Made by a program: the position numbers and the translations under genes | Shown here: positions 1-64,000 of the stretch, one piece after another | Layout of the letters: every line of letters begins with the position of its first letter | How positions within the stretch are numbered: position 1 is the stretch's first letter | Assembly: GCF_964194025.1 (NCBI RefSeq) | Contig: NC_134475.1 | Location: forward strand, 21,886,001-21,950,000 | Length of the DNA: 64,000 nucleotides | Source: Convolutriloba macropyga | Taxonomy: Eukaryota | Direction: 5' to 3' | The notes under the pieces: model-generated | Told to the model about the DNA's origin: nothing | Databases searched by the model: none | Seen by the model: only the letters and a program-made list of their open reading frames with translations

Positions 1-2223
1 GACCATATGACGTCAACACCACTTCAAATCTGTTTTTTTTTCATTCGTTCATGCAATTTCAACTGAAGTTAAACACTCTCAAAATTATACCCCTTTCTCA
101 AAAATGACTTCCTCACTTTGAACTTGACTTTTATTTACTTTAATTCAAAGAGATATGGTCAAATGGGTCTGTGTTAGGCTAATTGAAGGGTATTTGAGAG
201 CAGCTAATAGAGGCAGCAAAAACTTATACAGATTTTTAATCAAAATATAACATATCAGCCTTCAATGAAAAGACGCATTTTTTGTAAGTGCTTTTGAACT
301 TGATGCTAGGTTCTTACGTCGCTAGGTTCTTAATGTCAGTGAATCAACTAGTGTTCCTTAAATTTAATTTTTTGACTTCTCCCCGCCTCTGTTTGTCTCG
401 TACACGTCACGCCTGATTATTCTGAGATGCTAAGTTTTCTGTTCTGATTTCACATTTTTGAATGGAAACTTAGGTATTCAGTACTACAATGCCAAAGGTA
501 TCTGAAAATGATCTACGATTTCATTGTTTTTGTCTTTGTTTCTGTAAATTTTGTGAAATTTTTTGTCTTATGGTCAGTTGATCTGTTCAAGTCGGGGTTT
601 CTATAGGATTTCATTCAATTCTTTGAATCGTGTTTCAGGACTGGGCCTGCTATGTTTTTTTCGTCAAGGTTTTTGATACGACCTGTCACCGGTCATTTCA
701 ATCTGCTTTTTATTAATTCTGTTTTCATGTAGTTTCGACAGTTGTATGCGTGATTTTTCACTCTTATTGGAGAGAGTCTTTGTTCAATCGCGCCAAATGT
801 TTCTCTCAAATGAGTTACCTTACTCTCAAAAATGACTTTAGTTTCTTTCAAAACGTCTTTTGTTTACAATAATTGAAGAAGTTATGGTTAACAACAGATA
901 CCTCTAATTTTTAGGCTATTAGAAACAACACATATTTTGTTCAAAGTCTAAGTCAAAATATCCTATCTCAGCTATTAGTAAAAACTGAGAATTTTCTTCG
1001 CTCTAACCTTTTCTTTGGCATTTTAATACTGCGGGTCTATCAAGCTATCGCGTCAGATATTTGGAAAATGAGAAAAGCGATGAATGTGGGAAAACTTAGA
1101 AAAATTATTTTAATTGCTCTCGAATGAAGTTAGAAGCAGTTATTCATAGCCGCCCTAATCTTTTAAACTTCTCTAGGTTTGTTTCATTGTTGGCTCCTGC
1201 TCAAAGTGCTTTGAAGAGCAGTTGCTCAGCAAAGCAATTTGAAATGAACAGAATCAGTACGAAAACGGACAAAAATAAAAACGGGATAAACCCATGAAGT
1301 CCAATTTTAGATTCCCGCTACATGAAGTTTTAGGTACCATCTCTAATGCTTATTGGTATTGATACTAGCCCCTGTATCCTCTCACTAAGTAACAGGAGTA
1401 TGTCTAACAACAAAATGAAATCTAAATAGTTCGCACTTTAAAAGAGTTTTCTCACATCAATCAGTTTTTCCATTTTTTCTGTTCTTTCAATCCCAATCGG
1501 CGTTTTTTGGAATCAATGGTGACTATTTCCGGCAAATCATTTGGGTATGTTTGTATACGTGTTGGTCTTTTTATGCGGAATTTTTGCTTGATCGTTTTGA
1601 ATTTTTAAGTGGCTTTTATGTCCTTGACTTTCGTTTTGCGTCATCTAAGTCTCTCCCTTTCACAAGTAGTTCACCTCTTAAATTCATAAAAAGTGCATCA
1701 AAATTGGTGTAATTTTTTTCACTTCAAATTTTATCGGTTATAGTGGTATATTATAACCTCTAAGATTCATTTGAAGCCCCCTTCTTCGAGCCCCCGACTG
1801 AAGCAGGCTGCAATGAAATCGAGCTCCAATTAGTCGTTCCATAGCAATTCTTCCGCCTTTAGTCGATTATGCGTTAACAAGGTCCTGAAAACTACCAGTT
1901 GCCTGTTCCACCCTCCAAACAGTTTTAATTGTGCCTAGATTTGAAAAATCTATGATCTTACGTCATAGCATCGGTTGACGACGAAAACAAAGTAATGCGG
2001 GTCAGCTCAAAATTTCACGATAAACTTTAATGACCTCAGTATTTTCAATACCTATATATTAAAACCGCGAATTATTGAGATTTATGTTGGATTGTAAAGC
2101 ATGCTAGACAAGAGGAGCTCAATTTACCAATTCTCATATCACTCGTGACTGAGTAAAAAACTAGGCTAGCATGGAGTGCCTTCCCTTAGTACATAGGTTG
2201 GAACAATAAGTTTGTTGTTTCAG

Positions 2224-2382
2224 CAAATTAGCTCAGTTAGTAATAATCAAGGCAGCACCTCAACCCATTTCTGCTACCCGCACTTTGTGTGTGCAGTGGA
2301 CACGGAGAACGTCAAAAGAGTGTTCAACGATTGCAAAGACATCATTCAGCGCATGCACTTGCGTCAGTACGAACTACTATAG
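2224..2382 (+). CDS. GNAS: Terminal coding exon of heterotrimeric G protein alpha-s subunit
   Basis: After acceptor ttgtttcag (2221-2223) the sequence reads [52 protein letters not shown]. The C-terminus [11 protein letters not shown] is the Gs-alpha signature, and the phase-0 intron position matches the vertebrate last-exon boundary (RISTASG...). This frame is not in the ORF track. No upstream exons were recognised in 1-2220. Confidence 0.96.
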
Positions 2383-5057
2383 ACTCGCCCCTTCTCTACC
2401 CCTCCCCACCACCCACATAGCGTCCCCTCACCTAGCCCTCACTTGTGCCCTATCAAACCACATTCGACTACAAAAAACAACATTGAGGTGACTTGAAGCG
2501 ACGCATCGTTTTCAACAACTAGTGTAGACGTGTACTGCCATCATATGCTTCTGCACTCGTCAAAGGTTTTGCGAAAGTGCAGTGGTCTAGAAGACAATTG
2601 TCTGAAGATATTTTTTGCTACTGAACGTGATTGAATTCAACAAGCAGGACATGCGCTGGAATTGCTTACTTGGCGCATTTGTACCTTCGCAATTTTGTGA
2701 TCTGATCCGGCTGAAAAGAAAATATTATTCGTACTGCAAACTTAAAGTCATGCCTTGAGTGCTATTTTCCTCCCCCTTTTCCTGCTGGAAACTATTGATA
2801 GAGAAGCTGGCATCAACAGATGGATCCAATTTTGAATTTTAATTCAATTTGTCGTCTCTTCACACGAAGGCTATGAACCAACATTTGTAAAGTTTGCTTT
2901 TTGAATGCGCAAGTTTTTATGACGAGAGCATAATTTAGTACGAAAAACTTTGTTTTATTCTTTGCATTCTAATCTATTCAAATAATTCCTTTTATTCTCT
3001 TTAAATTTTGTAATTGTAATTCAATTAAAAGACAGTAGGCTTGTTAGAGGTCGTGAGTTGTTTTCTCCAAATTTTGATGAAATTTAGTAAATACAGACAG
3101 CTTAGCGTTGTTTTGCTGGCAACGCTCTCCACAACCCCCGTAGCCCTGTACCTGCCTGATTCCCGGTTTCCAATCACTAACAACCACCTATTTCTTTCCC
3201 ATTCTCCCGTCTCTCGCTCTTTTGGTAGCAGTGTCTAGTCTGATCTGGTCTGCCACTTTCCATACGACAGTAAATGTCGGTTCCTCAAATAGTCAATTGG
3301 TTCCACTCCAAATAAACGTGAATGGTCAGAACAAATAATTTTTGAAAAAATGATAATTATGACAAAGCTTTCTTTGTCTAGATTCATGGATTTAAAAAGT
3401 AAAGAATTATAACTTGGAGGTCATGTCAGAACCAGTTGTCAAGGTTACCCGCCAGTTTCGAGTCCTTCCTAATGTTAAAGGATGTCAACATTCATCGGTG
3501 CTTTTTTCATTTTCTCAATCTTACTTCACTTTTGTGCATTGTAATATCTCGAACGCAACCTATCTATCTCCTCGCCACCACCCAACAGCCCTTCCTACCC
3601 AGACAGGTCACTTTACAGCCTAGATTCAAAGGCTGTTAGGTCTTTCCCGTGATCTATTAGCTGAACCCTATGTGTGCTATTTAAAATAAAGCCACTTTTG
3701 TATTTCTGAATAAGTTGGTCTTAAGTTGCAATGACAACCCGAACTCCGTACTGATTTTTAATTTTAGTAGTTTTCTTGTCTCTGAGTTCATTCTGTTGAA
3801 ATGTTAAATATAAAGACTGCATTGATAGCTTCGGAGTATGGCTGAGCAGAGATGAGAAAAAATGTCCCCCTCTTACTTACCCCCACGCCCTCCTTTCCCT
3901 ATATCGCCCCGATCTCTGTTGAGTTGCGATTGTGAAAAGAGATGCGTCATCCTATCCTCCGTTTGGCCGCTTGCATGCTTCTAGTGATTCGATCTATCTT
4001 TTGTCCTTCAATTTCACAAACATCAACAATGTACTCCCCGAATCAGTTATACTCAAATTGGTTTACAAATTGTTTCAGACAGCGTTTGCTACTTCTAAAA
4101 TATATCTCTTATCAAAGTACCCAAAATACAGCAACAATTTAGTACATGGAGCTTATTTAATTAAGTCAAACAGAACAACTCATCTGATTAAAGCCAGTGG
4201 AAAAAGTTGTACTTCGCGCTATTATGATCGACTTTTTTGGCTTCATCAGATGAGAGCGTTATTTGGTAAAGAGCAGTGTATTGTATTGTATTGTAATTTG
4301 GAGGTTGTTTTATTGTACAGAGATAGTTTTTTATTTTTTGTAGCGTTAATTAATTAGTGTAAGTAATAGTCAATGCTGCGACAATGCTTTGTTCTGTTGT
4401 TATTTATGTCGTCAGTCAGTTGTTGTTGTCGGAATAACTGACGCGCGAACGAGCAAACAACATACAAATCACAGCAAACAAACAACAACTTTTTCTCTTC
4501 TTTCTCTTCATTTCTCTGCTGCAGTAATTCTCTAAATTCAAATACCACATTCAATTGAAATGCTTTCAACCTATCTCTATCTATCTATCTTTGCCGCCAT
4601 AGACACGACCACCAATAACCTCAAACCAATCATTACTACTAAGTATCAATTTACCAATAGGCCCTTTATGTAAGGTAAATAGAAATAACGAATCGAATCG
4701 TGTCTATTCCTTCTTTACATAATTTAGAATCGTCTCACAAAAACATTTAACTTTTGCAAAAGCATTAACGTTTTTGGAACCCTGATTTTTTTGCAGTCTG
4801 AAACTTAATATTGTGAGATAATACAGAAAAGAATTCGTTTATAAATTGGGCATGAATTAAAGATTAATTCATTGAGAATGACCTGTTGATGAACAAGGAT
4901 AAGATAGTTGATGGTTTTGTGAGACAAAAGTTGGGAACTGTAGAGGTGCCGCGTTTTGTTTGATCGAGCTCGCTGATATTGTGAAAAGTAATATTACTAA
5001 GACTATTTTACAACCTACATTATGTGAGTCAGTCAGTTGTTCGTTTGATTTGATTGA

Positions 5058-5078
5058 AATAAACTAGATTGAAATAAA
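5058..5078 (+). promoter_or_regulatory. Candidate polyadenylation signals of the Gs-alpha gene (implying a ~2.7-kb 3'UTR)
   Basis: Two AATAAA hexamers at 5058-5063 and 5073-5078 followed by T-rich sequence. No transposon was recognised in 2383-5100. Other AATAAA sites occur earlier (e.g. ~3311, ~3686). Confidence 0.35.
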
Positions 5079-6591
5079 TATTATATGTTAAATTTATTAA
5101 ATTTGCTATTTCAATTTTGTATCAATATCACCACAAATGAACATGCTCTTTTAGTGTTCACTCTTTTCTTTTCAGTTGCCTTCTCTTTAGACAAGGAAAA
5201 CTTTAAAAAGCACCCGATGATTTCACGAACGTTTGGTAGCACAAAATAGTCGCCAGCATAATTTTTGCAAATAATAGGTTTACAGTTTGATTCGACAATC
5301 CTAAGAGTCAGAAATGCAAGTGATTGTATTCTCCGTTGTCATCTCATCGATTTTCTGAGGCAAATGACCTATGGAATCGCTATTCCAAACTATGGCTGGG
5401 CCCTGTGCGTGACTAGCGTCCTCCATGCCTCTCATTTAAATGGTTGGATTTTAATTACCGAGTTTTAGTAGAATGCAAATCAAAATAACTTTGTATGCAG
5501 TTTTATTGCGCAAAGTATTACAAGGACTGTAAAAAAGCCTATTTCGTATAACTCAACAAAATAATTAAAAGTTGAATTTGTCCGTGATCTTGAGTTTCGA
5601 CAAATCGATGACATAGATCGATGACGATCGTCAGCAAGATTTCGATATTGTTCCAGATTTTAAGATTTAAATCTGATGTGAGCAGCTTTTAAAAGCTGTC
5701 ACATCGCACTAGTTTTGCCTTGTTTTTACTTTTTTTGCAGAATTGAACATTGAACACACGGGGAAATTGGGTGAATGCCAACTAAAACACTTATAGGCGG
5801 TACTGCAATATCAGATTGGTAATATAATGTAGTCGAGTTACTATAAAAATTGTCTTCATAGAAGAAAAGCTTAAAGACAATCAAAATTGACCAGAGTTTT
5901 CAAATTTTGCTCGTTCCATTTTCGTCTCAGTTTTCTGTTTTTCAAGCGGTAGTCGTAAATTAATTATAATAAAGCTGTTATAATAAGACTGTTCGCTTCC
6001 TGCTTTCGTTTAAAAATCAGAATTATTGGCCTTGAGAACACTGAGTAGTAAAAGAGATGCAATTCAATGAAAAACTGATACTTTTGATATGTATATTTAA
6101 AACTCTGTAAGCAAAGAAGACTGATAGGCATAATTGACAACTATACAGTATCGGATGGGTTTTGAAGTACTTTTTTTAAATGTTTTAGTTCTTATTCGAC
6201 TATTTTCACGAAAGTCGAGTTCAGGGCTTTCGACTGATGGCTAGAAATATTCCGTTTACCTAATCGAGGTTTGGCCTAATATCCAATCCCCGAACACACG
6301 CTTACAACCCGTTATAGCTGATTTTCGAGAGGGATGTCAATTTTCAATCCCCCTCGCGAATGATAGCTTCCCTAAACCCCAGCTGGGTATTACCAAAAAA
6401 AATCGCTCCCGTGTCGTTTGAGAGCAATCCGTTCGACGTTAAAGAGTCATGTCAAAAAAACTCACGTGCACCTTTCAAAATGCCAAAATTCTGCGCCATA
6501 AGTTGAAATGCCAGAAGTTGCTAGTCAGCCAGAAGTTGACTTCCGTTGATTTTCGTCATTTTAAGACATGCGTGTTTCGTGTTTTAAGTTT

Positions 6592-6706
6592 TGGTTATGT
6601 GACTCTGATGAAGGCACTGAGAAACTTTATCAGTAATCGAGAACCGCGTAGCTGTTTGAGATATTCAGAAGAGTTTCGAATTGATTTTAGCAGAGTCACG
6701 TAACCA
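6592..6706. mobile_element. 115-bp MITE, copy 1
   Basis: Terminal inverted repeats tggttatgtgactctg ... cagagtcacgtaacca. A same-length relative lies at 7590-7704. Confidence 0.65.
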
Positions 6707-7589
6707 TTTTGAAAAAAAAACGCGTTGTGCAAGTGCAGTCAAAAATAATTTATTTACAGTGATTACATTTTTTATTGCGAAAAGAGTATAACCTTCAGGC
6801 TGTGTACTCGCCATCCAATTAATGCGTATAGTTACACTCACATAGTGTAAATGCATTCTCGTGCCAGCACGCTGATAACCATTTTGGAAGTTAGGTCTTA
6901 GGTGGTTTGGGGGAACCGAATAAACCTATTGTTGCATAAAAACACGAAGATCACTTTTGCAGACAATCAGCGCTTTTCTTTGCAACTCTTTTGATTTACC
7001 ATTTCTGACTTTTGAACCATTTTTGGGATCCTCTCTTTGTGCCCCCAAGCATAGTGGGTGCATATTATTTGCAACCCCCTGACGCATGCATGTGTCATAG
7101 TTTTAAATAATGATTTGCAATATAAAACCACATGCTCTGTAACTGTGGGAGCATGACGGAGTGGGTGGGTGGCACAAACGGAAGAGATCCAATTTCTGCT
7201 ATATGCATAGTTTGTATTTTATCCAATTGTCTTTGTTTTTTTTTCAAATAAAACAAAAGGGTTACTTTTCTACAATAAAAGATGGCAGACAAGGATACAA
7301 CTCTGGCAATAACGACTTAGTGAAAAACTTGAATGATTAGAAAACCTCTGGAGAAGATTGATTGAAGTGAAAAAAAATCGGATCCTGAAATCGAAGGAAT
7401 TCTGATCGACAAGTGCTCATTTAATGGGGCTGAATTTAACAACTGTATATTCAATTTTAAATAAAAAGCACGTTTTTACATGTTTGATAATTTTAAGATC
7501 TGGTACTGTATAAAGAAAGATCTGGCAATCTATAGTCTGGCACTGCTAAGATCTGGCATTCTAAATTTTGCACGTGCGTGTTTCAAGCC

Positions 7590-7704
7590 TGGTCGCCTGA
7601 CTCTGCAGAAGTCATTTAGAAGTTGACCTAATTTCTCGAACTGCTTCGTGGTTCACAGTAAACACCAGATGTTCTCAGTGACTTCAAGCAGAGTCACGTA
7701 ACCA
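7590..7704. mobile_element. 115-bp MITE, copy 2
   Basis: tggtcgcctgactctgcagaagtca ... tgacttcaagcagagtcacgtaacca. Shares the 20-mer agcagagtcacgtaaccatt and its length with copy 1. Confidence 0.6.
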
Positions 7705-8352
7705 TTACTTGTATTTTGTGTTGCAGTTTCGAAATTTATAACTTAGAATTGAAATGCTAGGTTTCGAGAAAGAACGAATGCCTTGTTATGATCAATAGTT
7801 GGGTTTTCAGATCTGGATTTCAAAACAGCGAGCAAAACAAAGATCGTTTCTACTTCGCTACGTTTTTGCTAATAGCCTTTGTCATATCTGAAATACAATA
7901 GTTGTTAAGTTCATTTTACAAAGTTTGGAGCTTCAGACATTTGGGAACAAAAAATTAACACTAACGGTTGTCAAGTAGGTTTGCAATAATTACATGCTCA
8001 ATTTATTTTTGTGAGTTAATTTTGGTCAATCAATCTATTTGACGTAAAACAACATGAGTACGATCATCAGAAAGAGCGTCACATTCTTTGCTCAATGCAG
8101 ATTGTTCTCCCGTTCCTGTATATTTCACTGTCTAACTTAAAGACTGCTAATTTATCGGGCCTTTTCTCTCAATTTGACAATAAGCGGTCACATTTACAAA
8201 TTTCTCAAGTAATCTGAGGGTGAGCAACAAATATTTTGATTTACTGAGTTCTTTCTTATTCTGTGTCCGCCTATAATTCTTTTTTAACTATCATATTTGC
8301 AGATTTTAAAGGAACTACATCTGTAAAACGGTAAAACTTAATCGTTTTAATA

Positions 8353-8493
8353 TGTTTTAGAACATATCTCTAGTCTAATCATTTGTTAAAAGAACACGTC
8401 TAAGTTTCACGTTGTTGGACAAAAGAGTCAAGTTTTTGTTGCATTTTGGCGGTTTTTTGAATCATCTTGAAAGTTGCAATAAAATTGGCAACA
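8353..8493 (-). repeat. 3' LTR (141 bp)
   Basis: tgttttagaacatatctc...aattggcaaca. Differs from the 5' LTR by 6 substitutions and 1 indel (manual alignment). Confidence 0.93.
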
Positions 8494-8682
8494 TGCTGCA
8501 AGGCCACAAAGGGGGCATCAAGGGTTTTTGGAGGCATCAATTGATTGAAGTCTTTTGTCATCTTCTTTGAAATTGGCTCTGAAACTTTAGGCTGAAATGT
8601 TGTCAATATGGTCAGTACCTCAATTTGTGGGAAAGGGGTAACTCACGTTGCCTAAAACCGGAGCGAGAAAAATCGAAAAAAA

Positions 8683-11600
8683 CTACGGAGAAAAAACGCG
8701 TGCGAGACCGGCAACGGGGCGAACGAACGTGCCGTAAGCCGTTTTTAACTTTACGACTCGTGTTTCTCCATCTCGTCCTGGCGTTGTCTCCATGACTCTT
8801 CCCAGTGGCCAAATGCCTCTTGGTGTTTGGTCTTTCAACACCCAAACAATGTCGTCCACTTTGAGAGGTCGATCGTTGCTGTTTGACCATTTCGACCGTC
8901 GGCTAAGCATTGGCAGATACTCTTTCACCAAGCGTCGCCATATATGGTTCATCAGCTTCTGCGTGTTCTTCCATGTCTTCAATCTTGCAGGTTGCTGGTC
9001 TCCAAATTGTCCTGGTGGCAAGCTATTGAAGGGACGCTGGATAAGAAAGTGGTTTGGAGTCAAAGGTTCCTCGTTGTCAGGCTGCTCAGCAACGTTAGTC
9101 AGTGGTCTGGAGTTGAGGATTGATTCTGTTTCCACCATAATTGTTAGGAAAGTGTCAAAAGAGAGTCTTCTGGATCCTAGAATGAGGGGAGCGTTCTTTT
9201 GGCGCTCTGGATCAAACGCTCCCAGACACCGCCAAAATGAGGGCCGTATGGGGGATTGAATTTCCACGTTGTATTGGCTACTGCTAAAGCTTTGTAGATT
9301 CTGTCATTGTCCAAGGCTTTAACAGTTTTCTTCAGTTCTTCAGAAGCGCCAACGAAAGCTTTCCCGTTGTCGCTGTAGAGAAGTTGGGGCTGGCATCGAC
9401 GACTGCAAAATCTTCTGAAGGCATTGAGAAACGTATCTGTATTGAAGTCTGGACACGTTTCTAAGTGAACTGCTCGCGTCACCATGCATGCAAATATTAG
9501 AACATAATGTTTTTCTAAAATGCCTTTGGAATCTTCGATGTAGAAGGGTCCAAAGAAATGTACACCAGAATTAGCAAAGGGAACTATGTTTTTGCTGTTG
9601 GAAAACGAAAACTAGGTAATGGTGCCATAATTGGTTGAATGTTTTTCGTGTCAAAGCGTCGACATAAGAAACAATGAAACCGTACGCTTGCTAACCCTTT
9701 CCGAAGGCCAATCACATGGTTACGTTGTTGAATGAATGCTTTTGTTGGTTCTGTGGACTGGTGAATACATATTTGATGCGCATGTTCCAAGTACAAACGA
9801 ACAATGTTGTCGTGGGCGTGCAAAATTATTGGACGTTTTTCCAAATCCAGTTGTGTTGGTGCATACTGCAATCGACCACAAGATCTGAGTAATCCGTCCT
9901 CATCTGAGTAATCCGTCAACAGCGGATTTAAGCATCGTATTTTGCACTTAGAATCTAGTTTGATTCCACGTTGTAAGGAATTAACGGTCGAATGGAAAAA
10001 ACTGTCCTGAGATAATTTGAGGAGATAATTTCTTGATAATTGAATGTCTTCAGTTGTGTATTTGTGATTGTTCGTTCGCATTTTCTTTGCACGATTAATT
10101 AGGTTGAAAACTGTTGCAACTGTCAGAAGAAGTTTGTTCCATGTTGAGAATTTACTCGGATCGACTAAAGGTTTAATTGTCTTGGGACTTCTCGTGACTG
10201 CCGCACATGTTGCGCGTGGTTTGTTTATCTCATTCCAGGTCGACTCGCTTTGGCAAAGAAACTGGGGTGGATCTAACCATTTCTGCTGAATTTCGTTTGT
10301 CTCAAGACCGCGAGTTCCGTGATCGGCGGGATTGAGATAAGTTGAGATGTGATGCCATTGCTGGGGTGAAGAACTCTTATGAATTTCTCGCAATCTGTTT
10401 GAAACAAAAACGTTTTGCTTCTTATTTGAGGCTATCCAGTCCAAAACTAATTGACTGTCGGACCACAGAAAAATTTGGTCGAATGTCAGTGTCATTTCTC
10501 TTTGGATAAGTTGTAGAAGGCGCACTTCTATAACAGCGGCTTCTAGTTCCATTTTTGGCACTTTTATTTATTTATTGGGAGCAACTTTGCATTTTCCCAT
10601 GAAAAAACATGCTTGTGGCGTAGTGGTTTGACTATTGGTTGTACGGAGGTAAGCAACGGCTGCCATAGCTGCCATTGCATCCACAAATATATGAAGTTGG
10701 CTGCTTGTGATTTTACTGAAATTGTGAACAGTTCTTGGTATTCGGATTTCGGGCATGGCAAAGTAGCTGTTTAGAAATTTCTGGAGGTCATGGTGTAGTT
10801 CATGTGGTATCAAATCATCCCATTTTCTTACAAGTTTCCAAATCTGCTGCAAAACCATTTTGATTCTAATTGTCAGGGGAGACAACAGACCGAAGGGATC
10901 GAAGATTGAAGATACCAAACTGAATTTTTTCCTTTGTGTGTACACTGTTGCATCTTTAGGAAATTGTTGTAGGGGAAACATGACAAAATCGTCAGTTGTT
11001 ATGTTCCATTTTTGACCAAGGACTCTTATGATCTCTTTTGTTTTGTCTTTGTTGTCAGAAGAGATTTCAGCGAGTACATCTGGTTCGTTCGAAACAAATT
11101 TTGTCAACCTGAAGCCACCATTTTTCAGGCATCTTGTTGTCTGTGATATGACTTCTTTGGCTTCTGAAATTGTTGACAGGGACTGGATGTAGTCATCCAT
11201 ATAAAAGTGTGGTTTAATAGCGTTCAAGGCGGCTGGAAATTCACTTTTGTTGTCTTCTGCACGTTTATTGAGCACATAAATTGCGCAAAATGGTGAACAT
11301 GTTGCGCCAAAGATTAATCTAGTGAATTGGAATTGTCGAATGGAGTTGTCTATCATCCAAAGAAAACGAAGAGCAGACTGGTCTTCTTGTCTCACGGCAA
11401 TCTGCATAAAAGTTCCTTCGATGTCTGACAAAACAGAAACCGGGTGTTCTCTGAATCTCAACAGCACTCCAACTAAGTTATTTAGCAAATCAGGACCAGT
11501 TAGAAGATTTGTGTTCAGTGATTCACCGCGGAATTTTGATGCTGCGTTGGCAACTCTTCTCACTTTTCCGGGTTTGTTTGGATTAGTGACTGGATGATGA

Positions 11601-14600
11601 GGTAAGTACCATATTGACTCGGGGGGTGGTGCTTGCATTTCGACTGGCTTGACAAAATTTTTATACAAGTCTGTTTGGAGTGTCTGGTTGTACTTCTGAT
11701 TTAGACCGGGATCGTTTTGTAGTCGTTTTTGTAGACTTTTTAGTTGACTGACTGCTGAGAGATAGTTATTCTGGAGTTTCTTTACAGGTTTCCAAGGAAG
11801 GCCAATCTGATATCTTTAACCGTTGTGACAGATTGAGTTTTCCATTGTTTGCACTGCTAATTGGTCTAGTGAGCTGTCTTCTTTCTGTTCGGGTAATGTA
11901 CCTTCAGCTTCTTTTTTCCAGAATCTGTGAACCAATTCGTCCAATTGTTCTTCTTCAATGTCTTTCCGGCAGACATGGTTAATGAATGGTTGGCGAGGGG
12001 TCTTGTTTGCGTTCATTATTTTAGGAGATAGCTCGTACTCTCCAGCGAGAGTCCAACCAAGCATTGTTTTTACTCCGAATGGACGCTTTTTGCTACCTTG
12101 GATTACGTCGATTGGATATGTGAAGGCAAACGTATTGACACCAAGAAGGGCGCCTATTGCACCGTTGGCTATGTCAGGGAAATAAATGTGACTAAATTCC
12201 TTGAAGGTGTCGCATAACTGATTGAGTTCAAGAACGTTAGCGGGTGATACATTGAGACATGACGTGCTATAGGCTCTTGCAATGCTGAAGTGTTGATTAA
12301 TTTTGTCATAAGGCGTTACTCACTGTTTCACTAATTTTGGACAGTGGCATTTCATGTTCAGTGTTTAGGTACTGCAGAGTTGTTGATGCTTGTGCTTCGC
12401 TGGGAAGCTCAAGAAAGCTAGTAACTTTATCCAGCAGGAAGGTGAACTGGCTTCCGGGGTCAATCAAGGCGCAGGTATCAAACACTTTACTGCCGTTTAC
12501 AAATGAAAATGGTATTATTTGTAGTTGTTCATACCATTCAGGAGGAATTGTATTTCGGTTGATACTGAAGTTTTGGGTCGGATTCGAAGCATTCAAACGG
12601 GCGCGTTGAATATTTTGTTGCTGTGATTGTCTTTTACCAGAAAACGATCGACCGTATCTTGTCTGCTGGCTCTTTGTACTGCTGACAGTGTCAGTACTTT
12701 AAATTTGATTTTGTTGTTGAAAGGATGGCTGTGTTTGGGGGCTTGCTAGATTTTGTGTCGGCTGATTCGGATTGCTTGTTGAGAAGGCAGCGGTGGGCCG
12801 CTTAACTTGTTTCGGAGGATCATGCAAAGTTGTGTGGTGAAGTCCTTTACATGTTTGGCATCGTTTTGTGGACGGACATGACTGCTTGAAATGTTTGTTG
12901 CTTAAACAGTTCGAGCAAAGATTGTTCTTGCTCACAATGTTATACCTTTGGTCTGGCGCACATTTCTGGTATTCAGGGCATGTTGCGAGTATGTGACTTC
13001 CTTTGCATTTCTCGCAAGACTTGTTTGACTGATCAGCATCGTTACGCGGAGGAAAGGGTGGTTGACCATGCTGGTTTGCAGGGCGACTTGAGTGCAATGA
13101 ATTCGGTTTCCAATTGTTTTGTGAATTATTAGAAAATTGATTCATAGCATTGCTGTTCCTATTATCATTGTTGTTGTTAATTCTGCTAATGCTATTACTG
13201 TTTTGACCGAAAGTGTTCCAATTATTAAACGGCTTATGAACATTTTCTCTGTTGATTTTGTCGTATACTTGGGCCTGTACTTCAAGCCACTTCTGAAAAT
13301 CAGAGACGGTTGATTGATTTCCAATTGATGTTATTGTATACTCTGTCCATTTTATCAGAATATTATGTGGAATTTTTTCTTTTGCCTTTTTCATCAATGT
13401 TGAACTTTGCAAGTCGGCTTTGAAGCCTAAATATTCAAAAGCTTGCACTAATCGTTTGAGAAGGGAAGCAAAAGATACGAAACTCTGTTTGTTGTAGTCA
13501 TTGTTCGGACGCCAGGCTTCCAGTTGATTGATGAAAGCATTCACAACAATGCTGGGATCTCCAAAGTGATCCATGAGCTCTTTCAAAGCAATCGCGTAGT
13601 AAGCTGGGTCACATGAGTAGGCTTGAATTTTTTCTTTGGCTTTTCCTACGACCGAGTTCTGTAAGTATGTTATACGGTGTGTATCCGTAAGGCTAGTATT
13701 AATGTGAACTAGGTTGAAAAAATTGTTTATCCACTCATGGTATTTCAGTGGGTTACCATTGAAATTTGATATAGTTATTGGTGGAAGTTTAATGGAATTT
13801 TTGTTTGTGGTTTGTAAATTAAAATTATTTTCAAACGGGATTGTTTCTGTTTGTATTTCAGTTCGTGGCTGAAACAGTTGCTTTCCAGAAAAAGACAATT
13901 TGGAATTTGTTTCGACTTTCCCGAAATGTTTGGTTGGCTAATATGTTGAGTAAAGGGGGGAAGAATGGCTGTTTGGTAGTTTGTAAAGGGATTTTCCGGA
14001 GTAAGCGGACAATTAAGTGGCTGAGATGATGTACAGCAAACAAGGTTGGTACCTTGGTTGTTGAGTGTTGTATTGGAGGGGAGAACCCATTGGTGGGTTC
14101 TGAAATTGTTGGGAAACGTTTGTTTGCGCTACTGTTCGTAACGACATTGCTGACGCCAATTTTCCGCTGTTCTGGTTTTCACTTATTGGAACAGCTGAAA
14201 GTTGAGTGTTTGAAACAGTTTGAGCAGTTGCACTTTGATTGTTGTCAAAATGTAGGGGATTGTGACGACTGTCTTCGTAACAATATGGATTTGGCGTGGT
14301 CTCATTTGTCACTCTATTTGTTCCTTTTTCTGAATGAAATTGACGCTGAAGCATTTGCTCATTCAAATTGCATGAACTTGATGTTTAGTATGTATTGGTT
14401 TTGTTAACTGAGCAGTTTTGTTGAAGTGAGTTTTGTAAATCTAATGCAAGACGTTCTATGCTTTGATCTTCTCTTTTGTTGTTTAAGGGAACAGAAGACT
14501 TTTTTTGGTCTAACTGTGGAATTTGCTGGTTGATTCATTGGCATTTCGGGCAATGTGATCAGTTTTGAACTAGAGAACTGGTTCAATTCTCCAATTGATG

Positions 14601-15465
14601 AGTGAATTAATTCCGGCTGGTTATCAATAGATTCAACAGGAAATAAGACTGCAGTTTGATTCATTGGAATGGAGGGTTGTTGAATTGAAGCAAACTGGTT
14701 GAAAGTGTTCTCTTGCTCTGTGAGAACAACGTTGTGTTCTGGAGATTGAGGATTATACAAAACAAATATGTCCTGAATGTTTGCTCTGAATAATAGGGTT
14801 GATGCTGGTGTTGGGGCTGCTAACAACGACATTGATTGATTTATGAGTTCAACCGTCGTAAATTTTTTTACTGATACTTCAGTCAGTTCTCTAGTATCCT
14901 GCGCAAATTGTCTGTTGCTCTGAAAGGATTTGGAGAGAAGGTTGGGTTTATTTTCTACTTGCGGAAGGAAAAACGATGGTTTCGCCGGTCTTGGGGGCAC
15001 TGGAGGGGAGACATCGCTGGCAGGTTTCTTTACTGTCATGTTGTTTTGCTCTGAGTTTTCGGAAACCGGTGTCAATCGATGCGACTCGAGCTGTCTTTTT
15101 GAGGACTGTGAGACGCAGTTGATGTCATCGCGCACTCGAGTTGATGATTGACTCAATTGACCATCATCGTCGAGACTGTTGACTTCTAGTTCCAATTTTT
15201 CTAGACGGGAGATCAAGTTCGATTGACGTTTCATGACTGAGTTTATGCTACTAGAGCTTACTTTTTCCATCATGATGCTGTCAATGTTTGTCTTCAGCTC
15301 TTCAACGCTCTCCTTGATTTTGTTGATCAACAAAGAAAGAGTGCGGAAGCTTTTTCTCTGCTCCACGGATGTCTGTAAGAGATCAAGCTGATTTTTCATG
15401 TTGAGCTCAGTCATTTTGAACTTGTTCAATTCGTATTGCAACTTCTGGCTGTTTTCTTTTGTCAT
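8683..15465 (-). pseudogene. BEL/Pao gag-pol polyprotein broken by stops and frameshifts
   Basis: Coiled-coil/low-complexity N-terminus (14013-15465). DUF1759-type gag LPPITISNFNGNPLKYHEW plus three Cys/His knuckles (12699-13898). Aspartic protease ALIDPGSQ (12306-12596). RT WYLPHHPV...FYMDD (10568-11668). RNase H (Peptidase_A17) PKMELEAA, WSDSQLVL, NPADHGTRG (9584-10761). Integrase RAVHLE, SDNG, HFGGVWERLI, LNSRPL, WPLGRV (8683-9485). Confidence 0.95.
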
Positions 15466-16319
15466 CTTGATGAAGCGGCTGTAGTCAACTCTTAATGGTT
15501 CTGTCGTATGTAAAGTAAAGGTAAAAATGGCTCAAAATTTACTGAGCGACTTTTTTTGTAAATTAAAAAAACCTCTTATATTTATGAAGGCTAATCAGCC
15601 TAGCTCTTTTCGTTCAAAAGTAGCGACGCAACTTTTCACAAATCCAGGAATCCTAAAGGTGTATTTTTGGTGCTAAATCTAGCTAAAAATTTGCTTAAAA
15701 AAGGAAAAACTAAGCGTTCGCGCGTGTGTACCGTTGATTTGTTGAACAGGACCAAATAATTGCTTTTAAATTTTTTTTACATATATGACATCGCAACGAT
15801 TCTCCTCTAAGTTTTAGTTCTCCTTTTATCACAATCAAGGTGCCAGAAAAAAATTTTACTGAAGTGTTTTCTTTTTTTTTGTGTGTGGAGTTTTAGGAAC
15901 AAATAAAAAGTAAAACCAAACAAACTAAATCTAAATTGATACTTCTTCAAAAAAAGTTAAATTTTTTTAGAATTTAAAATGCGGTTCGACCAGGTAACTT
16001 GAGCTACAGACAAGCAGAGAAATCTGGTTGCTTAAAAGCTGGGTCTACTTTGAAGCTCTTTTCCAAGAAATTCTGTTTTGCGGTTCTTACCCCATTAACT
16101 AGGCTCGCGGCTAGTAGTATGCAATTAAGATCAAAGAAAACACAAACCTCTTTGTATATTGTTTTTTGTCAGAAGCTTTTTCAGTAATTTTCTGTCTGTT
16201 CTCTTCGGTTTTGCAGAATGGTTATATAGTTTTCCATCTTGTTTTGTAATGAACTGCGGAGTTATATAAAATAGCTCTTTTTTGAAAATTGATTGATTTT
16301 TTCTTTAATAAGAAAAAAA

Positions 16320-17080
16320 AAAGTTAGAAAAAACGTTTTTTGATTTTTATATAACAGAGAAACAATTTTGCCACTTTTCTGTTGCTTCTTTGCAGTTTTG
16401 CAAGGGGATGAAATAAATTTTCAGATTGTTTTCAAACAAACAGAAGGAGCTATTTCGAACGCTTTCTTGTTATCTACTGAAAATTTCCAATAAACATTAG
16501 AAAAATGTTTTTTGAGTTTTTTAAGTAAAAGAAGCAAATTTGCAAATTTCAAGTTGCCTCTTTATAAGTTTGTATATTCAATCAACTGTTTTTTAAGTTT
16601 GTTTTTGAACAAAACCAGGGGGGCTAATCAATGGGTTTCAGTGGAACTATTAAATGTTTTATTCAAAACGTTAGGAAAACGTTTTTTAAATTTTTTGATT
16701 CAAAGAAGCAATTTTGTCAAAATTGAGTTGCTTCTTTACAAAATTGCGAAATCGATAAACTGATTTTGAAACTTATTTTCCTACAAACCCAGGAGGGCTA
16801 ATCAATGCGTTTTTTGGATTTATTAAAAGGTTTTCCCTAAAACGTAAGAAAAACGTTTTTTGATTTTTTGTAGTCAAGGACGCAAATTTTGTCAAAATCG
16901 AATTGCTTCTTTACAAAATTGCAAAATCGATAAATTGATTTTGTAGCTTCTTTTCCAACGAACCCAGGGGGGCTAATCAATGGGTTTTTGGATTTAATAA
17001 AAAGTTTTCATTAAAACGTTAGAAAAACGGTTTTTGATTTTTGACGCTCAAAAAAGCACTTTTGCGACTTTCTCATTTTT
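16320..17080. repeat. Tandem array of ~175-bp units (about 4 diverged copies) in the BEL 5' leader
   Basis: Recurring cores ccaggggggctaatcaatg (~16616, ~16789, ~16963), aaaacgttagaaaaac and ttgcttctttacaaaattgc. Confidence 0.85.
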
Positions 17081-17694
17081 TGAGCAAAAATTTTACATAA
17101 GCTGTTCAACCAAAATAAAGTTGATTTTAAGTCCAACTAAAGTGTTCTATTCAAATAAAAATTTTACTTTCATGTAGATTTTTTGCGACAAATTGAGAAA
17201 ATTGTTTTTGAGTTTTTCCGATGCAAAAAACGCTTTATCGTTTTTTCGGGCAATTTGTGTTTTTTTTCGTTAATTGCTGACTTGTAGTTGCTCGCGGCTA
17301 TTTCTTTCGTAAACCATCTACCAAAAGCTCGTTGGGGGACAATTTTTGTGTGTTTGAGATTTTTTGTCGCAAAAAAATCACGTTTTATTTGGATACGTGT
17401 AACCGGGGAAAGGACTTCTAAGGTGACGTCTGGAACCTCGGGCGATCATCTCTTGCTGACGTCTCTAACCAAAAAAAATGTCAGACCTTCTTGGTCGGGT
17501 GACGTCTGAAAACCTTTGAAAAAAAAACTCTTCGTCTTTGGTTGGCTCGTCTGCAATAAGAAACTCTTCCTCTGTCGTAGTCTTGGATATTAGTCTTGGG
17601 GTGTGCTCATGCCCCCTCTTTGTTTCAAAAAAAATTAAATTTAATTCAGAAGGTTTTATGTCCTTATTATCAAGGCGGATGGTCGCCGAAATTA

Positions 17695-17836
17695 TGTTTT
17701 AAAACATATCTCTAGTCTAATCATTTGTTAAAAGAGCACGTCTAAGTTTCACGTTGCTGGACAAAAGAGTCAAGTTTTTGTTGCAATTTTGGCTGTTTTT
17801 TGAATCATCTTGAAAATTGCAATAACATTGGCAACA
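17695..17836 (-). repeat. 5' LTR (142 bp)
   Basis: tgttttaaaacatatctc...cattggcaaca, immediately followed by TSD TAATA. Confidence 0.93.
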
Positions 17837-18811
17837 TAATACTTAAATTAACAATAAGACGATATCGCACACTCTTGATTCCACAAAACAAAATTTGTGA
17901 CCTTAAATTTCGATAAGAAAGATTATTGTAGACGCAAAACAAATCATCAAGAGTGTTGCGCCTAAAAGGTTTCCCCACTAAAGACAGTAAAAGCAAACAA
18001 ATGCAAAAAACAGCAGAATATAAAGACACAAAAAACCTTTCTTTTCAAATGCTGGTTCGAATTTTGACAATAGAAGATTAAAAACAATTTGTCTCCCAAA
18101 TAATCTGCACGTTTACTGTTCTAATGTGAGACGTTGTCGCTCATTAGAGTCATGATTCTTCTTCATTTAAACCTACTGCTCATCGCTTCAAGGATGACTG
18201 CAACCCCGTACTAAAAACTATGTATTTTTTCACTGACTTTTTTCCAATATTTTTGACTGTTAATTATCCACTTAGTTAGTTAAACTTCTCTTCGGCAATT
18301 TTATCAGCATGTAAGATTCTGACAAATAGAAAAATTATGTGATTTGGATGAAAATTGGTTTAGTTTTAATATGAGTTATTGTTCAAGATATCGGATCAAT
18401 AAGTAAATAAACGTTTAGAAAAATTTATTTATGAGAGCATTTTTTTCCAAGATTATATTTTTGGTTTGAAATTGGTTTTTAATAGAAAATCTTTTCCAGT
18501 AGCAATTTGTTTTTCAAACTGTTCTATTGACAAAACTTCTCGTTTTGACTACTTTTAAATTTTTTTTTGACGAGTGAATAAAAGTTAAAATACAAAGAAA
18601 AGATTGTATTATTTCAAAATTTTATTTGAATTAAAAATATCTGAATTGTATCAATTTTGGCATTATTCATTCAAAATAAATGGAACTAATGCAGTTAAAA
18701 ATTTTGGCTTTGTGGATGTTCTATCTTTGCAGTTTGGAAATTAATAGAATGCTCGAGAACCAGCAGCAGCATTAGATATTTTTATGCATGGCATGTGTTT
18801 ATTTTCTATTT

Positions 18812-18889
18812 TGGTTGAAATAAAATTTGGTTCAGGTTGAAATAAAATTTGGTTCAGGTGAATCAATTGGTTCAGGTTCGCACGTGCGT
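18812..18889. repeat. Short tandem repeat (22-bp ggttgaaataaaatttggttca) ending in gcacgtgcgt; probable small non-autonomous element
   Basis: Tandem copies are directly visible. The same terminal gcacgtgcgt follows a different tandem array (agatctggca) at 7496-7579. Confidence 0.5.
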
Positions 18890-19302
18890 TGAAATAAAGT
18901 CGCCGAGTTGATGAGAGCTAAGCTCGAAATTGAATTCCTTTAAAATTTGGAACAACCTTATTGAAGTAAATTACCTCAAGAGTTCAAGACCGAGCTTCAA
19001 AACCCGGTGAGATTGTTCTTGATCACCCCCCCCCCTCCAACGTCGTACCGCCGCTAGCCCTTTAAAAAAAGCAGTCGAGTACTGCAACAGAAATAGCCAC
19101 AACGGGGAGGACACTTCAGAGAAAATTTTTGTCCTATAAATTTTTGTCCTAAAAATTCCTCGGCAAGTCATCAAAAAAGCAGTGGTCAACAACAACACGA
19201 TCCAAATTCTAGCTATCGCAAAAAAGAACCTTCGTTTCGGGAAAGCACTTCGTTTTTTTTACGATTTGCAATCCCCCGTATGATATAAATACAGTTTCGA
19301 AT

Positions 19303-22300
19303 ATGGGAAAAAAGAAATACAATCTAAGAAAAACTGTTGTGAACGATAGTGTTCGTCTGCAAATCCAGTCTCAAGATAATGCTAGCTCACGAGACATCAT
19401 TGATGACTCTGACCCCATCAGTGATGCAAATACTGGTTTGACGCAAAACTTTCAAGACTTGAGTGTAAAAGAGCAATTCCACACAACACCAGGAACCATA
19501 CTTTTTATCCCCGACACTGTCAACAAACTCTATAAGGTGCAAGTGTTAGAAAACTCGGGGCATGAAACCAAAATTAGATATAGTGGTTGGGGCTCAGAGC
19601 ACGACACGTGGTTTAATGCGAAATCAGTTTGGGCCTATTCGAAGCACAAACATAACTTGAAGAATCGCAAAAAAATAACAAAAGAAATTTCAGATAAAAT
19701 TGACCTACTCCTCGCGTCGTGTGAGCAGAACCAGCTTGATGATAATTTCTTTGAAAACGTTGAACAAACAATACTGAACGAGAACAAAAAGTTGCCCTCT
19801 TTACAGACAATAGTTAGTTCACATGTTCCAACATGCCGTTTCGTTCCGGTCAAATTTAGAACTAAGTGGTCACAACTGCTAACCAGCATCCTGGATGATT
19901 GTGCCACAACACCAGATGACGAACTAAATTGGCAGAAATTGTTTTCTGTTTCGAAGTGTATCCTGCGTGCGAGCAACCGAGGAGGTAAAAAGCATAAACG
20001 AAATCAGGATCAGCGGCTCTCCGATCGCATCGATCGATGGAATGCGGGTGAATATGCAAACCTTTGGACAGAAGCTTTGGCAATGAAAAAAGCGAGGAAA
20101 AAATCCACAAACGGAATAGAAGAATTAGCCAGTAGAGCTAAAAGTCTATGTTTGCAAGGTCAATTTGGTCGCGCCGCAAAAATACTGTCATCTGAGGGAC
20201 TTGCACCTAATAACAGAGGTACTCTGAAAGCACTAGAAGAGCTACATCCCAAAGAAGTGCCTCCAACTTTGCTCCAACCAGACAATGTTGCTTCAAGTGC
20301 GTATCAATTTAGTGATAACATAGTTTTTGAACAATTGAAAACTTTCAGCAAGTACACTGCAGCTGGTCCTTCCAAGATGTATCCAGAACATCTATTGCAC
20401 GCAGTAGAGTGTACTGCTCCCGACCACTCTGAATCCGCCCTTAAAGCAATAACAAGGTTTGTAAATACAGGAAGCAGGGGTAATTTCCCTTCATTTGTTT
20501 CAAAAGCCCTCTGCAGCGCATCGCTCACCGCTCTATCCAAAAAGAAAGGAGGAGTACGTCCAATAGCTGTCAGTGAAATCCTGAGGCTTCTGATTACTAA
20601 ATGTTTGGTGAAAGAAGCAAAATCAGAAGCAATTGAGTTGTTCGATTCCATTCAGCTAGGGGTTGGAGTCAGCGGAGGTGCGGAAGCAATTATCCACTCT
20701 GCAAAAATCACCTACGAAAAGATCCTCAACGCTGAATCTAATGAAGGAGTGCTTCAGATTGATTTCCGAAATGCCTTTAATTCGGTTAAGCGTTCACACT
20801 TATTGCAAGCAGCATGCGATTTCATACCAGGTATCGCAGCCTTCACATATTTTTGCTACTCTCAGCATGTGCCACTACTGTACAATAACGCCAGTCTTCA
20901 AAGTGAATTGGGTGTTCAGCAAGGAGATCCCTTGGGTCCACTTCTCTTTTCGTTGACGTTATGGCCTGTTATAGAAAAAATAAAAGACGCGGTTCCAAAT
21001 CTTACCCAGCACACTTGGTATTTGGACGGTGGTTTTGTTGCAGGTTCAGAAGATCAAATCCAAACTACGCTCGATATCTTAGCTAATGAAGGTCCAAAAA
21101 GGGGTCTGTACTTGAGGAAAGACAAGTGCGAACTCTGGTCAATCGTAGATCTACCTTCAGTTGATCGAGAAGTTACAAGAAATATGGGCAATGGTTTTGA
21201 AGTACTGGTTGCCGCAGTCGGATCACCAGAATTTGTTTCTTCTTGCCTGCAGAAACGTGTTCAGAAGGTTGTGTCGCTCTTGGATAATTTGAGTTATCTG
21301 GATGATCCTCAATGCGCTCTCGGCATACTTCGTTATTGCCTAGGGACACCAAAGTTAGTCTACTCTATACGCACTAACACGCCGACAAGACATCTGATCG
21401 ATGTTTTAAAAGTTTTTGATTCCAGCCAACGGGATGCGTTAGATCAAATAATAGGTGCTGTCACCTCTGACAATGCGTGGTTGCAGTCAACTTTGCCAAT
21501 AAACAGTTCAGGCCTCGGAGTGCGACAATCGCAACAGCAGTACAGAGCCGCATATGTGGGCTCAGTGATAGCATCTGATGACTTGGTTCAGAAAATTACA
21601 AACCAGCGCGCGTCAGACAGTAGAGTTTTTAAGGAACTCTATGCAAGCCTTGAACCTTTCAACTTAAATTCCTACACACAGAAGAAAATTCAAGAAGCTG
21701 TAGATACTGAAAAGTTTTCAGAGCTGCTAAGAAATCAGTCGTCAAACAGGGAGAAGGCAAGACTGCAATAACTCTCGTTGCCTCATTCCGGCGCATGGCT
21801 TGCGGCACCTCCAGTTCCTGCCTTAGGTCTCCATATGTGTCCCAGTGAATTTCAAATTAGTGTCAAATACAGACTAGGTATTGCAGTTTATGAAGATGAA
21901 AGAAAATGCCCTTACTGCAGGTCTGGGACCCTTGACATTTTTGGTGACCACGCCGTCATCTGTCCCGGAAGAGGGGATGCAATTTCTCGGCATGACAGGA
22001 TTCGTGACCGTTTTGCATCAGCTTGCTCAGCAGCTAATTTGTCCCCAGTCATAGAAAAACGGAACCTTTTTGCAGGAAACGGTTCTCGCCCTGGCGACAT
22101 TTGGTTGCAGTGGAGAAGTTACGGTTCTCACCGTAACTTCTCCACTGCAACCAAACATTATAAATCATGCGGCAGAGAAGTCTGGTTACGCGATTGAAGC
22201 AGCCGAAGAGCGAAAGTATACACAACACGAAAATGATTGCTCTGAGCAAGGAATTTTGTTTGTTCCCCTTGCTGTTGAGTCATTGGGTGGTCTGTCAGTC

Positions 22301-22456
22301 ACTCTCAAGAAAGCGTTAAAGCGCATAGCCCTGTTAGCTGACAGCAGGAATTATCAGTCGCAAGGACATGCTATCGCTTTTGATAGATTGGCTCAGTCGG
22401 TTTCCGTTGTGATTGTACGAGGATCGGCTACAATGTTGCTTGCACGAGTCCCGTAA
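19303..22456 (+). mobile_element. CRE-clade-like non-LTR retrotransposon ORF (chromo-barrel-like domain + RT + CCHC/restriction-like endonuclease), inactivated
   Basis: RT motifs GGVRPIAV, QLGVGVSGGAEAIIH, IDFRNAFNSV, GVQQGDPLGPLLF, WYLDGG (catalytic DD changed to DG). C-terminal CPYC...DHAVIC, RHDRIRD, RPGDI, EERKY, FVPLAVESLGG. Premature TAA at 21769-21771 and a frameshift near 22100. Confidence 0.9.
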
Positions 22457-22827
22457 CCCCAATTTTTGCAAGATTTTTGGACAAATTCTATTTCCGCAAA
22501 CATTGTGAACTCCAAGAAGAAAGGAGTCTTTTGAGAAGCGTCACCCAATGAGAGGGGACCTTCGTTTCTGTAAATATTGTCTCACCCATTGAGCGGGGAG
22601 AACATAAATAATTTTCAAGAGTTCATAGAAGATTGAAACGAGAAGAGTTCTGAAACTTAAGGATAACAGGACTGATGTTATAGAGTGCGATTGAGAAGAG
22701 TGAAGAATTCTTCAACAAAAAACACACTTATTTGAACCTTTAATGAGCAAAAACTTTTAATTCCGAATCAAAGTTTGATAACAAAGATTTGTATTAATTC
22801 ATTAATTTATGTGAAAAAAAATGTCTT

Positions 22828-24560
22828 GTGTCGTGTTTTCGTCTAAAGTATCGCACTTTTTTCAAATCTTTGCTTTCGATGAGAAGTCAAATTGAAGTAA
22901 TGATTTAGTCTCGCGAGAGCAGTAAGATGGGAAAAAGCGGGTAAATTTAACAAATTTCTTTTAAGGTGAATTTAGTAGACACTGTTTGAATATCTCTTTA
23001 GTTTTTAAGAGAATTTTTTCAGTTTTGGGAAATTGGTTTCCGTTCTCTCTATTTTTCTCTTCTTGTTGCACAAGCGCTTTTTAAAAGTAGTCAATATGTT
23101 CTGATGAGGCCATAATAATCTAAAGTGCATAACTTATATGCCCTAATTGCGCATCTAATGATTTTTATGACTTTCATGGTAGCTTTCACACTTTTAATTT
23201 TTTTAAAAGTTTTGCGCGTTACTTGTTGTTTGCTCTGTTGTCTTATCGTCCAGTTTCGTTAATAACAGCTTACATTGTCAGTTAAATGTGGCAATAAGCA
23301 CCAAAGATAAAACATTTTTAAGTTGAATTTTTAAAAAACAAAATCTTTTCAGATCCTTTTTCTATAATTCCAACTCTCACTCATTCGGCTAAAATGGTTT
23401 ATTTCAATTATATTAACAAACAATTGAGCTCCTATGAGCCACTATGACCAACTTCAAATTTATTAGGTGTTTAGATGCAATTTTATAAACAGTATATTTT
23501 CTTTTTCGACTTTTAATAGTCTATTGGACAATTTAGGATGAAGATAGCCCTCTTGTAAGTTTTATTATCTTTTCTATTTGTTTTGTTTAATATCTAAGTT
23601 GATTCTGTGTAGTCAAGTGTCTATTTCTGTGTTTTAATATGCCTTTAGAACTAACTTTTCTGTTGAATGAGATTTCTTAGACTAAGCTTTCAGTTGCCTT
23701 GCTATGATAAGCCACTTTGTTTTTAATGCAGCGGTTTCAACTCATGAGAATGGGTTCTCTTTAATACACTAATAATCTGTTGCGTTTATTGGGTCTATTC
23801 AATCATTGCTTTACCCTCTCTCGTATAGACAGTCACTAGCTAGATAAAAAAATTGCTTATTGCAAGCTCTCTTGATATTAAATCTGGAGACTCCCCAAAT
23901 GGTAGATTACTTCAAACAATTTTTTTTATGGCTGTCTCCATTATCTGCAGCTGTCTCGATATAAAATGCTTCATTGTATAAATTTAATTCTATAAAATCA
24001 TTCTATATAACTTTCTTTCTCCACTGTGTAAAATAACAATAGAAAAAAACTATCACGCGGTGTATTGAGAATAACTGTTTTGGGAGCCACAAAAAAGAAT
24101 ATACCAGAAAAATTAAATTTTCTGTATTTGCTTATAAAAACAGTTTATATTGATTTTTTCAATTGATCTTCATCTTTGTTTCAGAGAGACGTGAAACTCT
24201 AATTGAGTTTTTGATAATTAAGTCTCGTGTCGTGTTTTTGGTCTTAGGGACTTATTGCTCTTTTTTTCATTTTTTGCTCCGACTGAGAAGTCAAAGTGAA
24301 CTAGTGTTTTAGGTCTCACTAGCGGAATAAGAGGGGACAGAAAGCGGTTAAATTTAACAGATGAAAGTGTTATATAAACTGAAGTTGGAAAACAGTGTTT
24401 GAACAGATTTTTTAGTTTTTAGAATTTCATTTTTGGGAAATTGACTTCTGTTTTTCCTATTTTCTCTACTTGTTGCGCAAGCGGTTTTTAAATGCAATTA
24501 ATATGTTCTAATGAGCCAAAACTGCGTAACTTATGTGCCCTAGTTGAGCACCTAAAGACT
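22828..24560. repeat. Pair of old diverged direct repeats (~335 bp; ~22828-23160 and ~24227-24560)
   Basis: Collinear shared blocks gtgtcgtgtttt, tgagaagtcaaa, aaagcgg.taaatttaaca, gggaaattg, cttgttgc.caagcg, taacttat.tgcccta. Confidence 0.7.
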
Positions 24561-26199
24561 TTCCTCGTTTTCCCCGTTTCTGGTTGTTCGCTTTGGATTT
24601 TTTTTAAGTTTTTTTTTAGTTTCTTTTATAACACTTTCCAATGACATTTTAATGAGGCAAAAAACAGACCAGAGATTTTTTTTACAACAATGTATTATTT
24701 ACATAACTTTACATAACTTAAATTTTTGAATCTTGCCCGCATTCGGTTATTGTTGTTGTCCTATTAGTTACTCTCTCTAATGAGTGGCACTCTTTGCTTT
24801 CTAGAAGAAAAAAGACAATACTTTATGAAGGTTTCTTTTTATAGTTTTTTTTGTTCTAGCAGTATGCATTTTTAATTTTTAACTGAATCTATGAGTTTTA
24901 GTTGTATTTGTTTTTATTTTTCTGATCCCATCTTTTAATGTCAGTCAATGGAAATCCCATTGGCTTTCTATGGAGTCTTTATTTAACTTTATTTTTGTGG
25001 TTATATAATAGCTAATGGCTTTGAGACTTTCAATTGTTTTTCAAAATTTTAATTGATTTTTGAATTTTTTGTTGTTTTTCTGTTGCCCTGCCCCCTAGTC
25101 TCATAACGCAAATTACAAATCTTTGGCAATATTAGTTTTCAGTGAGACTCCAGACCATCTTTTAGTTTCGTTCGTATTTGTTCATTTTTGTTGTATCCGT
25201 TTTATCTCGTAATATTCACAAAAATGGGTTCATCGACCATCTAAAGCGACATAACTTCAATCGTTTACTCCTGTCAGCTTGTAGCTACTGGTTCGATTGA
25301 TTGACACATCGTGTGCTTTTGAACAGTTTAAGGGAATTTCCGATATTTTGCGTTAAATTATTGTTGGTTTTGTAACTTTCGCCATAAGCGAAACTTGTAA
25401 TGAATGTCGTTCACTTCGTGAAAATAAAAATCTCGATCCATTCAAATTTATGGATAAAGAGTTTTGTTGTTCAGTGTCTTCTGGACTACATTCATAAAAA
25501 TAAATTTTGCTATATTTGTCTGTTTTTTAATGGTTAATGATAATTTGCGGTCTGTTCGTTTTCCGGAAAAAATTCAATATATGTCTTTTTTTTCTTTATT
25601 TTGGCGCCAGTGAGCGTGTTTGCATTTTGTTCTGCGAAATTGCGTGCGCAGTGTTATGAAACACTTTTTGGTGCAAGTTTCTGTTCTTTTATGTGAAAAT
25701 CTCCAGTTAAACGTGATTTACCCCATTCTCAATTAAAATATCGTAAGCAGTAGAATCGTTTTTCTTTATTTAACAGGTTTTATTCGTTTTTATCGTTTTT
25801 TAGGCTAAATCTGTAAAAAATACCAACTATGTTGAATCGATTTTCAAATTGCTTTTTTATTAAATCTTTCAAAAATAAATCTTTATAATAATCTTTCAAA
25901 AATATATTTTTATTTTCATGGATTTTTTTGTGGCTGACTGACACCATAAAATTTTATTGCATTTCATGTCACATTCAAAGTTAAAATTTAATTTTAATAT
26001 GTAAACTTTTAGATAAATGATATTATTTGCCTGAGGGGTTTTCCAGTATTAAAAAATGCATTATTGGCGAACTCACTATTAAGAGTCCCATTGTCTCTTC
26101 TAGTACTTTTTGCAACCTCTAGGGCAACCGTTCTTCTTCTCCAAAATGGTTTTTTAACTGATTAGAACCAAAGATTTCATTGACGTTAGAAGACCAGAA

Positions 26200-27560
26200 A
26201 AATCATACCAGTGATTAGTCTTCTTATTTAACTGCTGTTTGCAAGAAAATGTTTCCAATATTGGCTTGTGTTCAAATAGGTTGCTCCCGGAAACGTAGAA
26301 GTGTGCAAGAAAATTGTTTGTCTGGCACTTTGGGCGACAGGATGCTGTTTGAAGTGTTGCGACGAATTTTTTAAGCTGCTTTGGCGACTTGCTGTAATTC
26401 TACTGGCTTAATAGGACATTCAACAAGGACACTCGGCAGATAGTAGTTTTTGCTTGAGTCTGTCAAAAAGGTTTGACTCTATCTACCACTGAGGGTGAGA
26501 GCATTGTTGAGTCTTCTGTTCTTAGCTTTTGAGTTTACTCAGAGAGCAGTAGTAGTAGGCAACTATCTTTAAGAGTTACCTGGTCCATTTTTCGGGAAAA
26601 TGTTCAACGCATTTTTGTCTTCTTCCGAAAAATGTTTCCTTGGGTTTCTTTGTTGTCAATTGTTCTTAAAAGCTCAATGAAATCGCTCATTTTCGAATCT
26701 CTTTTCTTGTCTTGAGACTTGGTAAAAAAGTGTTTTGCGAGTATAAGCATGCTTGTGGCTCGTTTATTCAGTAAGGTTTAGAGATATTTCGTTCTACTTG
26801 TTATGGACCTGCCCATTTTGAGTTCCATGTCAAAGGGCCGCTTCGGGGTAGGATTTCCAGCGGTCACGTCAAAGCAAAAGTGTTTACGCCTCAAAGGGCC
26901 CGAGTTTTACCACCAGCAACTTGCGGAAAAATGAATGTGAGACAGATTGTTGAATCTGTAGCATTGTCGTTTCATTTCAAATATGTATGCTGGTGTTAAT
27001 TTCTGATGTGATGTATACACAAGGCTTTTTAAAGTTTTGTGTTGAGAACTTGTGAGGTTAGGGCATGTTGCTTTGAGTTTTGACATATTGAAACGTTTGA
27101 AGTTTTTTCTCTTCGCAGGTAAGAGGGGAAATATTCATTAGCATGTCTAGCAACAATGTTAACAGACTGCTGTGTATTTTAGTCGTAAAAGTTGAGAATC
27201 TTACCGCCTTTTACAGATGATATCTTGACTCAACTGCGGTAGTTCGTAATAATCATTATAATAGGCAGGGTTTTGATTGACACACAGAATTTTGATTGTT
27301 TGCTCTGAAGTCCACTGTTGGGTAATTTGTTCGTTTGCAGCTGCAAATGCATGTCCCTAGCGGTTTTTGTGTAGTTGGCTCCTGTTTGGTGGATTAATTT
27401 CGACTTTTCGACGGCAGTACTTTTCAGATGCTGCAGTTAAGGATTCAAAAAGAGTGCAATTTTTGTTGTTTTGATTGTCTGTGCAGGGTAGTGTGACGGC
27501 AACCATTTCAAAGTTAACCATTTTTTTAGGAGCGTTGAAATTGGTAATTAAAGAAATGGT
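26200..27560 (-). mobile_element. Heavily decayed relic related to the element at 28750-31650 (probably BEL/Pao), opposite orientation
   Basis: The reverse complement of 27200-27530 aligns by eye with 28755-29060 (aaaaaaatggt.aacttt, gtcac.ctaccct, aaattacccaacagtg, ccgca.ttgag, tcatctgtaaaa), and 26221-26250 with 29200-29230. Confidence 0.55.
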
Positions 27561-28749
27561 CATTTTTCAATTGGTTTTTGCTTATTGATGAATAACTGGT
27601 TGATAAATTGATTTTTAAAATCAACAACTGTTATCTTTCCTGTGTTGACATTTTTCGGTCATGGCGACAAATAGTTGTTTTGTTTTTGAGTAAGGAGAAG
27701 GGTGAGAGAGAAAGATTATTCTTCGCCAGGAGTCGTTTTTCGCGGTTTGATGGTAATTTGCCAAACGTCTTTTCCGATGTTCCTTAGCTGATTAACTAAA
27801 TGTTAGTTCTGGTTGAAACTTTGGTTTATATGACTTTCATTAACTGGAAAGAACAAAATTTTTGATTGAAGTGGATTTGAGGACTTGAAATTTGTTCACA
27901 GTAATGGCTTGCTCGCTATTTATAGTGTTATAAATTTTGACCTCGCAGTTCTGATTGAAAGCTCCTGTTGAAAGCTACGCGATACTGTTTGGAGCGTGTA
28001 CTCTCTCTTCATCAAAGCAAATTTTTACGTGCACCTTTGTTGTTGCTTTTGTCATGAGCATTGGGCTTTGGCGGTCGGTGTGAATGTCGAGATATTAAAA
28101 AGCGTGAGAACTATAATTGTTTTGAAAAAAAACAGCAAAGAAATCTGCGTTGTTTGAGTCAGTTGCGCGCTATGACTCTTATTGGCTCATAAAAGCATTA
28201 ACGCATTAACTACGACACAAGGGATTCCAAATGAGTTCACCAGTTCATTCGGAGTTGTATCATATGAACTGGATTACATGAGTACGACTCAATGATTTGT
28301 TTTTTTTTACCAGAGACGGTTTTCCAGGGTTACATGATCCGGTGAGAGTCATTTACGCTAGTATTGCTGTGTACCACAGAAATGAAGTTGTTGATAAATT
28401 CCTGGTATTCCATAGCACTGCCATTAACTGCGGCAATGATAACTTAAGTAATTTGATAGCGTGCTTTATACCTGCAAGATTGCTTACAAAATATTTTTGC
28501 AGCGGTTTTCTTTATCTTGTTGCAAAAATATTGCGTGAAAAAAATTAAAATTGTTCGATTATGATAAACCTTTTTGTTTATTCCAGCAGTTCATAAAAAA
28601 ACTGGCACAGTTTGATTCTTGTTATGGTTTCCGTGACCAATTTTTGCCACTAGAGGCATCTGATTTCCATGAGAAAGGACTGCTAAACAATTTTTGGCTG
28701 CGTTTGGAGGTCTGAGTTGTTGATTTTTCTGTTACTTTTCAACTATCCT

Positions 28750-31650
28750 TCTCAAAAAAATGGTCAACTTTGGAATGGTTGAGGTCACGCTACCCTAAAC
28801 AAACAATCAACAAGAAGAATTGACCTCATTTTGAATTCTTTGCAGCAATAGCTCAAAAATTTAAGTCAAAAATTTCAAGTGAGACCAAAAAATTGCGCAA
28901 ATTTTACAAAAGCCGCTAAGGACGAATAAATTACCCAACAGTGAAATCTCGACACCAGAGCATTCAATCAAATATTTTTGTGTCAACAATAAACTCGTCA
29001 CCTCATATTAATTGGTATAAACCACCGCAATTGAGGCAAGGTGTCATCTGTAAAACACTTGGTGCTAGTTTATGTTCTATTGTGTTGGAAATTTTTTTCG
29101 GTCGTGCGTGCTTCACCCCACTCTCATTAAAAAATCAAAGTATTAGAAAAACGCCTTTTTTGTACCGGACACCATATAACTTTTTGAACTTTTTTGAACC
29201 ATTTTTTGCAAACAGCAGTTAAACAAGAAGATTGATTACTTGTCTCATTTATCTGATCTTCTAATGGCATTGATATCTTTTACTTGATATCTTAATTGAT
29301 ATCTTTTGAGTTCTAAACAGTTACAAAAAACATTTTTGCGCTTTATGAATTACGGTTGACTTTGAGGCTGAAAAGAGTACTAGAAAAAAACGAGGCTCTG
29401 TAATGTAAGTTCGCCAATGATGCATGTTTTATTCGTACCAAAAAACCCTCAGACAGAGAAAGATTGTTTTAATTGACGTTAAAGTTGGATTTTGAGATTG
29501 AATGTCTCAAAAAACATATCCGAAATAATTTTAGCAAATACAAAGGAACTTTACATGAAGGATTACGCCCCTTAATTGCCACAGTTTTCAGAAGCAGAAG
29601 AAATTGCACAGCAATTTAAACAAAGTTTCGTAAATCAGGGTCTCCAATTGCCAAACTACTCTTCAATTCTCCAATAGTCGTTGAAACTTTCCCTTGAAAG
29701 ATTTGAAATAACCATAAAAAATCAAACCCATAAATAAGGACACCAGACAAAAATGACGACACCTAACTGAAGACAAGTTTTCGATAAAATCGGATTATTA
29801 TTTCAAAAAACGTGGAAATTCTATACGCAAACAACGAAATTCATTTTTGCACCATCCATTTTTGACAAAATTGACGTTTTTTGATCGGGTACTTTTGAAT
29901 TGAAATTCTTGTGCAAACAACTATGACAAAACAGTTTGAAATTGGACACCAGATTAGAAAAAAAATTATAAAAAAACGTTAAAAAAATTAAACGTAAAAT
30001 CTGTTTCAGAATGTCATGCATTCAACTACTTTGAGCCTTCGGTTGATCAACTTCAACTGACTCTGAAATTGATAAACATGCTTTACAAATACTTCTACAG
30101 CTAAGCTGGCAGCTGTATTTTATGTCAACATAAACCACATTTGGACCAATCTTTTTGTCGGTTAATGGAAAGCAACTCCGTTGAATCGCTTCTAAAACGA
30201 AACATGAGCTTTTTTCTCTAACCGCCTGAAAGAAATACACGCAAAGTTCAGTCCTGTTTAATGGCATTATGAACCTATTCCCCAGAATCTGGTTGACGAC
30301 GGAAAACTCAGCCTAGAGAAAAATCAAATAAACTCAAAATGGCAACAAGATTCAGAATTCTTTAAAAAAGACCACTTCGGCTGGTGGTTTGCATCTAACA
30401 AAAGATTTCAAGGTAGCATTTAAGCGAAAGCCAAGCAACTCAAACCTATTATGGAGTTGAAAAGATTGAGATCCTTGACAAAATTTTTGCTCGCAAAAAT
30501 AATTTTCTTTATATTACTGTTTTAATTCAAAAACGTAACACAACCTGAGAGACCTATTTCACTTCCCGTGATTTTCTCTGTTCACTGCAAAATTTCATAG
30601 AATTTTTGTCGTAAAAAGTTGTCCGATCTGTAATTCAGTCAATCAAAGGTTGACCAAACCAGACTCTAAAGGCAAAATACATTAATTGAACCCATGTTTG
30701 ATAAAAGCGGACCCCTTAGCACACATGTATTGTATCAATTTTTTTCTCCTTTTTGGCAACATAGGGAGGTTATTCATTTGGTCCCTTGTACTCCAATGCC
30801 ACAAAAGACAAGCTCACTAAACAGTACCACCAATTTAAACTTTCATTGTTATCCGTGCGGCCCAAAACTTTTATGTGTTGATTTGAATGCGGACACTTTT
30901 AGCAACGCTCTCCGACTCTAGGCACCGCAAAGATGGAAAGATAAGGAAACCAGAGGACAACAGCAAAACGTTTAGTGGATTCATGAAGTTGAGGAAATGA
31001 GCGCAAAAGCTGCATTCCTTATCCTTGGCATTTAACGCCTGAGGAGATTTACTAAAGAATGCATTTCGAAAGTTCAAGGCACCAAACGGGCAACACTTTG
31101 GGGTGCCTGGAAAAGAACGGTTGATACAAAATACCAAAGAGATCATCTTGAGCATTTTATGCGGCATAAGGCTAACTTCATATGTCCTTATCAAAATATT
31201 TGTTGAAACCAAAATCTTAGGGAAACCTGGACCCTCGACAAATGTAGCTGCCGTACCAGAAAAGGAAGAACCAATCAATCCCAATGACTTCGGTTCCGAA
31301 ACGCTAGACCTCTCTGCTGACAGGAGAATTCACATTAACAAACCCAGTGAACTTCAAACCACGGAAGAGCTCCCAACGAATAAATAATCACATCTGGGGG
31401 CGTCTCGTTAAAGATTTCTTACCCACGTTGACGAATAAAGAAAAATGATCAGCACAGAGTGCTTCGCTGAAATTGGTGAACTATTATGAGCACTCAAGGT
31501 CTTGACACCACGAGGGATAGGGCCTCATGGGAAACGGACCCCGTGGATATTGCAAGGAAATGATGGCTGTGGACGGAGTTGTCGAGGAAAAATTGAGGTA
31601 TGGTACCTGCGTTAGCCCCGTAACCAATTTCGCAACTTTTTTGGCTGACT
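28750..31650 (+). mobile_element. Old decayed BEL/Pao retrotransposon relic (integrase still recognisable at ~30750-31630)
   Basis: DLNADTFSNALR, DNSKTF, ERLIQNTKEIILSILCGIRLT...FVETKIL...PSTNVAAVPEKEEPINPNDF and LKVLTPRGIGPHG...YGTCVSPV are collinear with the BEL integrase at 8683-9485. Confidence 0.8.
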
Positions 31651-32326
31651 AGCCGTCTCCTTTTCTCGAATAAGAAATTTAGGCAACGAGTGCAGTGGTT
31701 TGACAAATTTTATATCCTATTCCCCTTAGAGCAAGTTGATGATTCATCAATTCAAGATGGCTGACCGCCTGTATTGAGAACCTTAATACTATAACAGCCA
31801 AAAAAGTAGGAACATGGCTCTTATATAAACCAGTAACTGTCCGCTAAAAAAGATTGAAGATTAAATGTACGAATTCAGCTTACAGCAAATGTATCTTTTG
31901 AAGTTTGAGGACAGACCCAAAGGAAAAGAGCAAGGTCCATGCGTGAAAAAATTTTTACGCAACTCAGGAAGAGACGGTTGCTTGACTTTACACTCGATTT
32001 TTTTTTGCAAAAAATATCAATAAAATGATGCATATTCATTTACCTTAATTTCACTTACTTCATTTTTCCGAGAAATCACTAAAAAATAAGGTAATTGGAT
32101 TTCTAATGAACTTTTATGTCAGAACTAATTTCAAAGCTGAATAGAGTTCACAGTTGTTTTCAGAAATGGAGATTTGAGATTGTAAAATTGTGATTGGAAT
32201 TTTCTTTTGCCAACGAATGCAATAGAACATTGTCAATTAGCAATTGAACTCATTTATATTGTTTACTAACAATATTACAAGTTTATCAAAGATACAAGTT
32301 TTTAAGCAAAAGTTGACCATTTGCAG

Positions 32327-32827
32327 CTACCTTTTTCCCGTAAGTTTGGCCAGGATAATTGTTGACACTATAACGTTTATTGTAACAAACAGACACATAA
32401 CAAATCTGTTCAATCGTTGTCCGATCCGCATCCATTCGTTTCGTTTCTCGTGACGCACTCTCTCCTTGTTGAAATGAGTCACAATGTTCACCAAATTTTG
32501 TTCAATTCTTTCCAATAACTCGGAATTGTTGCCCAAAATTAGCTCATCATTTCGTTTTTTCGCATTTTTGTCAATCATGGGAAAATTTTGTCGCAATGGT
32601 GGCGGCATTTTATCAACACAAGTGTCTTCCAGTTGAACAAACTGAGGCGTTTTCCCGTGAAACGTTGCGAATTCATGAACAGATTGTCGAGGTTGTCTAA
32701 CTGGTAGTGATTTGCAGTTTTGTTCACCCAATTCCCACGTTTTATTCACGTGGAAGTTATAGATGTAGCCTTCCTTAGTAGCAGCTGCAGGACAAGTCAC
32801 AGTAAAGCGCCGACAAGGCGTCTCCAG
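32327..32827 (-). CDS. Cys-loop ligand-gated ion channel (nAChR-like), last exon: cytoplasmic loop, MA helix, M4
   Basis: Acceptor ttattttcag, phase 0. LETPCRRF...LLERIEQNLVNIVTHFNKERVRHEKRNEWMRIGQRLNRFVMCLFVTINVIVSTIILAKLTGKR* matches the MA/M4 pattern (EWxxxAxxLDR plus a hydrophobic helix). Confidence 0.85.
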   Translation of the reverse strand: METPCRRFTVTCPAAATKEGYIYNFHVNKTWELGEQNCKSLPVRQPRQSVHEFATFHGKTPQFVQLEDTCVDKMPPPLRQNFPMIDKNAKKRNDELILGNNSELLERIEQNLVNIVTHFNKERVRHEKRNEWMRIGQRLNRFVMCLFVTINVIVSTIILAKLTGKR

Positions 32828-33245
32828 CTGAAAATAACAAAAAATGAAGGAAAATCACAGCAGGTCATGTCCTGAAGCGCAATCTGAGAAATAGCTAACA
32901 GCGTTAAAGCTTTCAAATGAGACTAAAGAATTCTCAGGCTAAGTCTCCACAAATATCTCCAGTTTATTTTGTTGCAAATAGTGCAGAATTTTGAGTCAAA
33001 TTTTGAACTCAGATTGTTTTATTTTTGGTACGTGACAAAAATGAATTTGGTTTTGATCGATTATCCGGTTTTGCGGTGAATATCGGTGAAAACGTTGCGG
33101 TGAATATTGGTGAAAAAAATGCGGCAACGAACCCGCATCTTTTACCAATGAATCTGGTGAATTTTTGTAAGATTTGCGGTTCTTAGCGGTGAAATTTTTT
33201 ATTTCCACCGCATTCACTGGAATTCTTAGCAAAAGATCCTGCCAT

Positions 33246-33305
33246 GCACGAGTTCGAACCTCTAAATTCCTGAATGTCAACCACATCTTCCTCCACTGCG
33301 CCACC
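33246..33305 (-). mobile_element. tRNA-derived SINE head (Pol III A and B boxes)
   Basis: Minus strand: ggTGGCGCAGTGG (A box) ... aGGTTCGAACTCg (B box). No complete cloverleaf. Embedded in a region of gcggtgaa repeats (33060-33560). Confidence 0.55.
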
Positions 33306-34800
33306 CATCACTCACTTTTAGGTTATTTCTTTGGATTTTAAATCAGATTCACTCCGTTTCATGGAAAACATGCGTTAAAATTTTTTTAAGAGTTACGCTT
33401 TTTAACGGCGAAACAATATACTTCACCGCTACCAACCAGGGCTTTTGAAAATTTAAGACATCACTGATAGAAACCGCAAATCTTACAATTGTAAACCGCA
33501 AAAAATTAAAATGTGCGGTTTCTCAGCGCTGAAATTTTCATTTCCAGTATCTTCACTCAGTGCTCAAAATGGTATTTCTTGCAACCATTCACACTATTCA
33601 CCGTAACTTTTGTGTTCATTTTGTTTCGCGTGAGAAGTTTATCGATGCTCTAGTTCGAATCATTCCCTCGTTGAGATGTCAACGCTAAAAAATGCTATTA
33701 AATTTAACACTTGCGGTTAATGCTGCTAACGATGGGAAAAATTGAAAATTGTTGCAATGAATGCGTTGAATAAAAATCACAGTTAACAACCGCTGATCCT
33801 ATAAAAATCGAACCCATATTTTTCGCCATAAATTTTAATGAATCTGATATAAATTCAAATGAAATCTAATGTCAGCAACTAATTGATACAGTTGTGGAAA
33901 AATGCGACTGCTAAGAAAAAGGACAATGATTTGAATCAAGGTCGTGCTGTTAATTTTTGTAAGAATTGCGGTAAAATCGGTGACAATAATTATAATAAAA
34001 AGGGTATGTATTTCATTGCAAGACGACTTGTACCTATACTGAAAGCACCTGTGGAATGCTTCCCCAGAAAATTGAAGCAGATAGAGTTAAAAAGATGGCA
34101 AGTATACATGTTAGCATTGGCATGTTTATTTCCAACTTTCCAGGTTGTAGTACACAGGTACTACTTTCCAACGTTTGCACTGTTAGCCTTCAATAAATGC
34201 CTATCGTTCATAAATGCGTATTTCTTAACTTATTTAATTTTAAGAATATCTTTAAACATGTAAACGTGATGGTTTGAGAAACTGCACAGACCCCAGCAGA
34301 ACATATTTTACCAGAACTTACCTTTTTCGAGGAATTCATCGCTAAAAAGAAGCGTGGGCTCTTTGCGTTGAACGATTTCTACCGATATTCAACGCAATCT
34401 TTCTTTGGTTGAAGAAAATGTAAATAATCGCCAGTACTTCAGTTTTCAATGTTAGAAGTTTAGTGTTCTCGATTACCTACGATTGAAACCAAAGATACCG
34501 ACTAAATTCTACGTTTTGAAACACATCATATCGACGATTTCTCACGTTTGAAAAATGGACATAGCGACGATACCAAAGAAAACACGTAAGGACTTTGTCT
34601 AATTCAAATCCAACACACCGACCTTTTACTACGGTTATAAACCACACTTTCCGCAGTAGGGAAATCTTACATTTTTTCTCTGTAAATTATCCAACTGGGT
34701 TTACATCAGCCAGAGGCAAATTTTGTTCAAATATATTATCAAATTTGGTGTACAATCAGAAGCCTTGAATGTCGTTTTCCAGACCTAACGGCAAGTCAAT

Positions 34801-35392
34801 ATCAGTGCGGGGCAAATCTAATTGCAAGTCAAATATCAGTACTGATCCAGAGCTCTGATCAACTCACTTTTTACACTTGTAAGTCTGTGCATTTTTTGGC
34901 CAAGACTTGCAATTCTAAATCCAAGACTTGGCAAAGACTTGCAAGTCTAAATTCAAGTTTTGGCCAAGACTTGGCGAGGTTAAATCTAAGTCTTGGTGTT
35001 AAAAAGAGTCCTAAAAACGTCAAAAACAGCCGGAAAACTTCAAAAACAGCGGAAAAAAACGTCAAAATAGCCAAAACGTCAGAAACACCCAATTTGAACC
35101 CATTTGACCTCCCCAGGTCCCCTGGTATCAGTTGGTATCAGTTTTCAGGGCCCCCGATAAAGTGGCTGAAAATTAACGCAAAAGTTGTGACACGTTACGA
35201 AATTTTTCAGAATTCAAAATTTTGATTAAAAAAGTCGAAAAGTTGGCTTTGACTTGGGAGTCAACTTGGCCAAGACTTGCAAGTCTAAATCCAAGTCTTG
35301 GCCAAGACTTGCAAGACACGTAAGACTTGTATTGAGACTTGCCCAGCGCTGATATAGTAAATAACACTTGCATTTAGACTTGGCCAGTACTG
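34801..35392. mobile_element. Non-autonomous TIR element (MITE) with internal ccaagacttg repeats
   Basis: Left end atcagtgcggggcaaatctaattgcaagt versus right end reverse complement atcagtactggccaagtctaaatgcaagt. Many subterminal caagacttg/caagtcttg motifs. Confidence 0.65.
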
Positions 35393-35551
35393 ATTAAAAC
35401 TTGTAGTTCTGTACGGGTTGTTTTTGGCGGAGACTGCAATTGAGAAAATAACAAACAATGCCCACTTTGCGGCACCATATTTTAAAGAACTTTGTCACAT
35501 ACTCCTCTCTCGCCCAACCAAATAATTTCACACATTTTGCTTAGAATTGTG

Positions 35552-35651
35552 AGTAGTAAGTAAATACTGTCTCAAGAGAGGGGGGGGGGGGTTATCCTAC
35601 GATACTTAAACATGGGATAATAGGGGGTTATCCTAGACGGAAAGAGATTAA
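35552..35651 (+). repeat. Left terminal inverted repeat of the Polinton
   Basis: agtagtaagtaaatactgtctcaagagag(G)nttatcctacgatacttaaacatgggataatagggggttatcctagacggaaagagattaa. Confidence 0.95.
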
Positions 35652-35726
35652 GGGGATTAGGCGGCCTTGAAACTCATTTTTCCGCCATGACAACCCTAGC
35701 GACGGTTGATTTGAAAGCTATTCACA

Positions 35727-36104
35727 ATGGAAATTTACAAGGAATCGAAAAAAGATTATTTTCAATACGGTGAAAGGTTTCTTTATTTCTTGGCAACATG
35801 TCAGTACTTGGATCCTGATCTTGATTTGGATATTGCGATGAAAATGAGACCCTATGGTGGACTGATTGGTATTGATAATTCGTCTCTGTACAAGTATTTC
35901 AAGTCTTACAAAATTTTGAGTTTGCATGCTACACTTCACGACGCTTCAGGTTTTGTCTTTGAATATAGTGAAAAAGGGCCGGGCTATTCGTATGTCCTAC
36001 TGTGTCCAGTGACAAACGAGTATCTTGGTCACGTGACAGGACTTGCCTTCTGTCTATATGTAAAGACTTTTAAAAGCAATTTATTCAGTTTGCTGGAATG
36101 TTGA
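35727..36104 (+). CDS. Polinton accessory protein with an HxxxHD motif (possibly PLA2-like)
   Basis: Intact 125-aa ORF, the first gene after the TIR; LHATLHDASG, GPGYSY, LGHVTG. The function is inferred only. Confidence 0.5.
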   Translation: MEIYKESKKDYFQYGERFLYFLATCQYLDPDLDLDIAMKMRPYGGLIGIDNSSLYKYFKSYKILSLHATLHDASGFVFEYSEKGPGYSYVLLCPVTNEYLGHVTGLAFCLYVKTFKSNLFSLLEC

Positions 36105-36589
36105 AATCAAGACCAGTTGTTCTTGATTTTGAAGGCTTTCGACATAAAAAGTCTGGTTTTATTATCAAAGAACTAGCTGTTTGGACAGAAAATTATTGCG
36201 ATACTTTGTCTTTTTTACCCCCAACTTCATTCAACAAACTGTCTTCGAGTGAGAGACGATCATACAGTTGGGTGTCAAAATATCTCCATGGTTTGAATTG
36301 GGAGAGTGGAGATTATCCACATTGTTATTTGCAACAAATTTTTGATAGCATAGCACTCCGATTTCCCTTGGCAACTTTTTATGCAAAGGGAACAGAAAAA
36401 ACAGAAATTATTCAGAAACTTCTCAAAAAGGACGTTATCAATTTAGAGACTTTATTATGTCCAAAAATTGAAAATTTGAAATTTTTTCACGAGACACCAA
36501 TTTGTACTTTACATGTTTTAAGCTGTCCTAAGCGGCAAAGAAATCAACAATGTGCAAGAAAAAAAGCTACCTTTTTTACTTGTGGCTAA
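36098..36589 (+). CDS. DEDD/DnaQ-like 3'-5' exonuclease-fold accessory protein (3' end probably frameshifted)
   Basis: VVLDFEGF...FIIKELA (ExoI DxE), HGLNWESGD, YAKGTEK, INLE and C-terminal CxxH...CA; a pattern seen in Polinton accessory nucleases. Confidence 0.75.
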   Translation: MLKSRPVVLDFEGFRHKKSGFIIKELAVWTENYCDTLSFLPPTSFNKLSSSERRSYSWVSKYLHGLNWESGDYPHCYLQQIFDSIALRFPLATFYAKGTEKTEIIQKLLKKDVINLETLLCPKIENLKFFHETPICTLHVLSCPKRQRNQQCARKKATFFTCG

Positions 36590-36592
36590 CGA

Positions 36593-36922
36593 ATGAATCG
36601 ACGGTCCGAGAAAGCAGCATCGTCTCTACTTCAATTGAACTTGTCCCCAAATTTAGTGGTTTAGAGTTGTATAGCGGATGGAAATCATTTAACAGCTACA
36701 TTTGTCAAAGAGGAAAAAGTTGACAGTCGTGGTCAAACTGTACTGAGGAAACAGCAAATTGTCTGTACTGGAGCTGAAATAGAAGCCTTCAAGAAATACT
36801 TTTCACTTTTGGAGTACTTTCAATTGTACCATGTCTTTGGAAGAGAAAATGCGAAAGCTGAAACTAACCCCTTTACCTATGCCCAAGCGTGCAGAACCAG
36901 TTCTGATGTCACTGAACGATAA
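36593..36922 (+). pseudogene. Hypothetical ~109-aa Polinton protein with one internal stop (absent from the ORF track)
   Basis: MNRRSEKAASSLLQLNLSPNLVV*SCIADGNHLTATFVKEEKVDSRGQTVLRKQQIVCTGAEIEAFKKYF...TER*. It fills the gap between neighbouring genes. Confidence 0.5.
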
Positions 36923-37085
36923 GAGCCTTCCAGCTGAAATAAGACGAAGAATTGAAAAGAACAACGTACAGTCAATTGTTTTCAGAGAAAAAACTGACAG
37001 AGTAAATGCGAACTACACCATTACTTTTATCAATGATAATCAAAACTCACAATTTGTATCTTATGAAATTTATATAATGAAATAA
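36831..37085 (+). CDS. Hypothetical Polinton protein, 84 aa
   Basis: ATG-initiated ORF in good context (accATG) within the tightly packed co-directional gene block. Confidence 0.5.
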   Translation: MSLEEKMRKLKLTPLPMPKRAEPVLMSLNDKSLPAEIRRRIEKNNVQSIVFREKTDRVNANYTITFINDNQNSQFVSYEIYIMK

Positions 37086-37122
37086 CCAAATTTACCTCTT
37101 TTTTCAGAAAACTTATTTTAAA

Positions 37123-37398
37123 ATGAGTAAAGCAGAGGATCAGTTAGAAACAGGCGGGGCAATAACTGACTTAGTGTTTGATGATAATCACCATGAAAGA
37201 CGATCATGGAGGTTTTGTAATTCAAGGATACCACGATCAGAAGTTGTTTATTTTACACAAGTTTTTATTATAATTTTTCTCATAATAGTTTATTTGGTAA
37301 AACTTGTGTTTTTCCAGCTTGAATGTGAAGAGTCTACATTTTGGTTTTCTCTTCTTTCTTGTACAGTTGGATACGCTCTTCCCAACTCAAAATTATGA
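37123..37398 (+). CDS. Small two-TM membrane protein typical of Polintons/adintoviruses
   Basis: RSEVVYFTQVFIIIFLIIVYLVKL and FWFSLLSCTVGYALPN hydrophobic segments; lies directly upstream of the ATPase. Confidence 0.75.
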   Translation: MSKAEDQLETGGAITDLVFDDNHHERRSWRFCNSRIPRSEVVYFTQVFIIIFLIIVYLVKLVFFQLECEESTFWFSLLSCTVGYALPNSKL

Positions 37399-38126
37399 AT
37401 AAAATCATTTCAACAACTGACCGGTTGTTTATGGCCGTTTGCGGTCCGTCATGTTGTGGAAAAACAGAGCTCATTTTCAGAATGTTACTCGACAACACTT
37501 TTTCTCCAAAGTTCCTCTCGATTTTTTATTTCTACCAACATGAACAACCCAAATTTAAGTCACTAGAGGCAAAATTAAACATACAGTTTACCAAATTTTC
37601 AAGCTTCGATTTGATATCGGAGCTCGAAAACTGTCTGTTGGTGTTTGACGGTTCATGTGAAGAGATTTTTAATGACAAAGAGTTTTCGAAATTGGCTACA
37701 GCAGGACGTCACAAAAACATTAGTGTAATTTACGTAAAACACAATTTATTTCAACAAAGTAAATGGTCACGAACTATTGATCTTAATACAACACACATCA
37801 TTTTATTTAAATCACAACGTGACATTCAACAGATTGGTTTAATTAGTCGACAGCTTAATAACACGCAATTTTTGAAAGATAGCTACGAGCTAGCAACCAA
37901 ACAACCCTTTGGTCATTTACTGATCGATCTGGATCCAAAAACATCGGACGTTTTGCGTTACTGCTCCAATATTGTTCCACCAGGACCATCCGTTTTTTAC
38001 CCTCCCCCAGCTAAAGCTGTTATAACCAATTTGAGTAATGAGAGAGAAAGAGCTTTGTATGCTGCGGCGAATGTTAGAGACATCGGACATAAAGTCAAAA
38101 GAACTAATCAAGTCGGTACCAAATAG
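37395..38126 (+). CDS. A32/FtsK-like DNA packaging ATPase
   Basis: Walker A GPSCCGKT, Walker B LLVFDG (DD changed to DG), AGRHKNISVIYVKHNLF, RTIDLNTTHIILFK, PFGHLLIDL. The ATG at 37395 overlaps the upstream stop (ATGA). Confidence 0.93.
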   Translation: MNKIISTTDRLFMAVCGPSCCGKTELIFRMLLDNTFSPKFLSIFYFYQHEQPKFKSLEAKLNIQFTKFSSFDLISELENCLLVFDGSCEEIFNDKEFSKLATAGRHKNISVIYVKHNLFQQSKWSRTIDLNTTHIILFKSQRDIQQIGLISRQLNNTQFLKDSYELATKQPFGHLLIDLDPKTSDVLRYCSNIVPPGPSVFYPPPAKAVITNLSNERERALYAAANVRDIGHKVKRTNQVGTK

Positions 38127-38322
38127 TTTTATTAACTTTCTTTGCGAGTGTTTGCTTAATGTTGTCAACGGTAACGTTCCCGTCAAGAAAACATTAATAC
38201 AAGGTCATGAAAATTCATTTAAAAAACTTTTATCTAAACAAACAAGTTTAAAAAAAGGCAGATTTTTGCTAAAAACACGGTTCTTTTGAAAGGTATTGCT
38301 CTCTCGTGTTACCTTCATCTGA
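38038..38322 (+). pseudogene. Conserved small basic Polinton protein (FLCECLLNVVNGNVP), frameshifted near the 3' end
   Basis: CECxLNxxxGNVP motif followed by a basic helix, recurrent in Polintons downstream of the ATPase. Confidence 0.65.
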
Positions 38323-38332
38323 GGAAGTGATA

Positions 38333-39138
38333 ATGTATACTGAAGAATTTATCTTAATTCCCAAAAGAATGTTCATGTCAACACAACCGGCAAAAAGTGA
38401 AATTTTTGACAATCCTGTCTACAAACAGAAAGCGACCCAATTGTCTCTCATTCAAAGAAACATAATACAAAATCCGGAAAAAAGTGAAAAAGAGGATGGA
38501 GCAGTCCAGACAGAACCCAGCATAAATGTTGAAACAGATCATGAGGAAAAAGAGGAGCCGATGAGAGATGACAGTAAATTGAACCTATTGTCAAAAAAAG
38601 TACAACTACAACGTTTCAGTCATTAATGAGAGATTTGGGAGTGATGGAGAAAAATAAAATCGGAAGAGCAGAAATCATTCTCAACAAGATATTACAATCC
38701 CCGACAATATCCATTGAAGATTCAGGTGGTATCATTCATATTGATAACCAACCACTTGGCTTAAAAGCGTCAACTTTTTTGTATAACACACAGCAGTCAA
38801 CAAAGAAAATTGACATTCAAAAATATTCTCGAGCATTATTAGCTCTCGATCTTCCACCTCATTTAGTTTCGAATACCTATGCCAACCAGATCTTGGAACC
38901 ATCCGAAAGCGAAGAAGAAATTTTTGCAAGACCACGAGGACAATCAGGAAGCGGTTATCAAGTTACCAACCAAAGAAAAACGGGCACAAGAAAAAAGACG
39001 GCAGAAGGAGAGACCAAACAGCAAAAATGGTCTTACTTCTTCCGAGAAAAAAACGTTGGACCAACTGTATTTGAAGGGACCTGCATCGTTTGGAAACCCA
39101 AAGCGATTAAAAACCCAAAGCAAATTATCATTTGGTAA
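38333..39138 (+). pseudogene. Polinton hypothetical protein upstream of the integrase (split into two ORFs)
   Basis: MYTEEFILIPK... (38333-38626) and ...RAEIILNKILQSPTISI...IHIDNQP... (38626-39138); probably one frameshifted gene. Confidence 0.55.
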
Positions 39139-39921
39139 AGTTAAGACATACTTGGAAACCAAGTCATCTTTTACAAAATATCGCCCAATTCGTTTACGAT
39201 TTCCCAGACTTAAAGTAATAGTAAAAGACATAAATGAAATTTGGTCCGTTGACTTGGCTTATGTGGATAAACTAGCAAAATACAACAGAAATGTTAAACA
39301 TTTATTGGTTGCGGTCGACTGTCTTTCCAGATACCTTCGTGTGGAGCCCTTAAAAACAAAGTATGCAACGGAAACTGCCTCGGCCTTGAAAAAAATGATA
39401 AAAAACAAGCAACCACAAAAGTGTGGGTTGATTATGGTACAGAGTTTCTTGGAGTCTTCAAAACCTTATGCAACAAACGAAAAATTCATTTATACAGCAC
39501 TTTTAGTGAAAAAAAGTCTGCATTCGCAGACAAGTACCTTGAAGAAAAGTGGACATACTGCTACATTGATAAACTGGATCAATTTGTGAAAACAATTAAC
39601 TCACGGGTCAACCGCGTAACCAAACTTGCTCCAAATAGGGTCACTAAAAAGGATGTTCCACGACTTGTCTCTTTGAGCGCTCAACTAATCAAGTTTCAGA
39701 GACCCAAATTTTACGTTGGAGATTTTGTTAGAATTGTCAAAGAGGACGAAGCCTTCAGGAAAGGGTATAAACAATCTTTCACCGACGAAGTATTTGAAGT
39801 AGAAAGCTTAGCAGCCTTTATTCCACCAACGTATTCACTTATTGATGCAAACGGTGACAAAATTGAAGGCAAATTTTATCAACCAGAGTTACAACTTGTT
39901 CGTATTGAGAAAAATGAGTGA
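39020..39921 (+). pseudogene. Retroviral-type (RVE) integrase, frameshifted, catalytic Glu segment apparently deleted
   Basis: LYLKGPASFG, EIWSVDLA, LLVAVDCLSRY, (W)VDYGTEF, EKKSAFA[missing ER...]KYLE, INSRVNRVTKLAP, FYVGDFVRI, FRKGY, GKFYQPELQ. Start approximate. No C-terminal chromodomain. Confidence 0.92.
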
Positions 39922-40801
39922 AAACCGTTTCACCGATGAATTCACTGTGCAAGTTATTTCATCTGCTTCAATGGAAATTTTTGACTCTAACACTCTTAGT
40001 TCATTTCAAAATTATTTCAATGATGAAATTCAACTCGCTGGTGACTGGAGAGTAGCTCTCAGTTAGATCATTTTCCCCACAAAAAATGAGCTTATTGTAA
40101 ATGGAGACATGGTAGTATATAGCTTAAAAGGGTACGAAGACATCCAGAAAAGGGCTACAGAAGCCAATGTGATCTCTCGTCCTTATAACGTTGAAAAATT
40201 GTCTATCATGACAGGAACTTATAACTCAGTTGTTGACATACTAACTACTATCAAACGAACTGTTGGACTACCAAACTTTGCATTCAGAGAGATCAAGAAA
40301 ACTGGAAAGTTTGAAATATTGATGGGGAAAAATGAAGGAATTACTTTTCCCAGTAAAGAAATTCCGAGCATTATCGGTTTTTCGGGCATTCCAGATGGCA
40401 GTGGAGTACACATAGGGTACAAAATGAAAAGCGCAACATCAAACAGACTAATGAAGAGTGATGAAACGGCAGCATACTATGGAGATTTTCCCGTTGATCT
40501 TTGCTCAGGAAAGCACTTAATTTTTATATATACGAATACTATTGTATACCAGTACGTCGGTGATACAAAAGACCCCTTGCTTCGAGTCATTGATTCAAAA
40601 CAACGTTTGAAAAACGGTAGTGTCTGGGAGCTTGAACCAACTCATCGAATTGTTTTTTCCAATTTAGATTACAAAAAACTCTTATCAAACACCATACAAT
40701 CAATATCGATTGAGCTTCGCACAGAAACGGGAGAATTGGTTCCCTTTTCGGGAACCGGTAAAGTCATTTTAACCCTTCAGTTCAAAAAATTTTCCAATTA
40801 G
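39914..40801 (+). pseudogene. Minor capsid protein (penton, single jelly-roll) with one internal TAG
   Basis: FTVQVISSASMEIFDSNTLSSFQN...WRVALS*IIFP continuing in frame to IFIYTNTI..QYVGDTKDPLLRVI...ISIELRTETGELVPF...LTLQFKK. Confidence 0.88.
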
Positions 40802-40802
40802 C

Positions 40803-41230
40803 ATGGACTCTTATTACGCTAACCAAGCAACATCCTTACCACATTTCTCTGGCTACTACAGGCAAAAAGGCAGTGGTTTTGGTGCATTAGCTGCGGGAAT
40901 TGAGCGGGTCGCTTTACCCTTAGCTCGACGTTTCATTCTTCCTACTGCAAAACGTATTGGAAAAGAACTTTTAAAGCAAAGTGTTCCAGAGCTGCTAGAC
41001 GTTGTCAGCAGTAAAAAATTACCCAAACAAGCACTCAAAAATACAATAAGCAACACTGTTAAAAAACAAACAGGGGAGCAAGATTTCGGCAACAAAGAAA
41101 AACGATTAGGAGTCGCTCAAAAAAATCACCAAGAAAAACATTAACCAAACAAAAGATGGTCATTTCAAAACAAAAAGTTCCAAAAAGAAGTCGGTCTGAT
41201 TTCTTTTCTCAAGTTAAATATGACCGCTAA
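40803..41230 (+). pseudogene. Basic core (pVII-like) protein with adenain-type cleavage sites, frameshifted
   Basis: RQKGSGFG and KQTG(G) glycine motifs. An Arg/Lys-rich tail (RSRSKKSPRK...KRSRSDFFSQV) continues in the shifted frame. Confidence 0.75.
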
Positions 41231-42498
41231 CCTCTTACCAAACGAAGCAACCCATAGCTCTTTGGATCTGTTTGAGAAGCCGGCGCTCTTGGTGACTTTC
41301 GATGGAAGTGTTTGTCAAAAATTGGGACCTGTTTATAGTCCTGATGGACCCATGTTAGAGTTCGAGGTAACTGGTGACCGTAACAACTTTATTGATTTAC
41401 AAAAAATTTGTTTAGAAGTCAAATGCAAAATTGTTCAGTCTTAGGGAGCTGATCTCAAATATGACGGGGCAGCTACTGCTGACACTGCTAAAACCGATGC
41501 TCCATACTTTTGCAATAATGTGCTACATTCCCTTTTCTCTGACTGCACAGTGTCAGCCAACGGGTTGAAAATCTCTAACGCAAATGGAAATTACGCACAC
41601 AAGAGTTTTATAGAAACTGAGTTCTCACGTAACAAAGACGCAAAGAAACTTGGTTGGCATGTCAAGGCTATTCTTACGAAGAAGATCCATCTGCAATAAA
41701 AGCAGGTGAAATTGCTCGAAGAAAAAACTCAGTCAGAGAGTTAGCAGAATGCACTTTTAAACATCTGCTCAGTGGTGTAACTCTTCGTATTGCATTCAGA
41801 AGATCTATTGTTGATTTTGTTATCATTTCGGATGATGCTGCAAAACATTACAAGGTGAAAATTGTTGAAGCTAATTTGTACGTTCGCAAGATGACATTGA
41901 ATGACGAGGTCGTGTCTGCCATTGAAAAAACCTTGCTTACTAGCCTTGCTGCCTATCCCTACTTTGAAACTTTGACAAAGACGTTTTTGGCTTCAACTGG
42001 TCTGCATAGTTGGAAGCAGGAGGACATTTTTGCACGAGAGCCAATCCGAAGACTAGCAATCTGTCTCAATACGAATGAAGCTTTTTTGGGCAACAATATG
42101 CAAAATCCTTTTCATTTTCAAAAATTTGACTCGGAACAGATATATATTTATCGCAACGCAATGGGTTACCAGTGGCTGATAGCCCAATATCTACAAATGA
42201 TAACAAACGCCTTTATTTTAATACAATATCCGATTTAGCCTATATTGATAATGGGCATGGAGTAAGTCTGTCAGACTATCCCAACCATTTTATAATGGTA
42301 TTTGATCTGACTAGCGCCCAACAAGCTTCTCATGATTTTACACACCCGGGGCTAACAAACTGTTCCATATCTATCGAATTGAAGTTTTCAGCAGCGTTAC
42401 AGACCAACATTGAAATTTTTATTATTGGAGAAAAAGCTAGTACAATTTTTGTTGATACTGCGCGACGAGTGTCAAAAAAACATATTCTAACAAACTGA
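41220..42498 (+). pseudogene. Major capsid protein (double jelly-roll, hexon-like), with stop, frameshifts and a deletion
   Basis: SSLDLFEKP, PMLEFEVTG..NFIDL, NNVLHSLFS, YAHKSFIET, LLSGVTLRI, ANLYVRK, NPFHFQKF, VFDLT, ISIELKF. Confidence 0.92.
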
Positions 42499-42926
42499 TG
42501 ATGGACGAAGATGATATTAATGGTTTAATTCAGAGATGTCAAAAACTAAAGCACAAATTTCGAGATGTATTTGCAGCAGACAATTTTCCTTCAAAATTGA
42601 AATCGAACACTTTTTTAATAGTAAACGCGTCAAAATCTCAAAGTCCTGGCATGCACTGGCTCCTCATATGTAAAAAGAACGACCATCTTCTGTTTGCTGA
42701 TCCCCTTGGACGATCCTTGCCTTCTTACAAGAATATCTATCAACGACTTGCAAAAAACAATGTACAGTTTCAACAATTACTTGAAAACCAACCAATTCAA
42801 GGTCAAAACTCAGAATTGTGTGGACTCTTTTGTATTTTTATTGCTCATTTAATATTTGATGATAGACAAATTGTAAATTGTAGTGATTTTCAATTGATTC
42901 GCTTTGCTCTTCACATGATGCTCTAA
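42498..42926 (+). CDS. Adenain-like cysteine maturation protease
   Basis: GMHW (His), FADPLG (Asp), IQGQNSELCGLFC (Gln/Cys). ORF intact; AATAAA at ~42944. Confidence 0.93.
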   Translation: MMDEDDINGLIQRCQKLKHKFRDVFAADNFPSKLKSNTFLIVNASKSQSPGMHWLLICKKNDHLLFADPLGRSLPSYKNIYQRLAKNNVQFQQLLENQPIQGQNSELCGLFCIFIAHLIFDDRQIVNCSDFQLIRFALHMML

Positions 42927-42977
42927 CAAAACTAATATTGTGAAATAAATTTTTTTTAAAAACTGAATTTTTTCTTC

Positions 42978-43673
42978 TTATACAAGACGAAAAAATAGTA
43001 AATCAGAATCAATGTTTAGTTTTCCAAAACCGCTCATAAACATATCCATAATCTGACAAAAAGCACTAGAGTGAGGACCACTCAAAATTGATTCCACTCT
43101 TTTTAAAGTTTCACTACTAATTTGATAAGTTTGAGTTTTCGAATAAATTGTAGAACACACAAAATTGTGAATTGTTTTCTGTGGTACAATTGATGTAGAT
43201 CTCGCCAATGTTTTTGAGATTCCGCTAGTGACCGCTGTAGATTTTGATAGTTTGGTTGCCGCTGTTGTCAAGGGTGGAAGTCGCTTGCGTACATTTGCTG
43301 TATCCATTTTCTCTCCAGATTTGTTATTAAAGTCGACGGCAAGCTGTAATTTTGAAAATGTATCTCCTTTAAATTCCAGACTCGTTGAGGTTGAAAATAA
43401 GCGTCTGAAGGTAGTGAAGAGACAGGGAACTGCAAAAATTTTGATTGGCTTCATGGTCTCAACATCGATTGCACTCTCAATCAGAACGTGAAAATGGTTA
43501 GTTGGTAACTGACAAAATTCAGACTCAAAATGAGGACACACAGCATAGTTATTCGAAGCTGTTAAGTTTGGCTTTTCATCAGCAATTAAAAACTTGAACT
43601 GCTTTTGAAATTGTTTGAAATAGTTGGGAGAGCGCTCAAACATTGCTTCCACCATCTCTACTACACTGATCAA
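42978..43673 (-). CDS. Hypothetical Polinton protein (231 aa), convergent with adenain
   Basis: Long open ORF containing CPH..., NHFHVLI and NVRKRLPP; no firm family assignment. Confidence 0.6.
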   Translation of the reverse strand: MISVVEMVEAMFERSPNYFKQFQKQFKFLIADEKPNLTASNNYAVCPHFESEFCQLPTNHFHVLIESAIDVETMKPIKIFAVPCLFTTFRRLFSTSTSLEFKGDTFSKLQLAVDFNNKSGEKMDTANVRKRLPPLTTAATKLSKSTAVTSGISKTLARSTSIVPQKTIHNFVCSTIYSKTQTYQISSETLKRVESILSGPHSSAFCQIMDMFMSGFGKLNIDSDLLFFRLV

Positions 43674-43953
43674 ATTTCTGCTTCTTTGCTGAGGGTGGTT
43701 TTGAATCTTGCGTTGCAGCAGCTTTACGTATTTATTCTGCTTTTTTGACTAAATTTCCAAACTCTTCTAGAGTTAGAGAAATTCTCTGTTCAAACTCGTA
43801 ATCATCGGCCGCTTTCTTGAACAACTTTAGAAACACATATGTTCCGGTTCTTTCGTAAGTTTTTAAAGTTGCCCTGACCAAACGCTTTTCAGTTTGGGAA
43901 ATGTCGAAATAGCAATCTCCAAACTGTGTGTCTTTTGAGGAAGTAAAAGGCAT
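43636..43953 (-). pseudogene. PC4/whirly-like ssDNA-binding protein with one premature stop
   Basis: RLVRATLKTYERTGTYVFLKLFKK...RISLTLEEFGNL resembles the PC4 fold motif. Reading through the TAA at 43732-43734 gives IRKAAATQDSKPPSAKKQKF...* with an NLS-like motif. Confidence 0.6.
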
Positions 43954-44141
43954 GGTAGGCAACTTGTTTTATCACTTGCTCTTAATGTAAATAACTACGA
44001 AGTTAGGAGGCGCGGCAAGTTGGGATTAAACCAGTGTCGTCATATTTTTAATTAAATCCAAGTGATTGGTAAATACAATCTCAAGTACGCCCCACAACGT
44101 ACTTGAGACTGTTCATTTTAGACTTTTATACGTATGTGACC

Positions 44142-44998
44142 TTAGATAAAAGTTAATTAAAACCATACCTTTATAAACCACCAGAACCTACTTGCGAACA
44201 GAGATAACAAGTACATGTGTTTTGTATATAAAGCAATAAATTTATCAACACATCCCCACACTTCTGTGTTGGAGAGAGTTAAACATTAATAGTGTAGGGA
44301 CCCATGTATTTTACAGATTTAGAACAGATGTGACCCTATATAGTATAGTGTAGAGACCACACAAAATTTACATAAAACCAAAACAAAACAGATGTGACCC
44401 CAAATTCCTCTGTAAAGGAACCACCGTGCGGCTAACCACATGCTATAAACAAAGAGCTGTGTTATGCAAGTAGGCGTGACGGAAAGGTATGCTGCAATCT
44501 TTTGTTTGGTCTTACATAAGGCGACCCTTGTGAAACACATGTTGGGAAAGAATTTTGTACTTGTGTTCATTTTTAGATAATAGTTAATAAAGACCATACC
44601 TCTATAAACCACCAGAACCTACTTGCGAACAAAGATAACCAGTACATGTGTTTTGTATATAAAGCAATAAATTTATCAGCACAACCCACACTTCTGTGTG
44701 GGAGAAAGTTAACCATTAATAGTGTAGGGACCCATGTATTTTACATACAAGTTGATTTAGAACAGATGTGACCCTAGATAGTATCGTGCAGAGACCACAC
44801 ACAATTTACATAAAACCAATACAAAACAGATGTGACCCCAAATTACTCTGTAAAGGAACCACAGTGTGGCTAACCACAAGTTATATACAATATATCATGC
44901 AACTAGGTGTGATTATGCTCCAATCATTTGTTTGGTCTTAGATAAGGCGAACCTTGCGAAACACATGTTGGGAAAAAATTTTGTACTTGTGTTCATTT
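44142..44998. repeat. Two diverged tandem copies of a ~430-bp non-coding unit inside the Polinton
   Basis: tataaaccaccagaacctacttgcgaac at ~44172 and ~44603. Both copies end in aattttgtacttgtgttcattt, and each contains aacagatgtgaccc twice. Confidence 0.9.
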
Positions 44999-45055
44999 CT
45001 TTCTTTTGCTCTTACTTAACAGTTAACTATTGAATCGAACTTGAACTTCAAAACA

Positions 45056-45770
45056 ATGTCCGTGAAAATTCTTTCGGAGTCTGCTATCTCTTTTGAGAGA
45101 ACTCTTGTTTACCAAACCGTGTTTGAAAATTTTGTCGTTCTGATACAACAGAAAAGAAAAAAACGATTTGTGGTACATTTACCAGCATTGTTTGATACCG
45201 AAGCTATTTATTAACGCTATTGCTGCCCTACCGGAAAATTCGGAGCCGGCTGAATCCAGTATCATTACTTCTGGAGGACACTTACCACCAAAAACTATAC
45301 CACAAATGCATTCGACTGAAGAAACTTTGCCGGAGGAAGTGAGACGTCTCTTGTACAGATACGACTGCGATTGTGTGCCCTTATTCGAGAATCAACTCGG
45401 TACATATCAAGCCTACGAAAATTTGGGTGATATGTGGGGTGTCAAATCATCACCATCCTCACCGGACAGTCAGCCACCGAGTGTTTCAGTCAGTGTTCCA
45501 ACAACTCCTGCTGTGGATCCAAGCCCAACTTTTACTCCAACCCCAAGTCCGTCACTCTTTGAGGATTTCCAGAGGAAGAACAAGATCTCTGACAATTTTG
45601 CAAGTCAGTTTGATGTCAACATTTTATCTGGTTCAAACTTTCATACACTACAACCCCGAACAAATTCAGCCGATTTCAAAACACCCAATTGCTCGGAAAC
45701 TCCAGTAGTGTGCGCAGCACCGAAAAAACGAAGACAAGAAGACTCTCTAATGGACTTTTTTGACCTCTAA
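45056..45770 (+). pseudogene. S/P/T-rich Polinton accessory protein with C-terminal NLS and PIP-box-like motif (frameshift in the A-run near 45155)
   Basis: MSVKILSESAISFERTLVY... from ATG 45056 joins the 45168-45770 frame, which ends PKKRRQEDSLMDFFDL*. AATAAA at ~45912. Confidence 0.6.
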
Positions 45771-47872
45771 CGACTTATTTAATATTGAATTGCTTTTCCT
45801 TTGCACTTTGGTGTGTTGTGTTACTGGCTTTTCTGAATAGCTCTCTAATTGACACTCGTCTTTTAATCTTTTTTACATAGCTAGCAGACTTTAGAATCAG
45901 AATTTTACAAAAATAAACATGTTCAAACACGTTCACAAAAATAGTATCGTTTAGTTAGACAAAGTTGGGGGAAAATTTCCAAAATGGACATGTTCAAACG
46001 TGTTCGAATATATAGCAGGAAGCAAACAAGCTTCTGATTGGTTGAGAGAAAATTTGTTGAGAAAGCTATTGAAATGTAAAAATAGGTTTGAACAAAAGCT
46101 TCAAAAAATGCATAAAGTCCTTATCAAACAAAAACTTCATTTAGCAAATCGTTCTTCGTATGCTGATATAATATCAGCGCTCCTGTTGGGTATACCTTCA
46201 GGTGTTAGTTAAACTAGTAAAACATCATTTTTTCAGCAAAAAAGGAGGAAAAAAAGCGATTTTTCCGGTTTTTTTGCTTTATAAATTTTTTTTGACGGAA
46301 CGAAAACTCAAAACCTGAAGGCCATCACCAACTGTTTTTTGTGGGCTACCGATATGAATAAAAAAATTGACCACATTTCTTATAAAAAAGTTGAAAAAAA
46401 ACGAAAAATTTTTTTTTGTTTTTCATGGTGACTTTTGACCCCAGAAAAGTCGGCTCCAACAGATAGTTGGGATGAAACTGACTATTGGGTTGACACTATC
46501 AGACACTGTACTACAAAAAAGCTCATAACGCTCGTCAAAATAAACTCAATCCTTCATCAGATAATTAACCATTAATTAACAGCTAATTAGCAGCTAATTA
46601 GTCTAATTAGTGATTAACAAAAAAAATTCCCATTATTTTAAACGGATTTGTAATCATTGGTACATGCTTGTCACTTTTGGTCATAAGGGTCAGGGTCGAA
46701 AAACGGCTCCTTCACCGATTTTCAAAACATCTGGACATTAACGTCTCATTAACATCTGGCATTAATTAGCAATTGAAGTACCCGAAATAATAATGATACA
46801 CCAGGTTTTTTCCAAAAAACCGATTTTTTGGGGGCTGGAGACAAAATCATCTCATAACAGCTGTCATCGAAAAATGCTTGCAACAGGGGGCTTGTCATTG
46901 GCTGTCATGTGATGACATTGATTGATCATGATTGACAGAAAATCTAACTTTTTTCCTGATAAAGATGAGGGATTTTTTCTTGTCGGGTCCTACATTTTAG
47001 TGCCCGGGGAGCATTTTTGGTTATGATGACCAACATCGTCCGACGCACCCATCGGCATCTACAGTAAAAAAAACTACAAAAATCGCTTTTTTTTGCAACA
47101 TTAAGCGAAAAAAACTGAACATTTCATTTGCTTTTAGTAGATTTTTTAGCTGTTCAAACACCGTGACAGTAATAAAACTGTGCATGATAACCGTCCAAAG
47201 CATCCCTTGTACTTAAAATTTAACAAAGTGTACAAAAAAGCGATGTTTTTGCAATATTATTCAAAAATTCTATAGAAATCAAATCAAAACTTTCTTTTTA
47301 TGTAGGCTACTAGTGTGTAATATTACATCTAACGGGTTCAAACACAAATGTTTCCTCTACCCTTATGTCATTGGAGCATATTATCTATGAAAATTAAGAA
47401 AAAAGATTAAAATATTTGATTGAAAGATCATTAAAAATTCATAAAAGTTTACTTTGACTAAACCTAAAAGTTAGCAAATCAAAAAAATTGCAATTGATAA
47501 GCATTGTTACCTCACATATAACTAATAACTAAAAGGAACTACCCCTGGTTTTAAAAAAACCTTTTTATATACTGTACTATTAATTCGAAAATAACAAACA
47601 AGTTTTGTCATGTCAGTGTTGTTCAGTGAGAAATGTAAAGTCAAGCACTGTTTTACGTTCAACGCAACTTGATATGTTCATAGTAGTTGACTAAAGCGGG
47701 GACGCGCTCCTATTATCCAATCAAATTCGAAAATTTTGAAAGTTTTTGAATTACGCGCGTCTTATATGAACCTCGTGTGGAATAGAAATAAATTCGCCAT
47801 TTGAAGTTGAGTTACATGTTTACGAAAGTTGTCATTATCTCTGTTAACTTTTGAATCTTGAATTTTTCGACT

Positions 47873-50800
47873 ATGGTTTTCAATTGCAAATATTGTTCGG
47901 CAACTTTTGCAAACAGAGGAAATCAATCTCGCCATGAGCATCGCTACCATCCCGACGAAGTAGGTTTACCAGTCTTTACCTGTTGTATTTGTACATTCAC
48001 TTGTAGAAAACTTTCTGAACTGGAACAACACATGAGGACTTGTCATCAAAAATTTACAAATTGTTGTCGGTTCTGCTATATGGGTTTTAACAACACCAGA
48101 TTATTTGCTCAGCATATGAGTTCTTTGCATTCTTTACCTGTCTTTGGCGATCAATTCCAACCAACTCAAGCGCCGGCCGAAACTGCCTTTAATGGTACCC
48201 TTCAGAGCTACCATCTGCCGCCATCACCAACCCAAGCCAACACAATCCTTGCTCAGTTCATGTTCCAGCATAAACCACAAATCAATTCGCTTATAGAACA
48301 AAAACTCTCACAAGGATCACAAAAAGTTCAATTTAGTGCTCATCTTCAACTCCGAAAGCCAAGTCAAAACGAAGATCAGGAAGATGAGCTTATTGAAATT
48401 TATGCAAATTCGCTCATGACACCGGTGTATAGTCAGGGAATTAGCAGTGAGACCTTCTGGACTATGGTCGAGAAGATGATGATAGTGCTAACGACATTTG
48501 CCTCTAATGGTAGTGGTTAGGTGCTTGAGAAAGTTATCAAAATAATTGTGAACTTTGCCCGTTACCGACCTATAACCGGCTCGTCTTACATTGCAATACC
48601 ATCAAAATTACAAAATTGCCGCAGTTTACTTAATATTCGTAACCATGAGGACGCAAATTGCTTCCTTTACTGCTATGTTGCTGCATATCATATGCACAAC
48701 AATATTAGCTTAGATCGACCAGGAAGGAACTACAACACAGACAAAACTTCACCCGAAACTTACAAGCAAGCCAACCTTCATCAACCAACTGGACACTTCG
48801 ATATGCCCATGGGGCTAGAAGACATCAATCAGTTCGAAAATCTAAATGAAGTTCGAATCAACGTTTTTGGTTATGATGGTAGAGACTTATTTCCACTCAG
48901 AGTCTCAAACTTCACAATGGACCTATTGCTTTTATACGAAGCAGACTGTTACCATTATGTGTTGATTACCAACTTGGTTAAGGTAGTCTGTCAACTCCGA
49001 AATACCAAATTTTGCTTTACGTTTCATATTTGCCGGAAATGTTTCTGGTTGTGTGAAGAAGGCCTTGCAAAGCTTACCGCACATATGGAAACCTACTGTG
49101 AAAATGCGCCGGCTGTTTTCGATTACCAGCTCCGGGAAAAATATTTATATAAATTGAAAAACTTAGCCGCTACCTGGTTTGTTCCATTAGTCATTTACTT
49201 TGACTTCGAATCCTTCTTGTGTCCAGTAGCAGGATGCACGCTCCACGGGAACAACTCATACACCAGAGTTATTGAAAAACACGAGCCCTGTGGGTTTTCA
49301 CTTGCGGTAATTGATCACTACTCAACAAAACCCATCTTCTTCCACGTGGACAGCTCTGAAGACTGCATTACTAAATTTGTAAACATGTTACACACACTAG
49401 CCAAGGATATATACAAGCGCAATTGAGCTTTTCCTTTCTTCAGAGGTGACCGTAGCCAGTATCCGAAAAGTGCAGCTAGCGAATGTTGGATATGCAACGA
49501 AGCCTTTGACGATAATGATGAACAATCATCAATTGATCTGGATCACTGCCACTACAGCGGACAATTTCTTGGCTGGGCTCATGAAAAATGCAATCGAGCA
49601 CGAAGGAACGTCAACTTTACCCCTGTGGTGGGTCATAAAATACAAAATTATGATCTTCATCACATTTGTTTAGCCCTCCAATCTTGTGAGCCAACGACCA
49701 CTGTAAGTGTAATTCCATCTAGTGATGAAAAATACATTTCCATGAATTTTGGAGTACTCGTGAAGACCATAACCCTAGATGATGGAAAAGTGATCAAAAA
49801 GTACGAAAATCTGAGGTTCATTGATTCATTCAAGATGATAAATTCGTCTCTCGAAAAGTTGGTTGACATTTTACCAAGAGATCGTTTTGGAATGCTTGCT
49901 TCTGTCTTTCCTAACCTATCCTCAACAGAATTGAAGCTCCTGCAGCAAAAAGGATATTACCTCTATTCATATGTTAGCGGTCGAGAAAAGTTCAGCGAAA
50001 AATCCTTACCGCCTCTTAATGAATGACGTAACACTTTAGAAAAAAACGCAGTAACAATAACTCAAGAAAACTTGAACCACGCCAAGACGATGTGGAACAC
50101 TCTGAATTGCCAAACTCTACAAGACTACCACGATGCATACCTGAAAACCGATTGCGCTCTTCTCGCATGCGTTTGTGAATTCCACAGAGAGCTCAGTTTC
50201 TCCACCTACAAACTCGATTGCATGCACTTTTACACACTGCCAAATATGGCTAAGGAAGCATCCTTGAGAATATGCAAGGCGGAGGTCGAATTGCTTACAG
50301 AACGCGAGCACCTCGATATGATAGAAGGAGCAGTACGTGCGGGAGTATGCTCAGTCTACGAGATGAGAAAGTTTAGAGCAAATAACAAATATTTACCAGA
50401 TTACGACTCTTCATAACCCTCGACATTTGGCTTCTGCGTGGACGCCAATAACCTATACGGTGGCGTCATGCAAAATGAAAAACCCCTCAGTCAGATTTTA
50501 CGCTGAACTCTGATATTACACTGGCTGAGATACTAAACTGTCCTGATAATAACCCTGTCGGTTACTTCGTGGAAGTCGACTTGCATTATCCAGCAAGTCT
50601 ACACGATTACCATCAGGACTTCCCCCTCGCACCATCGAAAAATATTGTTGAGGATGACTGGCTCAGTGACTACCAAGTGAATTTGCGAGAGAGTCATAAC
50701 TTACCCCCCTCAAAAGTTCCAAAACTGTTGCAGACTTTCTTCGACAAAGAACATTATGTGCTGCATTACAAGCTGTTGAAACTGTATGTTAACTTGGGAT

Positions 50801-52137
50801 TAGTAGTGAGGAAAATGCATCGTTATATACGTTAACACCCTATATAACCCTGAACAGTGAGAAGAGACAAGCGGCTTCGAATAAATTTGAGGAGAGTTTC
50901 TATAAACTAATGAACAACGCCGTTTATGGGAAAAACTGCGAATCGAAACGTCGACGGATGAAAATCGAGCTTACTAGAGACGCAAGACGAACCCTAAATT
51001 TAGTAAGCAAGTTTGAGTTTGATACATTCAAAGTGTTTGGCGAGAACATGGCAGCTCTCTCCTCCCGCCCAAAAAAGATCTATTGGGATACACCAACTAT
51101 TGTATTGGCCACAATACTTGATCTATCGAAATACTACATGTATCAGTTTCACTATGGAACAATGCGATCTTCATTTGAATGTCGATTACTTTATAGTGAT
51201 ACTGATAGCTTGCTATACCGGATCAATTGTGAAGATCTCTACCGTGAACTGAAGGAGAGCAATGTTCTTGATCAATTCGACTTCTCAAATTACCCAGAAG
51301 ATCACGAACTGTACAGCGAAGAAAATAAGCGCGTCGTCTTAAAATTCAAAGATGAATTTGCTGGGGATTATATAAAAGAGTTTATATGCCTGAAGCCAAA
51401 GCTGTACAGCATTACTTCCACTAGTGAGTATTTTACGTTTAATGATTCAAGAAAAAACTAACAAAGTACCAACTAACCTTGTATGATTGTCATAATTTGA
51501 CTGCTTTTTGCTGTTCACAGGTAACCGAAAAAAGACCGCCAAAGGAATAACAAGAGCAGCCCAAAATTTGCTTCGACATGCTGACTACAATAATACACTT
51601 GTGACTGGTAGTACACTGCGCGCTGAAAACACAAGGATTGTTTCGGAAAAGCATGTTCTACAAACGGTTTCAACGAATAAAATATGTCTCTCTGCTTTTG
51701 ATAATAAACGCCACATTTTGAACGAGGGAATTAAAACACTACCATTCGGCCACTATAAAATTGATCATTGCCGAGTCGAAGATTTTTCTTGGGATAGCGA
51801 TGAAGTAGAGTGGGACTACGAAAATGTAGAAAATTATGCTCACCTTCTCCTAGATTCGAGTCCAAACTGGGAGCATAATAATAGTTTTGTTGTACCGGAT
51901 ACAACAATAATTGAAAGCCCGGAAGAATGGGAAACACCTGACCCGGGATTTGCAATGACAAGTATTATTAACGAGGACGATATTGATAGCGATGATATCG
52001 TAGATTTCGATGCTACCACCAGCTCCAGCTCTTCCTCCCCTAACCCATTCATTAATTATGAAGCTAATGAGTGCAGTGAAAGTAGTACTAGCGATTATGA
52101 AGAAGAACCAGCATTTAAAGTTGCACGCAGACAATAA
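47873..52137 (+). pseudogene. Protein-primed family B DNA polymerase (pPolB) with three N-terminal C2H2 zinc fingers, an Endonuclease VII-like insert, one intron and an acidic tail; multiple stops and frameshifts
   Basis: CKYC..HEHRYH, CCIC..HMRTCH, CRFC..HMSSLH; GSSYI, INVFGY, VIYFDFES (ExoI), CWIC..DHCHYSG..AHEKCN, H(K)IQNYDLH, RFIDSF, YLKTD, DANNLYG, KLMNNAVYGK, YSDTDS, KFKDE, LKPKLYS, TAKGI. Confidence 0.96.
51424..51520 (+). other. Predicted 97-nt phase-1 spliceosomal intron in pPolB
   Basis: GTGAGT donor, two ACTAAC branch-like motifs, pyrimidine tract and TTCACAG acceptor. Removal restores LKPKLYSITSTSNRKKTAKGI in frame. Confidence 0.88.
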
Positions 52138-52336
52138 ACTTATTGTACTTAACTCCGTAAATTGCGCCTTTTGAATTCCTAACCGGGTAAATTTTGTGTT
52201 TATGAGTGCTAAAATACGTTTCAATAAATTGTTCACTTGCAGCTCTTATCGGAACGAAATTTAGAACAAAGTTGGCTGTTTGACCGAAAACAAGTTTGCC
52301 GCTTTGGAAATAGTCACATCTGGTAAAGAATGAAAG

Positions 52337-52431
52337 TTAATCCCTTTCCGTCTAGGATAACCCCCTATTATCCCATGTTTAAGTATCGTAGGATAACCCC
52401 CCCTCTCTTGAGACAGTATTTACTTACTACT
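52337..52431 (-). repeat. Right terminal inverted repeat of the Polinton
   Basis: Reverse complement matches the left TIR except for poly-G length and one substitution. Confidence 0.95.
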
Positions 52432-52478
52432 ATTGTGTTTTTGGGACCACTACTTAGGTTATGCTTTGAATACCTTAC

Positions 52479-52753
52479 CGTTTCAGCAGAACACCTTCGA
52501 TCATCTGTGCAAACTCCGTGATAGCTCATTTTCGTGTTCTTATTATTTTTTGTCCTTGGGGATTGCCCATTGTCTCTCTCGCAATCGTCATCGCTGCCGA
52601 AACAGCTCAACCAATGAAATGCAACCTTTTTGAGCCAATCAGGCGGAACGGTCACGTTCTTCACGGCTGGATCAGAGTTGCTCAAAGTTGTTATAACTGA
52701 GGTTGCAACCAGTGACAGAACTGCCATTACAAGTTGAAAGATAAGACCGATTC
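52479..52753 (-). CDS. Cys-loop channel exon: M3, MX helix and start of the cytoplasmic loop
   Basis: Acceptor ggttttttttcag (phase 1). (G)IGLIFQLVMAVLSLVATSVITTLSNSDP...VPPDWLKKVAFHWL...CSAET, then donor GTAAGG in phase 0, compatible with the exon starting at 32827. Confidence 0.85.
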
Positions 52754-53095
52754 CTGAAAAAAACCAAAAAAATCCCTTCTATTCCATTTCAGGAGATATA
52801 GATGCTATTAAAATACAAATATGCGGAAATATGAAAAACAAAAAGTTTCCACTTTCAACAATTTTAGCATCCTTTTGAATAACTCTTCTGTATTGGCTTT
52901 CTATTGGTTCATCTTCAATTCCTCGGCTTTTCTGTGAGCCTAATATGAGGTCCGGTAAATTGTGCATATTATAGTAAATGGGCAAGCTATTGTCTTGCAT
53001 AAGGCGCATTTGTTGGTTTCAGTTGTTAGAGTTATCAGAAAAAAATCATGAACACAATAAATCCACTAACCTGCTGTTAGTTATTGACAACTTAC

Positions 53096-53227
53096 CTATC
53101 CATGAGTGATCTATGTTGTCCTGTGGTATGTAACTGGTGGCAGACAGAAATAGAAGAATTTGAACGAGGATGCTAACAATTCCGAAGACAGAACGCTCGT
53201 TTGAAGAGTCGCATGGCAAGAGAAAGA
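53096..53227 (-). CDS. Cys-loop channel exon: end of M1, M2 pore helix, M2-M3 loop
   Basis: FLLPCDSSNERSVFGIVSILVQILLFLSATSYIPQDNIDHSWI(G) aligns with nAChR [33 protein letters not shown]...PLIG. tttcag acceptor and GTAAGT donor, both phase 1. Confidence 0.9.
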
Positions 53228-54029
53228 CTGAAACCATTTCAATATATTTGACTACTCATTTCTGTCTAATTTTTCCTCACAGCTATAAGCTTGAGATGAG
53301 TATTTTGTTAAAATTCCCTGATAATTATTCTGACCCATGTAGATGGGGAGGGGAGGAACTGTTTGCTCTTCTGATTTTTGCTCAGTCAAATTTGGCCGAT
53401 CGAGTCAATTGACGCACAACGACATGAATGGTATCGCCAACGAAACTGTCGAGTGTAGAATAGATAGCTTGGAGGGCTACCATATTTTTCGAATGGCTAT
53501 CGAGGTTTAACGTATTATGATAATTCGATCCGTGTTCAAGTTTTTGTACATTTTTCCCGCGTTTTTCACTCAATTTTTGTTACAAAAAAGTAAGTTTTTA
53601 TCATGATGATATTGATACTTTAGACAAACAAGGCGGCTCGGTAATGTGCGATCGCACATAAGGTTCCGACCCCGCTCATCCACAATTTTGGCATAATTGT
53701 CTACCAAATGAGGAACAGATAGAAAAACACAAAAAATTCAAGTATTTTTCAAAAAAAACTGGTGTATGAACGAAAAAATAGCCTCCAAAGCAAATAAGTC
53801 AGTGGAGTAAAAATGATGCATTAGATTGATGAGATATGCCGATATTAAGAAAGCGAGCGAAGACAAACGGCAAAATCAAACAACAACAAACATTAATTAC
53901 ACAAAAAAATTTATGTCCGTTTCAAAAAACAAAACTTAAAAACAAAGTCAAAATAGCGTCAGATAAAACTGAAAATAAACAATCAACTGGTAAATGACCA
54001 GAAAAAAATGGTTTTTCGCTAGTTCAAAA

Positions 54030-56513
54030 AAAAAACTTGGTAACAATTAGATAATAAATAACAGAAACTTTAAAGTTAGGAAATTCGATGAATATAAAAA
54101 AAAACAATTTCGAAAGTAATGAAAACCATTAGGAGTCAACTAAAACATCCCATCGGTTTACAATTACAAATGCTTCTATAGAAGGGAATTAAGAACTCTT
54201 GGTATTCAATTTTTTATGCAGTTACAAAACGAACAACAAACAGACAACAAACAAAAAATTATTGAAAACTTGCCAGAAAATGCTTTGGAAGCCGTAAAGC
54301 CACACTTTGGCCGCCAAAAAATATTTTCGATTGCACCTTCGTCGAACCCCGATGATGTATTATGTGTTCGCTCATTAATGAAACTAAGCAACAATTAGAC
54401 AAAAAAGAAAAAAATGTAAAATTATGTAAAACTTGTTTTTTTTTCGAAAAAAATTTATTTCCAAAGACATGAAAAAGGTTAATTACAAAATGAAAAAATT
54501 GAATAGGTTCGTTTATTCTTCCAAAGGAAGCCATCGAGACCTGCAATTATCCAGAACATGTCTTACGTCTACAAAAAGAACGTCAAATATGACAAAAATC
54601 AAAAATTCATTTACTTTTTTTTGTGAAAAACCCGTGTGGAAGCCAGTAAAGTCATAACGAATTCTCTTAAAACATTAATTTTTGAGACACCAGTTGCTTT
54701 TGACACCTTCCTTTGAAATGTTTTATGTCACCTCTCACTGATGAAACTAGGTAACAATTAAACCAAAAAGAAAAAAGCAAGAATATGCAAAACTTGTTTT
54801 TATCGAAAAAAAATTATTTCCAAAGACATGAAAGCCATTAATTACAAATTGAAAAATTGAATAAGTGCCTTTATTCCTCTAAAGGAAGCCTTTGTGACCT
54901 GAATTTGTTCAGAATATGTCTTACGTCTACAAAAAGAACGTCAGATATGACAAAAATTGAAAATTACATTACTTTTTTTGTGAAAAACCCGTGTCGAAGC
55001 CAGTAAATTGAAAACGAATTGTTCAAAAACATTAGAATTTGTGACACCAATCCCTTTTGACACCTTCCCTTGACATAAATGTTGTCATCTTTAACCTTTA
55101 AGTAACGAGACCAGGTAACAAACAGACAATAAAAGGAACAAAATTGCGAAGTTGAAATGTTTTTCTTTTTTTTTTTGGAAAACAATTGTTTTAAGCCATT
55201 ATCTATCTTCTAAAATCAGAACATCGGCTCATCTACTCTTCAAAGAACATCCAATCAAACCGGGTCATTGTAAAGGAAACGAAATACGATTAAAAAGACA
55301 AAGAAAAAACGACAGTTAAAGACAAAATTAAAAAATTCAATTAAATTCTTCGAGAAAGTATTGTCGAAGCGGTAAATAACCACAATCTATCTCTTTAAGG
55401 ATTTAAATATTATCAATTGTGCGTTATTGCTAACGCGAAAAATTTGATATATGAACTGACAATAACGTGATAATTTGACAAAGTTTGACAAAGAAAACAT
55501 GAAAAATGGGCAAATACCTAAAAATTAAAAAATTTGTGAAATCTAGTAGTGTCAAAGCCAGAACAACATAACTTAAGGCATAAAACCGCAATAAATACTA
55601 AATTTGAATTCAGCAGAAAGAAGGTGCACTCTTTGATTGCTGACACCAAGCTACAAGTTAAAAAAAATTATTTCCAAAGACATGAAAGCCATTAATTACA
55701 AATTGAAAAATTGAATAAGTGCGTTTATTCCTCTAAAGGAAGCCTTTGTGACCTGAATTTGTTCAGAATATGTCTTACGTCTACAAAAAGAACGTCAGAT
55801 ATGACAAAAATTGAAAATTACATTACTTTTTTTGTGAAAAACCCGTGTCGAAGCCAGTAAATTGAAAACGAATTGTTCAAAAACATTAGAATTTGTGACA
55901 CCAATCCCTTTTGACACCTTCCCTTGACATAAATGTTGTCATCTTTAACCTTTAAGTAACGAGACCAGGTAACAAACAGACAATAAAAGGAACAAAATTG
56001 CGAAGTTGAAATGTTTTTCTTTTTTTTTTGGAAAACAATTGTTTTAAGCCATTATCTATCTTCTAATATCAGAACATCGGCTCATCTACTCTTCAAAGAA
56101 CATCCAATCAAACCGGGTCATTGTAAAGGAAATGAAATACGATTAAAAAGACAAAGAAAAAACGACAGTTAAAGACAAAATTAAAAAATTCAATTAAATT
56201 CTTCGAGAAAGTATTGTCGAAGCGGTAAATAACCACAATCTATCTCTTTAAGGATTTAAATATTATCAATTGTGCGTTATTGCTAACGCGAAAAATTTGA
56301 TATATGAACTGACAATAACGTGATAATTTGACAAAGTTTGACAAAGAAAACATGAAAAATGGGCAAATACCTAAAAATTAAAAAATTTGTGAAATCTAGT
56401 AGTGTCAAAGCCAGAACAACATAACTTAAGGCATAAAACCGCAATAAATACTAAATTTGAATTCAGCAGAAAGAAGGTGCACTCTTTGATTGCTGACACC
56501 AAGCTACAAGTTA
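54030..56513. repeat. Diverged ~360-bp tandem units overlaid by a near-identical ~853-bp tandem duplication (54806-55660 / 55660-56513)
   Basis: atttccaaagacatgaaa at ~54457, ~54816 and ~55670. The two 853-bp copies differ at only a few positions. Confidence 0.9.
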
Positions 56514-59498
56514 ACCAAAGTAAGAGAAAAATGGAGGCAAATTTCAATAAGCCGATTTTTATCTAAAAATGAAATATTTTAAAACTCAAAACGACCATGC
56601 GCCTTCAAGCAATCAACTAGATAAATTAATTGCAAGTTAATTAGAAAGCCAATAGGACCTATCGGTAGTTAGCTTTGATTTGAAATGTTCTGTTATTTAA
56701 TTAATATAAAAAAGATTGAATTTTTTAAAATAAAAAACCGACTGATGACAATCCGAACTTTTTTGAATTGTAACGGTCCAAGATTGGTACAGAACTAATC
56801 CTGCTAATGTTGACTGTTCATTAGGAATATTTAATTTTTGCAATGTCATTGATTTAGATATTTTGTCTGTTAAAAAATCAAAAGTAAATGCTGCGTTTTT
56901 GATTATCAACCAATAAAGTTAGCAAAAAACGGCAAAGTTTTATATAGAGAGCACTCTCAACGGAAGTTGAAATGGAATTCGCCCCCTTTTCAGTCTAAAA
57001 AGATTGTATTAGTGGTGTTTGGGTGTGCACTTCCTGCAAATTTAATCAGAGTGGACCAAAGAAACTTATTTCGTGCTGTTTTTGATGAAAAAGTCTGAAT
57101 TTTGTGAAATTTTTAGCCGGAAATTCTGACCAAAAAAACTCAATGAAAATAGACGACAGTGCATTTTGTCTTTAAACGTAAAATCAACAACATTTTCATG
57201 AAAAATTTTATTAAATTTTATCAAAATTGGCGAAATTTTAGTCAAAAATTCCGAAAAAAGTTAATGAAATCAACGGAATTCACTCTATTTTCTCGAAAGT
57301 TTAAACCTCGATATCTCCCTGTGAAAATCGAAAATCAAAAGAATCTTTTGAATCCTATGTTCTACGCTGGTGAAGCTTTCTAAAGATACCAGTCTCAACT
57401 CTCTAGGATGAATATATCGATCGGCCAAAATTGACTGAACAAAAAAAGCCCAGTTGAGTATATAGTTCCCCCCCCCTCAAGAGGGGTCGGAACAAAAATT
57501 ATGATTGCTGAAAAGTTTTGTTGGCCTTTTGCTAAACCATACTTTAGTTTTGACAAAAATTTAGATTTTTTAAAAGGGGTATTGGGCATCAAACAATTTT
57601 TTTGCCCATTTTGTCCAAATTTATTAAATGGAATGACCAAAAAATAGCGGACACCTTCTTTTGAAGTGAAGAGAGAGCCCATTGTACTTGAAATTTCCCA
57701 TATATTAATCTGGAATAAACGTCTGCCCGTCTTTGCTAAATTAATCTAATTTTTGTATCCAGTTTCCAATGATATTCAGCCATTTTTTTGCTCATCACAA
57801 AATACGCTTAATTTTTACATAACCTCTGCAAGGGTTTGCCTCGTTAATTGAATCTTAATTTTTTGAGAAATTGTTACTAGATTTCTTATTCAAAAAATCA
57901 CCAAAAAGATCTCAGAAAATCTGTAAGAATTTGAAGTGTTTTTCTTATCTATGAAATCAATTTAACCGTATTTGCCTTTGATTAGCAAGACAGACGTAGT
58001 TATACCAACCCCCATCAAATCTGCAACTTTCGAAACGAATTATGAAAACGAATCTTCTTTTCATAGGCTCATTGCTTTATTTTCTTTTCGACCAAAAAGA
58101 ACACCTGAAGAGACGTCCAGTTTCTTTATAAATTAATTTATAGATTTTTAGTGTGCTCTATGAGATTTACTAATTTTCTGATGCCATTTTGAATACAACT
58201 CGGTGTTCGTCCAAAAATTTAAATAGTACCGCAGTCATTATCGCAAGACTGTCTCTAAAACTTCATCTAGACCCACTCTCTTCAGACCACACGTACATTT
58301 CAGAAGTCTCGAAATAAAACAGAAATTGAACAGAATAACGTTTGGCCTGTTGTGCACTAGCTTTGTGAGAAATTGACTTTTTTGTATTGTTTACGGTTTT
58401 TGCATTGTGTTTTATTCTCAAACCCGATCAGTCAACGCTCTCTATTCTCCGGAGGCACCACGTAAAAAACCATTACGTGTGCTTTGAATTTAAAAGAAAT
58501 TGAGATGACAAGTTTTTTGTGTTTTTGGCTTCTTTGGCACCAACAGACGTTTTTTTTAGCAGATACTTACCATTCTTCTTGCGTTTTTAAGTAAAATTTT
58601 ATTTATTATTTTTTTTCTTGAAAAAAACATACTTTTCTTTTGAATGGGATACAGGTTTTCGAATGAAATAACAAAATTGAATAACTAAAATCTAAATTTT
58701 TCAAATAATTGACAATTTAATAATCGAGACAAGAGTAATGCAATCGTTTTAGCAATTTTTTGCTCATTGCGAACTTGTGTCATTTTTTTGACCTACCGAC
58801 CATTTTTTTCAAGTGGTCTTCAGTGTTGATCCTTACCCAATCATTTGACTAGGTATAAAAAAAATCTATTACAATTGATATTAACACTTTTGGATAACTC
58901 AAAAATCAACATGAAACACTGGAGCTTCAAATGAAATGGAAAACAGCCATAAACTTTGTTTTCTTAATCCGTGTTTTTGTTTTATTAGATGTAAATACTT
59001 GACAAGGAGATGGATGACAAGTAAATCATTTTTGTACAGACTTTAAATGCTTTTTTTGCAAAATCTGCTGTTTTACAAACCTGTTTCTAAGTTAATAAGT
59101 TTAAACTGCAATTGGTCGTATTCCACAAAAAATTGAAGGCGTCTAAAAGGAACAATGCCATTGTTCTCCAATCCGAGTTTTTGAAAAATTAAGAAATACG
59201 CTACGTTTTCTTTTCTTGTACTTGGAAGATGTCTTTATGTTGTTTTTATGTTATAACTGGTTGTTATCATACGTTTATGCGTTAACTTTATTGAGCATAG
59301 ACCATCTAATTTGTCTGTCTCTTGGTTTGTTTTTTGAATGCTAATGCTCTAAGTTTTCGCAAATATTAGGCTTTTTTGAACTCTTCAAGATACTTAATCG
59401 GGGTTTAATTACAAGATAGAGTTTATTGTTAAGAGTTTGGTATCCAGTTTTCTGCATGGCACACTAGCATAAGACACTCTTTTAAAATTCATAGTTGT

Positions 59499-59596
59499 AA
59501 TCACGAGGAATTGCATTTGTTAAACAAAACCTAAGAATTTGTGGCATACGCCACAAAATCTTAGGTTTTGTTTAACAAATGCAATTCCTCGTGATT
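59499..59596. repeat. 98-bp near-perfect palindrome (47-bp arms, 4-nt loop, 1 arm mismatch)
   Basis: aatcacgaggaattgcatttgttaaacaaaacctaagaatttgtggc-atac-gccacaaaatcttaggttttgtttaacaaatgcaattcctcgtgatt. Confidence 0.95.
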
Positions 59597-60699
59597 CGGA
59601 CGTGTGTAGCCATGTCCTCCTGTGTATTGTGTGTTTTAATTATTCCTATGTAAGTTACAGATACTATCGTGATAATAAATCTAACGGCGGTTCTATGATA
59701 CTTCTCGTTCCATTTCCGGTTTTCCCTTCGATGTTTTTTCAGGTTTTTTTTTGGTTTTGCTCAACATTTTCTGATTCTTCAATATTCTGTAGATCTCTCT
59801 TTGCTGAGCAAAAAACCAAAGAAACTTGGCGCTTGTCTTCTGCTCTTTGAAGTTTGGATACGCGTCACGTTTGCAGATTCTGGAAATTGCTGATTGAGGC
59901 TGGACCATGGAGCTTGGAAAAATTTGAATTCAGCGATGACGCTCCAAAAGTTTTGTCCGAATAATAATGACGAACTTTGATATCGCCTCTGTACTTCGTG
60001 TCTGTCCTTTACTTTCATATGTTAGTGCGGTAACTTGTCAGCAAAAATCTAGAGTGGCATGTTTCGTTGGGCTTTTGTGCCTAAATTGGCATTTTCATTT
60101 CTCCCTTCTCCCATATCAGGGATCCCGACTTCCTTACCACTGGGTGTCTGGAGATTTTCTTTCCACAAACAATCCTGGTGCCTTCGTGTCATAGAGTCGT
60201 TCAAGATTTCTTTTAAATTTCCGACTAAATTTGCTGGCTGGTCTGAGCTTCAGGGACGCTCTAGATCTTTGAATGGGGTTGTGCGAATCAACCGGCAATC
60301 TGAGTATCATTCATAGCTTGATCTATGACAATGACACTGCTGTTTGCTAGTCCCATCCGCTGTCGCTCAAATAGTCCACGACTGGAACCGTGTCTTCGTT
60401 TAGATATTTTATAATTTTTTCATTTTTGAAACGTTAGATGTTCGCAATAATGGGTCATTTTTGGGTCTAAACTCCGGTTGTTTATATATGTACTCTAAAT
60501 CCTGTGTTGTAAATTTCGCTGTTAGTGCTTGCGTTTGCATGAATGTTTCGTTTAATTGTGTCAATTAACATGGCCTTATTTGTACAATTAAATTTTTTAA
60601 TGTGTTTTTCGTTTCATTTGAGACATTTGTCTCTGAAGCTGTGTTTGCAGACTTAGAAATTTTGACTGTTTTGACGTTCAGAGAAATTAAATTTTTGTC

Positions 60700-62150
60700 C
60701 GTCGAATTACATACACGTTCTAGAAAATTGGTGCCAATTTCCTCTTTGACTTGGCATCAATCGCTGATTTATATATTACTTTTGTCTGCGGCTTAACTCT
60801 GTTGAAATGACAATCCAAATCTATCGAACAGATCTCTGCGCAAAATTGGTAAATTTACATAATCAACATTTTTTGAATTAGAGTAGTGTTATACCCAACA
60901 TGTGTCAGAACTGCAGTGAGAAGTTTTATCTGCCAATGTTTTAATAATTATTTGCATTTATTGTTCCAATCCACAAATAATTTTATTATCAATTTCAACT
61001 GAGAATTTTTAAAATAAGTGGTTTTGCTGCCGTTGAATGGGCTTTGTTGTCTTCAATTGCAAAACAATCGCCATTTATCATATCACATCTGGAATCTTAA
61101 TTTGCATTGTATACGTTTACTAATTTACTATCAATTTGGTTGCTGATTTTATTATTTTGATTCATTTGCAGTGCCTGTTTTGACATTATTCACATTGTTT
61201 AGAGTTAAAAGTTTAACCGAACTTCGCAATACCTTTACTAATCGGTTTTCAAGGCACAGTTAATGCATTCTGCTCCTTGTGCAGAATTTGATCCACTCAA
61301 TCCAATTTGATCCATAACTGCTGCAAAGATTTGGCAGTTGTCTAACACTTGATGGGGATTGAATGACATTGCTTGGCTGCGCGTTGCGGTTGGGTTGTAT
61401 GTGACTAATTGTTGAATATTACACGGTTGTTATTTTGCTTTCAGTAAAAGAAAAAATCGTCATCCATATTTGGTTTCGTGTTCCCATCTCAATGCTCAAT
61501 AGCAGTTGCTAATGCTCGTTTTGGGTTCATTTGATTCCCTTATAAATTTTGATTGGAATTCATCATCCAACATAAACGCAAAATGTACATCTTTTTTCCG
61601 ATTTTCATCAAGTAACGATAGAGAGACAGTCCAATGAGAGCTCCAAAAATTTTTCCATGAATTTATCTTTCATTTGTTTTCTTGTCAGAAAAAATTAGCG
61701 GTCAAAGCCGTTTAGAGAATTTGTGTTTTTGTCCGTCGAATTACATACAAGTTCTGGAAAATCCAATATACGAAGAAAAAATTAGTCTTTTTTTCTCAAC
61801 TAAATTTAAGTATAAAAGAGAAGCTGCTTTAGAGACAGTTATTTTCCACGGTTTGTCCAGAATGAGAATGCCAGTTGTTTTTTTTACCTTGAGTTTTTCA
61901 TACGTTTGTTTCTAAATTGTCCTTCTCGATGAGATTATGGGTATTGTTTTTCATATCATAGACCAATTTATCCGGATACCTATGACTCTTTCCGTCGTGT
62001 CTTCAAAAAGTGTCCAGGGAATTTCTTTTCTTCGCAATTGTGGTCGTTTTAATGTGTGCTCTCATTCCCAAATAGGCAACGCGAGCTACCCTCAGGTCTG
62101 CTGGTTACATCTTTTGCCCCTTCTTTGATTTAATTTACGGGTTTGCTCTC
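60700..62150 (-). mobile_element. Heavily decayed Ty3/Gypsy-like gag-protease relic
   Basis: Broken-frame remnant of a double zinc knuckle (LCSSYGSNW...FC / AQGAECINC...YC, ~61220-61330) followed by a protease-like LFVD (~60965-60980). Boundaries approximate. Confidence 0.5.
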
Positions 62151-62535
62151 CCTGGGAGCCTGTTGATGATACATCAATTCAAGATGGACGAAGCCAATAT
62201 TGAAAAATATGAAAATCTTCCCGCCAAAAAAGTGGGACTTTGATTTTGTCCAAATAAAACGTGTATAGCAGAAACTGTCCGATAAAAGAGGCTGAATATG
62301 GGTTCATATCACTGAATTTACATGCCTAGAAACGCATTTAGGTCAGTAAGTACAGACCTAAATCGACATTTAATTTCAGAAGCTCATGTCCAGTATTACA
62401 AGTACTTGTCATTCTAAACCAATGCAGTATTATCGACAAGATAAGTATACATGACAATCTACCCACTGCCAGTATGTATTATGTTGCAGAAAGTGATTTT
62501 ATTCAAATTTGTTTCTGAAAATTTAAATCACTTAC

Positions 62536-62745
62536 TTAATGCAGATTGCAATGGATGGAAAACTGTGACAGTAAGCACCCAGAACGCGGGTAGAAGTGAG
62601 ATTTTTCTCTGCAGCTCCAAACTGAAGACTAGATAAGATTGCTGATGAATCAATTTTGTCCTTGTTTTAATAGATTGCTCCATTTTGGAGGGTTCCTGTT
62701 TTTCCGTGCTCAGAATGACGTTGTCGAGATACCATTGGCTGTTGG
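62536..62745 (-). CDS. Cys-loop channel exon: beta9, loop C, beta10, M1 (5' end lost in the assembly gap)
   Basis: NSQWYLDNV (cf. NGEWDL) ... SYLVFSLELQRK (cf. DITFTVTMRRR) ISLLPAFWVLTVTVFHPLQSAL, then A|GTAAGT in phase 1, joining TC of the next exon to give I-FLLP. Confidence 0.8.
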
Positions 62746-62945
62746 NNNNNNNNNNNNNNNNNNNNNNNNNNNNNNNNNNNNNNNNNNNNNNNNNNNNNNN
62801 NNNNNNNNNNNNNNNNNNNNNNNNNNNNNNNNNNNNNNNNNNNNNNNNNNNNNNNNNNNNNNNNNNNNNNNNNNNNNNNNNNNNNNNNNNNNNNNNNNNN
62901 NNNNNNNNNNNNNNNNNNNNNNNNNNNNNNNNNNNNNNNNNNNNN
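62746..62945. other. Assembly gap (200 N)
   Basis: Run of N. The round size suggests a scaffolding placeholder. Confidence 0.99.
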
Positions 62946-63571
62946 AATGACTTAATGAATTAATGATCTAATTTATCGCCAGCTATTGCACGTATGACAT
63001 TATATATTATTGTCTCAGCATTTGTTACTTCCATATGGTCTTTGCCAGCCAAAACAGTTTCCATAAGCGTCTCAACATTGGCAATTATATTTTTATTATA
63101 GTCTATAAACTCTAATACAATCTTTGGCTTATCTACATACATAGAATATGTTGAAATTATAATGTTTGGGTTTCCTAACATGATTAGTTAGTTCACCAAT
63201 AGTAAAACACTGCTTTTTCCTAGCCAAACATCTTTTTAAATTCTTTTTTTAATGATTTTTCGTAAACAATAAATGGAATAACTGTGAGATATAAAAAAAT
63301 CTCTTTTTATAGATAGAGATTAATCCTTATATCTTTTTATAGAAATAGATTAGTAAACATCTATCTCCACAGACATAGATTTATACGGACCAAAGATAGA
63401 TTTAGAGAAAACGTAGAGAAATATAACTTACTTTTATAAAATGGGATTGATATTATCGTTTCAGATTATTATTGTATTTATTGTATTATTAGCATATTGA
63501 ATTATTAATCCATGCTTTGACCAAAGAAGGAGATTTGGATGATAAAAACTATTACACCAAAAGCGTATGAT

Positions 63572-63974
63572 ATGACTAAACACAACTTTATTAATTAAGT
63601 TCCATCTAAATCAGGTAAAACAACATATATAAAAAGATTTTTGTAACGTATATGAAACAGTTAATGCGTTTTGTGTTGATAACGAAGAATGGAATGGATG
63701 TAATGTATAATGTTGTGAAGATCTAAATCTAATTATATTACATGTTGTAAGTAGCTTTGCCAATAGTCTTATTATATTTGATGACATGGATGAAAACTTT
63801 AGGTTACCAGTCATAGCTTCGTTATATTCGAAACCTACCCTTTATGAAATGAATATAATACGTGTAGGTCATACACTAACAGATCTAATTACTAAACCAA
63901 GAGAGAATGCGCCTACGGTTTACATTACTTTAAATTTTTCTCAACAATTTTTTGGAAAAGTACAAGAAAAGTAA
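63572..63974 (+). pseudogene. Decayed A32/FtsK-like packaging ATPase of a second Polinton-like lineage
   Basis: Walker A remnant (V)PSKSGKTT, Walker B SLIIFDDM, then SLYSK...NIIRVGHTLTDL...REN. Contains stops and a frameshift. Confidence 0.7.
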
Positions 63975-63985
63975 ATAGACTCTAA

Positions 63986-64000
63986 TCTCTCTCTCTCTCT
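63986..64000. repeat. (TC)n microsatellite running off the window end
   Basis: tctctctctctctct. Confidence 0.8.

Follow-up and report, generated by a model that had tools for sequence, protein, structure and literature searches.

Organization of the element

[quoted passage not shown] The following features were recognized:

18826–18879, +, 5′-junction filler of 54 nt, a patchwork of short flank-like repeats as read from the sequence
18880–19302, +, 5′ UTR, at whose start the homology shared by more than 20 further copies sets in
19303–19473, +, variable N-terminal tail (aa 1–57), conserved only in its first residues, M(G)K.(N)YNLR
19474–19668, +, Royal-family (chromo-barrel/Tudor-knot-like) domain, from profile, hhalign, AF2, Foldseek, VIA-align and language-model evidence
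19669–20538, +, linker plus N-terminal RT extension, without a zinc finger
20539–21138, +, RT core, Pfam RVT_1 (aa 413–612; E 4e-14)
21769–21771, +, premature in-frame TAA stop of the window copy; intact sister copies read through
21907–21963, +, CCHC zinc knuckle, CPYCRSGTLDIFGDHAVIC, from the C-terminal profile and a pattern search
21964–22456, +, RLE domain up to the ORF end (stop at 22454–22456), from a profile match to the R2 RLE
22457–22820, +, 3′ UTR with a short copy-variable stretch and an A run of ~8; its 3′ boundary is taken from the empty allele

The 5′ end of the element reads GCACGTGCGTTGAAATAAAG. Homology to more than 20 further copies begins abruptly at 18877–18882, and the sequence upstream of this point is unrelated among the copies. 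The 54-nt filler does not occur in the empty-site allele, whose contig joins 18825 directly to 22821. The ATG ORF of the window copy (19303–21771) encodes 822 aa; intact ORFs in sister copies are 1036–1056 aa long. Moreover, the RLE of the window copy is broken by a net 17-bp deletion at ~22100–22127, whereby a part of the RPGD...D core was lost and the frame was shifted. The domain order in the element protein is Royal domain, RT, CCHC knuckle and RLE, and the linker together with the RT extension holds a clade-wide motif, LP.L.TI....P(T)(C/L)RF(V/I)P(V/I)KFR..WS.LL.

By its RT, with a CCHC knuckle and a PD-(D/E)xK endonuclease downstream, and by the lack of an APE, the element belongs to the RLE-type (R2-group) non-LTR retrotransposons. 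R2 proteins are the nearest solved relatives of its RT (E 1e-6), and the C-terminal profile, with invariant residues C, C, H, (C), E, (R)P.D, D and K, matched the solved CCHC + RLE region of R2 at E 6e-10. No Pfam match to Exo_endo_phos (APE) was obtained in the element protein at E ≤ 1. Site-specific insertion is typical of R2, R4, NeSL and CRE but not of HERO, and the members of the CRE clade (CRE1/2, SLACS and CZAR) insert into spliced-leader (mini-exon) genes. In the acoel element, neither a common target nor insertion into a spliced-leader gene was found, the copies being dispersed with unrelated flanks, and no trypanosomatid proteins were present among the 120 RT relatives listed. A chromovirus was ruled out: integrase and LTRs are missing, and in their stead the element possesses an RLE and, at the 3′ end, an A tail.

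The N-terminal domain

The original prediction placed a chromo-barrel/Tudor-type domain upstream of and in frame with the RT, with no zinc finger at the N-terminus. Translation of 19489–19632 (+) gives PGTILFIPDTVNKLYKVQVLENSGHETKIRYSGWGSEHDTWFNAKSVW, which corresponds to residues 63–110 of the ATG ORF and is indeed in frame with RVT_1. The claimed absence of a zinc finger also held: C2H2, CCHC and CCHH patterns were absent from aa 1–400 of subfamilies A–E (see below), the C-terminal CCHC knuckle being the only such pattern in these proteins, and no zinc-finger or Myb Pfam matches appeared in the element protein at E ≤ 1.

As had been proposed, this segment belongs to the Royal superfamily, being a barrel of the chromo-barrel/Tudor-knot/MBT type. 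A profile built from the element domains gave 78 matches at E ≤ 1e-3 in a hmmsearch of 1.84 billion proteins. Cellular proteins were matched at E 1e-13 to 1e-4 in domains of the Tudor-knot, MSL3-chromo, MBT and Agenet types, and the matched parts of the non-TE proteins pass the gathering thresholds of the Pfam families Tudor-knot, MBT, MSL3_chromo-like and Agenet. Against the PDB, 33 of 35 matches of the same profile were Royal-family domains, with L3MBTL3/1 at E 0.002. A language-model search with a single sequence as the query also ranked Tudor-knot/MBT first (0.88). In Pfam, the best match of the element's own sequence (MBT, 12.1–15.8 bits) lay under the gathering cut-off of 22. The comparison of TE-only with cellular profiles by hhalign gave 98.6% probability (E 5.5e-16). 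The identity of the domain to cellular chromo-barrel/Tudor-knot/MBT readers is 15–24%. Some of the nearest sequence matches outside the family directly follow an rve integrase (P0181).

The barrel occupies aa 66–105 (nt 19498–19617) and the C-terminal helix aa 106–122 (nt 19618–19668), followed in all subfamilies by a basic stretch (KHKHNLKNRKK and equivalents). The domain is predicted to fold as an SH3-like small β-barrel with a C-terminal helix as in the chromo-barrel type. The AF2 model, obtained with an alignment that contained cellular Royal domains, had a pLDDT of 83.8, with strands at 12–16, 22–31, 34–39 and 48–51 and a helix at 52–68 (domain numbering). An earlier model from a TE-only alignment of 8 sequences reached a pLDDT of 61.5 and gave no informative matches in Foldseek (E > 0.3). 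The top Foldseek matches of the better model were the PHF20L1 Tudor, L3MBTL, MSL3, MRG15, SCM and SETDB1 (E 3e-3 to 6e-2), in line with the prediction. The VIA-align Z of the model against the top Royal-family matches was 6.4–6.5, where values of Z < 8 are possible for a generic small barrel. The Tudors of SMN and TDRD were also among the structural matches (VIA-align Z 5.1–5.5).

The TE barrel and the cellular readers have in common the signature (K/R)(I/V)(R/H)Y.GW...D.W. The cage-type positions in the ORF are Y77, Y93, W96 and H100, with an invariant D71. In domain numbering, Y23, Y39, W42, D47 and D17 are invariant across subfamilies A–E, which have H, Y or F at position 46. In the PDB profile search, Y39, W42 and position 46 align with the F, W and Y of 'HFDNWDDTYDYW' in the second MBT repeat (MBT2) of L3MBTL1, which we take to be F379, W382 and Y386. 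Subfamilies A and B carry a non-aromatic His at position 46, and subfamily E has DEM in place of DEW.

Subfamilies, selection and insertion pattern

The barrel is not peculiar to the window copy. It is encoded at no fewer than 150 scored places (of 862 candidates) in the same genome and is present in all of at least five subfamilies (A–E) with intact ORFs that are 52–71% identical. Between subfamilies, the amino-acid identity is 59–70% for the Royal domain, 62–79% for the RT and 31–41% for the N-terminal tail, for which dN reaches 0.47–0.77. The dN/dS of the Royal domain between A1 and A2 is 0.24. Judging from these comparisons, the Royal domain is maintained by purifying selection in every subfamily.

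Among the 120 listed RT relatives from other organisms, examined by BLASTP and HMM, the Royal domain was absent except in P0001, a protein of this genome or a near one; this was also the only match in a region-restricted search of 5.8e9 proteins. The RT relatives elsewhere, among those listed, carry a Cys-rich motif, SAP, RFX, PHD or PHD + RFX at the N-terminus. Since zinc-rich, SAP, RFX and PHD modules thus fill the same slot in relatives from the RT clade, the swap of a targeting module suggested by the original prediction fits. More diverged versions of the domain are contained in the ENA assemblies ERZ25071359 and ERZ25071366; the unique flank of L079 was without a match in the acoel genome.

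Insertions are dispersed and not sequence-specific. The flanks of 25 copies were unrelated and had no upstream consensus, the target-site duplications (TSDs) were 6–10 bp long and differed in sequence, and the A tails were short. The conserved 5′ GCACGTGCG was considered as a part of a CACGTG target site and rejected, because most 3′ flanks do not have it and the upstream partial copies resemble the 5′-junction filler. The window copy is dead (stop and 17-bp deletion) but missing from the other haplotype, which, like the 98% identity among several intact ORFs, indicates that the family moved recently. The element was not found in sequencing runs recorded as RNA, the four runs examined behaving as DNA.

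Relation to known systems

Target-primed reverse transcription has its model in RLE-type LINEs such as R2, which are also under development as tools for inserting genes; their targeting is ascribed to DNA recognition by an N-terminal zinc-finger/Myb module. With the R2 group (R2, R4/Dong, NeSL/Utopia, HERO and CRE), the acoel element has in common the single ORF, the central RT, the C-terminal CCHC knuckle, the PD-(D/E)xK RLE and the absence of an APE. Its short TSDs and the extra nucleotides at the 5′ junctions are further likenesses, and HERO and some others of this group are likewise not site-specific (PMC4640811, PMC3636483). In contrast to the R2 group, with its N-terminal zinc-finger/Myb module that every early-branching LINE is reported to possess (PMC5678591), the acoel element has no such module and carries the Royal barrel in its place. 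Moreover, its RT is only distantly similar to that of R2.

Both chromoviruses and retroviruses are steered by chromatin state. The chromoviruses (Ty3/Gypsy, e.g., MAGGY and Tf1) and the acoel element have in common a retroelement-encoded Royal-superfamily domain, in the latter a putative reader, joined to the site-choosing enzyme. For chromoviruses, the chromodomain is reported to guide integration into chromatin with H3K9me (Gao et al., 2008, cited in bioRxiv 10.1101/2021.11.30.470311). The acoel element differs in using target-primed reverse transcription by RT and RLE rather than an integrase, in the N-terminal position of its domain (the chromovirus chromodomain lies at the integrase C-terminus) and in the type of the domain, which is chromo-barrel/Tudor-knot/MBT and not a canonical chromodomain. 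The cellular readers MRG15/EAF3, MSL3, KAT8, PHF20/PHF20L1 Tudor 1, ARID4 and L3MBTL1/3 have the same fold of four or five strands and a C-terminal helix, whereas the acoel domain is part of a retrotransposon protein and, in A and B, has one cage position occupied by His.

The capture of a chromatin-reader domain by a mobile element likens the acoel family to the cases surveyed by Grau-Bove et al. (bioRxiv 10.1101/2021.11.30.470311), who describe retrotransposons and DNA transposons fused to Chromo and PHD, as well as PYGO-like PHD fingers in several retrotransposon classes. The survey highlights Chromo and PHD, and a Tudor-knot or chromo-barrel domain N-terminal to an RLE LINE is not named in the text consulted. 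A search of the literature for Tudor, chromo-barrel or PHD domains in RLE LINEs returned nothing specific. No description of this particular arrangement was encountered. The claim of complete novelty has to be tempered, since the capture of Chromo/PHD readers by diverse retrotransposons has been published.

Possible role of the barrel

An important question is what the barrel does for the element. It would occupy the slot that in R2-group proteins holds the target-DNA-binding module, and it seems to retain the aromatic positions of which the methyl-lysine cage of MBT and chromo-barrel readers is built. With this slot position and the kept cage-type aromatics, tethering to a particular methyl-lysine mark is the most likely role: the barrel may tether the element ribonucleoprotein (RNP) to nucleosomes so marked and thereby bias insertion, a reading for and against which we consider the scales about level. 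The tethered RNP would then bias the site of the endonuclease nick and the start of target-primed reverse transcription. Such reading of a histone mark and guidance of insertion is plausible, resting on the conserved cage positions, on analogy and on a weak, confounded hint from the chromosomal distribution (see below).

Instead of reading any histone mark, the barrel might be a nucleic-acid-binding module, either with non-specific affinity for DNA, as a substitute for the zinc-finger/Myb DNA binders of R2-type proteins, or with affinity for the element's own RNA. The chromo-barrel/Tudor-knot domains of MOF, MSL3 and Esa1 bind nucleic acids too, and Tudor-knot, the nearest Pfam family by transitive matches, is described as an 'RNA binding activity-knot of a chromodomain'. 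This alternative would also suit the basic stretch after the barrel in all subfamilies, the insertion without sequence specificity and the plain DNA binders (SAP, RFX, Cys-rich) that fill the same slot in other relatives. We nevertheless consider it rather unlikely: aromatics of the methyl-lysine-cage type are kept across subfamilies only 52–57% identical overall, and in some relatives the slot is occupied by PHD fingers, which are histone-tail readers. Still less probable is an adaptor for a non-histone protein, which would recognize methyl-arginine or methyl-lysine on a host factor (e.g., of the piRNA/PIWI pathway, replication/repair or nuclear import) and help to assemble the RNP, bring it into the nucleus or evade silencing. 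The Royal family does include methyl-arginine readers, such as the SMN and TDRD Tudors, and these were among the structural matches at Z 5.1–5.5, but the sequence and profile matches belong to the Tudor-knot/MBT/chromo-barrel branch and not to SMN-type Tudors, and the position in the targeting slot better suits a chromatin or DNA role. For reader capture in general, a possible help in the escape of TEs from suppression has been suggested in the published survey (bioRxiv 10.1101/2021.11.30.470311).

That the likeness arose by chance, or that the segment is a decaying relic (an unfolded functionless linker or a one-off capture in the window copy), is hardly credible. The Pfam matches taken alone are below threshold and the first AF2 model was of low confidence, but the segment occurs in five intact subfamilies and hundreds of copies, with dN/dS well under 1 and conservation on par with the RT, and matched bona fide Royal domains library-wide with E-values down to 1e-13, next to the hhalign probability of 98.6%.

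Returning to the methyl-lysine tether, it may be extended to a whole clade of RLE-type LINEs: the N-terminal slot would be an exchangeable homing module, in which the acoel lineage and, separately, the PHD-bearing relatives swapped DNA-sequence recognition for the reading of histone methylation. This generalization is possible, with the weight of our judgement against it. If true, the acoel family would be the first LINE lineage with its target choice set by an element-encoded histone reader, and subfamilies A–E would be tuned to different chromatin compartments. A mobile lineage with a reader in this slot, together with its PHD/SAP/RFX relatives, would show the modularity of the slot and would offer a direct test of whether a LINE is steered by chromatin state. 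Among the known captures of chromatin domains by transposons, both its type of reader and its class of element are new. The chromosomal distribution of the copies, the skew of which is confounded by copy age and selection, gives a weak hint of regional bias, with the positions of family A differing from those of families D/E (KS p 0.005, among the matches listed).

Anatomy and class of the element

The insertion discussed here comprises the following features.

18880-22820 (+): non-LTR retrotransposon with a single ORF
19303-21771 (+): ATG-initiated ORF of 822 aa, with Pfam RVT_1 at aa 413-612 (E 4e-14)
19474-19668 (+): N-terminal segment, referred to as the barrel
19489-19632 (+): residues 63-110 of this ORF

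The peptide quoted in the original prediction is the exact translation of 19489-19632 and, as proposed there, lies in one frame with the reverse transcriptase (RT). Element boundaries were set by comparing copies within the same 1.18-Gb genome: over 20 copies, with unrelated DNA upstream of them, start sharply at 18880 (GCACGTGCGTTGAAATAAAG), and the 3' end (~22808-22820) is a short copy-variable stretch followed by a run of 7-14 A. In intact sister copies, such as L044:580-3747:-, the single ORF has 1056 aa. The copy in the window is dead: its frame meets a TAA at 21769-21771, and a net 17 bp are deleted at ~22100-22127 within the nuclease core.

A C-terminal profile (260 residues, 25 relatives) matched the CCHC-knuckle and restriction-like endonuclease (RLE) region of the solved R2 proteins 9nl3, 9dou, 9nl2 and 8gh6 with E-values down to 6e-10, whereby C, C, H, (C), E, (R)P.D, D and K were invariant. 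Since, in addition, a Pfam search of the element protein found no AP-endonuclease, the element is an RLE-type (R2-group) non-LTR retrotransposon. Its RT resembles that of R2 only distantly (E 1e-6).

Royal-family identity and conservation of the barrel

Several largely independent lines identify the N-terminal segment as a Royal-family domain. The Pfam match of the segment itself was weak (MBT, aa 79-109, E 0.016-0.24) and under the gathering score. Profile A1, made from the domain of three subfamilies, had 35 matches at E<10 among all PDB sequences, 33 of them MBT, SAWADEE, EAF3/MRG chromo-barrel or ARID4 domains, with L3MBTL3 and L3MBTL1 on top (E 0.002-0.005). Against 1.84 billion representative proteins, it gave 78 matches at E<=1e-3; about half were more diverged forms of the same transposable-element (TE) N-terminus and the remainder cellular proteins, many with several repeats. 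The cellular segments matched by A1 score above the Pfam cut-offs of Tudor-knot, MBT, MSL3_chromo-like, Agenet and SAWADEE. Alignment of a TE-only profile (A4) with one of cellular domains (A5) by hhalign gave 98.6% probability (E 5.5e-16, 56 ungapped columns), whereby the A5 set was picked among the TE profile's own matches and the unbiased figures are those of the 1.84-billion-protein search.

An AlphaFold2 model from a 51-sequence alignment (pLDDT 83.8; 61.5 in an earlier, poor model from a TE-only alignment) had four strands and a C-terminal helix. Almost all of its top 50 Foldseek matches in PDB (best E 2.6e-3, probability 1.00) were PHF20L1/PHF20 Tudor, L3MBTL1/2/3, SCM, Sfmbt, MSL3, MRG15 or SETDB1 structures, and the same domain kinds were matched in AFDB Swiss-Prot. 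VIA-align gave Z 6.4-6.5 for an MBT repeat, the SETDB1 Tudor, MRG15 and PHF20L1, values which, being below 8, are by the tool's own guidance not decisive by themselves. When a language model was queried with the window sequence alone, a Tudor-knot/MBT cluster ranked first (0.88), followed by MSL3-chromo, Agenet, Spin/Ssty, PHF20L1 and SAWADEE clusters. These searches agree with the chromo-barrel/Tudor-type domain predicted originally, and the barrel + helix layout best fits the chromo-barrel/Tudor-knot branch.

The domain is a conserved part of the element family rather than a peculiarity of the window copy, being encoded at no fewer than 150 scored places (862 candidates) in the genome. It stands at the start of the intact ORFs in all five subfamilies A-E (1036-1056 aa, 52-71% identical overall). 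Between subfamilies, identity in the domain was 59-70%, nearly that of the RT (62-79%) and well over that of the N-terminal tail (31-41%), and dN/dS in the domain was 0.24 between two A sublineages, indicating purifying selection.

The N-terminal slot in related elements

According to PMC5678591, all early-branching LINEs have a ZF/Myb/-1 region. The absence of an N-terminal zinc finger, noted in the original prediction, held for all five subfamilies, with no such pattern in the first 400 residues. A full-length search gave at least 120 relatives with 24-46% identity, those listed coming from dinoflagellates, a springtail and an octopus, among others. The barrel was not found in the relatives listed; the following ones (28-37% identity) have other modules upstream of the conserved motif, shared with this element, that precedes the RT.

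Modules in the N-terminal slot of RLE-LINE relatives
P0006, P0008, P0009: Cys-rich CxRCNRxGxCxxCxC motif
P0033, P0051: SAP
P0044, P0068: PHD
P0042: PHD + RFX DNA-binding domain

Because these modules differ upstream of the same motif, the slot is modular across the RT clade, with at least two kinds of histone-reader fold in different lineages. A UCH protease domain lies downstream in P0063, P0065, P0069 and P0072.

More diverged barrel-bearing versions occurred in two ENA assemblies of a genome related but not identical to this one. Among the nearest barrel matches beyond this LINE family, P0181 (L094:367-1504) directly follows an rve integrase ORF and P0171 (L091/L092) is close to Gypsy-like RT/integrase fragments; both may be chromo-like modules that are linked to an integrase and related to the LINE barrel.

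The original prediction knew of no description of this architecture. The literature searched contained no paper on an RLE LINE with a Tudor, chromo-barrel or PHD domain, but fusion of reader domains with TEs in general is published: Grau-Bove et al. (bioRxiv 10.1101/2021.11.30.470311) report 823 fusions between TEs and chromatin domains, for the most part Chromo and PHD, among them PYGO-like PHD fingers of several classes of retrotransposon.

Insertion behavior and mobility

No target site common to the copies was found: the flanks of 25 copies had neither a common sequence nor a positional consensus, and their GC content (35%) was typical of the window. Target-site duplications of 6-10 bp, differing in sequence, were present in some copies. 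Some also had extra 5'-junction nucleotides partly repeating the element's first bases; in L002, L003, L019/L046 and L022, the flank contains a partial extra copy of the first 8-14 nt (GCACGTGCGTT) a few nucleotides upstream of the actual 5' end, which looks like template-switch filler.

The window insertion is a presence/absence polymorphism. In four public runs (X1-X4) from one study, which behave as DNA, an empty-site contig joined 18825 to 22821, with SNPs in both flanks and 11 nt (AAAGATTGAGT) replacing 18826-22820. This form accounted for all flank depth in X1 and about half in X2-X4, and the filled 5' junction was detected only in X2-X4; the flanks differed by ~5% between haplotypes. 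The family has therefore moved recently, in agreement with several intact ORFs being 98% identical.

On chromosome-scale contigs, the A matches listed were skewed to the outer tenths (14/39) and the D/E matches listed to the central fifth (27/78); a KS test between A and D/E gave p 0.005. This difference could reflect age, selection or targeting and is only a hint, because copy age and selection are confounded and the counts come from the matches listed.

B-type barrels were also seen in short open frames with regular ~2-4.7 kb spacing at three loci of this genome, which suggests tandem amplification of 5' parts of the element.

C10:59260237-59270042: spaced B-type barrel frames
C3:61834906-61839409: spaced B-type barrel frames
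C13:9445531-9450741: spaced B-type barrel frames

Possible role of the barrel

In this mobile lineage, which does not insert site-specifically, a Royal-family barrel takes the place of the N-terminal DNA binders usual in RLE LINEs and is maintained by selection. The barrel may tether the RNP to nucleosomes that carry a methyl-lysine mark, and such tethering would bias the site of nicking and target-primed reverse transcription; the integrase chromodomains of chromoviruses would be a parallel. In domain numbering, D17, Y23, Y39, W42 and D47 do not vary across A-E, and position 46 holds H in A and B, Y in C and D, and F in E. In the HMMER alignment to the second MBT repeat of L3MBTL1, Y39, W42 and position 46 correspond to F, W and Y of 'HFDNWDDTYDYW', which are the cage residues F379, W382 and Y386.

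The main rival to methyl-lysine reading is nucleic-acid binding, which is known for the barrels of MOF, MSL3 and Esa1; in its favor, a basic stretch follows the barrel, and DNA-binding modules occur in the relatives. A protein adaptor is the third possibility. Chance resemblance to Royal domains is excluded by conservation and profile statistics.

Other elements in the window

Three further regions contained TE-related ORFs.

9584-15465 (-): BEL/Pao-type LTR retrotransposon remains, with Peptidase_A17, RVT_1 and DUF1759 gag-like ORFs
37341-40801 (+) and ~47858-52137 (+): ORFs matching poxvirus-A32-like ATPase and rve integrase

The ATPase and rve ORFs are consistent with a Maverick/Polinton-type element. 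The ORF at 47858-48517 had weak C2H2 and SUZ12-Zn matches.

What the first reader, a model, noticed from the sequence alone, without database searches (positions are those of the whole stretch)
35546..52478. Complete adintovirus-like Polinton inserted 47 bp from a splice donor in an ion-channel gene
Seen: TIRs, AGTAGT ends and the ATTGTG TSD define a 16,880-bp element with the full virion and replication gene set. Its right end (52431) is 47 bp into the intron that starts at donor 52478 of the minus-strand Cys-loop gene, and it enlarges that intron from ~2.8 to ~19.7 kb. Most viral genes are antisense to the host gene, whose four visible exons remain open. Inference: the insertion is tolerated but could alter splicing, cause early polyadenylation (dropping M4) or spread silencing. 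The ~100-bp TIRs are at the short end for Polintons.
Basis: partly seen in the sequence, partly recalled or inferred. Interest (0 to 1): 0.7.

Follow-up and report, generated by a model that had tools for sequence, protein, structure and literature searches.

The report
Broken Polinton in an acoel intron
A full-length but mutationally dead copy of a virus-like Polinton (Maverick) transposon sits in an intron of an ion-channel-type gene of the acoel worm Convolutriloba macropyga; it is present on only one of two assembled versions of the locus, which makes it a well-documented but ordinary transposon insertion.

Summary
The element is 35552-52431 (16,880 bp). It has ~100-bp terminal inverted repeats, AGTAGT ends and an ATTGTG target-site duplication. 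A second public contig carries the empty site, with both flanks joined over a single ATTGTG.

The window comes from the Convolutriloba macropyga (acoel) primary assembly. RefSeq protein XP_075251562.1 maps at 100% to four minus-strand exons and uses exactly the predicted 52479->32827 junction. It matches Pfam Neur_chan_memb above threshold. The intron is 19,651 bp, or 2,765 bp without the insertion.

All six Polinton hallmark genes are present:
- Double jelly-roll capsid and penton, by fold search.
- A32-type ATPase, adenain-like protease, rve integrase and protein-primed PolB, by Pfam and siblings.

"Complete" applies to length and gene set only. Polymerase, capsid, penton and integrase carry 12 stops or frameshifts between them. 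ATPase and protease are open.

The family has hundreds of copies in this genome, and some have uninterrupted hallmark genes.

The proposed effects on splicing, polyadenylation or silencing remain untested. The annotated host product has only the transmembrane region.

This is a new member of a known kind, of modest interest.

The parts
35546..35551 (.). Left copy of the 6-bp target-site duplication, ATTGTG
   Evidence: The empty-site contig has one copy.
35552..52431 (+). Whole Polinton/Maverick element, 16,880 bp
   Evidence: TIRs, TSD, empty site. Sibling copies end at the same bases.
35552..35653 (.). Left terminal inverted repeat, about 100 bp, with a G-run of 12
35727..36104 (+). ORF of unknown function, 125 aa (137 aa in siblings), uninterrupted
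   Evidence: No Pfam match.
36098..36669 (+). Gene of unknown function (195 aa in siblings). Status uncertain: it looks interrupted, but the only reference is 51% identical.
36831..37085 (+). Small ORF, 84 aa, conserved in siblings, uninterrupted
37123..37398 (+). Small ORF, 91 aa, predicted hydrophobic segment, conserved in siblings, uninterrupted
37395..38126 (+). A32/FtsK-type genome-packaging ATPase, 243 aa, uninterrupted
   Evidence: Pox_A32 E=9e-4 for the window copy. The 96%-identical sibling P0001 scores 23.3 bits against a cut-off of 22.8. 774 homologues.
38333..39042 (+). Gene of unknown function upstream of the integrase (194-318 aa in siblings). Broken: 1 frameshift.
39056..39921 (+). 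rve-family (retrovirus-like) integrase, 294-299 aa in siblings. Broken: 1 frameshift.
   Evidence: rve E=3.7e-5 on a window piece. Sibling P0326 scores 35.8 bits against a cut-off of 32.6. Counts.
39914..40801 (+). Penton (minor capsid) protein, 295 aa in siblings. Broken: 1 in-frame stop.
   Evidence: The model of sibling P0309 has pLDDT 68. Its top fold matches are mavirus, adenovirus and Sputnik pentons, best E=3e-7, with low TM of about 0.3. Counts.
40803..41144 (+). ORF of 113 aa, conserved in siblings, uninterrupted, function unknown
   Evidence: No Pfam match.
41220..42498 (+). Major capsid protein with a double jelly-roll fold, 436 aa in siblings. Broken: 2 frameshifts and 2 in-frame stops.
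   Evidence: The model of sibling P0293 has pLDDT 84. Fold matches are the EhV-201, Sputnik, PBCV-1, iridovirus and mavirus MCPs at E about 1e-15, and Adintovirus/MELD/adomavirus proteins in BFVD. Counts.
42498..42926 (+). Adenain-like cysteine protease, 142 aa, uninterrupted
   Evidence: Peptidase_C5 scores 27.6 bits against a cut-off of 21.3. 96% identical to the sibling over the full length.
42960..43953 (-). Minus-strand gene or genes of unknown function. One sibling has a single 326-aa ORF; other siblings and this copy have it split. One stop against each of two sibling references.
44142..44998 (.). Internal tandem duplication, two units of about 430 bp at 92-95% identity, in the non-coding centre. 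Siblings vary here.
45056..45770 (+). Gene of unknown function with a Ser/Pro-rich middle, 237 aa in siblings. Broken: 1 frameshift.
47873..51461 (+). [quoted passage not shown] Broken: 4 in-frame stops and 2 frameshifts.
   Evidence: The window aligns to residues 1-1206 of P0623 at 94% and to distant full-length relatives. P0623 and P0125 match PF03175 above the cut-off. A YSDTDS motif is visible.
51535..52137 (+). ORF downstream of the polymerase, 201 aa in the sibling, acidic and Ser-rich tail, uninterrupted, function unknown
52335..52431 (.). Right terminal inverted repeat, with a G-run of 7
   Evidence: Identical to the left TIR of sibling L002 over 95 bp.
52432..52437 (.). Right copy of the target-site duplication, ATTGTG
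32828..52478 (-). Host intron 3, 19,651 bp, which holds the element. It runs from GT at 52478 to AG at 32828.
32327..32827 (-). Host exon 4: end of the M3-M4 loop, M4 and the stop codon
   Evidence: P0618 residues 186-351 match at 100%. Neur_chan_memb profile positions 165-232.
52479..52753 (-). Host exon 3: M3 and the start of the cytoplasmic loop
   Evidence: P0618 residues 94-186. Splice sites read.
53096..53227 (-). Host exon 2: end of M1, then M2
   Evidence: P0618 residues 50-94. Splice sites. Weak Neur_chan_memb match.
62536..62683 (-). Host exon 1 of the RefSeq model (pre-M1 and M1), lying next to the assembly gap 62746-62945
   Evidence: P0618 residues 1-49 match at 100%. N run.

Best explanation
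The element is one copy of a high-copy Polinton/Maverick family (animal 'adintovirus-like' type) in the acoel Convolutriloba macropyga.

How it got there (inferred from the family's known biology). An rve integrase joined the linear, TIR-ended element into ATTGTG, 41 nt downstream of a splice donor, and duplicated the 6-bp target. The site lies in intron 3 of a gene that encodes a Cys-loop-type channel transmembrane region.

What the sequence shows.
- The copy is full length and has every hallmark gene.
- It cannot make its own polymerase, capsid, penton or integrase, because these carry 12 stops or frameshifts between them.
- It is therefore a dead passenger that lengthens the intron sevenfold.
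- It is present on one assembled haplotype and absent, with an intact target site, on another. The insertion is thus younger than the split of those haplotypes and is not fixed.

Inferred, not shown.
- The host transcript is spliced across the element, as the RefSeq model assumes.
- The antisense, broken viral genes are not expressed to any effect.
- Either the copy decayed in place, or it was already defective and was moved by proteins from intact siblings.
For: Boundaries and empty site.

Source and host gene. P0618 (XP_075251562.1, C. macropyga) maps at 100%. The locus is OZ077306.1 of GCA_964194025.3. Neur_chan_memb scores 47.2 bits against a cut-off of 28.1.

Hallmark genes.
- Protease above the Pfam cut-off in the window itself.
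- ATPase, integrase and PolB above the cut-off in siblings that are 83-96% identical at protein level.
- Capsid and penton by fold search.

Break counts against the intact sibling L008.
- PolB: 4 stops and 2 frame changes.
- MCP: 2 stops and 2 frame changes.
- Penton: 1 stop.
- Integrase: 1 frame change.
- Two unknown genes: 1 frame change each.
The same counts hold for the part covered by the second assembly contig L001 (MCP, penton, integrase and the two unknown genes identical; L001 stops inside PolB). L001 is 100% identical to the window over 15,250 bp of the element.

Read quality. The genome is HiFi with QV 53 (PMC13650328), so the breaks are not read errors.

Family size. The MCP 90% clusters hold 367 and 139 members, and there are 375 MCP clusters in all.

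Siblings. Some have uninterrupted PolB of 1206 aa, MCP of 436, penton of 295 and integrase of 299.

Relaxed constraint on this copy. It has 95 private substitutions in 4,511 coding columns, at codon positions 19/34/42. The intact sibling has 57, at 16/7/34.
Against: - The 'empty' contig differs from the window by 4-7% next to the site. An old paralogous locus rather than an allele is therefore not strictly excluded.
- Both ENA contigs probably come from the same reads as the window, so they are independent assemblies, not independent data.
- No expression data were available, so splicing across the element rests on a predicted (XP_) model.
- The two TIRs differ by only 1 mismatch and one homopolymer length. 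That is fewer differences than the 2% private divergence of the coding parts would predict if all the decay had happened after insertion. This fits insertion of an already defective copy better than decay in place, but with about 100 bp the test is weak.
Confidence: 0.88

Rival explanations
1. The element is an intact, potentially active endogenous adintovirus, that is, a 'complete' provirus in the functional sense.
For: It has full length, both TIRs, an intact TSD and all hallmark genes. The insertion is not fixed. Siblings have uninterrupted genes.
Against: Four of the six hallmark genes carry 12 stops or frameshifts between them, and at least two further genes are broken. The same sequence appears in a second assembly, from HiFi data with QV 53 (PMC13650328).
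Confidence: 0.02
2. The junctions are an assembly artefact: a Polinton copy from elsewhere was joined into this intron by mis-assembly of a repeat.
For: The family has hundreds of similar copies. The window is a haplotype mosaic with a phase switch about 1.6 kb from the left end.
Against: - Two assemblers give the same two junctions.
- The flanks carry a perfect 6-bp duplication of a sequence that is single in the empty contig. Mis-assembly would not create this.
- The nearest siblings found are only about 95% identical, which is too different to collapse in HiFi assemblies.
Confidence: 0.03
3. The filled and empty contigs are diverged paralogous loci from a segmental duplication, not alleles. 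The insertion would then be fixed at one paralogue.
For: Divergence next to the site is 4-7%, above the genome-wide 3.65% heterozygosity (PMC13650328). Both contigs have the same nominal depth, 50x and 51x, which alleles and paralogues would both give.
Against: - The primary assembly switches between the two contigs with zero differences to each on either side, as in an allelic bubble.
- Collinearity holds over more than 20 kb on both sides.
- Only one gene of this kind was found in the 90% cluster from the reference genome.
Confidence: 0.12
4. The insertion damages the host gene on the filled haplotype, through premature polyadenylation, exon skipping or silencing.
For: - The insertion is 16.9 kb of AT-rich foreign DNA, 47 nt from a donor.
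- The intron grows from 2.8 to 19.7 kb.
- The insertion is seen only next to an empty copy, so nothing shows that it is tolerated when homozygous.
Against: - The RefSeq model joins the exons across it.
- Donor, acceptor and polypyrimidine tract are untouched.
- The empty haplotype also carries a private 2.95-kb repeat in the same intron, and the window is full of other transposons. Large transposon-laden introns seem normal here.
Confidence: 0.2

Closest known systems
Polintons / Mavericks (polintoviruses; Kapitonov & Jurka 2006, Pritham et al. 2007; capsid genes in Krupovic, Bamford & Koonin 2014, PMC4028283)
   Same: - Size of 16.9 kb, within the published 13-25 kb range.
- TIRs and a 6-bp TSD.
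- Gene set of pPolB, rve integrase, A32/FtsK ATPase, adenain-like protease, double jelly-roll MCP and penton (PMC4028283, PMC10748475).
- Split capsid genes are common in genomic copies (PMC4028283).
   Different: - The TIRs are at the lower limit, about 100 bp.
- The polymerase has N-terminal C2H2 zinc fingers and a weak Endonuclease VII/HNH-like match ahead of the polymerase domain.
- The host is an acoel, for which I found no Polinton description in the held literature.
Adintoviruses (family Adintoviridae; Starrett et al. 2021, PMC8502044)
   Same: - Animal host.
- PolB of the PF03175 ('Alpha') type.
- Adenovirus-like hexon/penton folds, adenain, packaging ATPase and integrase.
- Found both free and endogenised, with ITRs.
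   Different: - The OTU-like N-terminal PolB domain and the accessory genes (PLA2X, GasderminX, Adintoc, oncogene-like) were not detected by Pfam and could not be tested by fold.
- No phylogeny was made.
- This copy is a broken integrant, not a candidate virus genome.
Mavirus and other virophages with rve integrase
   Same: The MCP and penton models match the mavirus structures 6g45 and 6g41. Both have a protease, an ATPase, pPolB and an integrase.
   Different: Virophages infect protists together with giant viruses. Sequence identity is about 10%. This element is a germline multi-copy resident of an animal genome.
Intronic transposon insertion polymorphisms in animals in general
   Same: A large element sits in an intron, mostly antisense to the host gene, with the splice sites intact and a presence/absence difference between haplotypes.
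   Different: Nothing material. This is the ordinary fate of tolerated insertions.

Membership tests
Polinton/Maverick | [quoted passage not shown] | tested here: met
   The window aligns over residues 1-1206 of sibling P0623 at 94%. P0623 and P0125 match PF03175 at 36.9 and 47.2 bits against a cut-off of 25.8. The gene is present but broken.
Polinton/Maverick | Retrovirus-like (rve) integrase | tested here: met
   A window piece matches rve at E=3.7e-5, below the cut-off. Sibling P0326 scores 35.8 bits against 32.6. The gene is present but broken.
Polinton/Maverick | Virion module: double jelly-roll MCP, penton, A32/FtsK ATPase and adenain-like protease | tested here: met
   MCP fold at E about 1e-15. 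The penton fold matches are consistently pentons, but the model confidence is moderate. ATPase. Protease above the cut-off.
Polinton/Maverick | Terminal inverted repeats and a 5-8 bp (typically 6-bp) target-site duplication; length 13-25 kb | tested here: met
   and the empty site. Published ranges from PMC10748475.
Adintoviridae (Starrett et al. 2021) | Animal-associated, with adenovirus-like hexon/penton/adenain plus integrase and PolB | tested here: met
   The host is C. macropyga. Genes as above. BFVD matches include Adintovirus sp. and MELD virus proteins.
Adintoviridae (Starrett et al. 2021) | OTU-like N-terminal domain of PolB | tested here: inconclusive
   There is no OTU Pfam match in P0125 or P0623. 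The paper found the domain by structure prediction.
Adintoviridae (Starrett et al. 2021) | Placement inside the Alpha or Beta clade in a PolB or hexon tree | not tested
   No reference adintovirus sequences were obtained. Only the PF03175 ('Alpha-type') match and distant relatives in a fly and a spider are available.
Cys-loop ligand-gated ion channel (host gene) | Four-helix transmembrane region (Pfam Neur_chan_memb) | tested here: met
   P0618 scores 47.2 bits against a cut-off of 28.1, over profile positions 12-232 of 233.
Cys-loop ligand-gated ion channel (host gene) | Extracellular ligand-binding domain with the Cys-loop | tested here: inconclusive
   It is absent from the RefSeq model. 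No matching motif or ORF was found in 53230-64000 or in the 10 kb upstream. An assembly gap lies directly upstream of exon 1, and exons could lie farther away.

The most novel reading that the evidence does not exclude
The family to which this dead copy belongs may be a currently or very recently active, capsid-forming adintovirus lineage of acoels (Xenacoelomorpha). Three observations point that way. It has hundreds of copies. Many siblings have uninterrupted capsid, penton, integrase and polymerase genes, and their private changes are biased to third codon positions. This insertion is still present/absent within one sequenced animal. If so, this would be a natural virus-transposon system in an early-branching bilaterian that can be kept in culture.
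Probability: 0.4. Interest if true: 0.55.

Novelty: new member of a known kind. Interest (0 to 1): 0.3.

Why it matters
For the window itself it matters little. It is a dead transposon copy in an intron, and the effects on the host gene are conjecture.

Its value is as a clean, fully bounded reference insertion. It has a filled site, an empty site, the TSD and both TIRs. The Polinton family it belongs to is very abundant in Convolutriloba macropyga and has, as far as the held literature shows, not been described for Xenacoelomorpha.

The family could serve to study, by description alone, how such virus-like elements spread and decay in a highly heterozygous, partly asexual animal. The presence/absence state within one specimen also gives a natural allele-specific comparison for testing whether a 17-kb intronic insertion changes expression of its host gene.

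Tried and rejected
- PDB sequence searches with a host exon and with the full-length PolB relative P0125 found nothing.
- Pfam on single host exons gave only sub-threshold, though collinear, Neur_chan_memb matches. This was settled later with the RefSeq protein.
- Motif and ORF scans for ligand-binding or M1 exons in 53230-64000 and in the 10 kb beyond the window found none.
- An exact look-up of the window's own exon-4 ORF found no record. The reason turned out to be the haplotype switch and different gene-call bounds.
- I did not run a Pfam scan of all 124 minus-strand ORFs through one alignment, so as not to send a very long list of references in one call.
- Pfam found nothing for the small or unknown element ORFs.
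- There are no tRNA genes, no Rfam family and no second copy of the element in the window.
- Sequencing error as the cause of the frameshifts was considered and rejected, because the data are HiFi with QV 53 and four of the breaks in the polymerase alone are in-frame stops.
- Somatic or precise excision as the origin of the empty site was rejected. The empty contig is a distinct haplotype, 4-7% different around the site.
- I tried to decide between 'decayed in place' and 'inserted already defective' from TIR divergence and codon-position counts. The result was suggestive only.

An earlier count gave the bounds of one ORF piece of the broken integrase gene, as used for a Pfam query. That comes close to naming a break place. 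I have not repeated it here and have deleted nothing.
Full report
**1. The observation**

The inverted-repeat search finds two adjoining arm pairs, 35552-35586/52397-52431 (100%) and 35585-35651/52337-52403 (99%). Read directly, they form one terminal inverted repeat of about 95-102 bp. It is interrupted only by a G-run of 12 on the left against 7 on the right, plus one mismatch. Both ends begin AGTAGTAAG. ATTGTG lies immediately outside each end, at 35546-35551 and 52432-52437. There is no second copy in the window.

**2. Where the window comes from**

- An exact-protein look-up of one element ORF led to contig ctg36119_50x_l of ENA analysis ERZ25071359.
- The 90% cluster of the host exon-4 ORF contains RefSeq XP_075251562.1 (P0618, 351 aa, 'uncharacterized protein LOC142344007', Convolutriloba macropyga).
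- P0618 maps to the window at 98-100% in four minus-strand blocks.
- Its gene lies on OZ077306.1 of GCA_964194025.3.
- The genome note (PMC13650328) describes one specimen, PacBio HiFi reads, a hifiasm primary assembly, QV 53 and heterozygosity of 3.65%.

The host is thus an acoel (Xenacoelomorpha).

**3. The host gene**

From the sequence and the P0618 mapping, the coding exons are:

| Exon | Coordinates |
|---|---|
| 1 | 62683-62536 |
| 2 | 53227-53096 |
| 3 | 52753-52479 |
| 4 | 32827-32327 (with stop) |

Together they make 1,056 nt, which is 351 codons plus the stop. All introns have GT...AG.

P0618 matches Pfam Neur_chan_memb at 47.2 bits against a cut-off of 28.1, over almost the whole profile.

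The intron is 32828-52478, 19,651 bp. Without the element and one TSD copy it is 2,765 bp. From the first intron base (52478) to the last base before the element (52432) there are 47 nt.

One caveat applies. The model has only the transmembrane region. I found no ligand-binding or Cys-loop exons in the rest of the window or in the 10 kb upstream. The assembly gap 62746-62945 sits just upstream of exon 1. Whether this is a whole receptor gene is open.

**4. The empty site**

The same cluster held a 104-aa ORF (P0619) from another contig of the same ENA analysis, ctg29006_51x_l. Its locus (L007) is collinear with the window on both sides of the element. The alignment jumps from 35551 to 52432 with a 6-base overlap. 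Read directly, the contig has ...CACATTTTTGCTTAGA ATTGTG TTTTTGGGACCACTAC..., which is left flank, one ATTGTG and right flank. It proves the boundaries and the duplication on insertion.

**5. Haplotypes**

- The filled ENA contig (L001) is 100% identical to the window over all 15,250 compared bases of the element, and over the last about 1.5 kb of left flank. It differs at 148 positions in 30.1-33.9 kb.
- The empty contig shows the reverse. It has no differences from 28.5 to about 33.9 kb, then 4% divergence up to the site and about 7% to the right of it.
- The window is therefore a mosaic with a phase switch near 33.9-34.0 kb.
- Exon 4 in the window comes from the empty haplotype. Exon 3 and the element come from the filled one.
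- The filled contig has its own exon 4, with three amino-acid differences, at the same distance from the element.
- The simplest reading is a heterozygous insertion in the sequenced animal. A diverged paralogue cannot be fully excluded with these tools.
- The empty haplotype has a private insertion of about 2.95 kb of another repeat in the same intron. Its intron is about 5.7 kb.

**6. Gene content**

| Gene | Evidence |
|---|---|
| Adenain-like protease | Peptidase_C5 above the cut-off in the window itself |
| Packaging ATPase | Weak Pox_A32 match in the window; above the cut-off in the 96%-identical sibling P0001 |
| Integrase | Weak rve match in the window; above the cut-off in sibling P0326 |
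| Polymerase | Sibling P0623 (1206 aa) and the more distant P0125 match PF03175 above the cut-off; the window aligns to P0623 from residue 1 to 1206; the YSDTDS motif is visible |
| Major capsid protein | An AlphaFold model of the 436-aa sibling (pLDDT 84) matches double jelly-roll capsid proteins of EhV-201, Sputnik, PBCV-1, iridovirus and mavirus at E about 1e-15; in BFVD it matches a bracovirus-borne protein and Adintovirus, MELD-virus and adomavirus proteins |
| Penton | The 295-aa sibling gave a moderate model (pLDDT 68); its best matches are all pentons, from mavirus, adenovirus and Sputnik, with best E=3e-7 and TM only about 0.3 |

So the full virion and replication set is there, and the order is the same as in the siblings.

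**7. State of the genes**

Measured against uninterrupted sibling proteins by tblastn, with counts only:

| Gene | In-frame stops | Frame changes |
|---|---|---|
| Polymerase | 4 | 2 |
| Major capsid | 2 | 2 |
| Penton | 1 | 0 |
| Integrase | 0 | 1 |
| Unknown gene before the integrase | 0 | 1 |
| 237-aa unknown gene | 0 | 1 |

- The minus-strand ORFs are split, as in several siblings.
- One further gene is uncertain.
- Open genes are the ATPase, the protease, the 125-, 84-, 91- and 113-aa ORFs, and the 201-aa ORF after the polymerase.
- For the part covered by the second assembly contig the counts agree (MCP, penton, integrase and the two unknown genes identical; the contig stops inside the polymerase). 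With HiFi reads of QV 53 the breaks are real.

'Complete' is thus true of length and gene set, not of function.

**8. The family**

- The ATPase search returned 774 homologues, nearly all from ENA assemblies.
- The capsid clusters at 90% identity hold 367 and 139 members.
- The nearest named capsid hits are C. macropyga proteins annotated 'F54H12.2-like'.
- The siblings L002 and L008 are about 95% identical in DNA. They end at the same terminal bases as the window copy.
- L008 has uninterrupted integrase, penton, capsid, protease and a 1206-aa polymerase. Other siblings have polymerase calls of 1013-1159 aa.
- Distant polymerase relatives occur in a fly and a spider.

**9. Age and mode**

In 4,511 gap-free coding columns, the window copy has 95 private substitutions (2.1%), at codon positions 19/34/42. 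The intact sibling L008 has 57 (1.3%), at 16/7/34. The window lineage is therefore longer and less constrained.

The two TIRs differ by only one mismatch and one homopolymer length. That is somewhat less than expected if all 2% had accrued after insertion. This leans towards a copy that was already defective when it was inserted with the help of proteins from intact siblings. With 100 bp the test is weak, and decay in place on an old haplotype is equally possible given 4-7% haplotype divergence nearby.

**10. Mechanism**

Shown:
- Integration at ATTGTG with a 6-bp duplication.
- An orientation mostly antisense to the host gene.
- Untouched splice signals.
- Loss of coding capacity.
- A presence/absence difference between assembled haplotypes.

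Inferred from the family's known biology (PMC4028283, PMC10748475, PMC8502044):
- Integration by an rve integrase.
- Replication of the family by protein-primed synthesis.

Not testable here:
- Any effect on splicing, polyadenylation or chromatin.

**11. Comparison and novelty**

Every defining feature of Polintons/Mavericks that I could test is met. For Adintoviridae the general features are met. The OTU-like polymerase domain, the accessory genes and the tree position are untested or inconclusive.

I found no paper in the held library on Polintons in Xenacoelomorpha. The genome note does not mention them in the passages searched.

The finding is a new member of a known kind. The insertion itself is ordinary. 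The abundant family, with open-framed siblings and an insertion polymorphism, is the more interesting part.

I have not repeated such bounds in this report.

Noticed in passing
window 28473-35551, with the switch near 33900-34000: The window is a haplotype mosaic. It is identical to the empty contig ctg29006 left of about 33.9 kb and identical to the filled contig ctg36119 right of about 34.0 kb. Host exon 4 and exon 3 in the window therefore come from different haplotypes.
   Followed up: yes
L007 (reverse-complemented) 6191-9165, inserted at window-equivalent 34672-34676; related to window 53614-57506: The empty haplotype carries its own repeat insertion of about 2.95 kb in the same intron. 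It is 85-88% identical, in inverted orientation, to tandemly arranged repeats in host intron 1 of the window.
   Followed up: partly
window 8683-15465, minus strand: A retrotransposon with long ORFs. These include gag-like ORFs with zinc knuckles (399 aa and 353 aa), a reverse-transcriptase-like ORF (366 aa), and RNase H/integrase-like ORFs (325 aa and 194 aa). The region has a strong GC skew.
   Followed up: no
window 19303-22456, plus strand: An 822-aa ORF with reverse-transcriptase-like motifs is followed by two shorter ORFs. Its 90% cluster has 105 members, including one C. macropyga RefSeq protein, so this is another abundant retroelement.
   Followed up: partly
window 47873-48520 and siblings P0623, P0125: The polymerase of this family starts with C2H2 zinc fingers. 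It also has a weak, sub-threshold Endonuclease VII (HNH-like) match just before the polymerase domain, seen in three relatives.
   Followed up: partly
L009 2500-6700 (about 3-7.5 kb beyond the right end of the window): Remnants of a different, divergent Polinton-like element lie upstream of the host gene. They include ORFs with a DTDS polymerase motif and a Walker-A ATPase motif.
   Followed up: no
L008 17139-23621; L004 1-2277: Sibling loci carry a second, more divergent Polinton (about 66% DNA identity) or an inverted polymerase fragment close by. Copies of the family tend to lie near each other.
   Followed up: no
window 44142-44998: There is a tandem duplication of about 430 bp in the non-coding centre of the element. 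The region varies in length between siblings.
   Followed up: partly
window 62536-62945 and L009 1-10000: The RefSeq host model has only the transmembrane region and begins right beside a 200-N assembly gap. No ligand-binding exons were seen within 10 kb upstream.
   Followed up: partly
window 16492-17058 and 34896-34996: Two tandem repeat arrays: one of 174-bp units (3.3 copies) and one of 32-bp units (3.1 copies).
   Followed up: no
BFVD match R9XLG5: The best viral-structure match of the capsid model is an uncharacterised protein recorded under Cotesia sesamiae Mombasa bracovirus (22% identity). It is presumably a Maverick gene carried in that wasp-virus record.
   Followed up: no

Follow-up and report, generated by a model that had tools for sequence, protein, structure and literature searches.

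The polymerase gene of a Polinton in the acoel Convolutriloba macropyga raises the question of whether a 97-nt segment, which separates the reading frame upstream from that carrying the C-terminal part, is one more lesion of a decayed element or a spliceosomal intron needed to make the replicase. The segment lies in the window, which is the whole 64,000-nucleotide stretch analysed here, and it had been read as an intron in the original prediction. Judged from sequence comparison across copies, families and database relatives, it is very probably a functional intron and a feature of a whole Polinton clade.

The host element is a 16.9-kb Polinton at 35552-52431, which is delimited in the window sequence by inverted repeats and a 6-bp target duplication and contains a gene for protein-primed family B polymerase (pPolB). 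Its features are as follows.

35546..35551, no strand: left target-site duplication of 6 bp, a hexamer identical to 52432-52437
35552..35651, plus strand: left terminal inverted repeat with AGTAGT start, the inverted pairs 99-100% complementary
37329..38126, plus strand: packaging-ATPase-like ORF, with a Walker-A-like motif visible in translation
38867..39921, plus strand: integrase-like gene, frameshifted in this copy into two overlapping ORFs, a single ORF in a sister copy
41633..42498, plus strand: probable major capsid gene in pieces, ORFs here and one 461-codon ORF in sister copies
42456..42926, plus strand: adenain-type cysteine protease (PF00770, E 3.7e-06, exceeding the curated cut-off)
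47873..51423, plus strand: pPolB exon 1, from an N-terminal zinc-finger-like region through the KxY motif (ORF list)
51521..52137, plus strand: pPolB exon 2, with the AKG motif, a predicted thumb region and an acidic disordered tail (from pN/pS and a relative's model)
52337..52431, minus strand: right terminal inverted repeat, pairing in inverted orientation with the left one
52432..52437, no strand: right target-site duplication of 6 bp, a hexamer identical to 35546-35551

The ORF at 37329..38126 is taken by us to encode a packaging ATPase and the gene at 38867..39921 presumably a retrovirus-type integrase, the motifs of both being judged by eye, while the capsid label of 41633..42498 is probable and comes from size and gene order. 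Elsewhere in the window, we observed a decayed LTR retrotransposon at 8683-15531 (minus strand), which we take from its motifs to be Bel/Pao-like, and a presumed non-LTR reverse-transcriptase ORF of 852 codons at 19213-22456 (plus strand). A Pfam search gave no match for the capsid ORF fragments, which come from this decayed copy, and none to PF03175 for the window's own pPolB fragments; PF03175 is present on database proteins 94-95% identical to the window's pPolB. Exon 1 has four in-frame stops and two frame changes, showing that the gene is decayed upstream of the intron, and it forms an uninterrupted 1212-codon frame in 6 of 150 protein-search matches. As well, a weak Endonuclease VII-like (HNH-type) match was found within the polymerase at 49427-50026 (PF02945, E 3e-4, below the cut-off), which resembles the pPolB2-type proteins in the accessible text of 10.1101/2023.08.22.554363.

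The segment itself was compared among five Polinton families of the genome containing the window (labelled G000), where family A is the window's own and families B-E are more diverged. Its features are listed below.

51424..51520, plus strand: putative intron of 97 nt, phase 1, GT-AG, with splicing predicted from the sequence and from copy and family comparison
51424..51429, plus strand: 5' splice site GTGAGT; GTRAGT in families A, B, C and E, a GC donor in D
51459..51461, plus strand: TAA closing the upstream frame upon intron retention (sequence, ORF list)
51497..51501, plus strand: candidate branch site TTGAC, its A 20 nt from the acceptor; alternatives CTAAC at 51458 and 51473
51502..51520, plus strand: pyrimidine tract and 3' splice site (sequence); YAG in all five families

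The sequence bears out the predicted 97-nt segment: GTGAGT begins at 51424, a tract rich in T follows and AG occupies 51519-51520. With the base frequencies of this element GTRAGT and YAG would occur together at two fixed positions by chance with a probability of about 7e-6. Removal of the segment leaves 17 residues from the KxY motif to the AKG motif, compared with 17-18 in uninterrupted near relatives, which agrees with the earlier claim that the conserved motif spacing is restored. The AKG motif is carried by the downstream frame, and the upstream frame ends at the TAA of 51459-51461, so that retention stops before the KG motif, as had been proposed. The motif spelling given there beside AKG turned out to be private to this copy, since the other 29 loci fetched differ at two bases.

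The branch site is less clear-cut. The two ACTAAC motifs that had been pointed out are present in the window (51457 and 51472, where the branch A would be separated from the acceptor by 59 and 44 nt), but they are absent from families B-E, and as a feature private to family A they were rejected as conserved branch points. According to its position, TTGAC at 51497-51501 may be an equally good candidate, at a more usual distance from the acceptor. Comparison of families A-E gave no branch site common to them, family A having three candidates and none of these being shared. Rfam returned 0 matches for the segment at E up to 1, and a group I or II self-splicing intron was rejected because of this and of the 97-nt length. 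Terminal repeats or duplications were looked for at the ends of the segment and none were found.

The frame change had been described as unlike the decay frameshifts of the element, and sister copies agree: all 30 of the closest family-A loci fetched keep the segment (96-97 intron bases aligned; GT in 29/30 and AG in 29/30), so it is no private lesion. The acceptor is TAG in 28 of these 30 copies and the window's CAG is a minority form; hence, of the CACAG noted originally, the AG stands as acceptor but CAG is not its typical form. In the DNA search, 40 of 232 candidates were scored, every one 97-100% identical. The segment was located in 33 of 40 family-A loci, 29 of which have both ends at fixed offsets, and two further loci are one base off, probably owing to indels in exon 2. 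An exact probe of the exon end plus donor had at least 54 matches in the genome, where all copy counts are lower bounds, and one for the intron-less junction had 0 matches there. The 1212-codon frame terminates at the intronic stop in the two sister copies examined; in the more intact one the other core ORFs are continuous and the polymerase segment is the only interruption seen, while the second has breaks in further genes. An old family-A copy (L066) carries a 30-nt deletion within the intron, which leaves 67 nt and removes one ACTAAC, with TGAC and both ends kept.

Families B-E, which were drawn from 20 more diverged loci and two further family searches of the same genome, carry an insert in phase 1 whose site, shared by all of them, is five codons ahead of the S-A-K-G motif. 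The insert is 152-155 nt in family B (GT in 7/7, AG at the fixed offset in 6/7), 160 nt in family C (three located of four), 151-155 nt in family D (10 located of 12) and 116-126 nt in family E (both ends canonical in 6/8), and the acceptor is YAG in all five families. Family D (L093-L104) has GC-AG ends with the donor after AAG, reading GCAAGT in 8/10 and GCTAGT in 2/10 of the located copies, which represents a GT-to-GC change in a mobile element; the donors of families A, B, C and E lack an exonic AG and are slightly off consensus. The intron interiors of different families resemble each other no more than shuffled sequence does (|z| at most 1.2), with the exception of B and C (z 11). Over the first 80 codons of exon 2, by comparison, families share 42-79% amino-acid identity with pN of 0.15-0.42 and pS of 0.75-0.97 (subfamily D2 rows dropped from the selection figures), and the downstream exon is thus under strong purifying selection with pS saturated. 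The alignment of sister copies that had been suggested as a check therefore came out as anticipated, since across families A-E the ends remain canonical while the interiors drift. A sixth family in the genome (L081-L092) has no extra DNA at the site in the 11 copies located of 12; this intronless family, with many copies 93-100% identical, lives beside at least five intron-bearing families. The query families P0019 and P0028 had no match in this genome at E 1e-30 and probably come from other genomes.

Relatives beyond the genome point to the same position. Of 51 database homologues, 29 stop immediately after the KxY motif, in most cases with [S/G]-[K/N/E] residues, which is what a read-through GT[AG]A donor encodes; of the others, 16 run through, one runs into unrelated sequence, one has an in-frame insert and four lack the reach or the motif. 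The RefSeq proteins of two acoels, Convolutriloba macropyga and Symsagittifera roscoffensis, belong to these homologue clusters, and C. macropyga proteins match exons of the genome at 100%, which makes an acoel host likely. In 150 cluster representatives from a library of 1.8 billion, 40 of which lack the motif, 11 of 14 with at least 48% identity stop after the motif, whereas among the 96 more distant ones 79 continue through it, the other 17 being motif variants or truncations by eye. A metagenome scan gave 26 loci, nine of them from the near clade. GT and AG are present at the site in six of the nine, around segments of 56, 59, 63, 63, 63 and 68 nt, and the remaining three comprise one with the AG lost, one without donor and one without motif. 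The metagenome relatives have ordinary AAG|GT donors, two metagenome loci at 46% identity are intronless, and the segment ranges from 56 to 160 nt across all carriers. Viral contigs yielded two distant loci with 28-29% identity, from which the motif is absent.

Two side observations concern these clusters. The N-terminal part of P0056 has a second in-frame low-complexity insert of ~25 residues after a conserved VNVFG stretch, which, from its sequence, may be another intron of that family. In clusters P0013, P0017 and P0032, full-length members lie on ~4.5-6.3-kb contigs and those reaching the motif end at the donor; the contigs would be retained-intron transcripts if they are RNA, and DNA fragments otherwise.

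A tree built on the 400 residues preceding the site groups 19 intron-bearing and four intronless rows in one clade with 100/100 support, outside which 10 distant intronless rows fall. The intron state of 15 of the 19 rows was taken from protein ends or gene models rather than from DNA. The free tree needs three changes, and the AU test does not reject a single intron-bearing clade (p-AU 0.205); a quick 45-row tree needs five changes with weak inner support. P0014, P0079 and P0300 were left out of the first tree and P0386 out of the second by the motif filter, and L129 is a long decayed row. One gain near the root of one Polinton clade is thus likely, and precise later losses in some lineages are possible.

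The part that splicing would add was assessed on the predicted structure of P0066, an intronless relative; the model was built from a 26-row alignment and has a mean pLDDT of 69.9, with values mostly of 80-95 across residues 1-390. The intron site falls at about residue 307, in a turn between beta-strands 300-305 and 308-313, and past it the model has helices and strands to ~400, followed by a disordered tail. The C-terminal part of phi29 polymerase is the thumb. Residues 1-364 of the model match phi29 polymerase 275-575 (PDB 2pyj) with Z 13.3 and rmsd 4.1 over 273 aligned residues, the next row of the structural comparison being at 6.1, and the match extends to the phi29 C-terminus. Foldseek with the same model gave nothing at E 0.001 (phi29 at E 0.017), and a PDB sequence search with the intronless relative gave no useful match. 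Going by the model, a retained intron would likely cost the protein its last strand, its KG motif and its thumb.

The exon junction is already modelled by the automatic annotation of NCBI, in which XP_075239384.1 and XP_075250929.1 of Convolutriloba macropyga and XP_063728533.1 of Symsagittifera roscoffensis join the exons at the site. These RefSeq models are predictions, in which the gene finder accepts the splice sites; because XP_075239384.1 and XP_063728533.1 skip other conserved stretches too, the pipeline can place introns over lesions. In four DNA-looking runs the intron is covered throughout, and 15 of their 18 joints include none at 51423/51521, which has no bearing on expression.

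A host gene for an Mx-like (dynamin-family) GTPase, LOC142349030, is followed on its own strand by a family-B element (L115 1432-2034 and L116 7912-9802, contig C11 of G000, ~40.78-40.80 Mb). Its isoform X4 ends in the gene's own terminal exon, which lies ~1.4 kb beyond a phase-1 donor, while X1-X3 run ~17 kb across the Polinton into polymerase exon 2, joined at the acceptor, and their end is 100% identical to family-B exon 2 over 201 residues. Alternative isoforms of NCBI usually rest on transcript alignments, and as an indirect sign of splicing these predicted isoforms weigh more than the polymerase models. The predicted X1-X3 are a possible case of exon capture or gene disruption.

Taken together, the segment is very likely an old and ordinary U2-type spliceosomal intron, which would have been gained once in the clade and would be removed by the host spliceosome. 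Transcripts of the element would be made in the nucleus by host Pol II and freed of the intron by the host's major spliceosome, which would join the KG motif and thumb to the catalytic core. Polintons replicate as DNA, and the intron may persist because such an element is copied without a purging RNA step. The splice ends would be kept because an unspliced message would give a polymerase without its thumb; copies losing a splice end would be dead ends, so that selection would hold the ends while the interior drifts, and the turnover of the interiors between families speaks for the age of the site. The original prediction that the replicase needs host splicing thus appears sound for the family, where site and phase, ends, selection and RefSeq models point the same way, but it does not apply to this decayed copy.

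Whether such an intron also acts as a regulated switch is a separate matter, as both could be true at once. In that case a silencer, or piRNA-linked chromatin of the kind acting on P-element IVS3, would keep the intron from being spliced in most cells, and the protein lacking its thumb would be inactive or would repress replication. We consider such regulation rather unlikely, although several observations would fit it: like IVS3 in the accessible text of PMC7776569, the intron directly precedes a C-terminal part that is essential; it is the sole break among the core ORFs in the more intact sister copy; it has persisted beyond synonymous saturation; and the donors in this genome deviate slightly from consensus, those of A, B, C and E by the missing exonic AG and those of D by GC. 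However, metagenome relatives have ordinary donors, the intronless family has many near-identical copies in the same genome as well, and the read-through tails are unrelated and range from 1 to ~90 residues, with the insert of one family being in frame. The 4.5-6.3-kb contigs of three clusters, whose ORF ends at the donor, would count for a switch if they are RNA, but contigs of 5 kb could equally be DNA that spans from repetitive sequence upstream of the gene as far as the element's right end. The broader proposal that the clade kept the intron across hosts as an on/off gate of the replicase, and that the acceptor captures host Mx-like transcripts, is doubtful to a similar degree, and so is its corollary that retention gives thumb-less polymerase in most cells whereas splicing licenses replication in stem or germ cells.

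Explanations without an intron fare much worse. Exon 2 might be a separate small gene with its own start, complementing the upstream ORF without splicing; indeed, a methionine stands four codons into exon 2 in family A, and gene callers blind to introns report the exon as an ORF of its own. Families B, C and E, however, have Leu at this position and family D has Gln, and Met also occurs there in intronless proteins; moreover, the families keep GT/GC and AG at a fixed phase around unrelated interiors, and according to the model the break would divide a beta-hairpin, which makes a split highly improbable. A recent insertion, decay, an introner arriving after integration or an assembly artefact deserves still less credence, hardly any at all. 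The window's copy is decayed elsewhere, and introners are known to enter integrated Polinton-like elements in dinoflagellates (accessible text of 10.1101/2025.03.18.643946), but the ends of the segment lack the terminal repeats or duplications of an introner and there is no Rfam match. A recent event is ruled out by the sharing of the segment among the 30 closest copies, five families, RefSeq proteins of a second acoel species and independent metagenome contigs.

If obligatory, the ordinary intron would make polymerase expression dependent on nuclear Pol II transcription and on the host spliceosome; this bears on where and when Polintons replicate and would argue against giant-virus cytoplasmic transcription for the clade. 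ORF-based screens would score the clade as broken, though many copies are 97-98% identical, and the ratio of spliced to retained junction reads would report which cells make complete replicase. The site is, moreover, a clear example of an intron that has persisted in a DNA-replicated element, with a donor changed from GT to GC and a possible loss, and to judge from the Mx-like isoforms a host gene may have captured an exon.

Polinton core genes had been called usually intronless in the original prediction, and previous studies describe them in this way: no introns were seen in intact vertebrate Polintons in the accessible text of PMC8097293, a survey in which only intronless elements were counted intact, and the accessible text of 10.1101/2022.07.12.499685 calls core genes intronless and cargo genes intron-containing. 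Word searches of the accessible text of 10.1101/2023.08.22.554363, PMC8502044, PMC11131425, PMC11071296 and PMC5718144 returned no spliced Polinton core gene, and in the openly accessible literature we came across no description of an animal Polinton polymerase with a conserved spliceosomal intron.

Compared with known systems, the Mavericks of vertebrates and nematodes share with this element the inverted repeats, the 6-bp target duplication, pPolB, the protease and other core genes, but their core genes are described without introns in the accessible literature, whereas here the polymerase gene is interrupted in five families. Group I introns of cryptophyte and other Polinton-like viruses (accessible text of PMC12220804) likewise lie within element genes, but these are self-splicing, 309-376 nt long and located in a small ORF near the capsid gene, in contrast to the 56-160 nt and spliceosomal ends seen here. 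The maverick-polinton-like introners of dinoflagellates (10.1101/2025.03.18.643946, accessible text) are also spliceosomal-type introns in integrated elements; unlike the single fixed, old site inherited with the element here, they are high-copy, mostly young, transposon-derived and mostly inserted after integration. Similar to phi29-type protein-primed family B polymerases, the intronless relative has the same polymerase-domain fold in its predicted structure, while phi29 polymerase is a phage enzyme from an unspliced gene and the Polinton protein has, in addition, N-terminal domains and an acidic tail. Finally, IVS3 of the Drosophila P element is likewise an intron in the key enzyme of a DNA transposon whose retention truncates the product; regulated retention and a repressor are proven there according to the accessible text of PMC7776569, whereas the present case is a candidate intron in the replicase of a virus-like element.
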